In this document: positions 1 to 54,108 of the stretch, piece after piece | Position numbering within the stretch: the stretch's first letter is position 1 | Layout: each line of letters starts with the position of its first letter | Origin: Candidatus Delongbacteria bacterium | GTDB lineage: Bacteria; UBA4055 | DNA: 54,108 nt | Assembly: GCA_016937995.1 (NCBI GenBank) | Contig: JAFGVM010000016.1 | Location: forward strand, 165,224-219,331 | Direction of reading: 5' to 3' | Position numbers and translations under genes: made by a program | Notes under the pieces: model-generated | Told to the model about the DNA's origin: nothing | What the model saw: only the letters and a program-made list of their open reading frames with translations | Database searches by the model: none

Positions 1-1850
1 ACACCAGCAGAAAATAACTCCTGAAGAATATGCTGCTGCTGACCTATCATATCGGAAAAGATGAAAACCTGCTTTCCATCCTGAAGCTTTTCTTTGATCT
101 GATCTATCGGCATAGGTAAAACTTCATCATGAGCATCAAGATCAGATTTAAAGAATATGTAATTATACTGCATCATGTCTACATCAGCACCTTTAAGCAA
201 GCCGGATGATTCCTGACAAATATTGCTTAGGTATACGACATTTTCGCTTGAATCCCTGATCTCTACTATTGAAGCTCCCGGTATACATCCCGCGTTAAAG
301 AATTTAATATTTATGAGCCCCTTGAAATTATAACCTTTACCCTGAGGAGTGATCCTTATGACCCTTTCATTTACCAGATCTATCTCCTGCTTTGTAAATT
401 CAGTCTGAGTATCACTCATACCTATAACGGTCGAGTTGATTACTTTCATCCATTTGATCCTTGATACCTTATAAGTGATATCTGAAGTAAACAATTTCGC
501 ATTTGGATTCTTCGCCATGATCTTTGGGATCAGATTCAACTTGTCCTTTCTTGCATCAGTTAAAACTACAATGTCAAGATCATCACCCTCGTATGTCTCA
601 GAAGGGTCGATAAGTATTTTTACACCTGTCATTTCCAGCAACATAGATTCATTGAATTTTTTTGTGCAAAGACTGGTTGCTTTCAGGTAGTTGTCCTTAT
701 CTATAAGGTCAATTTTATTTTTCCTTTTTTCATACCTGGATAAAATCGAACCGTTAATATCACCGTTATACTCAATATACTCAATTTGGAACGGCATAGT
801 GCCTAATTTAGCCTGATTTTGAAAGTACTGATCAACTGACTCGATGAGTTCCTTATTTCCGGTATAGAATATCAAATATTTCGCAGAGAGTTTCTCAAAG
901 ATCAAATATTTAACTGTGAAATTCTCATTCAGTAGTGAATGTTGAAGCTTAAATTGAAGGATCATAGTATCAAGTTTCTCTTTGATAAAAATGTAGTTCT
1001 GATAAAAACTGTTCAGATAGCTTAAATTTTTACCATCCTCAGGTACGACCACTATATTATGCTCAAGATATATTTTCTCTTTGACTTCATTGAAAACTTT
1101 AAGCAGGTTCTGATAGAATTTGCCATGATTAGTATCCGGTTCGGAGATAAAGTTGATCACGTACCCGGTACCTAATTTAAAGTAGATATCGAGTATCCTG
1201 TCCGTTATCGACAACGATACACCTTTGTTCTCAAAGATTATTCTGTCGAATAATGTCTCATTCCTCTTTAAAAAGTCTATTACGATCTCTTTTATCTCCA
1301 CTGGTGATAGATTACTTTTTCTCACCACATAATTTATAACTTTTTTCTCTTCGATCACCGGCTTTGATGAAGCTTCATCTTTTTTTGGTTCTTCTTGTAA
1401 AAATTCTCCTCTAATGGTATTCTTTATAAAAATTTTTAGATCTTGTTTAAGTGTTTTAATGTCATCCTTTTTTTCATTCAACAATTCTTCAATTTCTTTT
1501 TTTACTCTGGAGGTTAATTCTATTTCACTTGTGTTTAAAATATTTTCATAACAGATGATATCATTTAAGTTAGATTCTATTTTATTCAATTCAGAGTAAT
1601 CTGTCACATAATTTACTACATCCTTTCCATCACTGTCAGTGTCAAATTTTATAAAACTATCAGATATATCCTCTAATATCCGTTTTGATTCTTTCAGTAA
1701 ATTTTCATTCATCTCTCTGATTTTCTCAGGCATTTTTGAAAAATCCTCAGATTCAAGATACTGAATAGTTTTCTTACTCTCTTTCAACTTTGATAAATAA
1801 TCTTTATCAACAGCTATTCCTTTCACCAGTTCCAGAATTTTTTGATTCAT
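1..1850 (-). CDS. Large protein (>616 aa, runs off the left edge): ~380 aa unknown N-terminal region plus a degenerate metallo-beta-lactamase/beta-CASP domain
   Basis: Not in the ORF track. I translated an open minus-strand frame from ATG at 1850 (GGAG RBS upstream) to position 1: MNQKILELVKG...SMLLEMTGVKILIDP...DLDIVVLTDARKDKLNLIP...IKFFNAGCIPGASIVEI...VVYLSN...KLQDGKQVFIF. Motif order matches Ysh1/CPSF73-like beta-CASP proteins. Confidence 0.8.
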   Translation of the reverse strand, partial: MNQKILELVKGIAVDKDYLSKLKESKKTIQYLESEDFSKMPEKIREMNENLLKESKRILEDISDSFIKFDTDSDGKDVVNYVTDYSELNKIESNLNDIICYENILNTSEIELTSRVKKEIEELLNEKKDDIKTLKQDLKIFIKNTIRGEFLQEEPKKDEASSKPVIEEKKVINYVVRKSNLSPVEIKEIVIDFLKRNETLFDRIIFENKGVSLSITDRILDIYFKLGTGYVINFISEPDTNHGKFYQNLLKVFNEVKEKIYLEHNIVVVPEDGKNLSYLNSFYQNYIFIKEKLDTMILQFKLQHSLLNENFTVKYLIFEKLSAKYLIFYTGNKELIESVDQYFQNQAKLGTMPFQIEYIEYNGDINGSILSRYEKRKNKIDLIDKDNYLKATSLCTKKFNESMLLEMTGVKILIDPSETYEGDDLDIVVLTDARKDKLNLIPKIMAKNPNAKLFTSDITYKVSRIKWMKVINSTVIGMSDTQTEFTKQEIDLVNERVIRITPQGKGYNFKGLINIKFFNAGCIPGASIVEIRDSSENVVYLSNICQESSGLLKGADVDMMQYNYIFFKSDLDAHDEVLPMPIDQIKEKLQDGKQVFIFSDMIGQQQHILQELFSAG

Positions 1851-1934
1851 AATTTGCTCCATTATATGATTTATAATTTTCAACCCGAACTTAATTCCGG
1901 GTTATCTCAGGCCTTTAATAAACCCAAGCTAAGC

Positions 1935-1963
1935 AATATATTAAGTCATTAAAATAATATCAA
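1935..1963 (-). promoter_or_regulatory. Sigma70-type promoter for the beta-CASP-like gene
   Basis: Minus strand TTGATA-N17-TATATT. Confidence 0.55.
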
Positions 1964-2044
1964 GCTTAATATTTTTCCAGCAGTGGTATATTCCGGTGTT
2001 GAAGACTGCTTTCGGTCGTTCAAAATATTGAACTATCTTTATAT

Positions 2045-2073
2045 TTGCCTGATTGAGCCAATTCAATTATATT
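2045..2073 (+). promoter_or_regulatory. Sigma70-type promoter for the ribD operon
   Basis: TTGCCT-N17-TATATT, 45 nt before the ribD ATG. Confidence 0.55.
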
Positions 2074-2118
2074 CAAGTCTGTAATTAATAACAATCTCAA
2101 CTTATATAGATTAATTTC

Positions 2119-3216
2119 ATGAACGAACATATCAAATACATGAAAGTAGCTCTGAAAGAAGCTTTGAAAGGAAAGGGAAATGTATCACCGAATCCTTTGG
2201 TAGGTGCTGTTATTGTAAAAAATGGAAAGGTCATTGGAAAAGGAGCTCATTTAAAATACGGCCGTGAACATGCTGAGATTAATGCCTTCAATAATTGTAC
2301 AGAAAGTCCGGTTGGTGCTGATCTTTATGTTACTTTAGAACCTTGTTCTCATCATGGAAAGACCCCTCCCTGCACAGAAAGAATAATCAAAGAAAAGATA
2401 TCGAGGGTATTCATAGCTACTTTAGATCCATTTAAGGAAGTAAATGGGAGTGGTGTGATAAAATTGAGAAATGCAGGTATAAAAGTAGAAGTTGGGATGC
2501 TTGAGTCAGAAGCAAAAATAATGAATGAATTTTTTCTTCATTTTCATAATACCGGTATGCCATTCATAACAATAAAATCAGCGATCAGTCTTGATGGATC
2601 TATCGCAACAGATACAGGTGATTCAAAATGGATAACTTCGGCAAAAAGCAGAAGATATGTCCATCAACTAAGGAATGATTATGATGCTGTTCTAGTAGGA
2701 AGGAAAACAGTTGAAAAAGATGACCCCGAATTAACTGTTAGAGCGGTAAAAGGCCGAAATCCGAAAAGGATCATTATTGATAAAGACCTTAAGCTGGATA
2801 TTGGTCACAAAGTTTTATCAGATCAGTTTACGGATAATACTATAATTTTGACCTCGGATAATAATAAAATTTCTCAAAAAGAAACAATATTGGGAAACAG
2901 AGGTATAACAATCCTTAAAATAAAAGTTACAGATGGTAGTATAGATTTAAAAGAGGCTATGAAAAAATTGGGTGATCTTGGAATTAATTCGATCATTGTT
3001 GAAGGTGGAGGATGCACAAATTCTATCTTTCTGAAAGAAAAACTTGCAAACAGGATTAATTTATTTATCGCTCCTATTATTATTGGAAGTTCGAAAAAAT
3101 TTACGTATGATCTGGGAATTAAGTCTGTTTCTGAGTCAATACGTATAGTTGACAAAAAAATGATCAAGTATGGTAGTGACATTTTGATAAACGGAAAAAT
3201 TGAGTACACTCTTTAA
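2119..3216 (+). CDS. ribD: Bifunctional riboflavin biosynthesis deaminase/reductase
   Basis: PNPLVGAVIV, HAE and LEPCSHHGKTPPC zinc motifs; SLDG...SKWIT; VEGG. Confidence 0.97.
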   Translation: MNEHIKYMKVALKEALKGKGNVSPNPLVGAVIVKNGKVIGKGAHLKYGREHAEINAFNNCTESPVGADLYVTLEPCSHHGKTPPCTERIIKEKISRVFIATLDPFKEVNGSGVIKLRNAGIKVEVGMLESEAKIMNEFFLHFHNTGMPFITIKSAISLDGSIATDTGDSKWITSAKSRRYVHQLRNDYDAVLVGRKTVEKDDPELTVRAVKGRNPKRIIIDKDLKLDIGHKVLSDQFTDNTIILTSDNNKISQKETILGNRGITILKIKVTDGSIDLKEAMKKLGDLGINSIIVEGGGCTNSIFLKEKLANRINLFIAPIIIGSSKKFTYDLGIKSVSESIRIVDKKMIKYGSDILINGKIEYTL

Positions 3217-3218
3217 AT

Positions 3219-4622
3219 TTGAAAACTGATATGAAGATCTCAAAAGAAAAAAAACTGCTGGTTTTAACAGATTTTATTACTATAAATACTTCGACTGCGG
3301 TTCTTTTTTTTATTAAATTTAAATCCGGGCTTTTCCCGTCAACTCTGGATCATTCATACAGCGAATTGCTGTTGATGATGCCGGTAATATATCTATTCTG
3401 GGTAATTTTCTTTCATATGAGAGATATGTACAGGTCATTTTATTTTAGAAGTGCCGCAGAAATATTCCTCAACTGTTTATCCAGTTTGACTATCGGGCTC
3501 GCAATTGTCTACATGATCACAGTGGAATTAAACGATCCGGAAACCTATTTCAGGATACCGTTACTCATATACTACTTCATAATGATATCTCTGGTCGCAT
3601 TCGGCAGACTAACATTCAAACTTACTTTGAATAAATACCTCAGGAAAGGTATCGGCTTAAGAAATGCTCTGGTTATCGGTTATAATAAATCAGCAAAAAA
3701 GATAGTCAGGGAGTATCTGAAAGGCAGTTTATTAGGTTTGAAAATTGTTGGATTTATTGATGATGACCCTGATAACCCCGATTACCGTGGGATAAAGACC
3801 ATAGGAAATTTCAATAACTTCGACAAACTCATAACAACTGAACAAATACGAGAGATAATAATTTCGATAGAGTCAAAAGATCCTCTTCTGATAAATAAGA
3901 TCATTCTTAAATCAAAAGACAGAAATGTCTTCTACAAAGTTGTACCGTCATTAAATGACATTATTAGCGGAAATGTACGAACCTATGAACTTTTTAATTT
4001 TACTCTTCTTGAGTTATTCCCGGATATTCTGTCTCCGTTTCAGAGATTCCTGAAACGAAGTATGGATATGATCGCATCTTTCATTTTGCTTGTTATTTCT
4101 TTACCAATTATGATAATTTCTGCTATAATAATAAAATTTGATTCTCCCGGAAGAATAATATACACCCAAAAGAGAGTTGGAAAGGATTTTAAGGAGTTCA
4201 CTGTTTACAAGTTCAGATCAATGAGACAGGATGCTGAAGCAAAGACCGGTGCTGTATGGGCAACAAAAAATGATCCCAGGATAACGAAATTCGGTAATTT
4301 TATGAGAAAGACCCGTATCGATGAATTACCACAGTTGATCAATGTGCTATTGGGAAATATGAGCTTTGTAGGTCCAAGACCTGAGCGGAAAATATTTGTG
4401 GATAAATTTATAAAGAACATACCCTTCTATTACAAAAGACTGCATGTCAAACCCGGTTTGACAGGCTGGGCTCAGGTAAAACATAAGTATGATGAATCAG
4501 TTGAAGATGTGAAAGAAAAGCTTAAATACGATCTCTTTTACATAGAAAACTTATCTTTAAAATTGGATTTTATCATTTTATTACATACCATTAAGGTTGT
4601 TGTGAATTTTAGAGGCCATTAA
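3219..4622 (+). CDS. Polyprenyl-phosphate glycosyl-1-phosphate transferase (WcaJ/WbaP-like priming sugar transferase)
   Basis: N-terminal TM helices, CoA-binding-like domain, C-terminal KFRSM...DPRITKFG...RIDELPQL...GPRPE...KPGLTGWAQV. Start may be ATG 3231. Confidence 0.93.
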   Translation: MKTDMKISKEKKLLVLTDFITINTSTAVLFFIKFKSGLFPSTLDHSYSELLLMMPVIYLFWVIFFHMRDMYRSFYFRSAAEIFLNCLSSLTIGLAIVYMITVELNDPETYFRIPLLIYYFIMISLVAFGRLTFKLTLNKYLRKGIGLRNALVIGYNKSAKKIVREYLKGSLLGLKIVGFIDDDPDNPDYRGIKTIGNFNNFDKLITTEQIREIIISIESKDPLLINKIILKSKDRNVFYKVVPSLNDIISGNVRTYELFNFTLLELFPDILSPFQRFLKRSMDMIASFILLVISLPIMIISAIIIKFDSPGRIIYTQKRVGKDFKEFTVYKFRSMRQDAEAKTGAVWATKNDPRITKFGNFMRKTRIDELPQLINVLLGNMSFVGPRPERKIFVDKFIKNIPFYYKRLHVKPGLTGWAQVKHKYDESVEDVKEKLKYDLFYIENLSLKLDFIILLHTIKVVVNFRGH

Positions 4623-4639
4623 AATTTGGAGTTATCAGA

Positions 4640-7204
4640 ATGAAAAAAATTATCATTATTTTTGTGCTTATTTTAAGTTTCGTATGCTTTTCTCAGAATG
4701 AAGAATTGCTTAAGATGTACGAAAAAGTGACTGGAAAAGACCTGTCAACAGAGATCGAAAAATTAAAAAATAAAGATCCCGAATTTAAAAATCTTAAAGA
4801 AAAAGTTCAGATTGATTCAATCTCAATCAAACCTGAGATCACTACAAATGACACTGTAACTGAAGTAAAAGATACTTACTTTGAAAAATATGTTAATGGA
4901 ACATTGATCGATCCGTACTCTTCTAAGCTAAAGCAGTTCTCTATTGATTTTTCAGCAGTAAAAACAACTATGAACTTCAATAAAAAGATCCCTGATTCTT
5001 ATATACTGTCCAGCGGAGATGAATTTATTATCGATATTTGGGGCGCTATGGATAAAAACTATGTTGTTCAGGTCACTAATGAAAACTATATAATTATTCC
5101 ACAGATCGGGAAGATAGATATTTCAGGATTGAATTACTCTCAGGCAAAGAAAACCATCTCTGATAAATTAGGTTCTATCAGCGGAATTAATTTTACTGTT
5201 AGATTATCAGATGTTAAACCTATAAGTATTTTTGTTGTAGGCAATGTTGCTAAGCCGGGTATTTATAATGTTTCCCCATTTTCCAGTATATTTGAAATCC
5301 TTGCTCTGGCAGGAGGAGTTCTTCCGGAAGGTTCTCTAAGAAATATTGGACTGATCCCGGAAAACGGAGGATCTTCGATAATGGACCTTTATTCTCTAAT
5401 GTTCTTTGGTGAAAGAGTGGATCATATTCTCCAATCAAATGAAACTATTTTTGTTCCTCTTATCGGTGAACAGGTTGCAGTGGCAGGTAATGTAAAACGT
5501 GAAGGGATTTATGAATACAAAAAAGGTGAGAGGCTAAATAATATTCTTAAGATATCCGGTTTAACACCATTTTCTGATACATCCAGAATAGAAATAGAAG
5601 GATTAGACAAAAAAGGACGATCTTTAGTCGAATCAGTTGCTTTAGAAAATAATCCGGTGATGAAAGACGGGGACATCGTTAGAGTTTTTTCAACGTTGGT
5701 CTACAATTCAGATTACGTTTATTTAAAAGGCAACTTCAGGCATAATAAAAAAATCCAGTACAAGAAAGATATGACACTGGGTAATGTTATCAGTTCAAAT
5801 GAGATCCTCAAAGAAAATACAAATCTTGATTACGGTAACATCATAAGAAAGAACGGAATGGGGCAAAGAGATCTTCTGCTAAACTTCTCTCCTGCAAAAG
5901 TTTTAAAGAATGAAGGAGATGATAACATAGTTATATTACCGAGAGATACGATCGAAGTATTCAATCTTGACTCAATTTCATTTTTGCCGACGGTAACAAT
6001 TTCTGGAGAAGTAAATAAAGCGGGTAATTATAAATATACTTCAGATATGACAGTTAATACACTTATCGGTTATGCAGGTGGTTTGGCCATAAACGGTGAT
6101 GTGAACAGTAATTTGGTTATACGGAATAATGGCGAAAAAGGATATAGCTACTTTACTGATGTTGATCCAAGTTCTTTCAACTTAAAAAATGATGACAGAT
6201 TACACATTTTTAATTATAACACCAATAATCCGATGCAGTATGTGCATGTATACGGTCATGTTAAAAACAATGGAAAATTTATCCACTCAAGCAATATGAC
6301 AGTCTCAGACCTGTTAAAATTAGCTGGTGGATATACCTTCGATGCACAAACAGATTCTATGGAAGTAGTATCCGGTATTAACAGAGACAATAAATCTCTT
6401 AAGACTAAAATTATAAGCTCAAAGGATGTTGATACAGTAAAACTTAATGTTAATGATATCCTCTTTGTAAGAAAGATCAAAGATTACGCAAAGGTAAATT
6501 ATGTAAAAATTTACGGTGAGGTGCTTTTTCCGGGAACATACGCACTAAGAGAAAGTGAGGAATTCTCAGACCTGTTGGAAAGATGCGGTGGATTTACAAG
6601 TTCCGCTCAGATAAAGTCTACACAGATCTTTCGTGAAGAGGTTAAAAGACAGCAATCTCAAAAGATCAGAGAACTGAAAGAAGAGCTCAATAACAAGTTG
6701 AAAATGAAGATGATATTGTCCGGTGAGGCTAATCTAGCTTCCGCATTAAATATCGACAAGTTTGATTCCCTTGAAACTTCTGGCAGAGTAATTTTAGATA
6801 TAGATGAAAAAGGAAATCATGAAAAATTTTATTTCATGGATCAGGACTCAATATTTGTACCATCAATATCAAGAACTATTCTGGTAATGGGTGAGGTGTA
6901 TCAACAAACCGCGATCACCTTCAACGAAAGCAATAGTGAAGTTGAATACTATTTGGACAAGGTTGGTGGAATTACCGATACCGGAGATGATGATAATATT
7001 TACGTAATCAAGTCTAATGGAGAGCTGATCAAAGAGAAGGGTTGGTTCGACAATATCCTAAGCTACGATCTTGAACCGGGTGATATTATCTATGTTCCTT
7101 ACGACTATGAAAAGATCGATTATTTTGAACTAACAAAGGATATTACCACTATACTGTATCAGTTGAGTTTATCAGCAGCTACTGTATACACTATTACAAA
7201 GTAA
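4640..7204 (+). CDS. Polysaccharide export protein with multiple SLBB repeats (Wza/KpsD-like)
   Basis: Signal peptide; Poly_export-like YILSSGDEFIIDIWG; repeated V.G.V..PG.Y and LAGG units; terminal LEPGDIIYVP. Confidence 0.88.
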   Translation: MKKIIIIFVLILSFVCFSQNEELLKMYEKVTGKDLSTEIEKLKNKDPEFKNLKEKVQIDSISIKPEITTNDTVTEVKDTYFEKYVNGTLIDPYSSKLKQFSIDFSAVKTTMNFNKKIPDSYILSSGDEFIIDIWGAMDKNYVVQVTNENYIIIPQIGKIDISGLNYSQAKKTISDKLGSISGINFTVRLSDVKPISIFVVGNVAKPGIYNVSPFSSIFEILALAGGVLPEGSLRNIGLIPENGGSSIMDLYSLMFFGERVDHILQSNETIFVPLIGEQVAVAGNVKREGIYEYKKGERLNNILKISGLTPFSDTSRIEIEGLDKKGRSLVESVALENNPVMKDGDIVRVFSTLVYNSDYVYLKGNFRHNKKIQYKKDMTLGNVISSNEILKENTNLDYGNIIRKNGMGQRDLLLNFSPAKVLKNEGDDNIVILPRDTIEVFNLDSISFLPTVTISGEVNKAGNYKYTSDMTVNTLIGYAGGLAINGDVNSNLVIRNNGEKGYSYFTDVDPSSFNLKNDDRLHIFNYNTNNPMQYVHVYGHVKNNGKFIHSSNMTVSDLLKLAGGYTFDAQTDSMEVVSGINRDNKSLKTKIISSKDVDTVKLNVNDILFVRKIKDYAKVNYVKIYGEVLFPGTYALRESEEFSDLLERCGGFTSSAQIKSTQIFREEVKRQQSQKIRELKEELNNKLKMKMILSGEANLASALNIDKFDSLETSGRVILDIDEKGNHEKFYFMDQDSIFVPSISRTILVMGEVYQQTAITFNESNSEVEYYLDKVGGITDTGDDDNIYVIKSNGELIKEKGWFDNILSYDLEPGDIIYVPYDYEKIDYFELTKDITTILYQLSLSAATVYTITK

Positions 7205-7213
7205 GACCATCTG

Positions 7214-8113
7214 ATGAAAAAACTTACAGATATACTTGAGATCTATTACGATCATCTTTTGTTTGAGAAAGGATTATCTGAGTTAACTCTGGAATCATAC
7301 AGCAACGATCTAAACAGATATATAAAGTATCTTTCTGATAAAAATATTTACACTCCTGATGATGTCAAGGTTAGTGATATCAGGTATTTCATTACTGAAT
7401 TGAACGAGATCGGACTAAATGTAAATTCTGTTATCAGAAATCTTTCATCAATAAAAAATTTTCATAAATTCATCGTAACTGAAGATTACTCACCAGTCAA
7501 TCCATCACTTCATATTGAAACACCCAAACATCCAAAGACACTTCCGGAAGTAATGTCTGTCCAGGAAATAGAAGAACTGTTTAAACTTCCGGATCTGGAA
7601 ACTCCATTAGGGTTAAGAGACAGAGCAATGCTTGAAATTATTTACGCCTGCGGTCTTAGAATTAGCGAACTGATCACAATAAATTATAATTCGGTAATAT
7701 TTTCTGAAAAGATCGTCAGAGTTATAGGAAAAAGAAATAAAGAAAGGATCGTTCCAATAGGTAATAGTGCTTTGGATCATCTACAAAGATATTTAGACGA
7801 AGCAAGACCTGAACTGGCGGTCAAAGGTAGAGCTGGTGGTACGTTATTCCTTAATTTCAGAGGAAACCCGATCTCGAGAATGGGTTTTTGGAAAATTGTC
7901 AGAAAATATATTGAAATGGCTCATCTGAACATAAAGATCCACCCTCATACTTTCAGACATTCATTTGCAACCCACCTACTAGAAGGTGGTGCTGATCTCA
8001 GGTCTGTTCAGGAAATGCTTGGTCATGCTGATATTACTACGACACAAATTTACACCCATATTGATAGAGAGCATCTTAAACAGGTTTACAAACAGTTCCA
8101 TCCAAGAGGATAA
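7214..8113 (+). CDS. xerD: Site-specific tyrosine recombinase XerD
   Basis: LRDRAMLEIIYACGLRISEL, HPHTFRHSFATHLLEGGADLRSVQEMLGHADITTTQIYTH, C-terminal HPRG. Confidence 0.93.
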   Translation: MKKLTDILEIYYDHLLFEKGLSELTLESYSNDLNRYIKYLSDKNIYTPDDVKVSDIRYFITELNEIGLNVNSVIRNLSSIKNFHKFIVTEDYSPVNPSLHIETPKHPKTLPEVMSVQEIEELFKLPDLETPLGLRDRAMLEIIYACGLRISELITINYNSVIFSEKIVRVIGKRNKERIVPIGNSALDHLQRYLDEARPELAVKGRAGGTLFLNFRGNPISRMGFWKIVRKYIEMAHLNIKIHPHTFRHSFATHLLEGGADLRSVQEMLGHADITTTQIYTHIDREHLKQVYKQFHPRG

Positions 8114-8155
8114 AATTCACTGTTTTATATTTTTTATAACATTGAAATTAATATA

Positions 8156-8184
8156 TTGACAAGATTTTTATATATTTGTATATT
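8156..8184 (+). promoter_or_regulatory. Promoter of tRNA-Phe
   Basis: TTGACA-N17-TATATT. Confidence 0.7.
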
Positions 8185-8205
8185 TAGCCCGTACCGAATT
8201 AGGAT

Positions 8206-8281
8206 GCCTTCTTAGCTCAGTCGGTAGAGCAAGGGACTGAAAATCCCTGTGTCCGTGGTTCAATTCCGCGAGGAGGCACCA
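8206..8281 (+). tRNA. tRNA-Phe (GAA)
   Basis: 76 nt cloverleaf GCCTTCT...AGGAGGC-A-CCA; anticodon arm AGGGA-CTGAAAA-TCCCT; T-loop GGTTCAATTCC. Confidence 0.97.
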
Positions 8282-8282
8282 T

Positions 8283-8307
8283 AAACCCCTGTTATCAGGG
8301 GTTTTTT
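8283..8307 (+). terminator. Intrinsic terminator after tRNA-Phe
   Basis: AAACCCCTG-ttat-CAGGGGTTT followed by a T run. Confidence 0.85.
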
Positions 8308-8424
8308 ATTGCTCCAAAATCACAGACATTCAAAGAATTTAAATATTTTTTTATTTACTTAAGTTTCAAATATTATTAACATTTCGGTATATTTGGGAAT
8401 ATTAATAAATTCAAGGAGTATCTT

Positions 8425-9903
8425 ATGAGCAGAGACAGATGGTCATCAAGATATATTTTTCTCTTTGCGGCGATCGGAAGTGCAGTAGGATTAGGGAATG
8501 TATGGAAATTTCCATATTTAGCTTATAAATATGGGGGAGGTGCTTTTCTGATACCATATTTAATTGCCCTTGCTTTGATCGGGATCCCGCTGCTGACCAT
8601 AGAATTTGCTATTGGACAGAAAATGCAGAGCGGTGCTTTGGATTCTTTCGTAAAATTGCATAAAAGAGCAGGTGGTATAGGTTTTGCCGCAATTTTTGCT
8701 GGATTTATCGTAGTTGTCTACTATGCTGCTGTTATGGCCTGGTCACTATTGTACTTATTTCAATCATTTACAAATGATCTTCCATGGGCATCAGATTCGG
8801 GAAACCATTTTTTCAATAAAGTACTTACCATTTCTTCAGGTGTCGGAGATATTGGAGGTGTGAACTGGATTTTATTCATTTCTCTATTCTTTGTTTGGGT
8901 CATGATATATTTTACAATCTGGAAAGGTGTTAAAAGTGTAGGAAAGGTCGTTACCATCACTATGCCCTTACCGATCATACTTTTAGCTGTTCTATTTATT
9001 CGTGGAATTACTCTCAAAGGCGCCGGCTATGGAATTTCAGCTTATTTAACACCTAATTTTAAAATTCTACTTGATACAGATATCTGGTTAGCTGCTATTT
9101 CTCAGATATTTTTTACTCTCAGCATCGGTTTTGGTATAATGATAGCTTATGCAAGTTACAATAAAAAAGATCAGAATGTACTTGGAGATGCTGTTATAAC
9201 TGCTGTAGTGAACTCAGCTATAAGTCTCTTTGCTGGTTTTGTTGTTTTTTCAGTGCTTGGTTATATGGCAACTTCTACAGGAGCTGATATTAGTGAGGTG
9301 GCAAAAAGCGGTCCTGGACTAGCTTTTGTTGTGTTCCCGAAGGCTCTCTCCCTTATGCCATGGGCAGGATTTTTCTCGGTTCTGTTTTTTATAACACTTT
9401 TAAGTTTGGGTATAGACAGTGCATTCTCTTTGATCGAAGCAGTGAATACATCCCTGAAAGACCGGTTCCCTAAATTAAGTTTGGCAAAAATATCATTTTA
9501 TACCTGTACATCAGCTTTTCTTCTCGGTATTTTGTTCGTAACGAACGCAGGTCTTTATTATTTAGATATCGTTGACCATTTTATTACATATTATGGTCTG
9601 GTCATAGTAGGTTTTTTTGAGGTCATAATCATTGGATGGGTTTACAAAGCAAAACGTATGAGGGATTTCATTAATAGTGTGTCAAAATTCAAACTTGGAA
9701 TTTGGTTTGATATATTGATCAAATTCTTCATTCCTCTTATACTAGTATTAATTCTTATTGATAATTTGATAAACGAATTTAAAACAAATTACGAAGGCTA
9801 CCCTGACTGGGCATTGAGGATTGGTTGGGGACTTATAGTATTTCAAATAGTTGTTGCCTTATTTTTTGTTCTCAGAAATAAAAATATTGATGAAGAGGAA
9901 TAA
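8425..9903 (+). CDS. Sodium-dependent transporter, neurotransmitter:sodium symporter (LeuT-like) family
   Basis: RDRWSSR...AIGSAVGLGNVWKFPY...GGGAFLIPY; QIFFTLSIGFG; GPGLAFVVFP. Confidence 0.95.
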   Translation: MSRDRWSSRYIFLFAAIGSAVGLGNVWKFPYLAYKYGGGAFLIPYLIALALIGIPLLTIEFAIGQKMQSGALDSFVKLHKRAGGIGFAAIFAGFIVVVYYAAVMAWSLLYLFQSFTNDLPWASDSGNHFFNKVLTISSGVGDIGGVNWILFISLFFVWVMIYFTIWKGVKSVGKVVTITMPLPIILLAVLFIRGITLKGAGYGISAYLTPNFKILLDTDIWLAAISQIFFTLSIGFGIMIAYASYNKKDQNVLGDAVITAVVNSAISLFAGFVVFSVLGYMATSTGADISEVAKSGPGLAFVVFPKALSLMPWAGFFSVLFFITLLSLGIDSAFSLIEAVNTSLKDRFPKLSLAKISFYTCTSAFLLGILFVTNAGLYYLDIVDHFITYYGLVIVGFFEVIIIGWVYKAKRMRDFINSVSKFKLGIWFDILIKFFIPLILVLILIDNLINEFKTNYEGYPDWALRIGWGLIVFQIVVALFFVLRNKNIDEEE

Positions 9904-9913
9904 GTATTAAAAA

Positions 9914-9936
9914 GTGTGGAGTGTAATGCTCCACAC
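9914..9936. terminator. Hairpin between the convergent transporter and miaA genes
   Basis: GTGTGGAG-N7-CTCCACAC. Confidence 0.6.
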
Positions 9937-9942
9937 GATCCT

Positions 9943-10854
9943 TTATTTTAATTTTTTCAGAACTAGATTTATCTTTTCTTCCATAGACAAATCTCCATCG
10001 ATCCAATTAATACCGATACCGTTTTTCTCCATTCTTCTAAACCATGTCATCTGACGTTTTGAAAATCTGTGAATTGAAGAATTAAGTTTCTGGAACATAT
10101 CATTATAATTATATTGACCGTCAAGATATTCGGCTAAATATTTATATTCAAGCCCGTAATATATCAGCTTCTCTTTAGATACTCCCATATCCAATAATTT
10201 TTTTGCTTCATCCACCATACCTTCTTCAAATCTGGCTCGCAATCTGTCCGTTATCCTTTTCTTTAGCCGGTCTCTGTCAAAACGAATGGCAAATATTACA
10301 TACTCTAATTCAGGAATTTGTTCATCGACATCATTTTCTGTCTGATAAACCGCAATTTCGATCGCTCTGATTAATCTTTTTCTGTACATAACATCAGTAA
10401 TATTATGAGGTGTCGTGAATTGATTTAAAATATCGGCCAGCTCTTCATCTGTTTTATCAGATAATTCATTTCTAAGAATATCATTTACAGGAACATTTAT
10501 TAGTTTATAGTTCTTCAGAACAGATTCAACATAAAGACCTGATCCTCCGCATAATACCGGTTGCTTCCCTCTGGAAGTGATATCCTCATATACTTTTATA
10601 AAATCATTCTGATATCTAAAAATATTGTATTCCTCACCGGGTTCACAGATATTAATTAAGTGAAATGGTATATTTATGTCATTTATAACAAAATCATCAA
10701 GGTCTTTTCCTGTGCCGATATTCATATGTTTATATACCTGTCTTGAATCGGCACTTATAACCTCTCCGTTAAGTAGACCGGCAATATTAGCTGCAAGTTT
10801 AGTTTTTCCGGTTGCGGTTTGTCCGGTTATTACTATTAATTTAGCTTTTGAAAT
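9943..10854 (-). CDS. miaA: tRNA dimethylallyltransferase; N-terminus extends 43 codons beyond the ORF call, probable ATT start
   Basis: The in-frame upstream extension gives LIVITGQTATGKT (P-loop) and ISADSRQVY; also CGGSGLY, GLEYK and KRQMTWFR. GGAG lies 6 nt before ATT 10854, and an in-frame TAA lies just upstream. Confidence 0.92.
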   Translation of the reverse strand: MSKAKLIVITGQTATGKTKLAANIAGLLNGEVISADSRQVYKHMNIGTGKDLDDFVINDINIPFHLINICEPGEEYNIFRYQNDFIKVYEDITSRGKQPVLCGGSGLYVESVLKNYKLINVPVNDILRNELSDKTDEELADILNQFTTPHNITDVMYRKRLIRAIEIAVYQTENDVDEQIPELEYVIFAIRFDRDRLKKRITDRLRARFEEGMVDEAKKLLDMGVSKEKLIYYGLEYKYLAEYLDGQYNYNDMFQKLNSSIHRFSKRQMTWFRRMEKNGIGINWIDGDLSMEEKINLVLKKLK

Positions 10855-10893
10855 AAAAAACTCCGGTTAAGTTATTTCTTATTTCGTAATAAT

Positions 10894-10922
10894 AAAAAAA
10901 ACCTTCCATTTAAGGAAGGTTT
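10894..10922 (-). terminator. Intrinsic terminator of the 10964-11314 gene
   Basis: AAACCTTCC/GGAAGGTTT stem with a U-tract on the minus strand. Confidence 0.7.
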
Positions 10923-10963
10923 AAATTTGAAATAAAAAGATGCTTCGTATTTTTTTTAAAACA

Positions 10964-11314
10964 TTATTGAGTCGTTTTTTCCAGAAATTTCTTTATTCTG
11001 AAGGTGGTCTCAGGAATGTTATCTGTTTTTACTAAGATCCAGACTGTAGTATATCCTTTACCGGCAAGGTCTTTTAAGCTTTTTAGGTCTGTTATGCAAA
11101 TCCCGTCTTCGCATTTTACAAGTTTTACTTCTTCACCTAATAGTTCCCCTCCATTCAGGCTGTCGTAAAATTTAAAGGTCACTTTGTAAGTACCGTCATC
11201 GAGAGGCAATCCATACTTGTCGGATAAAGTACTCTTAAAATTACCTGATTTTAATTTTTCGACTCCTAACAATGCTACGGTCAACATCATCAATACCAAT
11301 AACACTTTCTTCAT
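10964..11314 (-). CDS. Small secreted hypothetical protein
   Basis: AGGAGG RBS, signal peptide MKKVLLVLMMLTVALLG, own promoter and terminator. Confidence 0.8.
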   Translation of the reverse strand: MKKVLLVLMMLTVALLGVEKLKSGNFKSTLSDKYGLPLDDGTYKVTFKFYDSLNGGELLGEEVKLVKCEDGICITDLKSLKDLAGKGYTTVWILVKTDNIPETTFRIKKFLEKTTQ

Positions 11315-11491
11315 ATTTTCCTCCTTTCGTCCCCTTTTAATTGGAGATCACGTACGAAAAAAATTAGAGGGTAAGGTTTTCTATTTCTCAGTTTTACACT
11401 TTAAGAAACGTTCAAGAAAATTCTATATTTCACCATCAACACTATTAAATAAAACCTAGTTCAATCCCCTCGGATTTTTTTTCATATTTTC

Positions 11492-11520
11492 AATATAACT
11501 AAAATTTCGTGATTTGTCAA
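11492..11520 (-). promoter_or_regulatory. Promoter for the 10964-11314 gene
   Basis: Minus strand TTGACA-N17-TATATT. Confidence 0.65.
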
Positions 11521-11675
11521 ATGAGAAAAATCATATGCGACTATTTAGATATTAGTATAAGGTCAATATGTCCTGTAATTATTTTCTGGGAGTTTTATAA
11601 TTCTAATTAAAATCATTTATTAAATTAACTGTTTTTTGTATCTTTATATTCCGGTTAAAAAACGTGGCAGGATTT

Positions 11676-14546
11676 ATGAGAACATCAGACAAATTAATAA
11701 TAAAAGGTGCGAACGAGCACAATTTAAAAAATATAGACCTCGAACTTGAAAAGAACAAGCTTATAGTCTTCACAGGCATCAGCGGGTCTGGAAAATCTTC
11801 CATGGCTTTTGACACTATTTATACAGAGGGTCAGAGAAGATATGTTGAATCCTTATCAAATTATACCAAGCAGTTTCTGGGTATTATGAAAAAACCTGTA
11901 GTAGACTCTATTGAAGGGTTATCACCTGCGATATCCATTGAACAGAAGACATCATCGTCTAACCCAAGGTCAACAGTGGGGACAGTTACAGAGATCTTCG
12001 ACTTTGTCAGGATGCTTTTTGCAAGAGCCGGTCATCAATACTGCTACAGTTGCGAAAATGAGGTCCATTCCAGGGCTTTAGATGAAATAATCGGTGATAT
12101 CCTTAAGAGTCTTGAAGAAAATACAAAGTTCATAATAATTTCACCTTACATAGAAAGACAGAAAGGGAATTTGAAAAATTCTCTCGATTTCTTACGGGCT
12201 GAAGGATTTTTCAGAGTAATTATAGATGAAAAAGAATATACTCTTGATGATGAGATCAATGTTGATGAGAAAAAATTTCATAAACTGTATGTTATAGTTG
12301 ATAGATTAAAAAAGAGAGACGATATAAAAAGCAGGCTGGCGGAATCTGTTGAAATAGCTTTGAAGCTTTCAGGTGGTAATCTTATTATTGATGATCTTGA
12401 TAAGAAAGAACAGAAGTTATACAGTGAAAAAAATTACTGTCAGAAATGTCATATCAGTTATCCTGACCTGTCCCCGAATTCATTTTCTTTTAACACTCCG
12501 GCCGGTATGTGCAGTGATTGTCACGGGCTGGGTTTCATAAAAACTGTGGACATCAATAAACTCGTTAAATATCCAAAAAAAAGTATCTCTCAGGGTGCTA
12601 TTCCTTATGTGATGGGTCAAAATATCGAATTCAAGAAGATCAGGAGTATATTTAAAGCTTATGATGTTGATTTTAATACTCCTGTAAATAAAATTCCTGA
12701 GAAATTGTTCAAAGCGATAATGTACGGTACTTCAAAAACACTTTCGATGGATTATGTTTCTAAAAGTTTTCAGGGTGTGATCACAACATCTTATGAAGGA
12801 CTTTCAAATTTAATTGAGAGACGTTACAGAGAAACCAGTTCCAATATGGCAAGACATTACTACGAATCTTTCATGATGGACAGCTGTTGCGTCTCTTGCG
12901 AAGGAAAAAGGCTAAAAAAAGAATCACTGGCCGTTAAAGTACACGGTCACAGTATAGACCAGATCACATCAATGGAAATTAATAAATTAACTGAATTTGT
13001 AAAAGATCTTCCTGGTCATCTTACGGAAAAGGAAAATGAGATCATAAAGGAATTGCAGAAGGAGATGTGTGAAAGGTTGAACTTTTTGATGAATGTGGGT
13101 TTGCAATATCTGACTCTGGACAGAAATGCAAGAACGTTATCAGGAGGTGAAGCTCAGAGAATTAGGCTTGCAAGTCAGATCGCAAGTGGTCTAACAGGAG
13201 TGATCTATGTTCTTGACGAACCGAGTATAGGTCTTCATCAGAAAGACAATAAAAAATTGCTTGATAACTTGATCGAACTCAAGAACAAAGGTAATACTGT
13301 TATCGTGGTTGAGCATGACAGAGAAACTATTGAGGCTGCTGAAACGATAGTGGACTTTGGTAAGGAAGCAGGAGTCTACGGAGGAGATATTGTATATAGG
13401 GGAGATTATAAGAATCTTGAAAAAAACAGATCTCATACTTCCGATTATGTTTTCAGAAGGGAAAATGTAAATATTGAAAATAAAAGCAATGAAAATTCAG
13501 GTGAAATAGTTCTGTCAAAAGTTTCCACTAATAACCTGAAAGATATCAATGTAAGTTTTCCTTTGAACAAAATGACAGTTGTTACCGGTGTTTCCGGTGC
13601 GGGTAAAAGTAGCCTCGTGATGGATACACTCTATCCTGCATTAAAGTCTATGGCAAAGAACAAAGAAGATCTCAAAGATCCTGCCTCAAAGATAGAAGCG
13701 AACTACAATGATATATATATCAAAGATACTTTCGGAAAAAAATTCAATGATTTTGAAGTCAGATTGATAAAGATCGATCAAAATCCTATAGGCAGAACCC
13801 CAAGGTCAAATCCGGTTACATATATTGGTGCTTTTGATACTATCAGAGAGATCATGGCTAAATCAAAGCTTGCAAGGATGAGAGGTTATACAAAATCACG
13901 TTTCAGTTTCAATGTGAAAGGTGGTCGCTGTGAAAAATGCCAGGGTAGCGGTGTGATCAAAATTGAGATGCATTTCCTTGCGGATGTTTATGTAGAGTGT
14001 GATGTTTGTAACGGTAAGCGCTATAATTCCGAGACATTGGAAGTAACTTTTAAAGATAAAAATATTAACGAAATTTTGAACCTAGATGTTCAGGAAGCTT
14101 ATGAATTGTTTAAGAATATACCTGCTTTAAAAAATAAACTTGGAACTTTAATGTCTGTGGGGATGGGATATGTTAAACTTGGTCAACCTTCGACTACATT
14201 GTCCGGTGGGGAAGCACAGAGGATAAAACTTGCTAAAGAACTTTCCAGAGCAAAGATACAGGGAACTGTATATATTTTAGATGAACCAACAACAGGTTTG
14301 CACTTTTTAGATATTCAGCATCTTCTTAATGTTCTAAAAGAACTCAGAGATTCTGGTAGTACAGTTATCATCATTGAGCATAATCTTGATGTGATCGTTA
14401 ATTGTGATCATGTAATAGATCTTGGTCCTGATGGCGGGCCTACCGGTGGAAAACTTGTATTTCAGGGAAGTGTTGAGGAGATCGCTAAATCTAAAAAAGG
14501 TTACACTGCTAAAGAGGTCAGGAAGGAATTGAAAGCGAGAGGATAG
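11676..14546 (+). CDS. uvrA: Excinuclease ABC subunit A
   Basis: Two ABC modules (GISGSGKSS, LSGGEAQRIRLA, LDEPSIGLH; GVSGAGKSS, LSGGEAQRIKLA) and CxxC zinc fingers. ATG 11676 preferred over GTG 11664. Confidence 0.98.
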   Translation: MRTSDKLIIKGANEHNLKNIDLELEKNKLIVFTGISGSGKSSMAFDTIYTEGQRRYVESLSNYTKQFLGIMKKPVVDSIEGLSPAISIEQKTSSSNPRSTVGTVTEIFDFVRMLFARAGHQYCYSCENEVHSRALDEIIGDILKSLEENTKFIIISPYIERQKGNLKNSLDFLRAEGFFRVIIDEKEYTLDDEINVDEKKFHKLYVIVDRLKKRDDIKSRLAESVEIALKLSGGNLIIDDLDKKEQKLYSEKNYCQKCHISYPDLSPNSFSFNTPAGMCSDCHGLGFIKTVDINKLVKYPKKSISQGAIPYVMGQNIEFKKIRSIFKAYDVDFNTPVNKIPEKLFKAIMYGTSKTLSMDYVSKSFQGVITTSYEGLSNLIERRYRETSSNMARHYYESFMMDSCCVSCEGKRLKKESLAVKVHGHSIDQITSMEINKLTEFVKDLPGHLTEKENEIIKELQKEMCERLNFLMNVGLQYLTLDRNARTLSGGEAQRIRLASQIASGLTGVIYVLDEPSIGLHQKDNKKLLDNLIELKNKGNTVIVVEHDRETIEAAETIVDFGKEAGVYGGDIVYRGDYKNLEKNRSHTSDYVFRRENVNIENKSNENSGEIVLSKVSTNNLKDINVSFPLNKMTVVTGVSGAGKSSLVMDTLYPALKSMAKNKEDLKDPASKIEANYNDIYIKDTFGKKFNDFEVRLIKIDQNPIGRTPRSNPVTYIGAFDTIREIMAKSKLARMRGYTKSRFSFNVKGGRCEKCQGSGVIKIEMHFLADVYVECDVCNGKRYNSETLEVTFKDKNINEILNLDVQEAYELFKNIPALKNKLGTLMSVGMGYVKLGQPSTTLSGGEAQRIKLAKELSRAKIQGTVYILDEPTTGLHFLDIQHLLNVLKELRDSGSTVIIIEHNLDVIVNCDHVIDLGPDGGPTGGKLVFQGSVEEIAKSKKGYTAKEVRKELKARG

Positions 14547-14549
14547 GAA

Positions 14550-14610
14550 GTTACACTGAGCGGAGTCGAAGTGTTAGATTATTTTAGTCGTAGCCGGAAG
14601 TACGTTACGA
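14550..14610. repeat. REP-like palindromic elements at the left border of the island
   Basis: ACACTGAGCGGAGTCGAAGTGT (a repeat motif I recognise from intergenic palindromes) and TCGTAGC...GTTACGA. Confidence 0.55.
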
Positions 14611-14655
14611 AGGAATGCGTTCATCATTAAGTTGGAAGTTTAATAGGAGAAATTT

Positions 14656-15609
14656 ATGTCACAATTTCACAGATTGGTCTATATCGATAAAATGATCAAA
14701 GAGTTCGGTCAAGTTACAAAAAAACAAGTCATCGATGAATTCCAGGTAAAAATTGGTACAGTAAAAAATGATTTCAGATACATGAAATTTGAAGTAAACT
14801 CTCCGATTGTATATTCTAGAAAGAAAAAGGCTTATCATTATAAAGATGACGGATTTGAACTATTCTCATTTAGACAAGAGAAGATCTTTCTCTTCTTTGT
14901 TTTGTTGAAGCAATTACTTCACCACGAAACATTAATGCCACTTGATCCTACAAATATACTCGAACTGATAAAAAGGGATGTCGATCCTGAATATTTAAAA
15001 CTCGAGACAAAAATAAGTTATGAGCTTTCAGAATTTGAATATCCTGATATGGAAAAGTTTGCAAGAATAGTCGGTTCGATGCTCAGGAAGTTCACTCTCA
15101 ACATAAAATATCTCGGTGCTAAAGGTAAAAAGTCATCTAGGGCAATTGAACCTTTCCATATTTTCTATTATCAGGGAAAGTGGTATGTATTAGCTCATTG
15201 CAGAAAGAAAGATGAATTAAGAATGTTCTTATTGTCAAGAATAGTAAAGATCGATGATAAGAACTCAGAAAAATTCAGTTGTAAAAGATATAAAGCTAAA
15301 GAGCTAAGAGATTTCTTGAATGACAGTTTTGGTATAGCACGGGGAAAAGAAGCAGATACCGCAGTAATAAGATTTTATGAACCTGTAATGTACCATATTA
15401 GAGATCAAAGGTGGCACAAGGATCAAAAAGTTAAAGTTGTAGACAATGATAAAGAAAAATATATTCAATTCACTCTTCCGGTTGCAAAATATGAAGAATT
15501 AGTCGGCAGAGTTCTCCGCTTCTCCCCCGATGCTGAGATCATTGCACCTCAAGCGATGAGAGAAATGTGGCTTTCAAAACTAAAACTATCTCTAAACAAG
15601 TATAATTAA
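14656..15609 (+). CDS. wHTH-WYL-WCX transcriptional regulator (PafBC/DriD/BrxR-like)
   Basis: N-terminal HTH (EFQVKIGTVKNDFRYM); WYL core SRAIEPFHIFYYQGKWYVLAHC...LRMFLLSRI; WCX tail VLRFSPDAEIIAPQAMRE; AGGAG RBS. Confidence 0.92.
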   Translation: MSQFHRLVYIDKMIKEFGQVTKKQVIDEFQVKIGTVKNDFRYMKFEVNSPIVYSRKKKAYHYKDDGFELFSFRQEKIFLFFVLLKQLLHHETLMPLDPTNILELIKRDVDPEYLKLETKISYELSEFEYPDMEKFARIVGSMLRKFTLNIKYLGAKGKKSSRAIEPFHIFYYQGKWYVLAHCRKKDELRMFLLSRIVKIDDKNSEKFSCKRYKAKELRDFLNDSFGIARGKEADTAVIRFYEPVMYHIRDQRWHKDQKVKVVDNDKEKYIQFTLPVAKYEELVGRVLRFSPDAEIIAPQAMREMWLSKLKLSLNKYN

Positions 15610-15614
15610 TTCAT

Positions 15615-15765
15615 TATTTTATACATATCCTAAGTTTATGTATAAAATATAGATATAATCCGGGTTATCTCTGCAGTTTTTACCATTGACATCGTATGTT
15701 TTTTTGCTTAAGTTGAATATGTATAAATAATTCGACAATTTATACATATCATTAAAACATGTATA
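15615..15765. promoter_or_regulatory. Repeated palindromic operators around the fic promoter
   Basis: TATACAT-N11-ATGTATA at 15620-15644 and 15741-15765, an extra half-site at 15719-15725, and TTGACA at 15686. Confidence 0.65.
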
Positions 15766-15793
15766 GAAATGTACAAAATATATAGGTGTCAAA

Positions 15794-16870
15794 ATGAATT
15801 TCGAATTAAAACCATTACCCGTATTGGGTGTTGATCTGGAAACAAAGAATATTTTAAAAAAATGCGCAACAGCAAATCGTTACCTGGCTGAGCTGAAAGG
15901 AATATCCGGTACTATTCCAAACCAGCAGATATTGATAAATACATTATCAATACAGGAAGCAAAAGACAGCTCTGAGATCGAAAATATCATTACAACTCAT
16001 GACGAACTTTTTAAAACAGAACTGTTCCCTGCTGCAAAATTTATCAATCCGGCGGCAAAAGAAGTATCTGATTATGTTTCTGCATTAAGAAAAGGTTACG
16101 AACTTGTAAAACAGAACGATCTTCTGACTACAAATAATATAATCGATATACAGTCGGCACTGGAAAGGAATAATTCAGGAATAAGAAAATTACCCGGAAC
16201 TGTTCTGAAAAATGAAAAAACCGGTGAAATAATATATACTCCCCCTCAGAATTATTATGATGTTATCAAATTGCTGGATAATCTTGTAAGATTTATCAAT
16301 GATGATGAATTATTGCATGTTGATGATCTTATAAAAATGGCTCTAATCCATTATCAGTTTGAAAGTATTCATCCTTTTTATGACGGTAACGGTAGAACCG
16401 GGAGAATAATAAATGTTCTTTATCTTGTGCTGAAAAATATGCTGGATATTCCGGTCTTGTATTTAAGTAGGTATATTGTGCAAAATAAAAAAGAATATTA
16501 CAGTTTGTTACAGGAAGTCAGGGATAAAGATAATTGGGAATCCTGGATACTTTTTATGCTTGATGCAATTGAAAATACATCAAAACAAACTATCACGAAA
16601 ATACAGGAAATAAATGAAGCATTAATGTCATATAAACATCAGATAAGAGCTAAATATAAATTTTACAGTCAGGATTTGATAAACAATCTATTTTTTCATC
16701 CATATACAAAGATTGAATTCATACAGAAATCACTTAAAATAACAAGACTAACTGCAACAAAATACCTAGATGAGCTGACAAAAGGTGGTTTTTTAAATAA
16801 AGAAAAAATCGGAAGATCCAATTACTACATTAACATAGCACTTTTTAGAATTTTGAGCAATAATATTTAA
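15794..16870 (+). CDS. Fic family AMPylase, class II, with C-terminal HTH
   Basis: Canonical HPFYDGNGRTGR motif; N-terminal inhibitory motif SSEIEN; C-terminal HTH ITRLTATKYLDEL. Confidence 0.93.
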   Translation: MNFELKPLPVLGVDLETKNILKKCATANRYLAELKGISGTIPNQQILINTLSIQEAKDSSEIENIITTHDELFKTELFPAAKFINPAAKEVSDYVSALRKGYELVKQNDLLTTNNIIDIQSALERNNSGIRKLPGTVLKNEKTGEIIYTPPQNYYDVIKLLDNLVRFINDDELLHVDDLIKMALIHYQFESIHPFYDGNGRTGRIINVLYLVLKNMLDIPVLYLSRYIVQNKKEYYSLLQEVRDKDNWESWILFMLDAIENTSKQTITKIQEINEALMSYKHQIRAKYKFYSQDLINNLFFHPYTKIEFIQKSLKITRLTATKYLDELTKGGFLNKEKIGRSNYYINIALFRILSNNI

Positions 16871-17077
16871 TTTCCCCTCCCTAAAATTAAAAATAATTAA
16901 GCAAAGAAATTCAATGAAGGTTGATTTTATTAAGAAGGAGCTAAGAGCAACTAAGTGACTTTGAGAATAAAATTAGCCTGACGAAGAAGTTCGAAGTTTA
17001 ATTTTTTTTTACTGGTCAAATTTAATACCCCCTAACAGTATTACATTACAGATGTGAATGCTTAAATAGGAGGTATC

Positions 17078-17383
17078 GTGAAAATCCCAAATAAAATAAA
17101 CTGCAAGAAATGCAATACAACATTAGCAACTTCCGGGTATGTAGGTAGAGACATTACAGGTAGATATGTTAGATGTATTACCTGCGATAAAGAATTGAAA
17201 AGAGGATACTTTTCCTTTGGTCTCTTAGGAGGTTACGCAAAAGTTTACACTATTCATATGGCCGATTTCCAGGTAAAGATCGTATGCGAGAAGTGTTTTA
17301 AGAGAATAAACAAATCAGGCATTAAATGCTACAATTGCGAAGTAGGGGTCGATTCCCATTCGACCCCAATTAGCAGAACATGA
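17078..17383 (+). CDS. Small basic protein with four CxxC pairs (putative double zinc ribbon)
   Basis: AGGAGG RBS before GTG; CKKC, CITC, CEKC, CYNC. Confidence 0.75.
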   Translation: MKIPNKINCKKCNTTLATSGYVGRDITGRYVRCITCDKELKRGYFSFGLLGGYAKVYTIHMADFQVKIVCEKCFKRINKSGIKCYNCEVGVDSHSTPISRT

Positions 17384-17443
17384 TCTTGAACAAGGGGTTT
17401 CAACCCCTTGTATGCAGTTAAATAAACAAAAGGAGATAGAACA

Positions 17444-17779
17444 ATGTGCAAAGAAAATTTGAGCAAAATACTCAGTACACTGAAACCACTAAAAGAAGAA
17501 CTTGAGCATGCTGTCAATAAAGTAACACTTCTTTTTTCAGAATTCGATTCAATTGATTTCGATGCTGAAGAAGAAAAAGAAGAGATCGAAGAAGCAATTG
17601 AGAATATAGAGAATGTTATGGATTCAATTACAAGAGATGAAGGAAAACAAACCATGCTGAAAGAGATCGATGCTTATAAGAAGAAAATAGAAGGATTGGA
17701 TGCTTCGGAACAAATTGTAAAAGAGATCCAGGATTTATTTGAAGAGATCAAATCAAAAGCGGAAGAATTGGATTTTTAA
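17444..17779 (+). CDS. Acidic helical hypothetical protein
   Basis: AAGGAG RBS; E/D-rich heptad pattern. Confidence 0.8.
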   Translation: MCKENLSKILSTLKPLKEELEHAVNKVTLLFSEFDSIDFDAEEEKEEIEEAIENIENVMDSITRDEGKQTMLKEIDAYKKKIEGLDASEQIVKEIQDLFEEIKSKAEELDF

Positions 17780-17936
17780 AAACAGTGCCAGTGATTAGTT
17801 GAAGCCAACTAATCATAAATGTAGGTCACTAACAATCTGTCATTATCGGACTTGATCCGGTAATCCATAGAGAAACATAAAAAATGGATCTCCGTGTCAA
17901 GCACGAAGATGACAAACAATAATAAGGAGAAGAATA

Positions 17937-18161
17937 ATGGCAAATGAAAAAGAAAAACTGTATTACCAGGCAGTACAAAAATGGGCTGAAAAGTCGGGTG
18001 AACTGGCTAAATGTCAAAGCAAAAACATGAAATGGTTTCTTGCTCCGCCTGTCATACAATGGATTACACCAAGTTATGAAAGTGATATTGAGAGGTTAGA
18101 GAAAGAAGTTGGAAAGCTTGAAAAGGAAATGGATGAATTGGAAGTAGAAGCAGAAATTTAA
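17937..18161 (+). CDS. Small hypothetical protein with acidic coiled-coil tail
   Basis: AAGGAG RBS; tail IERLEKEVGKLEKEMDELEVE. Confidence 0.75.
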   Translation: MANEKEKLYYQAVQKWAEKSGELAKCQSKNMKWFLAPPVIQWITPSYESDIERLEKEVGKLEKEMDELEVEAEI

Positions 18162-18273
18162 GGCATTGGCTCGTAGGGAACGCAGGAATGCGTTCCTCTA
18201 CCAATAACACACGAAAATCGAAGGGGACGATTTCTTATCGTCCCCAAAAACAAAATAATAAAGGAGTAAAACC

Positions 18274-18483
18274 ATGTTAAAAACAATAGCATCAGTTCTC
18301 GCTGGTATAGGAATAGGAGTTGCCCTGGCAGCATGGGCAGAAACGATGGATGATGATGTTTCAATCGATTCGCTGGATCTTGACATTGATGATCAGGATA
18401 CTGATTTGAAGGATGATACAACTGTAACAGAAAAAGAGGACAATGAAGCACTCGATGACCTCGCAACGGAGAATGCTTCGTAA
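18274..18483 (+). CDS. Small protein with N-terminal hydrophobic anchor and Asp-rich tail
   Basis: AAGGAG RBS; IASVLAGIGIGVALAAW followed by about 20 D/E in 47 residues. Confidence 0.75.
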   Translation: MLKTIASVLAGIGIGVALAAWAETMDDDVSIDSLDLDIDDQDTDLKDDTTVTEKEDNEALDDLATENAS

Positions 18484-18586
18484 TCGTAAGGGCTCAACAT
18501 CTTGAGCCCTTTTTCAACTCGTAAAGATAATGATATTGAATAGTTCTTTGAGGAAATAAAGAAAACCGATTAAGAGAGGAGGAAAA

Positions 18587-18922
18587 ATGCTAAAATTAAG
18601 AGTATTAACAACTTGTGCTGCTATATTATCGTTACTGATACTAGCCAGTATTAGTATAGCTCTTATTATCCATGCAACAACAGGATATACAGACATAGAT
18701 ATGCTTGAAAAAGAAGCACCCGTATTTTTAACTGAGAGAGGATATAAGATCATTTCTTATGATGGATATCAAGGAAAAATATTTCATGGTGGTTTTGTAT
18801 GGTATCAGGTAAGAGATAAAGATAATTATCTCTATGTATTAGCCGTTGGTGAATGGAATGACCGATTTATGATATATAACCAAAGATGTCTGAACGCATT
18901 ACCATTAAAATCAAACTTATAA
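18587..18922 (+). CDS. Single-pass membrane hypothetical protein
   Basis: GGAGGA RBS; N-terminal TM helix followed by an aromatic beta-rich domain. Confidence 0.75.
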   Translation: MLKLRVLTTCAAILSLLILASISIALIIHATTGYTDIDMLEKEAPVFLTERGYKIISYDGYQGKIFHGGFVWYQVRDKDNYLYVLAVGEWNDRFMIYNQRCLNALPLKSNL

Positions 18923-18936
18923 AAAAAAGGAGTATT

Positions 18937-19629
18937 ATGAAATATAAATGTGGATTAGAAATTTTGGATAAAAATATAAATGGTTTTACAACCAGTGAAA
19001 TGATCGTCTTCGGAGCTAGACCAGGACATGGTAATATATTCCTTCTACTTTCAGTAGTCAGAGGTATTTACAATAATGCTGAAAATAAACCTAAGATCAT
19101 GGTTCTGACAAATAGACAACAGGATAAATTCCCTGCAAACAAAGGAGATAAGAAGATTTTTAATATCGTTTACGATCAGTCACAGGATCTAAAAAGTTTC
19201 TTTGAGCAACTTTACAAGGTGATTGAATTATCGAAACCGGAGATAATTGTTTTTGATATTAATTCTTTATACTTTAACAGGAGCAAAGATTTTTACAGAA
19301 AATTGAAAAAGATCACTCTCGAAAACGATACTATGATTATAATTAATTCGTTATTGAAAAGAAAAGCAGATCAGAGAGTATATAGGCAACTTCAAGTGTC
19401 TGATCTTGAAGCTTCAAATGTGGTAGATGAAATAGCTGATAAAGTTGTTTTAATGTTCAGACCTGAGGTTTATGGGATCATGGATTGTAATGGTAGAAAG
19501 CAAAAAGGATTAGCTGACCTTGTCATATTCATGAACGATAACATCTATACTAATATTTTCCTTAATTTTGACGAAAATAAGAAAATATTCGATGAGAACT
19601 TGAAGAATCGGGGATATTATTATTTGTAA
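18937..19629 (+). CDS. Degenerate DnaB-like helicase C-terminal (RecA-fold) domain protein
   Basis: GLEILDKNINGFTTSEMIVFGARPGHGN and SDLEASNVVDEIADKVVLMFRPEVYG mirror DnaB motifs. AAGGAG RBS supports ATG 18937 rather than 18886. Confidence 0.8.
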   Translation: MKYKCGLEILDKNINGFTTSEMIVFGARPGHGNIFLLLSVVRGIYNNAENKPKIMVLTNRQQDKFPANKGDKKIFNIVYDQSQDLKSFFEQLYKVIELSKPEIIVFDINSLYFNRSKDFYRKLKKITLENDTMIIINSLLKRKADQRVYRQLQVSDLEASNVVDEIADKVVLMFRPEVYGIMDCNGRKQKGLADLVIFMNDNIYTNIFLNFDENKKIFDENLKNRGYYYL

Positions 19630-19653
19630 AGGCAGGTTCTACTGCCTTTTTTT
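19626..19653. terminator. Terminator between the small-ORF array and the convergent abiEii
   Basis: AAAGGCAG-gttcta-CTGCCTTT followed by a T run. Confidence 0.7.
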
Positions 19654-20521
19654 ATCCCTTCAACCGATCTTCCGTAATCGACACAAAAAAATCCTTCGAC
19701 CACAATTTCAACTCGGTTGAATCTGCTATGAAAGGAAATATGTCATTCTTTGCACTTTTATAATCTATTTCATTAAATTTCTTAAACAATAACTCTTTTA
19801 TATCAACTAAAGTCAAAATATTATCATGATCCAAATGCCCGGATTGCTTCATTCTCTGAGTTAAATGATCTAAATTCAGTTGAGCACCCTGAGATAAGTA
19901 CCAGACATAATCATATAGATCTCTACCTTTTGTTCTATTACTACCCCATCCCCTGCATAACAAAGCATGTACTTTTCCTGCAAATAACGATGGCAACGAA
20001 AATAATCTTACATGATATGGGATCGGTATAAGCTGATACTTTATTTCGTAATCTGCTCCATCAGGTGGATCTGTATCGATCTCCAGCTTAATTTTTATCA
20101 GCTCATTGTTATGTAATTTAGAAATCCCCGGTATTTTTGAAGAAATATCCAATATATGGATTTTCGTTCCACCTTTTATAAATGCTGATTCTATATTAGA
20201 AGAAATACTCTTAACCTTTTTTTCTACTTCCATATCGAAACCATAAGCACCCAATTCATCCTTAATAAATTTACAATATGGCTCTATCTCAAAATTTGGA
20301 TCTTTTTTGATCAGCGAAAAATCCAAGTCTTCAGAAAAACGATTTAATCCGTAAAAGATCCTAAGGGCAGAACCACCATAAAATGCTGCAATATTAAAAA
20401 AGTCAGCTCTGTATAATCCCAGTAGAGCTATTTCTTGAATAATTTCTTTTAAGGCATTTTTATAATCATCTGTAGTTACACAGCTATATTTTTTCAACAT
20501 TGATTCAACCGCACTATGCAT
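19652..20521 (-). CDS. AbiEii/AbiGii-family nucleotidyltransferase toxin (type IV TA)
   Basis: FYGGSALRIFYGLNRFSEDLDFS; KVHALL...KGRDLYD. Confidence 0.92.
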   Translation of the reverse strand: MHSAVESMLKKYSCVTTDDYKNALKEIIQEIALLGLYRADFFNIAAFYGGSALRIFYGLNRFSEDLDFSLIKKDPNFEIEPYCKFIKDELGAYGFDMEVEKKVKSISSNIESAFIKGGTKIHILDISSKIPGISKLHNNELIKIKLEIDTDPPDGADYEIKYQLIPIPYHVRLFSLPSLFAGKVHALLCRGWGSNRTKGRDLYDYVWYLSQGAQLNLDHLTQRMKQSGHLDHDNILTLVDIKELLFKKFNEIDYKSAKNDIFPFIADSTELKLWSKDFFVSITEDRLKG

Positions 20522-20531
20522 TTTACTCCTT

Positions 20532-21107
20532 TTATGTCAAAAACTTTAAGAATCTATCCAACAGCTTTTTTCTGTACAATGGAACCAATAACTTTAATTC
20601 CTTTTTGTCTAATGAAAAGACCTGTTCTCTATCAAACCTTAGATCATCAAATAACAACTTCTCAATATCATAGTCAGCTTTTAATTTTTTGATCTTATAC
20701 AACGTATCGCAAACAGCTTTTTCTTTTGTTGCTATTAAAAATGGTTCGTTTTCTTCTTCAATGAGTACTACACTTTGATAATAAACCAAAGGATTTATGT
20801 ATCGATACAGGAATTTCCCTACCGGTGTTTCAAAAAGTTTGTCTTTATTTTTGTTAAACACTGCGGAGGTAACAACTTGAACTTTTTCAGGAATAATACC
20901 ATGCCACGAAAGTGCGTATTCAAATGAAATGTATGAAGGACCGTAGATTATATTTGCAAGAGTATTTCTATTGTAATCATTATCTTTGATATAAAGTCCG
21001 CGCTTAATCTTAATTACTTCACCTGACTTAATCATAGTTGTTAATTTTGATTTTGGTGAAGCATATTCAGCCAGGCTTTCCATTAAATATAAAGTATCAA
21101 AATACAC
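20532..21107 (-). CDS. AbiEi-family antitoxin/transcriptional regulator
   Basis: wHTH ending KIKRGLY; PSYISFEYALSWHGIIPE; ATKEKAVCD; lies directly upstream of abiEii. GTG 21107 has an AGGGAG RBS; TTG 21131 is the alternative. Confidence 0.88.
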   Translation of the reverse strand: MYFDTLYLMESLAEYASPKSKLTTMIKSGEVIKIKRGLYIKDNDYNRNTLANIIYGPSYISFEYALSWHGIIPEKVQVVTSAVFNKNKDKLFETPVGKFLYRYINPLVYYQSVVLIEEENEPFLIATKEKAVCDTLYKIKKLKADYDIEKLLFDDLRFDREQVFSLDKKELKLLVPLYRKKLLDRFLKFLT

Positions 21108-21136
21108 AGACTTCTCCCTTTTCTCCGGCAAGTATG

Positions 21137-21165
21137 AATATATCGTATTTTTCAGAGAAAGTCAA
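21137..21165 (-). promoter_or_regulatory. Promoter of the abiE operon
   Basis: Minus strand TTGACT-N17-TATATT. Confidence 0.65.
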
Positions 21166-21183
21166 GAATTGAATTACAACAAA

Positions 21184-22200
21184 TTAAAATGCTTTCGCAC
21201 CTGTGATTATGATCGATAAATTTCCCTCTAATGAAGAAGCTGCTTCTACTCTTATACCTATATCTTTAATTTTGTAGATAAACCCTCCCCCATATCCGAG
21301 TTTGATATTCTTCATTGAAAGATCTTCAATTTTATTAAATACATCTCCAACAGATAAAAAAGAAGTAAGCGAAACTGCTTTGTAGATCAGAATATCGTAC
21401 TGCGACTGAAAAGCCATCATATTTCTGTCAACAAAACGTCTTTCCGGATATCCTCTCAGAATAGAACTCCCTCCCAAGGATGAGAGCTGATGATAATGGG
21501 GTTCTCCCCCGACGATTCTTGTGATCAATTGCAGGTTTATAGCTGATTGATTGATCGATCTATAGTAAGCTAATTGACTTTCAAATATTTTAAGCGACTC
21601 AGATTTCCCCAGAGATTCAGGAAAATATATAAAAGAATTTTCAAATAAAATTCCATCTCTGTAAAAATCATCAGTAATTGTATCATATCTTATCTTTAAT
21701 CCGATACCTGTAGAATAAATATCTCTTTGATCCAACTCTGGAATATCCTCTGAACTGTAACCGGGACTGTAATAAAAAATATTTACAGAAAAAAAACTTT
21801 TCCAGTTCTCATAAAATTCTAAACCAACGTCAAAGTGATCTTCAAGAAAGAAATAACCGTATTTAAACTCATTCCCCAATTCAGAACCGTTACCAACACC
21901 GTAATACTCCAGATAGTAATCCTCAAACCAGAACTTGTTCTCTAAAAATACTGATCCCAGCTTTTTTTCTGTGATAACGAAAAATATTTTCTGGTCTTTG
22001 AATGTATAGATAAGATTACTGAATATCTTGTCTTCGTCATTGCAGTTGTAATTGAAGAATGTTCCTAACGCAACACTTGTATCTGTTGTGTAGAAACCGA
22101 AAGGAAAAATTATATAATCTCCTTCAGTTTTGGTTGAATCTGATTGGGAATAAGAAGATCCCGCAATAAGAAGCAATAATAATAAAGATACTTTTCTCAT
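21184..22200 (-). CDS. Omp85/BamA-TamA-like outer-membrane beta-barrel without POTRA domains
   Basis: Signal peptide from ATG 22200 (MRKVSLLLL); LGGSSILRGY..RRF lid motif; terminal Phe. Confidence 0.75.
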   Translation of the reverse strand: MRKVSLLLLLLIAGSSYSQSDSTKTEGDYIIFPFGFYTTDTSVALGTFFNYNCNDEDKIFSNLIYTFKDQKIFFVITEKKLGSVFLENKFWFEDYYLEYYGVGNGSELGNEFKYGYFFLEDHFDVGLEFYENWKSFFSVNIFYYSPGYSSEDIPELDQRDIYSTGIGLKIRYDTITDDFYRDGILFENSFIYFPESLGKSESLKIFESQLAYYRSINQSAINLQLITRIVGGEPHYHQLSSLGGSSILRGYPERRFVDRNMMAFQSQYDILIYKAVSLTSFLSVGDVFNKIEDLSMKNIKLGYGGGFIYKIKDIGIRVEAASSLEGNLSIIITGAKAF

Positions 22201-22299
22201 AATAGATGATCGGTTTGTTAGGACTTCAATATAAATGATGAAGCTTAGTATTACAATGAATAATTTACAGGACACTGTTCTTCAAAAACTTTTTATTTC

Positions 22300-22328
22300 T
22301 TGCCTACAATAACTTATAGATATATATT
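22300..22328 (+). promoter_or_regulatory. Promoter for the kinase-like gene
   Basis: TTGCCT-N17-TATATT. Confidence 0.55.
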
Positions 22329-22372
22329 AATCTTAATTTTATGTTAGTTACAAAAAACGCAATGGGTTCTGT

Positions 22373-23179
22373 ATGGAAAAAAAGATCATAGAGAAATTGA
22401 AAGACATTTATTACTACATGCAATATGGTAAACTGATGCCGGGATTTATTCATAACATCAATGGAAAGATCACTGCAGTTGACTCAAAACTTCAGATAAC
22501 TTCTATGAAAACTCAGATGAAGCTTAAGAAACTTATTGCAAAAAAAGAAGAAATTGATCCGGAAGTATTTGAAACAACAAAAGCTGAATATGAAAACTTA
22601 CTCGAAACCATAGAACAATTGAAAAACCCAATGACCGAATTAACGGGACTTATGAAGACTATAAATGAAAAAGTGTTCAATGAAAGTAGTCCCGGAATTC
22701 AAATGATCGACATAAACGGCACCATAAAAAGCTTTGATGAATTTTTTAAATTCTATAAGAGATATAAACACGATACCGAAGTTATAATGGATCTGGAGGG
22801 TAATCCTTTTGTTAAAATGGAATACCGGGATGTTTATTTGATACTTTATACAATAGTGAGAAACGCTGTGGATTCTACTTATCTAGGCAGTTCAGAATCA
22901 AAGCAGATACGTTTTACAACAAATAATCACAGTAATCATGTTGATCTAAAAATTTTCTGTAACGGAAGAAAGATCACTGACGAAAATAAATTATTCGACC
23001 CGCTCTATACCACAAAGGTCGATTACTCAGATACTAACCAAAATGATGATGATCCGAAAGGTGCCGGTCTTGATCTGTATTTCCTCAAAATGATCCTGGA
23101 AAAATATGAAGGCTATGATTACAGCTTGAAAAATGTAGAAGGTGGAACTGAGTTTAGAATAAAGTTGTTGAAAAAATAG
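22373..23179 (+). CDS. Cytoplasmic sensor-less histidine kinase-like protein (HisKA + degenerate HATPase_c)
   Basis: H-box GFIHNING, N-box IVRNAVD, F-box LFDPLYTTK, G2-like GAGLDL, terminal GGTEFRIKL. Confidence 0.75.
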   Translation: MEKKIIEKLKDIYYYMQYGKLMPGFIHNINGKITAVDSKLQITSMKTQMKLKKLIAKKEEIDPEVFETTKAEYENLLETIEQLKNPMTELTGLMKTINEKVFNESSPGIQMIDINGTIKSFDEFFKFYKRYKHDTEVIMDLEGNPFVKMEYRDVYLILYTIVRNAVDSTYLGSSESKQIRFTTNNHSNHVDLKIFCNGRKITDENKLFDPLYTTKVDYSDTNQNDDDPKGAGLDLYFLKMILEKYEGYDYSLKNVEGGTEFRIKLLKK

Positions 23180-23188
23180 GTGATAATT

Positions 23189-23273
23189 ATCCTAACAGGA
23201 TATAATTCCCATAACCACAGGTTTCTACCTGTGAGATAACACCTGGATACCCGGATCAAGTCCGAGTATGACA
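23189..23273. repeat. Intergenic palindromes including half of a MITE-like element
   Basis: CACAGGT-ttct-ACCTGTG hairpin; 23244-23273 matches the reverse complement of 17838-17867 at 26/30 positions. Confidence 0.65.
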
Positions 23274-23334
23274 GACAGTAAAAATAGGACAAACAGCAGT
23301 GCTGTTCTACTTGTATTCGAGAAACAAGAAAAGA

Positions 23335-26300
23335 ATGAAAATAACTAAGAAGAAAATACTGAAATTATTTTTATACCTAGCAGGATTGTTCCTGCTTTTT
23401 ATTTTAGGTTTATTTTTAATGCTCCAGTACTTCTTCCCCTCTTCTTTTGTAAAATCACAGATCGAAAAATATGTAATGGACAATTACGGAATCTCATTAA
23501 AAATAAATGAACTTGATTTTAGTTTGTTCAGTGGAATTGAAGTCACAGATTTCAGCATTAAGGACAATGATATCCCTGATTCCCTTTTCAGTTTCGATTC
23601 ATTTCAATTGAAATACGATCTGTTACCATTGAAAGATAAAAAACTCGTCATAAACAAACTTACAGTTCAGCACCCGAAGATCTCTATTGTAAGAGATAAG
23701 AACGGTAGATTTAATTTTGATGGTATAATAGAAAAATTAAAAAATAAACAAAAAACTGTTGAAGAACCTGATAAGATAAAGGATGTTAGTAATTCTTCCT
23801 TTGTAGTTAATCTGGAAAATCTTGATGTAAATAATGTTGAACTCCTTTACGATGACAGCTCCCCTGAATCTCCAATAAAAGCAAAGCTTCCAAGGTATAA
23901 CGTAAAGCTTAGAAATGTAAAATTCAAAGATCTGGATGATATGAAGGTTGATCTTTCAATATCTACAGCGGAAAATAATTCATTCAGTATCAGATTTAAA
24001 GACAACAGTGCCGAATTGAAACAGGATCTAAATCTTAATGTCAAAGTGGTTAATGAGAATATAAATGTTAATATTATTCACAGCTTGAGCAGTATTAACT
24101 TCAGAAACAAAGATATTTCCTTAAAAAATGTCGGTGCTAAAAAAGTTGATATGAAAATTTCTTACAATCTGAAAACTGATTCACTGAGTATCGGAAAACT
24201 GCAATTCAGTTTCGCTGACATGATATCTGCCGAATTAACAGGCAATGTTAAAAATGTTTCGACTTCCCAGATAGCAGAGATTAAGATCACCAGAGCCAAT
24301 GTTAACTTTGATAAGATTTTGGATTTCATTAAAGAAAATAAACTGCTCGAACCTCCTCCGGTTTTATTAACAGACACACAATTATCGGTTAAAGATCTGA
24401 CTTTAATGAATGTAGTTTCTACTGGTAACACAGAGATCAAAGGAACATCATACTTTAATTCTTCAAAAATTATTTATCGTGAAAAAGATATTCTTGCAGT
24501 TATAAATGATTTAAACACTGAAGTAGCCTTTGAACTCGGTATAAATATTAAAGACATAAAATTGGATAAATCGATAATTGGAGTAAAATCTAAGATCAGA
24601 AATATCTCTGCTAATGTTCAGGGTCAGAAGTACAAGATCAATAATATTTCAGCTGAAATTACACCTGTGTTAACCAAAGACTTAAAACCTCAGAGTGTTT
24701 TACTGACTGCAAATATCGGTGAGATACTTGATGGAAATATCAATTTAAGCACAAATGTTGACCTGTCAGGACTTTCCGACTTTTCCACTGGATCTATAAT
24801 TGAAAATATAGTGCTCAAACTGGATGTTTCCGGGAATGGTATTAAACCATACCGCATCGCCGAGCAGGTTCCGAAGGGTCTTTCAATATCCTTTGTTGAA
24901 CATATGGATATAAAAAAATCTAATGTTTCAAATAAGTTCAACTTAAGTACAAAATTCATTCAACTAAAAGATGAGGAAAAATTATTTTCACCGCTCAATA
25001 ATTTTGAATTAAAAACATTTTTCTCGGTTGATCTGAAAAACTTTAAGAATGAAGTGATCATTCTTGATACCATTAATGCAAAACTGGCTGACTTCAATGA
25101 AACTATTATATCCAATGTTAATATTGATCTAAAAAATAGCATCTTAAATATCGGAAGTTTTAAAACTGACACTGATCTATATAATACTTTAAAGCTGATA
25201 AAACTGACCAAAGAGCCTATGATTGCAAATACTTCTATTGGAAAGGGTCAGGTATATATGGATGCTCACGGAAGATTCAGCTATGCTGATATGACCGGTA
25301 GCGGTAATGCCGAAATAAACATGCTGATAGAAAATTTATCCCATGACGATCTTATGATCAAAGACTTCGTCAAAATAAACGAGAAGATCATAGCCAGTGA
25401 GAACAACATAAGTCTTGTTGGAGATGTAAATATTTCTGATCTGGACTATCATGGAATTCTTAAATCTTACGATATAAAAGGTGATATCAACCTGAAGAAC
25501 TCGATCACATACTTTACGAATGGTGAGATAAGAATAAATAAGGCAGGTGTTGATCTCCCTGATATTCAAACCTCGGCATCATTGACAGGAAAGGCAGATA
25601 TTTCTACAAAAGTCCCTACCTTCAATCTTGAAGCTCAACACAATATCGGACTTCGAAAAGAATATCCTGCAGTTTCACAATTAAAAGACATAAGAGGTCT
25701 TATCTCAGGAACAACAAAATTATCAGGTGACACGAACTATGTTTACATAATTAACCATACTGAAGCTATTAAAGGATTTAATGCAAAAGTGAATTTGGAC
25801 TCTACAGGTAGTCAATATGCTCAGATAAACAATATGAACATTCAATTCCCTTTCAATCTTATAATGAAACTTCCGGAATATGACATTTCTAAGGCTGAAT
25901 TTATAATAACAGACACTTACGATGATAATATTGACTTCAGAGAGTATTCAGAGAACAGAGAAACCTATGCGAGGTATGGATTACCTGTATCCACCGTTAC
26001 TGCAGATGAGATCGAAATTAATCATCCGATGTTGAAAGATAAGATGAAGAACCTTGATGTGGATATGTATTATGACGATAATAAATTAACGATCAACCGA
26101 TACTATTTTGAACTGCTTGATGGAAATGCGACAGGATTTTTAAAACTGGATCTTGGAAAAGGTAAAATGGATGAAAGCATAATGAAGAGAGCTGTTTTAG
26201 ATTTTAACTTCATGGCTTCAGGAATGAATACATATTATCTATCGAACAAAGAGAACAGTGAGCAGGCTTCGACAGAATTGAATACTACAATGACATTAAA

Positions 26301-26628
26301 CTCCATAGGACTGGATTTTATCAATAATCCAAATCTGAACGGTGAGATAAATGTTTCAAAGATATCAGCTGGTGATGCAAAATATCTGCTTGAATTTCTA
26401 AACAAAAGCTCAGGGGATCAGACTGCCGGAATGCTGAAAAATATGCTGAACCTCTTCCCCGGCATAAAAGTGGATCTATTCTCATTCAAGATCAAAAATA
26501 ATTTCCTGTATACCTTGATCAAATTGAAAAAACCATGGTATTTATTCTATTTCCCGTTAGCTGAAGAAATTAAACTTTCGAAACAATCATTGAAATTTTA
26601 TATTGATAAATACGTGGTAGAAGAATAA
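23335..26628 (+). CDS. AsmA-like family protein (putative intermembrane lipid bridge)
   Basis: N-terminal TM anchor, AsmA_N-like segment (LKYDLLPL...PKISIVRDKNGRFNFDGI) and a long beta-rich body. ATG 23335 preferred. Confidence 0.8.
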   Translation: MKITKKKILKLFLYLAGLFLLFILGLFLMLQYFFPSSFVKSQIEKYVMDNYGISLKINELDFSLFSGIEVTDFSIKDNDIPDSLFSFDSFQLKYDLLPLKDKKLVINKLTVQHPKISIVRDKNGRFNFDGIIEKLKNKQKTVEEPDKIKDVSNSSFVVNLENLDVNNVELLYDDSSPESPIKAKLPRYNVKLRNVKFKDLDDMKVDLSISTAENNSFSIRFKDNSAELKQDLNLNVKVVNENINVNIIHSLSSINFRNKDISLKNVGAKKVDMKISYNLKTDSLSIGKLQFSFADMISAELTGNVKNVSTSQIAEIKITRANVNFDKILDFIKENKLLEPPPVLLTDTQLSVKDLTLMNVVSTGNTEIKGTSYFNSSKIIYREKDILAVINDLNTEVAFELGINIKDIKLDKSIIGVKSKIRNISANVQGQKYKINNISAEITPVLTKDLKPQSVLLTANIGEILDGNINLSTNVDLSGLSDFSTGSIIENIVLKLDVSGNGIKPYRIAEQVPKGLSISFVEHMDIKKSNVSNKFNLSTKFIQLKDEEKLFSPLNNFELKTFFSVDLKNFKNEVIILDTINAKLADFNETIISNVNIDLKNSILNIGSFKTDTDLYNTLKLIKLTKEPMIANTSIGKGQVYMDAHGRFSYADMTGSGNAEINMLIENLSHDDLMIKDFVKINEKIIASENNISLVGDVNISDLDYHGILKSYDIKGDINLKNSITYFTNGEIRINKAGVDLPDIQTSASLTGKADISTKVPTFNLEAQHNIGLRKEYPAVSQLKDIRGLISGTTKLSGDTNYVYIINHTEAIKGFNAKVNLDSTGSQYAQINNMNIQFPFNLIMKLPEYDISKAEFIITDTYDDNIDFREYSENRETYARYGLPVSTVTADEIEINHPMLKDKMKNLDVDMYYDDNKLTINRYYFELLDGNATGFLKLDLGKGKMDESIMKRAVLDFNFMASGMNTYYLSNKENSEQASTELNTTMTLNSIGLDFINNPNLNGEINVSKISAGDAKYLLEFLNKSSGDQTAGMLKNMLNLFPGIKVDLFSFKIKNNFLYTLIKLKKPWYLFYFPLAEEIKLSKQSLKFYIDKYVVEE

Positions 26629-26811
26629 TTGAGAATTGAAAATGGAAAATTGACAATTAAACACAGACTGATCAAAAACGAGTATCAGGGAGAAATGCGA
26701 ATTTGCAGGGGCGTAACAACTTACGCCCGATTGAAGAAATCACAATTCAACAAAGATATACGAAGTTTTTTAACCGTCTGAAAAAAGATCCCTCGGAGAA
26801 CTTGAGGGATC
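26627..26811. repeat. Intergenic patchwork of short tandem heptamers and REP-like hairpins
   Basis: AATTGAG-AATTGAA-AATGGAA-AATTGAC; GGGCGTAA-caac-TTACGCCC; ATCCCTC...GAGGGAT. Confidence 0.6.
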
Positions 26812-26910
26812 AATAAACATAGTATTTTGTAGGAGAAAAAAATACTAGTAGAGTTTTGAAGAAGTGAACAACTCTATTATTAATAATAATATATAGATAA
26901 AGGATAGCAT

Positions 26911-27387
26911 ATGATAAAAGTCGGTTTAGGCTATGATGTTCATCGGTTTGAAGAGAACAGGAAATTAATACTCGGTGGAGTTGAAATACCCTATGAAAAA
27001 GGTCTTCAGGGACACAGTGATGCAGACGTACTTTTGCATGCAATTGCAGATGCTTTACTTGGTGCTTTGGCCCTGGGTGACATAGGAGTTCATTTCCCTG
27101 ACACAGAAGAGGAGTTCAAAGGTATGGACAGTATGTTGCTTCTGGAAAAAGTGAATACAAAAGTGAGAGAAAAGGGATATCGTATTGGAAATATCGATTC
27201 TATCATTATTTGTGAAAAACCAAAGCTGATGAACTATATTCTAAAAATGTGTGACAATATCGCGAATTGCCTTGAAACTTCTATCAATAATATTTCTGTT
27301 AAAGCGACTACAACAGAAAAACTGGGTTTTGAAGGAAGAGAGGAAGGTATAGCTGCACAGGCAATCGTACTCTTGAACAGAAAGTAG
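26911..27387 (+). CDS. ispF: 2-C-methyl-D-erythritol 2,4-cyclodiphosphate synthase
   Basis: [38 protein letters not shown]. Confidence 0.98.
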
Positions 27388-27483
27388 GGTCGTACGCAAG
27401 TATTCAGGCTGAAGGGAATTTATCTTCCAAAGGGATATAACAATAATGACCACTGGTTTCACCCTGTGGATAAAAGGACATAA

Positions 27484-28872
27484 ATGACAAAAAAAAACAA
27501 CGATATTGAAATAACAGCAGGGAAACCTATATACGGCGGGAAATGCCTTTCAGAATATGAAGGTAAAAAAGTTATGCTTGAAAGAGCTTTACCCGGAGAA
27601 AAGGTCGTTGCTTACATAAAAAAGAAAAAGAAAGGTTACATTGAAGCATCTGCAAAAGAAATATTGGAAAGATCACCGCATAGAATTGAATCAGAGTGTA
27701 AGTACTATCCAACTTGCGGTGGTTGTAAGTTAAGAGATGTTGACTATGATTATCAGACCTGGATCAAAGAGGAAGTTGTAAGAGATTGCGTTGAGCGTAT
27801 TGGAAAAGTAAAAGATTATAAATTCCTTCCGATAGTAAAAGCTGACAATTCCAGCCATTATAGGAATAAAATGGAATTCACATTCTCTGAAGAAAGGTAT
27901 TACATGTCTAAAGATGAACCTTTTGATCAGGATAATTTTTCACTGGGTTTTCATGCTCCTAAATTTTACAGTAAGGTGATAGATGTTGAATACTGCTATC
28001 ATCAACCTGAACTGCTGAATGAAATCTACAAAAGTCTCAGAGATATTTTAAAATCTTCAGGTCTTGAACCTTACAATATTACCAAACATACGGGATTTTT
28101 AAGATATTTGGTAATACGCATAACAACTGAAAATAATGTAATGATAAATCTCGTTACAAAGTCCAGAGAATTAGATATTATCAGCTCTATTGCAGATCAG
28201 TTAAAGAGCAAACATCCCGAGATAATTTCATTTATGAACACTATAAATAAGGGTCTCAGCAGTACTGCCTACGGAGAAGAAACTATCTTGATACAGGGTA
28301 ATGATATAATCACAGATTTTATCGGAGATTACAAATTTGAGATCAGCAGTAATTCATTCTTTCAGGTCAATCCTGATCAGACACATAAATTGTACGATAA
28401 GATAGTCGAATTTGCAGAACTCAAAGGGAATGAAAATGTATTGGATCTTTACTGCGGGGTCGGAACTATAGCTATTTATATAAATAAACTTGTAAGAAGT
28501 GTTACCGGTTTTGAACTGGTGGAGGAAGCTGTTATTAACGCTCAAAAAAATGCAGAGCTTAACAGTATTACAAATTGCAAATTCGTTTCAGGTGATCTAA
28601 TGAACCTTGCAAAAGAAGGAGAAATATTCAAAGAAATATTCGATATTATTATAACTGATCCTCCAAGAGACGGAATGCACCCGAAAGTTGTTCAGTCAAT
28701 TATTGATTCCGGAGTATCTAAGATAGTTTATGTTTCCTGCAACCCGTCAACATTTGCAAGAGATGTTCAACTATTTGAGATGGGTGGCTATAAATTAAAA
28801 ATAGTTCAACCTGTTGATATGTTCCCTCATACTTATCATGTTGAAACTGTCGGGTTGTTGTTAAAACAATAA
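27484..28872 (+). CDS. rlmD: 23S rRNA (uracil-5)-methyltransferase RlmD/RumA
   Basis: TRAM domain, C..Y..CGGC Fe-S motif, YRNKMEF, SFFQVN, DLYCGVG, DPPR, YVSCNP, DMFPHTYHVE. Confidence 0.93.
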   Translation: MTKKNNDIEITAGKPIYGGKCLSEYEGKKVMLERALPGEKVVAYIKKKKKGYIEASAKEILERSPHRIESECKYYPTCGGCKLRDVDYDYQTWIKEEVVRDCVERIGKVKDYKFLPIVKADNSSHYRNKMEFTFSEERYYMSKDEPFDQDNFSLGFHAPKFYSKVIDVEYCYHQPELLNEIYKSLRDILKSSGLEPYNITKHTGFLRYLVIRITTENNVMINLVTKSRELDIISSIADQLKSKHPEIISFMNTINKGLSSTAYGEETILIQGNDIITDFIGDYKFEISSNSFFQVNPDQTHKLYDKIVEFAELKGNENVLDLYCGVGTIAIYINKLVRSVTGFELVEEAVINAQKNAELNSITNCKFVSGDLMNLAKEGEIFKEIFDIIITDPPRDGMHPKVVQSIIDSGVSKIVYVSCNPSTFARDVQLFEMGGYKLKIVQPVDMFPHTYHVETVGLLLKQ

Positions 28873-28927
28873 ATTCTGTAGTGAACACATTCAAGCTGTT
28901 CTAAAAGCGAATTAAAAAAGGTTTTAT

Positions 28928-31900
28928 ATGGTAAATTCAAAAGTATTAGCACAGAAATATCACGAGTATATTGAGAACAATATTCAGCCCGACAAACAGA
29001 CCATGAAGAATATTGAGGACTCGAGATTAATATATTTTACAAAATTATTTGCTGTGGTTGCTTCTGTTGAAAAAGAACTGAGTGAAACTGAATATGCGTA
29101 CATTCTGGAATTTTACTGGATTAATTATCCTGACACCATTGCTTTCTATTTATTTAAAAAATTCGAAGAGTTCAAAAAGAAATATGTTTCAATTCAGTCA
29201 TATGATATTGAAAATGACAGTAATACATCCTATGGGGAAAAAGTTTTTATTCTTTTCAAGATCTATGAGTTTATTTATCTGTTGGGAAAAGTAAATAATT
29301 CAAAAATCCAAACAGGAAGAAAAATAGCATCATTACTCGGGATCAACAACGAGGAACTGAGCCTGGTTGAATCTATTTTCAACGGTAATTTTGATTATTC
29401 TGATGTTCGCAGGAATGTTAATATAAAATATATCGTTGTCAGTAATGATGAAAATAAAAGTGATGTATACCTTCCTTTCAAAGACCTTAGTCTGATAATT
29501 TTTAATCTTGAGAAGTTTTACTTCTTAATCAAACTCGATGAAAACAGCTCTGTTCATATAAATAATTTTAATTTGATGAACAAGATTTCGTTCAAAATGC
29601 CATATGGAAGCAACCTGTCCATAAATGATTACACTATCGAGTCAGAGGATATTAAGCTTTATATAAAAATCAAGTACAATATCTACCCTGACAAACATTT
29701 CTTCCTTAACGTTAAGAACGGAAATATCGAACTTGAAAAAGAGCAGGGAAATCATACTATAGCAAAATTAGATTTCATAGGTTCAAAAATCATCCTTGAT
29801 AAAGTTAGGTACGATACTGAATTTTCAATAAATGATACAATTATCACCGGAAGAACGCTGATAAATATAAATGATTTTGTGAAAGTGAACGGAAGCTACC
29901 TAAATATCAGGAAATTAAAATATCAGGAATTTTTCGAAAATGAATATATCAGATTTACTGAAGGTAAGAACGAGTATCAAATATCAAATTATGTCGGGTC
30001 TGATATTTATCTGAGTGATAAATCAGAGTTCAAATGGGAAGGTAAGATCATTTTTAAGGATGGTATTTATTTTCTTAACACAGGAACCTGCTATCATCCG
30101 GTATGGATAATTAGAGACAATATTGATTTTCAGATAAATAAACAAACTACTTTTCTGGGAAGGAAGATCAAACAGGAAAAATTATTTGAGCTCAAGGATA
30201 ATGATATAATTTTCATTCAGGGAAATGTTCTGAAATTAAATTTACAAAATAAACTTTTTGAAAAAACTTACTTTCGTTATATATCCTACAGAGCTGAAGA
30301 TCTGAGTTATTACTTTTCAGACAATGCAAAAGCGATTGACTCTGTTTCTTTTGAAGTGGATCATGGAGATCTGATATGTATTATGGGTCCCAGTGGTGCA
30401 GGGAAAAGTACTTTGTTGAAGATCCTCAGCGGAAAAATAAAGCCTCAAAAAGGTGAAATTTTTGCTGATAATTTTAATTTTTTTGAATATTACGAAAAAA
30501 TTAAACGTTTTATCAGCTATGTCCCTCAGGATGATGTAATATTTGAAAATCTGACCGTTTTTGAGAATTTTTATTATAATGCAAAATTAAGATTTCCAAA
30601 ACTGAGTGAAAAGAATTTGTCGGAAAAAGTTGATAGCGTTATAAAAGAAATTGGATTGATCTCAAAGAGAGATACCAGGGTTGGAACTGAACTGGATAAG
30701 ATCCTGAGCAGCGGTGAAAGAAAGAGAATGAATATCGGGCTTGAGCTTTTATCTGATTCTAACATTTATTTCTTTGATGAACCTACCACAGGATTATCGT
30801 CAAAGGATAGTGAAAAAGTTATAGAACTTCTTGACAAACTTTCTAAGAACGGAAAGATAATATTCACTGTGATCCATCAGCCAAGCTATAAAATATATAA
30901 AAAATTCAATAAGATAATTCTTCTGGACCATGGCGGAAAACTTGCATATTCCGGAGAGACCCGCAATGCACTTGATTATTTCAAACTAAGCTCAAACAAG
31001 TTTGAGACAGATATCGTGATCAACGATAAGGACAGGATCGATCCCGATCTTTTACTTGACAGCCTCGAAGAACCATTGAGAGATATTGACGGAAGTGTTA
31101 TTCCTGAAAGAAAATATTCCCCGGAATACTGGAAAAATAAATTCAAAGACCATCTTAAAGAGTTAAGGTCTGTAAAAATACCGGCAGGAGACCTTGTTAA
31201 CGATGTACCGTCAAGAAATTTTGACCTTGAAGGAAAGCTGAAGCAGTTCTTTACACTGTTCACAAGGAATTTTAAGAACAAAATGAGAAATAATTCTAAT
31301 ATTTTGATAACTTTCCTAGAAGCACCAGTACTGGCTTTGATAGTAGGTTTTATTCTAAGATATGTACCCGTTGATAAATATACACTATACAACAATATCC
31401 ACATGCCTATATTCCTCTTCCTGACAGTGATCATTACTATATTTCTTTCTATGATGAACAGCTCTGATGAGATAATTAAAGATATGGAGGTCCTTGAAAG
31501 GGAAAAAATGCTCGATGTGAAGTATAAAAGATATTTCATTTCCAAGTTTTTTACCCAATTGATCTTCGCGACCATCCAGAATATTTTATACCTTGCTGTT
31601 GCTTTCAGTCTTCTGGAGATCAGAGAATTGTACTTTGAATACCTTCTTTTCATGACAATAATTTCAATTTCAGGTATCTCTATGGGATTCTTTATTTCTT
31701 CCATTCCAGGATTGACGGTAAAAGCTGTTCAGAATATCGTACCGTTGATTTTGATACCTCAGATAATTTTCGGTGGAGCTTTGATCCAGTACAAAGAACT
31801 TAATACTTCACTTACCATCTATGAAAATTCTCCAATACCTGAAGTTTGCCAGTTCATGCCTTCAAGATGGGCTTATGAAGGTTTAATGGTACTTCAGGAC

Positions 31901-32386
31901 ACATACAACAGTTATCATCCGAAGAAAGACGCTTTACAGAAACAACTTGATGATCTGATAAAGAACAGACCGGATCAAAATAATGAAGATGATAAAGATT
32001 CCTACAATAAAAAAAAGTATGACTTACTGAATAAAGAAATGGTAAATATCCGTAAGAAATATATGTCGGATTACGGTAACAGGGAGATACATAGAGCCAT
32101 AGTTTCAGGAAATGAGAGATTTGATCACAAATTTAAAATCGCAAAATTAATTGAATCCAGAGATAGCGACGAGGAGATACACAGGAAGATATTGTATCCG
32201 ATGTTCACTAGTGAAAAAGTTCTACCGTTCCTGGATGTTAAAGTTAACACTTCTGTTTATAATGCTTTCATTTTGATAATGATATCGCTGTTGATAAACT
32301 CTTTGACATTTATAATGCTTGCGAACAGAAGTAGATTCCTGGTATTATTTTCAAGTAGAAGAAATAAAAAAAGGAGAAACAAATGA
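28928..32386 (+). CDS. ABCG-type half transporter (NBD then TMD) with N-terminal TerB-like and three FHA-like domains
   Basis: GPSGAGKST, YVPQDD, LSSGERKR, FFDEP and VIHQP, then ABC2 membrane helices (IPQIIFGG, PSRWAYEGL). The N-terminal domain calls are by pattern only. Confidence 0.85.
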   Translation: MVNSKVLAQKYHEYIENNIQPDKQTMKNIEDSRLIYFTKLFAVVASVEKELSETEYAYILEFYWINYPDTIAFYLFKKFEEFKKKYVSIQSYDIENDSNTSYGEKVFILFKIYEFIYLLGKVNNSKIQTGRKIASLLGINNEELSLVESIFNGNFDYSDVRRNVNIKYIVVSNDENKSDVYLPFKDLSLIIFNLEKFYFLIKLDENSSVHINNFNLMNKISFKMPYGSNLSINDYTIESEDIKLYIKIKYNIYPDKHFFLNVKNGNIELEKEQGNHTIAKLDFIGSKIILDKVRYDTEFSINDTIITGRTLININDFVKVNGSYLNIRKLKYQEFFENEYIRFTEGKNEYQISNYVGSDIYLSDKSEFKWEGKIIFKDGIYFLNTGTCYHPVWIIRDNIDFQINKQTTFLGRKIKQEKLFELKDNDIIFIQGNVLKLNLQNKLFEKTYFRYISYRAEDLSYYFSDNAKAIDSVSFEVDHGDLICIMGPSGAGKSTLLKILSGKIKPQKGEIFADNFNFFEYYEKIKRFISYVPQDDVIFENLTVFENFYYNAKLRFPKLSEKNLSEKVDSVIKEIGLISKRDTRVGTELDKILSSGERKRMNIGLELLSDSNIYFFDEPTTGLSSKDSEKVIELLDKLSKNGKIIFTVIHQPSYKIYKKFNKIILLDHGGKLAYSGETRNALDYFKLSSNKFETDIVINDKDRIDPDLLLDSLEEPLRDIDGSVIPERKYSPEYWKNKFKDHLKELRSVKIPAGDLVNDVPSRNFDLEGKLKQFFTLFTRNFKNKMRNNSNILITFLEAPVLALIVGFILRYVPVDKYTLYNNIHMPIFLFLTVIITIFLSMMNSSDEIIKDMEVLEREKMLDVKYKRYFISKFFTQLIFATIQNILYLAVAFSLLEIRELYFEYLLFMTIISISGISMGFFISSIPGLTVKAVQNIVPLILIPQIIFGGALIQYKELNTSLTIYENSPIPEVCQFMPSRWAYEGLMVLQDTYNSYHPKKDALQKQLDDLIKNRPDQNNEDDKDSYNKKKYDLLNKEMVNIRKKYMSDYGNREIHRAIVSGNERFDHKFKIAKLIESRDSDEEIHRKILYPMFTSEKVLPFLDVKVNTSVYNAFILIMISLLINSLTFIMLANRSRFLVLFSSRRNKKRRNK

Positions 32387-33636
32387 AATACGAACAAATA
32401 CGACTGAATCTTGAAAAAGAGTTTGGAGAAGAGATCAACAGGATCATCCAGGGAAACGTAATTTTAAAACTTCTGATAGATGCAAGAGTAATGAATGCTT
32501 CTGATAGCTATTCCAAGATCATGGAAAGTTACAACTTTAAGATCACCAAAGAAATGACACCCAAACTTTATAAATTATGTCAGGGAGTTAAAAAAACTTT
32601 AAAATTCAGTGATAAGATCGATTTTTTCGTTGTAAATTCTCCTGAGATGAATGCCTTTGCTATTCCGAGCAACTATAAGGAACTTCCACACAGAATAGCT
32701 TTAAATTCTACTATAATTGATAAAATGGATGATGATGAACTCAAGTTCGTTATCGGTCATGAGATAGGACATCTTGTAACAAAAACATATAAGATCAATC
32801 AGATGATGAGTTTCATTTTTCAGAATAAACCTCCAAATCTTTTACTTAAGCAGAAATATCTTTTCTGGGGAAAACTCTGTGAACTTTCAGCTGATAGATT
32901 CGGACTGATAGCTAACCAGAATGTAGAGAAAGCTATCTCAAGTTTTTTCAAACTTATCTCAGGATTGCCTAAGAATATTATCGACTTTGATCTGAGGGCT
33001 TTTATCAAACAGAATGAGCAGAACCTTGAAAAACATATAAATGAGATGTCTTCTCAAAGGATTTCACATCCTATACCAGCTTTAAGGGTAATATCTCTGG
33101 ACAGGTTCAGTAAATCTTCCCTGTACAAACATATTGAAAAGACCGGAAAAACTAAAGCTGATAAGACTCTTTCAAAAAATATGAACACTATCCTGCAGAA
33201 ATTCTTCTTAATGGGCAACGAGCATGATGTTCACAGGATGAGATTTATTGCTTCAGCTGGATTGATCACTGCTCAGATCGACAAACAACTTACAAGTGTT
33301 GAAATTGAAGCTATAATTGAGACACTTGCAAATTATCTTCTGTTTCCAAAAGAATTCCTTGATGATATGATCAAAAGTAATAAAGTGAATGAGATATTCA
33401 ATGATTCAATAAATAATCTTCTCGATCCTCAGAAGAACAAAGGGTCTATTCAGCAGGAAGCTGAAATGATGTTCAATTACCTTATTGTGATCGTTATGTC
33501 TGATAACAGGATAGAGCAGGCTGAGATCGATTTCTTGAATAAAATCGGTACAGAGTTATTCGGTTTTCCACTGGAGAAAATAGCGTATATGATCGCAGGA
33601 ATAGTCGCCAGCAACTATTCACCAAGAGTTGTTTAG
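32383..33636 (+). CDS. M48 (HtpX/Ste24-like) zinc metallopeptidase fused to a C-terminal TerB-like domain
   Basis: NAFA, VIGHEIGH, ELSADR, SHP...R; C-terminal IDKQLTSVEIEAI and SDNRIEQAEIDFLNKI. ATGA overlap with the transporter. Confidence 0.85.
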   Translation: MKYEQIRLNLEKEFGEEINRIIQGNVILKLLIDARVMNASDSYSKIMESYNFKITKEMTPKLYKLCQGVKKTLKFSDKIDFFVVNSPEMNAFAIPSNYKELPHRIALNSTIIDKMDDDELKFVIGHEIGHLVTKTYKINQMMSFIFQNKPPNLLLKQKYLFWGKLCELSADRFGLIANQNVEKAISSFFKLISGLPKNIIDFDLRAFIKQNEQNLEKHINEMSSQRISHPIPALRVISLDRFSKSSLYKHIEKTGKTKADKTLSKNMNTILQKFFLMGNEHDVHRMRFIASAGLITAQIDKQLTSVEIEAIIETLANYLLFPKEFLDDMIKSNKVNEIFNDSINNLLDPQKNKGSIQQEAEMMFNYLIVIVMSDNRIEQAEIDFLNKIGTELFGFPLEKIAYMIAGIVASNYSPRVV

Positions 33637-33642
33637 ATTTTT

Positions 33643-33670
33643 TAGGGAGCGGTTTCAAACCGTTCCCTAC
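33643..33670 (-). repeat. GTAG-type REP between convergent genes, supplying the TAG stop of the YIP1 gene
   Basis: Minus strand GTAGGGAACGGTTTGAAACCGCTCCCTA; similar to 18173-18201. Confidence 0.7.
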
Positions 33671-34392
33671 ATAGCCAACGAGAACACAAAAACCAGCAAT
33701 ATAAAACTGCTGAAGATCGACAACAACATCCCTTTTACAGCTAATTTTTTACTTACCTCATGTGCTTCAGTGATCCCAATGTATATCAAATAGATCCACC
33801 AGAGATAAACCAGTATATTAAAAAATGGATTACTGAAGGGTATTATTGCAACAAGGCTTGTTACCATAGAATAGGCTAATATTCTGAACGTAGCCTCGTA
33901 ACCATTCACTGACGCTCCGGCCATAGATAAAGAGAAATGCCATACCCATACAAGAATGTAGAACAGAACAAAGTTCAGAAGTAAATTTTTGAATAGGTCC
34001 AGAATGGTCGGATCTTTGATCTCAGTTTTCATAATTTCGCTATCAGGATCAACAAGATCAGGATTCTCCTGCATAGCTGCTTTTAATTGTTCCGCTGGTG
34101 AATCTATCAATCCTGTGTTTATATAAAAACCCGTAAAAAAAACATTGATCGAAAGCATTATCAAAACAAAAAGGACAGGAAACCTCAAACCTTTGTTAAT
34201 GTGCATCTTTGAATAAAATTCTCCAGGTGATTTGATCAACATTAAAACCGATAAATAAAATCCATTTAAGAAACCATACTTCTCTGTTTCCTCGAAAGGA
34301 ATATTCTCAAAATTTTCTATATTATTTTCTTCAAGCATTTGTTTTCCTATTATTTTGGACAAGGTGGCTTTAGCCCCTTGTAAAAATTTCAT
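33667..34392 (-). CDS. YIP1-family membrane protein
   Basis: SPGEFYSKM; five TM segments; GYEATFRILAYS; GITEAHEVSKKLA. Confidence 0.75.
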   Translation of the reverse strand: MKFLQGAKATLSKIIGKQMLEENNIENFENIPFEETEKYGFLNGFYLSVLMLIKSPGEFYSKMHINKGLRFPVLFVLIMLSINVFFTGFYINTGLIDSPAEQLKAAMQENPDLVDPDSEIMKTEIKDPTILDLFKNLLLNFVLFYILVWVWHFSLSMAGASVNGYEATFRILAYSMVTSLVAIIPFSNPFFNILVYLWWIYLIYIGITEAHEVSKKLAVKGMLLSIFSSFILLVFVFSLAM

Positions 34393-34429
34393 GATTCAAA
34401 ACCAAAGACTCAAAACCCGAAACCCACAA

Positions 34430-35065
34430 CTAATCCATCTTCACTGCTATTCCTAGTCCATCACCCAAAGCCAACAATTGAGATTTGAACCCGTTTAATT
34501 TAGAAAATCTCTTATTAAATTCCTGAAGTGTGGGAACAGCTGCCTTTGGAGGATCAAAACTCTCAGGCGAATAGACCGATCCCTTCCAGAAAAGATTATC
34601 CACAAGAATTATTCCATCAGAATTAATATGCTCTATGGCGTAATCCAGGTATAACGGATATCCCCTTTTGTCTGCATCAATGAAGATTATATCGAATTTT
34701 TCGTCTATCCTGAAAAGCATTTTTTCAGCTCGACCGTTTATCAATTTAATTTTATCCTCTACATTGAACTTTTTAAAATTCTCTAATGCCTGATTTTGAA
34801 GATCTTCCCTATAGTCCAATGTGTATATCATTCCCTTTCTTAAAACTCTTGCCATTGTTAAAGCTGAAAAACCAACATTAGTACCTATTTCAAGTATTTT
34901 ATCCGGTTGCTTGATCATAACTATCTGAGAAAGAAATTTTGCAGTATCTCTCCCTACTACCGGGAATTTATTTTCAACCAGATATGAATAGAGCTCTTCT
35001 GTACCATCAGGATCCAGCTTTAGCAGATAATCGAGATATACTTTAAGTTTTTCATTGAGTATCAT
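34430..35065 (-). CDS. SAM-dependent O-methyltransferase (caffeoyl-CoA OMT/TrmR-like)
   Basis: ILEIGTNVGFS, FDIIFIDADK, DN.FWKG, LGDGL. Confidence 0.9.
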   Translation of the reverse strand: MILNEKLKVYLDYLLKLDPDGTEELYSYLVENKFPVVGRDTAKFLSQIVMIKQPDKILEIGTNVGFSALTMARVLRKGMIYTLDYREDLQNQALENFKKFNVEDKIKLINGRAEKMLFRIDEKFDIIFIDADKRGYPLYLDYAIEHINSDGIILVDNLFWKGSVYSPESFDPPKAAVPTLQEFNKRFSKLNGFKSQLLALGDGLGIAVKMD

Positions 35066-35092
35066 AATTAACCCCGGATTTGTTGAACATCA

Positions 35093-35121
35093 AATATAAG
35101 TAAAATAGGGTTAAGGGGCAA
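35093..35121 (-). promoter_or_regulatory. Promoter for the O-methyltransferase/YIP1 genes
   Basis: Minus strand TTGCCC-N17-TATATT. Confidence 0.55.
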
Positions 35122-35245
35122 GAGACATATAGGTTATGCCTAACAACCCTTCCCCCATCTGTCCATTGGTCAATGTCAGCTGTTTCCAAAAAATATATCA
35201 ATAATTCAATGAAGTAAATGCAGCATATTTTCCAATGTTTTTCTC

Positions 35246-35274
35246 TTGACTAAACAGCTTTAATGAACTATATT
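35246..35274 (+). promoter_or_regulatory. thrS operon promoter
   Basis: TTGACT-N17-TATATT. Confidence 0.65.
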
Positions 35275-35324
35275 CAGTTCCTTGTATAAAAAGCAGGTAA
35301 CAAACAAGTAAAGTGAGGGTGAAA

Positions 35325-37262
35325 ATGATAAAAATAACATTTCCGGACAAAAGCGTGAGAGAGTTTGAACAGGGTATCAAAGCTTATCAGGTGGCAACAT
35401 CAATAAGCACAAGCCTTGCAAAAACGACGATCGCTGCGTCAGTGAACGGAAAGGTTGTTGACCTTGATCATCAGATTAACTCTGATGCAGGTATCATTTT
35501 CCATTCTTTTTCAAGTAAAGAGGGAAAAGAAGTCTACTGGCACTCTTCTTCACATATTATGGCACTTGCTGTAAAAAATCTATATCCGAATGTTAAAGTT
35601 GCTATCGGTCCTGCAATAGAACAGGGTTTTTATTATGATTTTGAAGCTGAGCCGTTTGCTGATGAAGATCTCAGAAAGATCGAAAAAGAAATGTCGAAGA
35701 TCATCAAGTCCGGAATGAAATTCGAAAGAAATGAGATCAGCAGAGAAGAAGCTATAAAGATGTTCGAGTCAAAAGGTGAAGATTACAAAGTTGAACTGAT
35801 AAAAGAACTTCCGGAGGGTGAGGTCATTTCAACTTATTCGCTTGGAGATTTTACTGATCTGTGTAGAGGTCCACATATATCGAACTCATCAAAAATCAAG
35901 CATGTAAGTTTATTAACCTCTTCCGGTGCATACTGGAGAGGTGATTCAAATAATAAAATGCTTCAAAGGATCTATGGCATAAGTTTTCCTGACAAGGATG
36001 AACTTGAGAAATTCCTGATGATCAGAGAAGAGGCTGAGAAAAGGAATCATAAAAAACTTGGACGTGAGCTTAACCTGTTCAGTTTTTTCCCTGAAGCACC
36101 CGGTTCTCCATTCTATAAGAAAAATGGTCTTATCATATTTGAAAAATTGATCGAATACTGGAGAGAAGAGCATAAGAAGGACGGATACGAAGAGATAAAA
36201 ACCCCTGTTATTCTTAAAAGAGAACTATGGGAAAGATCAGGTCACTGGGAAAATTATAGAGAGAATATGTTCACCAGCGAGATAGAAGGTGATCAGTTCG
36301 TTATAAAACCAATGAACTGCCCGGGCGGAATTCTGCTTTATAATTCTGAACTGCACTCATACAAAGACCTTCCTATTAGATCCGGTGAGATCGGACTTGA
36401 CCATAGAAATGAGTTCAGTGGCGCTTTATCAGGATTGTTCAGAGTAAGAGCATTCCATATGGATGATGCACACATATTCATGACACCGGCTCAGATAAAA
36501 GACGAGATAATCGGTGTTATTAAACTATTTGCAAGGGTATACAAAACTTTCGGATTGGAATATCATCTTGAACTTTCAACAAGACCTGAGAAATCAATTG
36601 GGACAGATGAAGCATGGGAAACAGCTACAGAAGGTCTTAGAGGAGCACTTGATGCATACGGTATCGGTTATGAAATAAACGAAGGTGACGGAGCTTTCTA
36701 CGGTCCTAAGATCGACTTTAAGATCCATGATGCTTTAAGCAGACAATGGCAATGCGGAACTATTCAGCTGGATATGAACCTTCCTGAGCGATTTGATGTA
36801 ACTTACATTGATGAAAACTCTGATAAGAAAAGAGCTATCATGATCCATAGGGCACTCTACGGTTCAATAGAAAGATTCATGGGAATTATAATCGAACATT
36901 TCGGTGGTTTCTTTCCATTATGGCTTGCACCTGTGCAGGTAACCGTGATACCTGTTAGTGACAAGTTCAATGACTATGCAAAATCAGTATATGATAAACT
37001 GAATTCACTTGGATATAGAGTTGAATTCGATGATAGATCAGAGAAAGTGGGTTACAAGATCAGAGAAGCAGATGGAATTAAGAAAACTCCATACATGCTG
37101 GTTATCGGTGAAAAAGAAGTTGAGACAAATATTTTTACTGTCAGACAGCATAAAAACGGTAACATTGGAGAATTAAGCTTAGAAGATTTTATTTCAAGAA
37201 TAAAAGTGGAAGTTGATACCAGGATTTTACCTGAAGGATATAAATTGGAATTTAATAAATAA
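35325..37262 (+). CDS. thrS: Threonine--tRNA ligase
   Basis: TGS domain, HSSSH, DLCRGPH, KPMNCP, GAFYGPKID, QCGTIQLD, IHRALYGSIERF. ATG 35325 is the likely start. Confidence 0.98.
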   Translation: MIKITFPDKSVREFEQGIKAYQVATSISTSLAKTTIAASVNGKVVDLDHQINSDAGIIFHSFSSKEGKEVYWHSSSHIMALAVKNLYPNVKVAIGPAIEQGFYYDFEAEPFADEDLRKIEKEMSKIIKSGMKFERNEISREEAIKMFESKGEDYKVELIKELPEGEVISTYSLGDFTDLCRGPHISNSSKIKHVSLLTSSGAYWRGDSNNKMLQRIYGISFPDKDELEKFLMIREEAEKRNHKKLGRELNLFSFFPEAPGSPFYKKNGLIIFEKLIEYWREEHKKDGYEEIKTPVILKRELWERSGHWENYRENMFTSEIEGDQFVIKPMNCPGGILLYNSELHSYKDLPIRSGEIGLDHRNEFSGALSGLFRVRAFHMDDAHIFMTPAQIKDEIIGVIKLFARVYKTFGLEYHLELSTRPEKSIGTDEAWETATEGLRGALDAYGIGYEINEGDGAFYGPKIDFKIHDALSRQWQCGTIQLDMNLPERFDVTYIDENSDKKRAIMIHRALYGSIERFMGIIIEHFGGFFPLWLAPVQVTVIPVSDKFNDYAKSVYDKLNSLGYRVEFDDRSEKVGYKIREADGIKKTPYMLVIGEKEVETNIFTVRQHKNGNIGELSLEDFISRIKVEVDTRILPEGYKLEFNK

Positions 37263-37274
37263 CGAGGTACGAGT

Positions 37275-37814
37275 ATTAAAAAAAATTACTCAAAAAGAAC
37301 AGCTGAACCTAATGTTAGGATCAATGAGCAGATCAGATATGATCAGATAAGGGTCATCGACGAGAACGGTGAACAGGCAGGGATCATGAGTTCTAAGGAA
37401 GCTAATGAACTTGCATTGGAAAAAAATCTGGATCTTGTTGAAATAGCTCCGAACGGTAAACCACCTGTATGCAAGATAATCGATTATGGTAAATTCCGTT
37501 ATGAACTTGCAAAGAAGGAAAAAGAGAGTAAAAAAAAGCAGCATAAAGTTGAATTGAAGACGATACGTATCATGTCTGTAAATATCGATCAACATGATAT
37601 TGAGATCAAATCAAAAAAAGCCAGAGAATTCCTGCTTGAAGGAAATAAAGTAAAAGTATTCCTTCAGTTCAGAGGCCGTGAGATAGTCCATAGAGATATG
37701 GGTAAAGATCTGCTGGAAAGCTTTTATTCTTTTCTTGAGGACATTGCTAAATTTGACTCTCCGATCGTGCAGGAAGGATTTAGAAGGATTTCAATGATAT
37801 TGACAAAGAAATAA
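37275..37814 (+). CDS. infC: Translation initiation factor IF-3 (ATT start)
   Basis: GAGG RBS then ATT 37275, in frame with RINEQIR...IRVIDENGEQ...DLVEIAP...PPVCKIIDYGK...FRGRE. Confidence 0.96.
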   Translation: MKKNYSKRTAEPNVRINEQIRYDQIRVIDENGEQAGIMSSKEANELALEKNLDLVEIAPNGKPPVCKIIDYGKFRYELAKKEKESKKKQHKVELKTIRIMSVNIDQHDIEIKSKKAREFLLEGNKVKVFLQFRGREIVHRDMGKDLLESFYSFLEDIAKFDSPIVQEGFRRISMILTKK

Positions 37815-37858
37815 ATTATAGTATTAGTAACTAACACAACAAACAGGAAGGGGAAAAC

Positions 37859-38056
37859 ATGCCCAAGGTAAAAACACACAGAGCTGCAAGAAAGAGAATG
37901 AAGCTTACTTCAAAAGGAAAGGTTAAAAAACCTTCTGCTTTCACAAGCCATCTTCTCACAAACAGATCTTCAAAAAGAAAAAGAAGTCTTAGAAAACAAG
38001 GAATTCTGTCTAAAGCAGATACACCTAACATCAAAAGACTTCTGCAGGGAGTTTAA
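37859..38056 (+). CDS. rpmI: 50S ribosomal protein L35
   Basis: MPKVKTHRAARKR; lies between infC and rplT. Confidence 0.97.
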   Translation: MPKVKTHRAARKRMKLTSKGKVKKPSAFTSHLLTNRSSKRKRSLRKQGILSKADTPNIKRLLQGV

Positions 38057-38092
38057 TTCCGTCAAAAAAAAATGTAAACCAAGGAGTACACT

Positions 38093-38437
38093 ATGCCAAG
38101 AGCTAACACAAGAGTAGCCTCCCGTAACCGTAGAAAGAAAGTCTTAAAGGCTGCTAAAGGTTATTGGGGAAGACGAAGCAAGCTCATCGAGAATGCGCTT
38201 GATGCAACCAAAAAAGCGGGTATATACGCTTACAGGGACAGAAAAGTTAAAAAAAGAAAATTTAGAGAATTGTGGATAGTTAGGATCAACGCTGCAGCAA
38301 GACTTAACGGAATGAAATATTCTGAATTCATGCACAAATTATCTGAAAAAGAAATTAAGCTTGATAGAAAAGTTCTTGCCTATATGGCAGTTCATGATGC
38401 TGATGCGTTCAAAAACCTTGTTGAAAGTGTTAGATAA
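38093..38437 (+). CDS. rplT: 50S ribosomal protein L20
   Basis: AKGYWG, YAYRDRK..KR.FRELWIVRINAAAR, LDRKVLA. Confidence 0.98.
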   Translation: MPRANTRVASRNRRKKVLKAAKGYWGRRSKLIENALDATKKAGIYAYRDRKVKKRKFRELWIVRINAAARLNGMKYSEFMHKLSEKEIKLDRKVLAYMAVHDADAFKNLVESVR

Positions 38438-38440
38438 AGC

Positions 38441-38469
38441 AAAAGGCGGTCAATTGATCGCCTTTTTTT
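38441..38469 (+). terminator. Terminator of the thrS-rplT operon
   Basis: AAAAGGCGGTC...GATCGCCTTTTTTT. Confidence 0.85.
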
Positions 38470-38501
38470 ATTTCCTGTTTAGCCTACATAATTTTTTATT
38501 A

Positions 38502-38530
38502 TTGTATAAAATTGAATATATATGTATATT
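38502..38530 (+). promoter_or_regulatory. Promoter for the 38580 gene
   Basis: TTGTAT-N17-TATATT. Confidence 0.5.
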
Positions 38531-38579
38531 AGGGTCTAATCTACAGTAATAGATAATTAAAAATAAATGGAGTTTAATT

Positions 38580-40247
38580 ATGAAGAATGGTTTCATTTTA
38601 TTCTTTCTAATTTTTACAATGTTGCTCTCTGCCAAAATTGTTACAATTGAAGGTGAATATACTTACGCCTACAGCGATGATGAAACTTTAGTTCAGGCAA
38701 AGAAAAAGTGTTTGGACTTTGCCAAGAGAGATGCACTTGAGAAATTCGCTACTTATATTTCTAGTGAAAGTGTTTACAAGGATTACATGACCGAAAAGGA
38801 TGAAGTTGTAGCAAGATCTCTTGGAGTACTTAAGAATTTAGTTATTAATGAAGAAAATATTGACAAAGCGAACAGCACGATCTTTTATAAGGTAACTGCT
38901 GAAATTGATGAAGATGAAGTTCTCAAAAAACTGGAAAAGAAACAAGAAACAAATACAATGAACGTCAAGATAAAGGACTTTGTAAAGTCAGGTATGAATG
39001 CAGAAAGTCAGTTAAGGATCGGTGATGCATTGAAATACTATTACTGGGCTTTATTATTAGTGAAGAGCGAACCTAAAAGTGCAAGCCTAAAGTGTGAAGA
39101 ACTTGATGATAGACTTTTAACTATTTCATTGCCTGAAAAAATAAACTCCATCCTAACTTCACTTGAATTTACGTTCAAGGATGTTTCAGAAAGCAAAAAA
39201 TATAAATATCTTGGGTTTGAAATTAAATACAAAGGTGCTAAAGTAAATAACTTGCAACTGACATATTTTAATGGTGATGTATGGTCAAATCCTGTTAAAG
39301 TAAGAGACGGTGAAGGAAGTATAGAATTATTTGGAGATGCCGCTGAGTCAATAACCAAGCTCTCCTTACAAACAGACTATATGTATGAGGAGCAGTGTAA
39401 TTATGATCATAATGTCAAACAAGCTTTAAAGAAAGTATCACATATTCCATTTTCTTCAGCTAAATTCAAGGTTAAAATACCTAAAGCAAAGAAAGATGTC
39501 GTTCAGGAACCGGTTATTCAGAAACCTATTCCTGTTGTTGAAGAAACTGTTGAAAAGCCTGTAGAAAATAAGGTTGAAAAACCTGTTGTCATTGAGCACA
39601 TTACACCTGTAAAAAAAGACAACAGTATGCTGGCTCAACATTATAACAATAACGAAAACGATCAAATTGTCAAAAAATCCTTTTTCGGATTTAAGGGCGG
39701 ACTTAATACTGCTATTTTCTCTGGTGATGATGTTATGGATGGACTTGAAAGCCAGGAATTTTTCAACATTGGTATGTTCTCAGTAACAAATATAAATAAA
39801 AATATTGCTTTCCAGATCGAATTAAACTATTCTCAAAAAGGTGCTTATGCAGAAGACTGGGATTATTATACAGGCCTGTGGACTGAGAATAACTGGCTTT
39901 ATGATTATATGGAATTACCAATGATATTAAAGATTTCTATGCCGATCAATAATTCCTCACCGAATTTTTACTTAGGTTTTTCTTACGGTGTTTTAATTTC
40001 TGCAACTTATGACTGGACAGATGAATGGGGTGATTCAGGAGAAATAGATATGTCTGATGTTGTAAACAGTTCAGAAGCCTCATTTATTATTGGAGGTGGA
40101 CTTGATTATGTTCTAAATCAGAAGACCTTGTTATTAATTGACTTAAGGTATACTGTCGGTATTACACCAATATATAATGAAGATGAAGTTGGAGAGTTGG
40201 ATATGCAAAACAGTGTCTTTTCTGTCAATTTTGGAATAGGTTTTTAA
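38580..40247 (+). CDS. Secreted protein: soluble N-terminal region, Pro/Val/Glu linker and C-terminal PorT-like outer-membrane beta-barrel
   Basis: Signal peptide; barrel motifs FGFKGGLN...FQIELNYSQKG...YMELPMILK...IDLRYTVG...FSVNFGIGF. Confidence 0.75.
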   Translation: MKNGFILFFLIFTMLLSAKIVTIEGEYTYAYSDDETLVQAKKKCLDFAKRDALEKFATYISSESVYKDYMTEKDEVVARSLGVLKNLVINEENIDKANSTIFYKVTAEIDEDEVLKKLEKKQETNTMNVKIKDFVKSGMNAESQLRIGDALKYYYWALLLVKSEPKSASLKCEELDDRLLTISLPEKINSILTSLEFTFKDVSESKKYKYLGFEIKYKGAKVNNLQLTYFNGDVWSNPVKVRDGEGSIELFGDAAESITKLSLQTDYMYEEQCNYDHNVKQALKKVSHIPFSSAKFKVKIPKAKKDVVQEPVIQKPIPVVEETVEKPVENKVEKPVVIEHITPVKKDNSMLAQHYNNNENDQIVKKSFFGFKGGLNTAIFSGDDVMDGLESQEFFNIGMFSVTNINKNIAFQIELNYSQKGAYAEDWDYYTGLWTENNWLYDYMELPMILKISMPINNSSPNFYLGFSYGVLISATYDWTDEWGDSGEIDMSDVVNSSEASFIIGGGLDYVLNQKTLLLIDLRYTVGITPIYNEDEVGELDMQNSVFSVNFGIGF

Positions 40248-40253
40248 TATTCT

Positions 40254-40280
40254 AAAAAGCGGTCATTGACCGCTTTTTTT
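40254..40280 (+). terminator. Intrinsic terminator
   Basis: AAAAAGCGGTCA-t-TGACCGCTTTTTT. Confidence 0.8.
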
Positions 40281-40302
40281 ATATAATTTAATAGGAGCTA
40301 AT

Positions 40303-40953
40303 ATGAAGAAGATAGCTATGATCGTAACCTTTCTATTACTCGGTTATTCATTTGCTGAAATGGTAATAACAAAAACCGACGGATCAAAAATGAGCGTTGA
40401 TATTAATAAAGAAGATATTATCGCCATAGAATTTTTATCTGATATAACACTGTTAGAAAATCAGAAATTGATACTGAATGATACATTTGACAATGGAAGT
40501 TTTGAAAATTGGAGTGGTAGTTCGTCAAATAAAGGAATTACTGACGGGATAGTACATTTTAGCTGCACTAATCACACTACTTTTCAATTGAATAAAAAGA
40601 TACCTTCAGAAAATGTGATCGTTGAATGGTACGGTGCTGCAGATAAAAACGGTTTTCACGGTAGTCTGGGTCCATACGAATTCAATATAGGGGGATGGAA
40701 TAATTCAGCATCTGGATATTCCGGTCCGGATTTTCCTTTCAAAAAAATTATAACAGGAAAAGTATATGAGCCAAATAAATTTCAGATCTATAAACTCGAA
40801 AGAATAGGAAATAAAATAAAAGCAACAGTAGATGACCGTGTTATTTTTGATGAAATATTAACTGTAAAAAATAAAGATCCTGAAGGAATATTTAAATTTA
40901 ATACATACTACGGAACATTAAAGGTTGACTGGATTAAAATATATAGACCATGA
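40303..40953 (+). CDS. Secreted hypothetical protein, probable concanavalin-A-like beta-sandwich
   Basis: AGGAG RBS, signal peptide, DTFDNGSFENW start and LKVDWIKIY end typical of lectin/glucanase folds. Confidence 0.65.
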   Translation: MKKIAMIVTFLLLGYSFAEMVITKTDGSKMSVDINKEDIIAIEFLSDITLLENQKLILNDTFDNGSFENWSGSSSNKGITDGIVHFSCTNHTTFQLNKKIPSENVIVEWYGAADKNGFHGSLGPYEFNIGGWNNSASGYSGPDFPFKKIITGKVYEPNKFQIYKLERIGNKIKATVDDRVIFDEILTVKNKDPEGIFKFNTYYGTLKVDWIKIYRP

Positions 40954-40979
40954 TCTGGAATTGTACAAAATAAATGTAT

Positions 40980-41008
40980 AAAAAAAGACCGGTTAACCGG
41001 TCTTTTTT
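40980..41008. terminator. Bidirectional terminator
   Basis: AAAAAAGACCGG-ttaa-CCGGTCTTTTTT between convergent genes. Confidence 0.85.
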
Positions 41009-41028
41009 ATAAACTAGCACTTAATTAA

Positions 41029-41577
41029 CTATTCATCCAATTCTTCGATCTCACCGTCAATTTCTTCTTCAACAGGTTCTTCTTTGACAGCAGGTTCAGC
41101 AACAGCTTCATCAATAACAGGTTGCTTTTCACCTGCTTCATCAACAACTTCCAAAGTAATGAATGTTTCTTCTTCTGAAGCTGATTTATAAGGTATTTTA
41201 AAATTACCTAAATGTTTGATGTTCTCTTCAAGATGTATCTTTTTCTTATCCAGATCAATACCCTTGTTTTTTAGTTCATCAGCGATATGCTGTGATGTCA
41301 CAGAACCGAACAGTTTTCCATCTTCTCCTACTTTCATAGCAATAGTTACAACTTGCTTATCAAGTAAAGATTTAAGGAATTCAGCAGATTTTTTGATCTG
41401 TATCTCTTTGTATTTCTTTGATTTAGTAGATTCATTATACATTCTCATGTATGCATCAGTAGCAGGATATGCCATACCTTTAGGTATCAGGAAATTTCTT
41501 CCGTAACCATCTTTGACCTTAACGATCTCTCCTGCTTTTCCGACTCTGTTTAAGTCTTGTCTTAATATAATTAACAT
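41029..41577 (-). CDS. rplI: 50S ribosomal protein L9 with acidic C-terminal extension
   Basis: GKAGEIVKVKDGYGRNFLIPKG; GKLFGSVT. Confidence 0.97.
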   Translation of the reverse strand: MLIILRQDLNRVGKAGEIVKVKDGYGRNFLIPKGMAYPATDAYMRMYNESTKSKKYKEIQIKKSAEFLKSLLDKQVVTIAMKVGEDGKLFGSVTSQHIADELKNKGIDLDKKKIHLEENIKHLGNFKIPYKSASEEETFITLEVVDEAGEKQPVIDEAVAEPAVKEEPVEEEIDGEIEELDE

Positions 41578-41588
41578 TTTATACTCCT

Positions 41589-41819
41589 TTATCTTGCAGT
41601 GTTATCAACGAAAGGTAGAATAGCTAGAATTCTTGCTCTCTTGATAGCTGTCGTTAGTAATCTTTGATGTTTAGCACATACTCCTGAAGTTCTTCTTGGA
41701 ATTATCTTTCCCTGTTCAGTAGTGAACTTTGTTAATTTCTTATCGTCTTTATAATCAATATACACAACGTTCTCTTCACAGAATCTGCATATTCTTTTTT
41801 TTCTCTCTTTTATCATCAT
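41589..41819 (-). CDS. rpsR: 30S ribosomal protein S18 (zinc-binding form)
   Basis: [32 protein letters not shown]. Confidence 0.98.
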
Positions 41820-41837
41820 TTAATCCTGTAGTTAAAT

Positions 41838-42206
41838 TTAATCTTTATCTTCTCTGTCTTCATTTCTTTTTGCTGAAAGATCAATTGGAGCTAACTTGTC
41901 AAGTTCTTCCTGCTTCATGGCTCTTTTGTCAGTAACAATGGTCATAAAACGCAAGATATCAGCGTTAAGATTAAAATCTCTTTCAATCACTTTCGGGATC
42001 TCACTGCCGGCATTGTATTTGTAGTGAGTATAATAGCCTGTCGGCTTTTTTTTGATCGGATAAGCTAGTCTTTTCTTACCCCAATTTTCAATTTCAATTA
42101 TCTCTCCGTCTGATTTGATCATTTCCTCATACTTAGAGACAATCTCGTCGATCTTAGGTTGATCGAGAGCAGGATCGATGATGATCGTTGTTTCATACCT
42201 TCTCAT
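41838..42206 (-). CDS. rpsF: 30S ribosomal protein S6
   Basis: MRRYET, WGKKRLAYPIKK, ILRF. Confidence 0.97.
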   Translation of the reverse strand: MRRYETTIIIDPALDQPKIDEIVSKYEEMIKSDGEIIEIENWGKKRLAYPIKKKPTGYYTHYKYNAGSEIPKVIERDFNLNADILRFMTIVTDKRAMKQEELDKLAPIDLSAKRNEDREDKD

Positions 42207-42211
42207 TTTTT

Positions 42212-42268
42212 CTCCTTTTGGACTGTTTAAGGCTGAAAATCTAAGATTCCCAGCAAGAATTTGTACGC
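42212..42268 (-). ncRNA. Putative S6:S18 ribosomal protein leader
   Basis: TTCTT can pair with AAGGA of the Shine-Dalgarno, enclosing the hairpin GCTGGGAATC-tta-GATTTTCAGC and an unpaired CC. Confidence 0.55.
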
Positions 42269-42270
42269 CA

Positions 42271-42299
42271 AATGTAATCTATTTTTTATTTTATGTCAA
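42271..42299 (-). promoter_or_regulatory. rpsF operon promoter
   Basis: Minus strand TTGACA-N17-TACATT. Confidence 0.7.
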
Positions 42300-42316
42300 T
42301 ATTTTTATTAATATTC

Positions 42317-44476
42317 TTATAGCAGTGGTGCAATTACAAGCGCAACTACTGATGTAAGTTTTAATAATATGTTCAAAGATGGTCCGGATGTATCTTTAAA
42401 TGGATCACCTACAGTATCACCGACTACAGAAGCTTTATGTGCTGCTCCACCCTTTTCGTATTTGAAATCATCTATTGTAATTCCGCCCTCGATCTGTTTC
42501 TTTGCATTATCCCAGGCTCCACCGGTGTTAGATTGAAATATTGCTAGCAGAACTCCGCTTGAAGTAATACCTGCTAACAGTCCACCAAGCATTTCCGCTC
42601 CAAAAACAAACCCTACAAATACAACTGATGCTATTGCAAGTACACCAGGTAAGATCATACCTCTCATCGCAGCGTGAGTTGAAATTTTAATACAGGTTTC
42701 ATAGTCAGCTTTACCATCCGCTTCTTCGAAAGTGACCAGTTCGGCACCTTCGATCTTTGATTCATCTCCATTGTATTTTTTCATAAGAAGCAGAGCTGCT
42801 TTTAATTCAGGAATATCCTTAAACTGCCTTCTTACTTCCTCGACCATTGCCATAGCTGCAGAACCAACTGCCTTCATTGCAAAAGATGAAAATAAGAACG
42901 GAAGCATTGCTCCAACAAAAAGACCTGCCATCACTCTAGGATTGGCTATGTCGATCGAGTGTAATCCCGCCTGTTGCATATATGCAGCAAATAAAGCTAG
43001 AGCTGTTAAAGCAGCGGAAGCTATTGCAAATCCTTTACCAATCGCTGCTGTTGTGTTACCTACTGCATCAAGTTTATCAGTTCTTTCACGTACTTCTTTC
43101 GGCTGCTGTGACATTTCAGCTATACCACCTGCATTGTCAGAAATAGGGCCATATGCATCGACCGCTAATTGAATACCTGTGTTTGCAAGCATACCAAGTG
43201 CTGCTATTGCGATACCGTATAATCCGGCAAATTGATATGCTCCCATTATCGCTCCTGCAATAAGAATAACCGGAACAGCTGTAGATTCAAATCCAACACC
43301 TATACCTGCAATAATGTTGGTTGCTGATCCTGTTTTTGACTGAGCAACTATTGACAACACCGGTTTACCGCATAATCTTGTATAGTACTCAGTAGATAAT
43401 CCTACTAAAAGTCCAGCTACAAGACCGATAATTGTTGCATAGAACACTCCCATTGCTGTAAAAGTTATGCCATTGTATACCCAACTTACTGGAAGGAATT
43501 TGTTGATAATAAAGTAAAATGCCACTATCATGATAGCGGATGATCCAAATTCTCCGATATTTAAAGCTGTTTGTGGATTTCCACCCTCTTTTACTCTTAC
43601 CATGAAAGTACCAAGGATCGATACAATAATACCTACCGCAGCAAGTATTAAAGGTAGAACAACAGCAGCCATAGGATTTTCTTTAAAAGCATCAAGCTTG
43701 AAGAATGCTAGTCCAAGAACCATTGATCCTATGATCGATCCTACATATGATTCGAACAGATCCGCACCCATTCCGGCAACATCGCCAACATTGTCACCAA
43801 CGTTATCTGCGATAGTAGCAGGATTTAAAGGATGATCTTCCGGTATACCAGCTTCAACTTTTCCTACAAGATCTGCACCCACATCTGCAGCTTTAGTATA
43901 AATACCTCCGCCTACTCTTGCAAAAAGAGCTATAGAAGACGCTCCTAGAGAAAAACCTGTGATAACGTTTATGATCTTTTGGGCATCAAGAAGTTCTTCC
44001 CATCCCCATAGATTGCCGTATATTAAGTATAGAGCACCTAAACCGAACACACCTAGACCTACTACTGATAATCCCATAACAGAACCACCTGTAAAGGCAA
44101 TTGACAGTGCTTTTTCCAATCCGGTTATCGCAGCCTGGGTTGTTCTGTAGTTAGCTTTGGTGGCAACTTTCATTCCAATATATCCGGCCAATGCTGAACT
44201 TACTGCACCAAGTATGAAAGATATTGCCACTAGAGCACTACTGTCTTCTTTGCCTGTGTTTACCCAGGCTAATAGTGCGGCAACTACAATAACAAAATAA
44301 GCTAAAACAGAGTATTCTGTTTTTAGAAAAGCCATTGCTCCTTTGTTGATCGCTGCTCCAATTTTTTGCATTTTCACAGAACCCTTGTCCTGTTTCTCGA
44401 TCCAGAAAGACCTGTAAAAAGCAAACGCTAGTCCAAATAATCCGAGGATAGGTATCCAATACTTGATGTCAGTCAT
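42317..44476 (-). CDS. hppA: Membrane-integral pyrophosphatase, K+-dependent, probably Na+-translocating
   Basis: [65 protein letters not shown]. Confidence 0.96.
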
Positions 44477-44495
44477 AGTTTCACCTATTTTTTAT

Positions 44496-45092
44496 TTAAT
44501 TATTTTCAATTTTCCCGTTAAAAATATTCATTGATCTGTCAATTCCGTCACTTATCATCAATTCAATTGCACTTACTGATCTTTCAAGAATATCATTCAT
44601 ATCTTCTCTGATCTTTTCTGGTATCACACTGAGAACCAAGTCCGGCAATACATCAGGATTTTTCTCTAGTATTCCCGCAATAATATCTGTTCTAAAGCCT
44701 ATTCTAAGTCTTGGAAATTCTATAGTGTCCAGAGAATTAATAATGGATTTTATACCATTATGTCCCCCTGCAGTTCCAGACTTTCTTAATCTTATTGTGT
44801 TCATAGCTAGATTAATGTCATCATATACCACAAGAAGATCATCTATTCCGGCACCATAATATTCAAGCACCTCTTTTACTGCGATACCTGACAAATTCAT
44901 ATACGTTACAGGTTTCACAATAACAACTTTCTTAAAATTAACAAAGCCGGTAGCGGAATAATATTTCCCTTTGCCGGCTTTAAAATTTAAATCATGTTTT
45001 ATTGCAAATCTATCTACAGCCATGAACCCCAGATTATGCCAAGTATTTGAATACTTCGCACCGGGATTTCCTAATCCGATTATAATTTGCAT
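44496..45092 (-). CDS. pth: Peptidyl-tRNA hydrolase
   Basis: GLGNPG..Y..T.HN.GF, KP.TYMNLSG, GGHNGIKS. Confidence 0.96.
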   Translation of the reverse strand: MQIIIGLGNPGAKYSNTWHNLGFMAVDRFAIKHDLNFKAGKGKYYSATGFVNFKKVVIVKPVTYMNLSGIAVKEVLEYYGAGIDDLLVVYDDINLAMNTIRLRKSGTAGGHNGIKSIINSLDTIEFPRLRIGFRTDIIAGILEKNPDVLPDLVLSVIPEKIREDMNDILERSVSAIELMISDGIDRSMNIFNGKIENN

Positions 45093-45133
45093 AGTACTTC
45101 TTATTTCAATGTTCGATAACAGAAGAAATTATA

Positions 45134-45796
45134 CTACTCGCTTTTTTCTTCTCCACCATCAGTTTCAGAATCGCCTTCAGCTCCTTCTTCAACCTCTTCG
45201 CCTTCAGCTCCTTCTTCTCCTTCTTCTTCTTCACCTGCTGCGACAGCTGCTCTAGTTAATGAAACACCACACAACAACATGCTTCCAGGAGAAACAACTG
45301 TAACGTTTTCTCTAACTACATCAGAAGCATGAACAGTATGTGTTAATTTCAATCCTGTAACATCGATCACAATTTCATCAGGAACATTTTTAGGAAGAGC
45401 AGAAATCATAAGATATCTTGAGTTTATGATCAATACACCACCTTGATTCTTAACTCCCTCAGCCACACCTTCGTATCTTAAAGGTATCTGTAATTTTGTC
45501 TCTTTTCCAGGTGTTAAACCAACGACATCAGCATGAACAAGAGCCCAAGTCACTGGATGACGTTGAACCTCTCTTAGAATGACCATGTGATCTTCACCGT
45601 CGATTTCTAAAGTGTGAACTTTTTTACCTGATTTAATAGCTTTGTTTAATTCTTTCTCGTTTAGAAAAAAAGTTTTGTTTTCCTTAATTTCCGGACCGTA
45701 AAGGTTCGCAGGGATCAATCCTTTTTTTCTTTCATTTTTCAGTTCAACCTTTCCGGTTACTTTTCTGACCAGTCCGATCAATTTGCTTTCAGCCAT
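45134..45796 (-). CDS. rplY: 50S ribosomal protein L25/Ctc
   Basis: IPANLYG, REVQRHPV...HAD, GVKNQGG, acidic tail. Confidence 0.93.
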   Translation of the reverse strand: MAESKLIGLVRKVTGKVELKNERKKGLIPANLYGPEIKENKTFFLNEKELNKAIKSGKKVHTLEIDGEDHMVILREVQRHPVTWALVHADVVGLTPGKETKLQIPLRYEGVAEGVKNQGGVLIINSRYLMISALPKNVPDEIVIDVTGLKLTHTVHASDVVRENVTVVSPGSMLLCGVSLTRAAVAAGEEEEGEEGAEGEEVEEGAEGDSETDGGEEKSE

Positions 45797-45874
45797 CTTA
45801 ATCTACCTCTATCTTAATTCTATTATTTATAAATAAAACAAGAGCCTTTGTTTTAAGACTCTCGATCATATTAG

Positions 45875-45946
45875 CAGGGGTAGCAGGATTCGAACCTACG
45901 CATGTCGAGACCAAAACCCGATGCCTTACCGCTTGGCTATACCCCT
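45875..45946 (-). tRNA. tRNA-Gln (TTG), CCA not encoded
   Basis: Minus strand AGGGGTATAGCCAAGCGGTAAGGCATCGGGTTTTGGTCTCGACATGCGTAGGTTCGAATCCTGCTACCCCTG. Confidence 0.95.
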
Positions 45947-45956
45947 AGCACAAAAC

Positions 45957-46253
45957 TTATTCAGCTTCCACTGATTCGTTTACTTGATTTGACACTTCTT
46001 CAGCATATTTATCAAGGATCTCTTTTTCAAGCCTTATTCTGAAATCATCTACAATTGGATGAGCAATATCTTTGTAGCTTCCATCAGGTAATTTTCTACT
46101 TGGCATACATACGAACAATCCGTCTTTACCGTTAATTACTTTAAGTCCTCTTACGATAAACACATCATCAAATGTAACATGTACAAATGCCTTAAGCTTC
46201 TCTTCGTTTCTTAAATTAATTCTGATCTCGGTTAATTCCACTCTATCCTCCAC
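45957..46253 (-). CDS. spoVG: SpoVG family nucleic-acid-binding protein
   Basis: LKAFVHVTFDDVFIVRGLKVING..GLFVCMPSRK...YKDIAHPI. Confidence 0.95.
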   Translation of the reverse strand: MEDRVELTEIRINLRNEEKLKAFVHVTFDDVFIVRGLKVINGKDGLFVCMPSRKLPDGSYKDIAHPIVDDFRIRLEKEILDKYAEEVSNQVNESVEAE

Positions 46254-47095
46254 TATACTTTAACGGCTTTTACAAAGTAATTCTGATCTATAAGGTTTTT
46301 TGCATTTTTCAGTTTTAATTCATCTCTGAAAAAACCAAAAACCGATGAGCCACTGCCTGACATTGCTGCAAATTCAGCACCTTTGTTAAGCAAAGCATTC
46401 TTAATCGTTTCTATTTCAGCATGTTCTTTGAACACGTAACTCTCGAAGTCGTTGATAAATTCATCATATTTCAGATGAACATCACTGCTTGATTTCAAGG
46501 CAAGGGCAAATATACCATTTTGAGAATTTTTTGTCAAGTTCAAATTTAAATTTCTATAGGCTTCTGATGTATCCACATGAATGTTGGGATATACTAAAAG
46601 TATATAGCCATCTGTCAAAACCGGGTTTATCGAAGTGAGTTTTTCTCCTATGCCGGTTGCCGCTGCACAACCACCTTTAATGAAAAATGGTACATCTGCC
46701 CCAAGCTTAATACCTAATAATTCCAATTTCTCTTCCGTTAAATTCAAACCCCATAGATCGTTCAGGGCTTTTAAAACTGTTGCAGCATCTGAAGATCCTC
46801 CGCCAAGACCGGCTCCGATTGGAATATTCTTCATTAAAAGTATATTACATCCATATGTAATATTAAACTCATTTTTTAATATCTCAGCAGCTTTTATACA
46901 AATATTTTTACCTTCCGGAATAAAAATCCCTGTACTCTCAAAATTGATATTTCCATTTGAATTTGAATTTATTTCGATTTCATCATAGAGAGGGATCTCC
47001 TGAAAGATGGTTTCAAGTTCATGATAACCATTTGGCAATTTACCGGTGATTCTCAGATGGATATTTATCTTGCAATTAGCGTTGTATAAAGGCAT
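46253..47095 (-). CDS. ispE: 4-diphosphocytidyl-2-C-methyl-D-erythritol kinase
   Basis: KINIHL...GYHELET, KNIPIGAGLGGGSSDAA, LGADVPFF, MSGSGS. Confidence 0.97.
   Translation of the reverse strand: MPLYNANCKINIHLRITGKLPNGYHELETIFQEIPLYDEIEINSNSNGNINFESTGIFIPEGKNICIKAAEILKNEFNITYGCNILLMKNIPIGAGLGGGSSDAATVLKALNDLWGLNLTEEKLELLGIKLGADVPFFIKGGCAAATGIGEKLTSINPVLTDGYILLVYPNIHVDTSEAYRNLNLNLTKNSQNGIFALALKSSSDVHLKYDEFINDFESYVFKEHAEIETIKNALLNKGAEFAAMSGSGSSVFGFFRDELKLKNAKNLIDQNYFVKAVKV
46509..46537 (-). promoter_or_regulatory. Internal promoter within ispE
   Basis: Minus strand TTGACA-N17-TATATT. Confidence 0.6.
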
Positions 47096-47731
47096 CTATT
47101 TTTTCCTTAGATCTATTACCTCTGCTTTATCAGGTTTTGTATAAATGAATTTATCCTGTGTGATCTCTTTGTTTATTAACATGTTTGATAAAAAATATGT
47201 AGTTTTATTCTCATCAAGATCAAAGCATTCGATCTCAAAAGGTACGAACTCTTCATTAACCTTAACTTTCAGTTTATTAATGAATCTTTCATTTTCTTCA
47301 GGTGATACTAAATTCAGAACATAGAATTTATTTTCCCCTTCCACTTTCTCAAAGAAATCTTTCATTTCATATATATCAGTGAATTCAAATATCAATTGTC
47401 CGGGTAGTATGGTATTATCGTTATCTTTGATATTTTCGATAAGTACCTGATCATTCTCGGACGAATATCTCCATACTGTCTTTCCATCAGAGAAAATAAA
47501 ATCTTTATCAAGTTCAATTCTGAAAATATCAGTATCCTTCATATAAAATTTTCCTGAGACCTTTGTTTCCTCTTCCGCAAGCTCCCATATTTGCACCTGA
47601 GCAAAATCCGATTCAAAAGTTTTGATCGATGCTATCTTTTCTTTTATCCCTGATAATATTTTATCTCCGGAGATCGAGAACAAATTTGAGAATAAAATTA
47701 TTATCGCAAGTAAATATATCGTCTTTCTCAT
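47096..47731 (-). CDS. lolA: Outer-membrane lipoprotein carrier protein LolA
   Basis: Signal peptide; F.SDFAQ, GKFYMK...FRIE, SDGKTVWRY...QV, VIDLR. Confidence 0.8.
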   Translation of the reverse strand: MRKTIYLLAIIILFSNLFSISGDKILSGIKEKIASIKTFESDFAQVQIWELAEEETKVSGKFYMKDTDIFRIELDKDFIFSDGKTVWRYSSENDQVLIENIKDNDNTILPGQLIFEFTDIYEMKDFFEKVEGENKFYVLNLVSPEENERFINKLKVKVNEEFVPFEIECFDLDENKTTYFLSNMLINKEITQDKFIYTKPDKAEVIDLRKK

Positions 47732-47840
47732 GGTATCACCTTATTTTTTACACTTGCTTCAAAATTAATGATTATAGTTCCAAAGAGCAAAGGAAAAAGA
47801 ATTACTTCTTAAACAAAAGGTAAATTATTTAGGTTCAAAT

Positions 47841-47873
47841 AAGAAAGGTGGTTCACAAATAACCACCTTTCTT
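47841..47873. terminator. Perfect 13-bp hairpin downstream of the protease gene
   Basis: AAGAAAGGTGGTT-N7-AACCACCTTTCTT. Confidence 0.75.
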
Positions 47874-47912
47874 AATTTATTGTCACCCTGAATTTATTTC
47901 AGGATATTACTT

Positions 47913-50900
47913 TTACTTCGTTAAAATCATCTTTTTAGTAATACTCGTACCATTTGCCTCAAGAGTATAGAAATACATACCTGAGTTAAAATTACTTGCA
48001 TCAAAGCAAACTGTATGAATTCCTGCTTCTTTACTTTCATTTACAAGCTCTGAGACTAATTGTCCATTGATGTTATAGACACATAATTTCACATCGCTTG
48101 CTGTCGGTAATGCAAATTTTATTTGTGTAACTGGGTTAAATGGGTTCGGATAGTTCTGATACAATGTATGCTCTGTAGGTAAAGTCGTACCAGTTATATC
48201 AGATTTGTCTTCTCCACCTTTATTTGCACTTTCAGTTAACTTATCAAGCAGATCGTTAAGATTATCTGAGTGATCTACAGTTGATCTACCTTTGCCCTGA
48301 TTCTCAAGATCTTTTAACATATTGGCTATGCCTATATTGATTTCTGCCAAAATAATCTCTTCATCATTATCAGCTTCTGCTTTCATCTCTTCAGCTACTA
48401 CAATTGCATCATCGAATCTTTTTCCCTTTATATGTGTTGCGACTTTCCTTCCTTTAAAGAATTTTTTATGTGATGTTTCTTCTGATGCAATAGCGGCATC
48501 GTACATAGTAATAAGTTCGTTATTATCCAGTCCTTCCTGCTCATACAAATAAGGCAATCTTGACATAGCAACATAGTATTCAGGTGTATCAACATATTTA
48601 TCGATAATATGCTCATACAGATTTATAGCAGGATTGATCTTATCATTCGATTCTAGATTTAAAGCATTCGAAATAATTCTGCTTTCTTCAGATATTGACT
48701 GCATAATTTCTGATTGTACAATATCAGTACCACATGGAGCTGAGTAATATGGTGTATAATCAAGTGTATAATTAGGATGGTCGTAGAAATAATCATCATC
48801 AATTACCTCATAACCCCAGAAATTATATTGTACATCCATAACTATATATTGATCTCTAATATCTTTTTGACCTATTGAGATTGCAGGGAAATTCGGACTT
48901 GAATATACATCGTTATTTCTCATATAAATATTACCTGTTGGGTTTATACCTATATGTGCACTTGGAAATAGAGATGAATTACTTTCATAAGCATTTTTTT
49001 CAAAAACACAGTTCGCACTTTTATAAATTGGTATTTGATCTTCTGTACTGATAAGTAAAGGCATAGCATCATTTCCGGAGATGACCATACCGTAATGTTT
49101 ACTATATGTCATTTCACAACCTGAAACAACTGGTGAACAAAGCAAAAAATAAGTTCCAATATTGAAGTGAGTAATATTGTTATTACTGAATGTACCATCA
49201 GCACCGGTGATCATTATACCTGTTCCTTCATCAGTGCCATACAATGTATTATTTTCAATTATATACTTGTATCCTGAATTCATACTCAACAGATCAATTC
49301 CGTTTACACAGTTTTCAAAATCAGAATTGGTTACTTCAAATTTCATCATTCCGTCACCCTGAATAGCAGTAACAGCATCATGTATATTTACACTGTTTAA
49401 AGTAACTGTACTACCTGTAAGACAATTTATACCCAGCCAGTAGCCTAAAATATCAGTACATGAAAATGTTGTACCATTTGCTAATAGTTCTCCTTTATTC
49501 ATAACTACGATCTCTGCACCTTCCGATGCTTCAATAACGGATCCTGAATTTAGAATAAGGTCAGCATCATTTTCTACAACTAATTTTGAATCAGTTCCTA
49601 AATCAATATTCGAGCCTGCCAACATAATAAAATCTGATATCTGTAAATGTAATTCTGAAGAATTTGCTATATCTAATTTTGCATTTTCAGGAAATTTTAT
49701 ATCCCCTATTATAGATGCATTGCCTTCTACTTCTACGATTGCACCAGGCTCAATTGTTAAGTTACTACCGTAGTCGATAAAAATCTCTGAAGCATCTTTT
49801 AATTTTAACACAGCTCCACTTTGAACAACTAAATTATATCCAGATGAAATATTGATCTTGCGACCTTCTAATAAAGTTGTATGTGAATTGTCAATCAGGA
49901 TCAGATCATTATTTACTACATTAAGGTCAGCTGATATACCCATCAAACCTCTTAATCTATAATCTGCATAATTGTTGAAAATTAATGTAGGATACAACAA
50001 GGAAGTAGTTGAACCAATGTTATCTTGGTCTGAAAAAACTGACTTTTGTGTAATTATTGAGTTATGATTATCTAACCAAATTGAACTTTCTTCAATTGTA
50101 ACTACACCATCATAGTTAATATCAGTTTCTTCCATGATGTTAAACCATTCAAAATCAGCACTTGCTGATGGTCTCTGATATTCGTATGGATGATCCCCAA
50201 TATTTCTTCGTACTTCATCTAGAGCAAAAGGTCTATTCCCTGCTGTTGATGTATATAAATGTACAGTGAATTCATCATGATAAACACATTCATCAGGATA
50301 AGCTTCAAATAAATGCTCAAATTCTATACCTGTCCCAAACGAATAAGACTGTTCTGTCCATGCTTTATCATCTGCTAAAGTTGATTCTTCAGTCATTTTA
50401 CAAGCACTATTCATAATTTTGTTACTACCATCACTCATAAGTTCAAAATCGTCAATGAAATTCTCTGAATGACATTGCCCCAACCAAAATACTTTTTTAT
50501 TAGCAGGAACAAGTTCAATAATATCTGCTAAATCATTATCACTTATTGTAGGTCGATAAAATTCATAAAATGGTTCCTCATATATGAGCATAACACCCTC
50601 TTCTGGTTGGTCTTCTTCAAATTCATAACCACCGTGTGAGATAGTAGAAACCAATAAGAAATCATCTTGGGTCATAACAGTTGACAATGAATCAAATATG
50701 TCTTCAATGTTTTCAATTGATGCAGATGAATAAGCTAGTTGTTTAAAATCTTCACTTTGCTCTTCATAGTTGAATCCATATTCTTGGTAATAATCCATCC
50801 AGTACTGATCGGGAATCATATATGGTTGTCCAGCTTTCAATGGATAATCTTTTCCATTTGCGTATAAAAAATATACCTTGTCAGGTGAAAAACCTTGGTC

Positions 50901-51082
50901 TTTCACTAATAAATGCCACATTAATACTGTATCATTCCACCATTTATAATAAATAGCTTTTTGTTCATATCGGTCTTATTGTATCTGTCATCTCCAGTTA
51001 TTACTACAGCATACTTGTCTGCACAGATTATTTTGCTAACCATAATGAGCATTAGCACCAACATTATTAGTTTCTTTAACAT
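47913..51082 (-). pseudogene. Secreted clan CD (caspase/legumain-like) cysteine protease with beta-helix region and YPNPFNP sorting domain; one-base frameshift near the 5' end
   Basis: AAGGAG plus ATG 51082 gives a signal peptide and KYAVVITGD in one frame; KWWNDTVLMWHLL continues in the frame of ORF 47913-50921. Catalytic-like SHGG and GQCHS; CTD LYQNYPNPFNP...SGMYFY...KKMILTK. Confidence 0.75.
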
Positions 51083-51380
51083 GTTGTCTCCTTTTTTTTA
51101 CTTTTTATTGTTGAAGTACCACCTTGCATTATAATAAAGGTTATAATAGAATTATCATTACCACCTTTAATTTTAATAAATACAGGGGCGAAGTAGTAAT
51201 TTATCAAATTACTCGGTAGTTAGATTTACTAATCTTAAGGTGAGATATTTAAATCAATTTTTTGATATGATATTTTCTGTTTTTAAGCTCCTCCCTTTAT
51301 TTTGATTTTTCTATCCTAATCATCTCGAACATTGATGCTATGCTGTAATATGTATTTAAGCGAACTTACCTCTGTAGCTT

Positions 51381-52796
51381 TTATCTCAGATATAGCATTT
51401 TCTTCGTTTCTTTTACCATACCATCAATCTTCAATCTATAATAATAAACTCCACTATTCAATTTACTTGCATCAAATGTTACCGTATGATTTCCTTTGCT
51501 TTGCTTTTCGTTTACCAAATTATTAACCAATTCTCCTTTTGAATTAAATACTGATATTTCAATCTTACTAATAGCATTTATTGAATAATTGATATTTGTA
51601 GTTGGATTAAATGGGTTAGGGTAATTAAATTCCAATTTATAACTCATGTCTGATTGCTCATTATTATTATAAATTCCTACATAAGATCCTTTAATAAAAT
51701 ACAAATAATCTGCTCCTTCAAAATCATAGTCTCGAAAAACTATATAATAGTTTTCATTATATGATTTAACTACAGGATTTCCTGTTGACAAATCTCCAAA
51801 ATTATAAGTTTCTAATACCCATGAGTCATCTAATTGTCTAAAATCACAAATATTTGCTTCAATCCCTAGATATTGTTGAAAAATATGTACTCGATTATTT
51901 TCGTCTGTTGTAATGTTGACCACGTTTGGATATGTAAAATCAGACACTATATCAGGTTCACTCCAAATACTATCATTCAAATGCTTAAATTGGTAAAAAG
52001 TTCTCCAGGTATTATAGTTTTCTTGCTCTCTAGATGCTATATGTAAATTGTTGTCTTCTGATAAACAAATCCTTTCTCCTACACTAGCTGTTAGTGTTCC
52101 AACTGAATCAATTACTTCTATTTTTGACCATAAATCTTCTTGTTTTTTATAAGTAACATAGGCAGTATAAGTGTGTTCACTAAGTAAAGCATTTGTTGAT
52201 CCTGTTGCATGTAAATTATTCTGATTATCAACAATAATATCTTTAAAATAAAAATCAGTAATGGTGCTATCTATTTCCGTCCATACAGAATCACTAACGT
52301 CAATATATCTAAAATACGGAACACCAAATAAATCCCAAAAATGATATACTCTATCATCATTATCTACTATAAGTTTACTTTTGAAATAGAAAGTATTACT
52401 ATCTAACCTATCTGGCTCGCTCCATGAAATGCCATCGAATGTTTTAAGCATCAAGATTGGATAGCTTGCATTCCAGTCATATGCAACATACAAATTACCA
52501 TTATTATCAGAAGCTATTGCAGGGTCTCTAAGTAAAGATGTATCAGACTGAGATACATTATAAGCAGGACTCCAACTGTCTCCTTCATCCTGAGAATACG
52601 AGTAGAATATTTGACTATAAGTACTCGTATATCTCTCATTCCAGACCACATGAATTGTACCGTTTTTATCAATACACATATTATGTTCTTTAATATCTGC
52701 TGTTGGGTGACTGCATATTACGATCGGTTCACCCCATTGATACCCTGCGATAAGGTAGATCATTGATATTAAAATGAATAAAATCAATTTCTTCAT
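51381..52796 (-). CDS. Secreted beta-propeller (BNR/Asp-box-like) protein with YPNPFNP sorting domain
   Basis: Signal peptide; YSYSQDEGDSWS Asp-box; repeated D...H...W blades; NYPNPFNP...SGVYYY...KKMLYLR. Confidence 0.85.
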   Translation of the reverse strand: MKKLILFILISMIYLIAGYQWGEPIVICSHPTADIKEHNMCIDKNGTIHVVWNERYTSTYSQIFYSYSQDEGDSWSPAYNVSQSDTSLLRDPAIASDNNGNLYVAYDWNASYPILMLKTFDGISWSEPDRLDSNTFYFKSKLIVDNDDRVYHFWDLFGVPYFRYIDVSDSVWTEIDSTITDFYFKDIIVDNQNNLHATGSTNALLSEHTYTAYVTYKKQEDLWSKIEVIDSVGTLTASVGERICLSEDNNLHIASREQENYNTWRTFYQFKHLNDSIWSEPDIVSDFTYPNVVNITTDENNRVHIFQQYLGIEANICDFRQLDDSWVLETYNFGDLSTGNPVVKSYNENYYIVFRDYDFEGADYLYFIKGSYVGIYNNNEQSDMSYKLEFNYPNPFNPTTNINYSINAISKIEISVFNSKGELVNNLVNEKQSKGNHTVTFDASKLNSGVYYYRLKIDGMVKETKKMLYLR

Positions 52797-52872
52797 TTTT
52801 ACTCCTCAAGAGTTGGGTAGTATAACTATCTACCCTTTAAATTTTATTTACATTAGTGACATTTGTCCCCTG

Positions 52873-52957
52873 TGGAATGTACCCGATTTTCTGGAGACAT
52901 TGCTAAGCACATTTTTCTCCCTTTCTCTCAAACTCAACCGGACTAATATAGCCTATA
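52873..52957 (-). mobile_element. Right-end remnant of an IS3-family element, interrupted by the next IS
   Basis: Encodes IGYISPVEFERKGEKCA* (IS3 transposase C-terminal motif), followed by an IS3-like terminal repeat read on + as TGGAATGTACCCGATTTTCTGGAGACA. Confidence 0.7.
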
Positions 52958-52997
52958 CGCTTTGTGTCAACAAAGATGTCGCCTCTGTTAATTAATT

Positions 52998-54045
52998 TCA
53001 CTGTTTAATCTCCGGATTCAAAACCACTTTTTCCGGCGCACCCCAAATTTTCATATTTCTCTTTCCCCATCTTTCAGGATATAAGCTTTTTGCTTCAGCC
53101 ATAACTGCGTTACGTTTCGTAAAAATTGTTTTAGCCTCACCGCTTCTCATCTGTGCCGGAGTAACATAATCCACAGAAGAATGAAGGTGGTCATTGTTAT
53201 ACCAGTTCACAAAATCCGCCATCCATTCTCTCGCATGATTAATATCCTTAAAGCGAAGCGGATATTTAGGATCGTACTTAAGAGTTCTAAAAAACGATTC
53301 TATATAAGGATTATCATTACTTGTTCTCGGACGACTGAAGGACACACTGACTTTAAGCACTCTCAAAAGTGTCATTAAGCTTATTCCTTTCATTATCGAT
53401 CCATTATCAGAATGCAGATAGCTGAACTTTACATCTTTGTCGTACGAGAGAGTACTAAATAGATCTTCGCTGTGTTTATCACTTTCTTCTTCATGTACTG
53501 CCCAGCCTACTAAATATTTATCGTAAATATCTATGATCATGTAGGCGTAATAAAATAGACCTTTTACAAGTCCTGGGAGCCATGTTACATCCCAGCATAA
53601 AACTTCACTTGATTGTGACGCAGTACGCTCCGGCGGTCGGGCTTGTTTTCTTCGTTTAGCAGGCTTGACCTGACCTGTTGCTTTTAATATTCTGTAAAAT
53701 GTTCTGACCGAGCCATAATATTTATTTTTATCAAGAAGCATAGGAACAATCATGTGCGGACTAAGATCCCTGTACTCAGGCTTATTACAGACACTAACTA
53801 TCTCCTGACGCTTTTCAGGCTCAAGCTTTCTTATCACTTTTGTATGCGAACCCTTTCTTCTGTCTTTCAAGCCTCTTTCTCTCCACTTTTCCAATGTTCT
53901 TACACTGATTCCTACCAGCTCGCAGGCTTTAAACTGCCTTGCACCGTTTGAACGAGCTTCATCTATAAGGACGACTATCTCTGATTTTACTCTCTCAGGG
54001 ATCAGTCGTCCCCGTCTTCCACCAAAAGAATCTCTAATTTTTTTT
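52998..54045 (-). CDS. IS3-family transposase OrfB (rve/DDE), reached by -1 frameshift
   Basis: WDVTW, HSDNG, SNDNPYIESFF, WYN..H.HS...YVTP. The frame stays open upstream of 53894 to the A9 run. Confidence 0.9.
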
Positions 54046-54108
54046 TAAGCACAAGAAGAGCTGCTGTTTCTGCGAGTGCTTTTTCCTTCCTTGCAAGCTC
54101 TTTTTCAA
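54002..54108 (-). CDS. IS3-family OrfA C-terminus (partial)
   Basis: EKELARKEKALAETAALLVLKKKLEILLVEDGDD*. Confidence 0.85.
   Translation of the reverse strand, partial: EKELARKEKALAETAALLVLKKKLEILLVEDGDD

Follow-up and report, generated by a model that had tools for sequence, protein, structure and literature searches.

Gene organization of the locus

The window analyzed here is the whole 54,108-nt (54-kb) stretch of Candidatus Delongbacteria DNA, in which the region at positions 14550–21165 (6.6 kb) was originally predicted to be a single WYL-controlled island responsive to damage or infection. The gene content named in that prediction was found in full by the ORF list, Pfam, PADLOC, and NCBIfam, and the features of the region and its upstream flank are as follows.

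11664–14546, plus strand: uvrA (Pfam UvrA_inter 3e-28, UvrA_DNA-bind 4.5e-24)
14656–15609, plus strand: WYL gene, first gene of the cassette, for a Class-A-type WYL transcription factor (wHTH, helical linker, WYL, WCX)
15595–15768: fic upstream spacer, rich in repeats and palindromes, with TTTATACATAT / ATGTATAAA units
15794–16870, plus strand: fic, SoFic-type (Pfam Fic_N, Fic, SoFic-like_C / C-terminal wHTH; PADLOC SoFic 3.1e-117)
17026–17047 (within 17010–17051), plus strand: TACCCCC-N9-TACATT block, conserved and non-coding, 5' of ORF1
17078–17383, plus strand: ORF1, basic (pI 9.5), two zinc ribbons from four CxxC pairs
17444–17779, plus strand: ORF2, acidic (pI 4.1–4.4), all-helical
17780–17925, plus strand: ORF2–ORF3 spacer, two long hairpins, window-specific
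17937–18161, plus strand: ORF3, Trp-rich N-terminal part and C-terminal heptad coiled coil
18162–18273, plus strand: ORF3–ORF4 spacer, two GC-rich hairpins, window-specific
18274–18483, plus strand: ORF4, hydrophobic N-terminus (conserved GVALAAWAET), then a very acidic tail, pI 4.05
18489–18515, plus strand: GC-rich hairpin and T-run 3' of ORF4, found by folding
18587–18922, plus strand: ORF5, predicted membrane protein with an N-terminal TM segment (maximum hydropathy 2.81)
18937–19629, plus strand: ORF6, stand-alone DnaB C-terminal (RecA-like) domain, 230 aa
19628–19649: terminator hairpin common to the convergent operon end and abiEii (terminator scan, fold z = −3.1)
19652–20521, minus strand: abiEii, AbiEii nucleotidyltransferase toxin (Pfam AbiEii 2.3e-29, PADLOC AbiEii 8.3e-110)
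20532–21131, minus strand: abiEi, AbiEi antitoxin/regulator (PADLOC AbiEi 2.8e-59)

As had been claimed, no terminator was listed by the scan in the uvrA–WYL spacer, which was unstructured (z = +0.95). The strong RBSs of the prediction were seen as AGGAGG/AAGGAG-type sites 5' of each of the six co-oriented ORFs, all on the plus strand, and both genes of the convergent AbiE pair lay on the minus strand. The start of the last ORF was, however, revised from 18886 to 18937, the most likely position and the one used in all relatives; ORF6 therefore does not overlap with ORF5.

Comparison with a related locus

The sole related locus compared with the window was L001, from a Ca. Delongbacteria MAG. 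L001 keeps the WYL gene, ORF1–ORF4, and ORF6 in the same order and orientation with amino acid identities of 31–69%, namely WYL 60% (7840–8793), ORF1 31% (8880–9119), ORF2 36% (9130–9471), ORF3 69% (68–69%; 9481–9708), ORF4 37% (alignment A8; 9739–9936), and ORF6 64%. The small ORFs were thus found together with a WYL gene elsewhere, the observation on which the original prediction had been staked, and on this synteny its view that novel non-enzymatic proteins are encoded in an operon linked to the WYL gene still stands. The L001 intergenic gaps from ORF1 through the DnaB-like gene were 10, 9, 30, and about 60 nt, and the small genes are regarded as one operon because the first three gaps are so short. 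Synonymous sites between the two loci were near saturation (pS 0.66–0.93) with pN of 0.20–0.42, and none of the six cassette genes is disrupted, all being under purifying selection. Except for ORF5, for which no relative was found, the small ORFs (five of six) were borne out as real genes by conservation and by pN/pS values of 0.21–0.64.

By this comparison, the 6.6-kb region is a composite and not a single unit. The sequences point to a core formed by a rare conserved six-gene cassette consisting of the WYL gene, ORF1–ORF4, and the dead DnaB-like ORF6. Meanwhile, since L001 contains no Fic, ORF5, or AbiE (abiEii included), the SoFic gene, ORF5, and the AbiE pair are classed as additions specific to the window genome, that is, as separate modules that joined the locus. 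With these modules beside the cassette, the spot looks like a small defence/stress hotspot.

The original reading in full, in which Fic and AbiE belong to one WYL-controlled unit spanning 14550–21165, could draw on the common orientation of the WYL gene, fic, and the six ORFs, and on the missing terminator after uvrA. It is nevertheless scarcely credible in view of the gene content of L001. In addition, fic is an insertion, specific to the window genome, that separates the WYL gene from the conserved promoter-like block, and has its own repeat-rich upstream segment (direct repeat D1 of 53 nt, two copies, 74%; inverted repeats I1, I4, and I13), which is missing from L001 and is probably its own control region; the AbiE pair is on the opposite strand with its own promoter-like site (21165–21137, for abiEi). 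The Fic translation carries the HPFYDGNGRTGR motif and scored 370.8 bits against NCBIfam ProtAdlyltaseSoFic, under the 550 cut-off, and abiEi matched Pfam AbiEi_4 at 0.013 only, below cut-off.

The predicted position directly behind uvrA was not conserved either, tRNA-Leu and ndk standing there in L001, and uvrA is an upstream flank in the window genome only, outside the cassette. Such differing flanks, the tRNA-Leu gene adjoining the L001 copy, and the frequency of DnaB-like genes in phages (the window gene weakly matched PHROG 19) would fit a replication or maintenance module left behind by a degraded phage, satellite, or integrative element, a module that the WYL protein once regulated and that now has no cellular function. 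We regard this origin as highly improbable, because the six genes are intact and purifying selection persisted at saturated synonymous divergence, and because neither copy has an integrase, capsid, or other mobile-element gene next to it. Moreover, integration usually occurs at the 3' end of a tRNA gene, whereas the L001 cassette lies on its 5' side; 50,697 phage and 72,556 plasmid records held only distant true DnaBs; and the family-wide uniform loss of catalytic residues in ORF6 (see below) fits a selected non-catalytic role and not decay.

The WYL regulator

In the predicted wHTH-WYL-WCX protein, WYL (2.3e-15) and WCX (1.2e-10) were identified by Pfam; the N-terminal wHTH was not detected by Pfam but was present in the AF2 model (H3–17, H22–29, H33–46, β-hairpin 51–62), and the PADLOC WYL model PDLC01457 spans residues 4–300. 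The pN/pS value against L001 was 0.31. DriD was the best PDB fold match (E 6e-13, TMq 0.47–0.50) and PafBC was also ranked above BrxR and CapW (TMq 0.27–0.34), in a ranking by TM-score that is sensitive to domain orientation because the model is a monomer with pLDDT 76.7 and pTM 0.41. The sequence profile aligned with DriD and PafB/C across WYL and WCX (128–312), whereas it aligned with BrxR and CapW over the WYL domain only. Both the model and the profile thus suggest a protein closer to DriD and PafBC, which are activators that sense ssDNA, than to BrxR and CapW. The DriD ssDNA contacts Y168, R178, and R204 correspond to Y152, R162, and R189, which are invariant or nearly so in the WYL family, and four mapped contacts are lost (R176→S, K202→E, R207→L, Y240→A); at Y192, the window protein has Tyr and most relatives have Thr. 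The activator role is putative, as sequence does not separate activators from repressors.

BrxR and CapW, the WYL proteins that repress BREX and CBASS (PMC12041258), also came up in the fold and sequence comparisons, so that classical anti-phage defence has to be considered. In that case, the WYL protein would be a BrxR/CapW-like repressor, the dead DnaB would act as bait or as a sensor for the helicase loaders or inhibitors of phages, and the small proteins, for example a membrane peptide, would lead to abortive infection. In the window, SoFic stands within the cassette and AbiE next to it, both being PADLOC defence families; the rarity, patchy distribution, and differing flanks of the cassette fit accessory defence genes; and DnaB_C proteins were recently reported (PMC13712802) to be encoded by accessory genes of type XI-like retrons, a defence setting. 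This explanation is rather unlikely, however, as the activators are the better match for the WYL protein. Furthermore, the PADLOC 2.0 check proposed with the original prediction matched SoFic, AbiEii, AbiEi, and WYL, but, a spurious AbiEii match (~1e-3) and coiled-coil noise aside, assigned ORF1–ORF6 to no known defence family; the 855 nt downstream of the L001 cassette held no recognised defence gene, the LeoBC-like match there being weak (1e-5); and no relatives were found on phages or plasmids.

The promoter-like block and intergenic hairpins

The spacer with the TACCCCC block was 78% identical to that of L001 (alignment A2) versus ~65% for coding DNA, and the identical motif with the same 9-nt spacing occurs in L001 at 8825–8846; conservation of the block, like that of the synteny, refers to two loci (the window and L001). 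TACCCCC occurs only here in the window, and 0.14 occurrences of the full pattern are expected per window. No −35-like hexamer was found at the block. This layout resembles that of the hybrid promoters of PafBC and SiwR, which have a −26 element and a −10 but no −35, according to PMC8635444 and PMC10693628, respectively. From its sequence, the block is thus proposed to serve the small-gene operon as a promoter that depends on an activator and combines a −26-like element with a −10.

The ORF2–ORF3 spacer (MFE −47.7 kcal/mol, z = −7.8, none of 200 shuffles as stable) matched no Rfam family and is only 9 nt in L001; the ORF3–ORF4 spacer (−39.1 kcal/mol, z = −6.8, 0/200 shuffles) is 30 nt there. 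A 12-mer is common to the latter spacer and the uvrA–WYL spacer. The hairpin and T-run after ORF4 was not listed by the simple terminator scan and has a counterpart at the same position in L001 (~9956–9985). It is possibly a positionally conserved attenuator ahead of the DnaB-like gene, and could uncouple the expression of ORF4 and that gene in both loci.

The small proteins

In ORF1, all eight Cys residues were kept in L001 (pN/pS 0.52), and Pfam DZR was matched at 1.3e-4, below cut-off. ORF2 gave coiled-coil-type noise only in Pfam and PADLOC, and helical bundles only among Atlas structures. ORF3, the most conserved small protein (pN/pS 0.24), matched no family in Pfam, PADLOC, PHROGs, or NCBIfam; its residues 47–72 matched GCN4 and designed coiled coils. 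The sequence of ORF4 suggests a peptide that is either anchored in the membrane or exported. A signal-peptidase-like site (AWA/ET) was read in ORF4 by eye. ORF5, which is restricted to the window genome and lies outside the conserved core, had no match in Pfam, PADLOC, PHROGs, NCBIfam, or PDB sequences.

The DnaB-like protein ORF6

ORF6 matched Pfam DnaB_C (8.5e-16) and PDB DnaB (8.8e-18), and its fold matched DnaB, KaiC, and RadA (TMq about 0.6). It begins just past the DnaB linker-helix position (profile position 5 = Bst residue 188) and ends in a conserved NRGYYYL tail. In agreement with the earlier description of a dead DnaB, neither an arginine finger nor the catalytic residues of the P-loop remain. 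Across the eight family members, the P-loop GKT is replaced by GNI/SKI/GML, with Ile or Leu in place of Thr/Ser in all eight and Asn (5/8), Lys (2/8), or Met (1/8) in the Lys column, and the KxRxG arginine is Asp in every member. Considering the roles of K216 and R420 given in PMC12214026, ORF6 is predicted to be catalytically dead and incapable of NTP hydrolysis. The pN/pS value against L001 was 0.21.

The family is very rare: a search of 1.84 billion representatives gave four clusters at E<1e-30. In database counts, there were 10 other WYL clusters (57–65% identity) and four other DnaB-like clusters (60–65%); contigs >10 kb carry six of the nine WYL clusters besides that of L001, and none is the same size as any contig bearing a DnaB-like gene. 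These counts hint that the WYL regulator is commoner in databases than the dead DnaB.

Around RPxISDLE and ADKVILMxRPEVYG, the surfaces of DnaB are retained in ORF6. In helicase loaders such as DnaI, zinc-binding N-domains contact the helicase C-domain. Together with the adjoining uvrA and the DriD/PafBC-like regulator, these features would suit a positive accessory of replication or repair, in which a damage-induced dead DnaB and the zinc-ribbon protein serve as a loader or adaptor, not as a brake, and help to put the replicative helicase back on stalled forks or to stabilise it there. Such a role seems decidedly unlikely, since the uvrA adjacency is not conserved, the extreme rarity argues against a housekeeping role, and family searches of the cassette proteins found no loader-like AAA+ domain.

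Proposed role of the cassette

We tentatively favor, with a probability of about 0.4, a composite region whose WYL-cassette core is a nucleic-acid-triggered, binding-based brake on replication or the cell cycle acting via the dead DnaB. The WYL protein, being of the DriD/PafBC/SiwR type, would bind a nucleic-acid signal, most likely ssDNA from DNA damage or an invading replicon, and the signal-bound form would activate the TACCCCC-N9-TACATT hybrid promoter 5' of ORF1. Because none of the cassette products is predicted to be an enzyme, they would have to act by binding. The dead DnaB domain would retain the helicase subunit and partner surfaces without the motor. In the least certain steps, it might titrate or poison a replicative-helicase partner, i.e., DnaB itself, the loader, or primase, the small proteins might assist or target it, and a replication or cell-cycle brake might be the outcome. 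The function of the cassette, like the earlier "defence island" and "stalls host or phage replication", is what we infer; the cassette may act as a new brake on replication that is set off by stress or by phage.

Gene organization of the locus

The original prediction had taken the stretch behind uvrA (14550-21165) as one WYL-controlled island responsive to damage or infection. Its gene content was borne out by the ORF list and four family libraries, and a terminator scan likewise detected no terminator-like site on the 3' side of uvrA, as had been stated. The features were arranged as follows:

11664-14546: uvrA
14656-15609: gene of the WYL/WCX protein
15794-16870: SoFic-type Fic gene (fic)
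17078-17383 (+): ORF1
17444-17779 (+): ORF2
17937-18161 (+): ORF3
18274-18483 (+): ORF4
18587-18922 (+): ORF5
18937-19629 (+): ORF6, encoding a DnaB-like protein
19652-21131: abiEii/abiEi pair, convergent with the operon

An AGGAGG/AAGGAG-type site was found ahead of each of the six co-oriented ORFs between fic and the abiE pair. The start first given for the last of these ORFs was corrected to 18937, which yields 230 aa as in all relatives, and ORF6 therefore does not overlap ORF5. The uvrA-WYL spacer (109 nt) was shown to be unstructured by comparison of its fold with shuffles (z = +0.95), and the GC content was 0.30-0.35 across the region, with flanks that were not different. The remainder of the window was ordinary chromosome (ribD, miaA, ispF, thrS, infC, ribosomal proteins, and H+-PPase).

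Several further features of the window were noted. A tyrosine recombinase of XerC/D size (7214-8113; Phage_integrase, 5.6e-49), followed by tRNA-Phe (8206-8281), lies 6.5 kb upstream of the WYL gene and ORFs, with no sign of a link between them. Beyond the abiE pair, an ORF of 363 aa whose N-terminus is hydrophobic (21184-22275, minus strand) matched no family and no PADLOC model, and a 268-aa protein (22373-23179, plus strand) contained HATPase_c (GHKL) alone (1.7e-8), without HisKA and without a PADLOC match. Among the products encoded at 47913-50921, 51381-52796, and 52998-53894, two large proteins terminate in sorting domains for type IX secretion (Por_Secre_tail), as would fit an FCB-group/Delongbacteria-like host, and an IS-type rve integrase is located at the window end.

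A second locus delimits a six-gene cassette

A search with an alignment of the DnaB-like relatives against 185,579 species genomes returned a sole locus, in a Ca. Delongbacteria MAG and hereafter termed L001. Its gene order was tRNA-Leu (minus strand), WYL (7840-8793), ORF1', ORF2', ORF3', ORF4', and the DnaB-like gene, with gaps of 10, 9, and 30 nt between the small genes, and the encoded proteins were 60 (WYL), 31 (ORF1), 36 (ORF2), 69 (ORF3), 37 (ORF4), and 64% (DnaB-like) identical to those of the window. Comparison with the window proteins revealed no counterparts of Fic, ORF5, AbiEi, or AbiEii at L001. Both flanks were also unlike those of the window: the upstream genes are ndk, purL, and those of oxidoreductase subunits, and the downstream neighbour is an ORF for a membrane/coiled-coil protein. 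Based on the absence of Fic, ORF5, and AbiE together with the differing flanks, the conserved unit was concluded to be a cassette of six genes: the WYL gene, ORF1-ORF4, and ORF6. The predicted association of the small ORFs with the WYL gene thus recurred for ORF1-ORF4 and the DnaB-like gene but not for Fic, ORF5, and AbiE, and the site behind uvrA proved not to be a constant setting. The WYL gene and the DnaB-like gene were found together in two of the two loci examined.

Between the window and L001, the six common genes exhibited pS values of 0.66-0.93, near saturation, and pN values of only 0.20-0.42, indicating that all six are maintained as proteins. The window copy has gained three kinds of sequence: a segment of 1.4 kb with fic behind the WYL gene, ORF5 ahead of the DnaB-like gene, and spacers that are long and structured. 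The AbiE pair adjoins it. The reading as a single island is very improbable in the light of L001; the apparent island consists of a conserved core and later additions, and this distinction determines the set of genes to be cloned as a unit.

At L001, tRNA-Leu(CAG) (7636-7720, minus strand) stands directly upstream of the WYL gene. Downstream of the cassette, a protein of 174 aa (10825-11349), which has a coiled coil and whose hydrophobic N-terminus is rich in Gly and Ala, matched PADLOC LeoBC weakly (1e-5), and another coiled-coil ORF (11343-11545) is interrupted by the contig end; these two ORFs could be further accessory genes.

ORF6 is a DnaB C-terminal domain devoid of catalytic residues

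ORF6 matched Pfam DnaB_C at 8.5e-16 (58.5 bits, cut-off 27) and the DnaB of PDB entry 4nmn at 8.8e-18. Its structural model (pLDDT 65.5) gave Foldseek matches to DnaB, KaiC, and RadA chains at TMq of about 0.6 (0.61-0.65 for the DnaB chains). The 230-aa protein is thus clearly homologous to the DnaB C-terminal domain in both sequence and fold, and it retains the RPxxSDL motif and the strand that follows. Since the alignment opens at residue 188 of the Bst protein and residue 178 of the Aquifex protein, where the C-domain of DnaB begins, the N-terminal domain and the linker helix are missing; the NCBIfam DnaB model, which has a cut-off of 385, gave 52.7 bits, and full-length DnaB has about 440-470 aa.

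When 1.84 billion cluster representatives were searched exhaustively with a profile, 23,147 DnaB-like matches were obtained, among which four clusters, all of 229-239 aa, fell below 1e-30, and the next scores (1.6e-23) were those of ordinary DnaBs. Four close relatives of ORF6 were present in a 5.8-billion-protein index, and the profile search added three more distant DnaB-like clusters.

Catalytic residues were counted in an alignment of eight family members with three ordinary DnaB fragments. In the HMMER alignment to solved DnaBs, the Walker A sequence ARPGMGKT of DnaB is ARPGHGNI in the window protein. The P-loop GK[T/S] was replaced throughout the family by GNI (3/8), GNL (2/8), SKI (2/8), or GML (1/8), so that Thr/Ser had become Ile/Leu in all eight members and the Lys column held Asn in five, Lys in two, and Met in one. 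The arginine finger was likewise lost, KNRNG of the active fragments corresponding to xNDxx in 8/8 members (Arg to Asp), with the arginine of Aquifex AKQRQ opposite the invariant Asp of the family (LNDK). In DnaB, the Arg of the SDLRES motif contacts ssDNA; its position holds E or Q in the family, where the motif reads SDLE(T/A), ADIE, or SDLQ. The P-loop lysine K216 and the arginine finger R420 of Bst DnaB are described as having catalytic roles (PMC12214026). The N-terminal domain, linker helix, P-loop Lys/Thr, and arginine finger of DnaB are therefore absent or replaced in the ORF6 family. As three of four defining features of the DnaB helicase were lacking and only the RecA-like domain was present, ORF6 was assigned as a DnaB homologue and not filed as a helicase. 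A conserved aromatic C-terminal tail, NRGYYYL, which has no equivalent in DnaB, was observed in seven of the eight members and may be a docking peptide.

ORF6 exhibited a pN/pS of 0.21 between the window and L001. Uniform loss of the catalytic residues under such strong constraint points to a selected binding role rather than decay. A decayed mobile-element module, to which the dead motor domain might otherwise be ascribed, is accordingly improbable. That the protein serves instead as a positive accessory of fork restart is also rather unlikely, though less so. Prediction of complexes of ORF1, ORF2, and ORF3 with ORF6 from shallow alignments gave scores of 0.09 and 0.01, the mark being 0.32, which speaks neither for nor against binding. 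When 50,697 phage and 72,556 plasmid records were searched with ORF6 by tblastn, only distant true DnaBs (23-27% identity) were detected, and the best phage match, MT837557.1, turned out to be a full-length DnaB ORF of 520 aa.

The WYL protein most closely resembles DriD and PafBC

The regulator is a class-A-type WYL transcription factor, like DriD, PafBC, BrxR, and CapW. It matched Pfam WYL (2.3e-15; 56.8 bits, cut-off 21.8) and WCX (1.2e-10; 42 bits, cut-off 23.9), as did its orthologue at L001. An AF2 model built on a 15-sequence alignment (pLDDT 76.7, pTM 0.41) displayed a wHTH (residues 3-62), a helical linker region (72-144), WYL (148-200), and WCX (234-316). Pfam detected no HTH in the window protein, and a relative (P0159) reached HTH_DeoR at 0.086 only; in the model, three helices and a beta-hairpin form the wHTH at pLDDT 79-93. 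Foldseek ranked DriD first (E 6e-13, TMq 0.47-0.50), followed by PafBC, with BrxR and CapW later (TMq 0.27-0.34); DriD and BrxR were matched over the full length of the fold. The family profile aligned with DriD and PafB/C through both WYL and WCX and across the ESFGI motif of the linker, as against BrxR and CapW through the WYL domain only, and the best PDB sequence match of the WYL domain was PafBC (1.2e-20).

The ssDNA contacts described for DriD (Y168, R176, R178, Y192, K202, R204, R207, and Y240; PMC9186387) were mapped through the HMMER profile alignment. Y168, R178, and R204 were kept as Y152, R162, and R189, invariant or nearly so in the family; Y192 was kept, as Y177, in the window protein only; and the positions of R176, K202, R207, and Y240 hold S, E, L, and A. 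With three contacts kept and four not, a nucleic-acid ligand is plausible but not established. The WYL protein thus matches the activators DriD and PafBC more closely than the repressors BrxR and CapW; this match and the -26/-10-like block described below are indirect pointers to how it may act on the adjacent genes.

The subfamily comprised 14 relatives in the index (ten at 57-65%, three at 41-47%, and one at 27% identity), whose source names include Ca. Delongbacteria and a MAG labelled 'Clostridiales'. Leaving aside the cluster of L001, nine WYL clusters are close, and six of these were on contigs longer than 10 kb, none of which matched a DnaB-like contig in size; the regulator may thus also occur without the dead DnaB. 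By tblastn, the WYL protein had no match in the plasmid records and one weak match in the phage records.

A promoter-like block precedes ORF1

A block 5' of ORF1 was 78% identical between the two loci, as compared with about 65% for coding DNA. It consists of TACCCCC, 9 nt, and TACATT (17026-17047 in the window; 8825-8846 in L001) and its end is separated from the start codon by 30 nt in the window and 33 nt in L001. The 54-kb window contains a single TACCCCC, the full pattern is expected there 0.14 times, and neither locus has a -35-like hexamer at the block. If TACATT is taken as the -10, the C-rich element would be positioned at about -28 to -22. The actinobacterial WYL activators PafBC and SiwR are described as acting by 'sigma adaptation' at -26/-10 hybrid promoters: PafBC activates hybrid promoters without a -35 through a '-26 element' (PMC8635444), and SiwR binds the -26 region by its adjacent target operon (PMC10693628). 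The candidate promoter, assigned from two sequences, would by analogy have a similar layout, in another phylum and with another motif. The block belongs to the small-gene operon and not to fic, which in the window stands between the WYL gene and the block. L001 contains another TACCCCC on the minus strand (7730-7736), at a distance of 10 nt to the 5' end of tRNA-Leu; it was considered a probable chance occurrence because two or more copies arose in 26/200 shuffles.

The small proteins and their spacers

ORF1 is basic (pI 9.5) and carries eight conserved cysteines as four CxxC pairs, and ORF2 is acidic and helical (pI 4.1-4.4). ORF3, the best conserved, is rich in Trp in its N-terminal half, and its residues 47-72 form a canonical heptad coiled coil. 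ORF4 (pI 4.05) combines a conserved hydrophobic N-terminus, GVALAAWAET, with an acidic tail that varies in sequence and not in composition; on visual inspection, either a membrane anchor or a signal peptide cleaved at AWA|ET is conceivable. ORF5 was found to be an orphan, predicted membrane protein by family libraries, hydropathy, and PDB sequences. No curated family matched ORF1-ORF4; the homologue search with ORF3 returned itself only, and tblastn of ORF3 against phages and plasmids returned none. PDB sequence searches with ORF1, ORF3, and ORF5 gave zinc-finger or coiled-coil noise only. In the ESM Atlas, ORF2 had no feature match, only generic helical bundles, and ORF3 scored <=0.81, with nothing above chance.

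Behind ORF4, both loci have a hairpin with a T-run; this arrangement suggests that expression of the DnaB-like gene relies on read-through and is reduced in level. In the window, the ORF2-ORF3 spacer (17780-17925, z = -7.8) and the ORF3-ORF4 spacer (18162-18273, z = -6.8) were each more stable than all of 200 shuffles (0/200), the corresponding gaps at L001 being 9 and 30 nt. Rfam identified two tRNAs only at the gathering score and, at E<=1, only a chance miRNA-hairpin match over the ORF2-ORF3 spacer. These structured spacers may represent hairpin elements that were inserted, or else signals for processing or stability. The 12-mer AGGAATGCGTTC was observed at 14611-14622, in the uvrA-WYL spacer, and at 18184-18195, in the ORF3-ORF4 hairpin, within a 26-nt repeat (D11, 81%); 0.13 copies are expected, two were reached in 2/100 shuffles, and AGGAATGCGTTC may be a small repeated hairpin element. 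An integron cassette array or CALIN, considered for the hairpin-separated ORFs, was rejected because the hairpins are absent at L001, where the same genes abut, no R''/R' core pairing was seen by eye, and the sole tyrosine recombinase is XerC/D-like and lies 6.5 kb off at 7214-8113.

Fic and AbiE as neighbours of the cassette

The window fic and abiEi/abiEii genes were strong PADLOC matches to the families SoFic, a defence candidate consisting of a single Fic gene, and AbiE, a type IV toxin-antitoxin in which AbiEi is the antitoxin/regulator and AbiEii a nucleotidyltransferase. Fic matched Pfam Fic_N (6.2e-27), Fic (8.3e-16), and SoFic-like_C, a wHTH (1.6e-19), as well as PADLOC SoFic (3.1e-117), and its NCBIfam score of 370.8 lay under the cut-off of 550, so that it is not an equivalog. 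Its translation contains an HPFYDGNGRTGR motif and an SxxxEN inhibitory motif, as read against the consensus forms of the two. Upstream of fic (15595-15768), two 53-nt direct repeats (74%) with nested palindromes on TTTATACATAT / ATGTATAAA were observed, and these repeats are candidate operators, perhaps for the C-terminal wHTH of Fic. AbiEii matched PADLOC at 8.3e-110 and Pfam AbiEii at 2.3e-29, and AbiEi matched PADLOC at 2.8e-59; the two genes lie 10 nt apart on one strand with their own promoter-like site. Because fic and the AbiE pair are absent from L001, they are neighbours and not parts of the cassette.

Comparison with known systems

DidA of Caulobacter is a small membrane protein and may be likened to ORF4, a small protein with one hydrophobic helix. 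DriD is an ssDNA-bound WYL activator of effectors that are not enzymes, among them didA, which is reported as a division inhibitor (PMC9186387). The WYL protein agrees with DriD in domain order and size (317 versus 327 aa), best fold match, and three ssDNA contacts. In contrast, the two share about 16% identity and diverge at four to five ssDNA contacts, the target genes have no relation to those that DriD controls, and the proposed operator TACCCCC, in a regulatory scheme read here from sequence, is not palindromic. PafBC differs in being a fused, heterodimer-like protein of 664 aa.

BrxR and CapW are repressors upstream of BREX and CBASS, and their loci are similar to the cassette in having the regulator first, co-oriented genes, and a wHTH-WYL-WCX protein; the window additionally has defence-gene neighbours. 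Unlike in those loci, no known defence family was matched by the genes downstream of the regulator, and the fold similarity reaches TMq 0.27-0.34 only. In PADLOC 2.0, ORF1-ORF6 matched no defence-system model: ORF1, ORF3, ORF4, and ORF5 had no match at all, ORF2 gave coiled-coil-type matches at 3e-4 or weaker, and ORF6 gave one AbiEii match at about 1e-3 to 3e-3. The cargo was likewise not found in the 50,697 phage or 72,556 plasmid records.

DnaB_C accessory genes have been described beside type XI-like retrons (TXI_noncan_h lineage), and that survey reports no WYL proteins in this lineage (PMC13712802). Compared by that description only, the two cases share a stand-alone DnaB_C protein at a putative immune/conflict locus. 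A retron was rejected here, the RT domain being absent from all ORFs of window 14.5-21.2 kb and of L001; the WYL domain alone touches a DRT 'RTasWYL' model. These retron genes (PMC13712802) and the SoFic and AbiE neighbours favor an anti-phage system under a BrxR/CapW-style repressor, in which the dead DnaB would be a decoy or sensor. Given the closer resemblance of the regulator to activators, we regard this alternative as doubtful, though the least so of those considered. Among the papers found on WYL with DnaB or on DnaB_C in defence, none describes the cassette, and the retron survey was alone relevant.

Proposed mechanism and implications

The cassette works like the known module of a WYL regulator plus adjacent operon. 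What the sequences show is the identity of the genes, their conserved order, selection on them, and the missing catalytic residues; regulation, ligand, and target are inferred as follows, with a probability of roughly 40%. A DriD/PafBC-like WYL sensor would meet a nucleic-acid signal and turn on the ORF1 promoter; the products, which are not enzymes, would exert their effects through binding; and a helicase partner would be titrated or poisoned by the dead DnaB domain. In a bolder form, which is unlikely, ssDNA sensed by the WYL protein would turn on the motor-less DnaB C-domain, which with zinc-ribbon and coiled-coil partners would insert into or cap the replicative helicase, or sequester its loader, and thereby halt replication of the host or an invader. 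Should this form be true, it would represent a class of pseudo-enzyme effector new to DNA-damage checkpoints and anti-phage immunity.

As known here from sequence, the cassette is very rare, confined to uncultured bacteria, intriguing, and well delimited. WYL regulators are described as emerging as the main non-SOS ssDNA sensors for DNA-damage responses and phage defence (PMC10693628; PMC12392091). Few of their outputs are understood, and the present one is without a recognizable enzyme, its largest product being a uniformly inactivated replicative-helicase motor domain under purifying selection. Were the replisome its target, ORF6 would be a naturally occurring helicase subunit of dominant-negative or decoy type. 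Replication would then be arrested in a novel manner, and studies of helicase loading would gain a useful tool.
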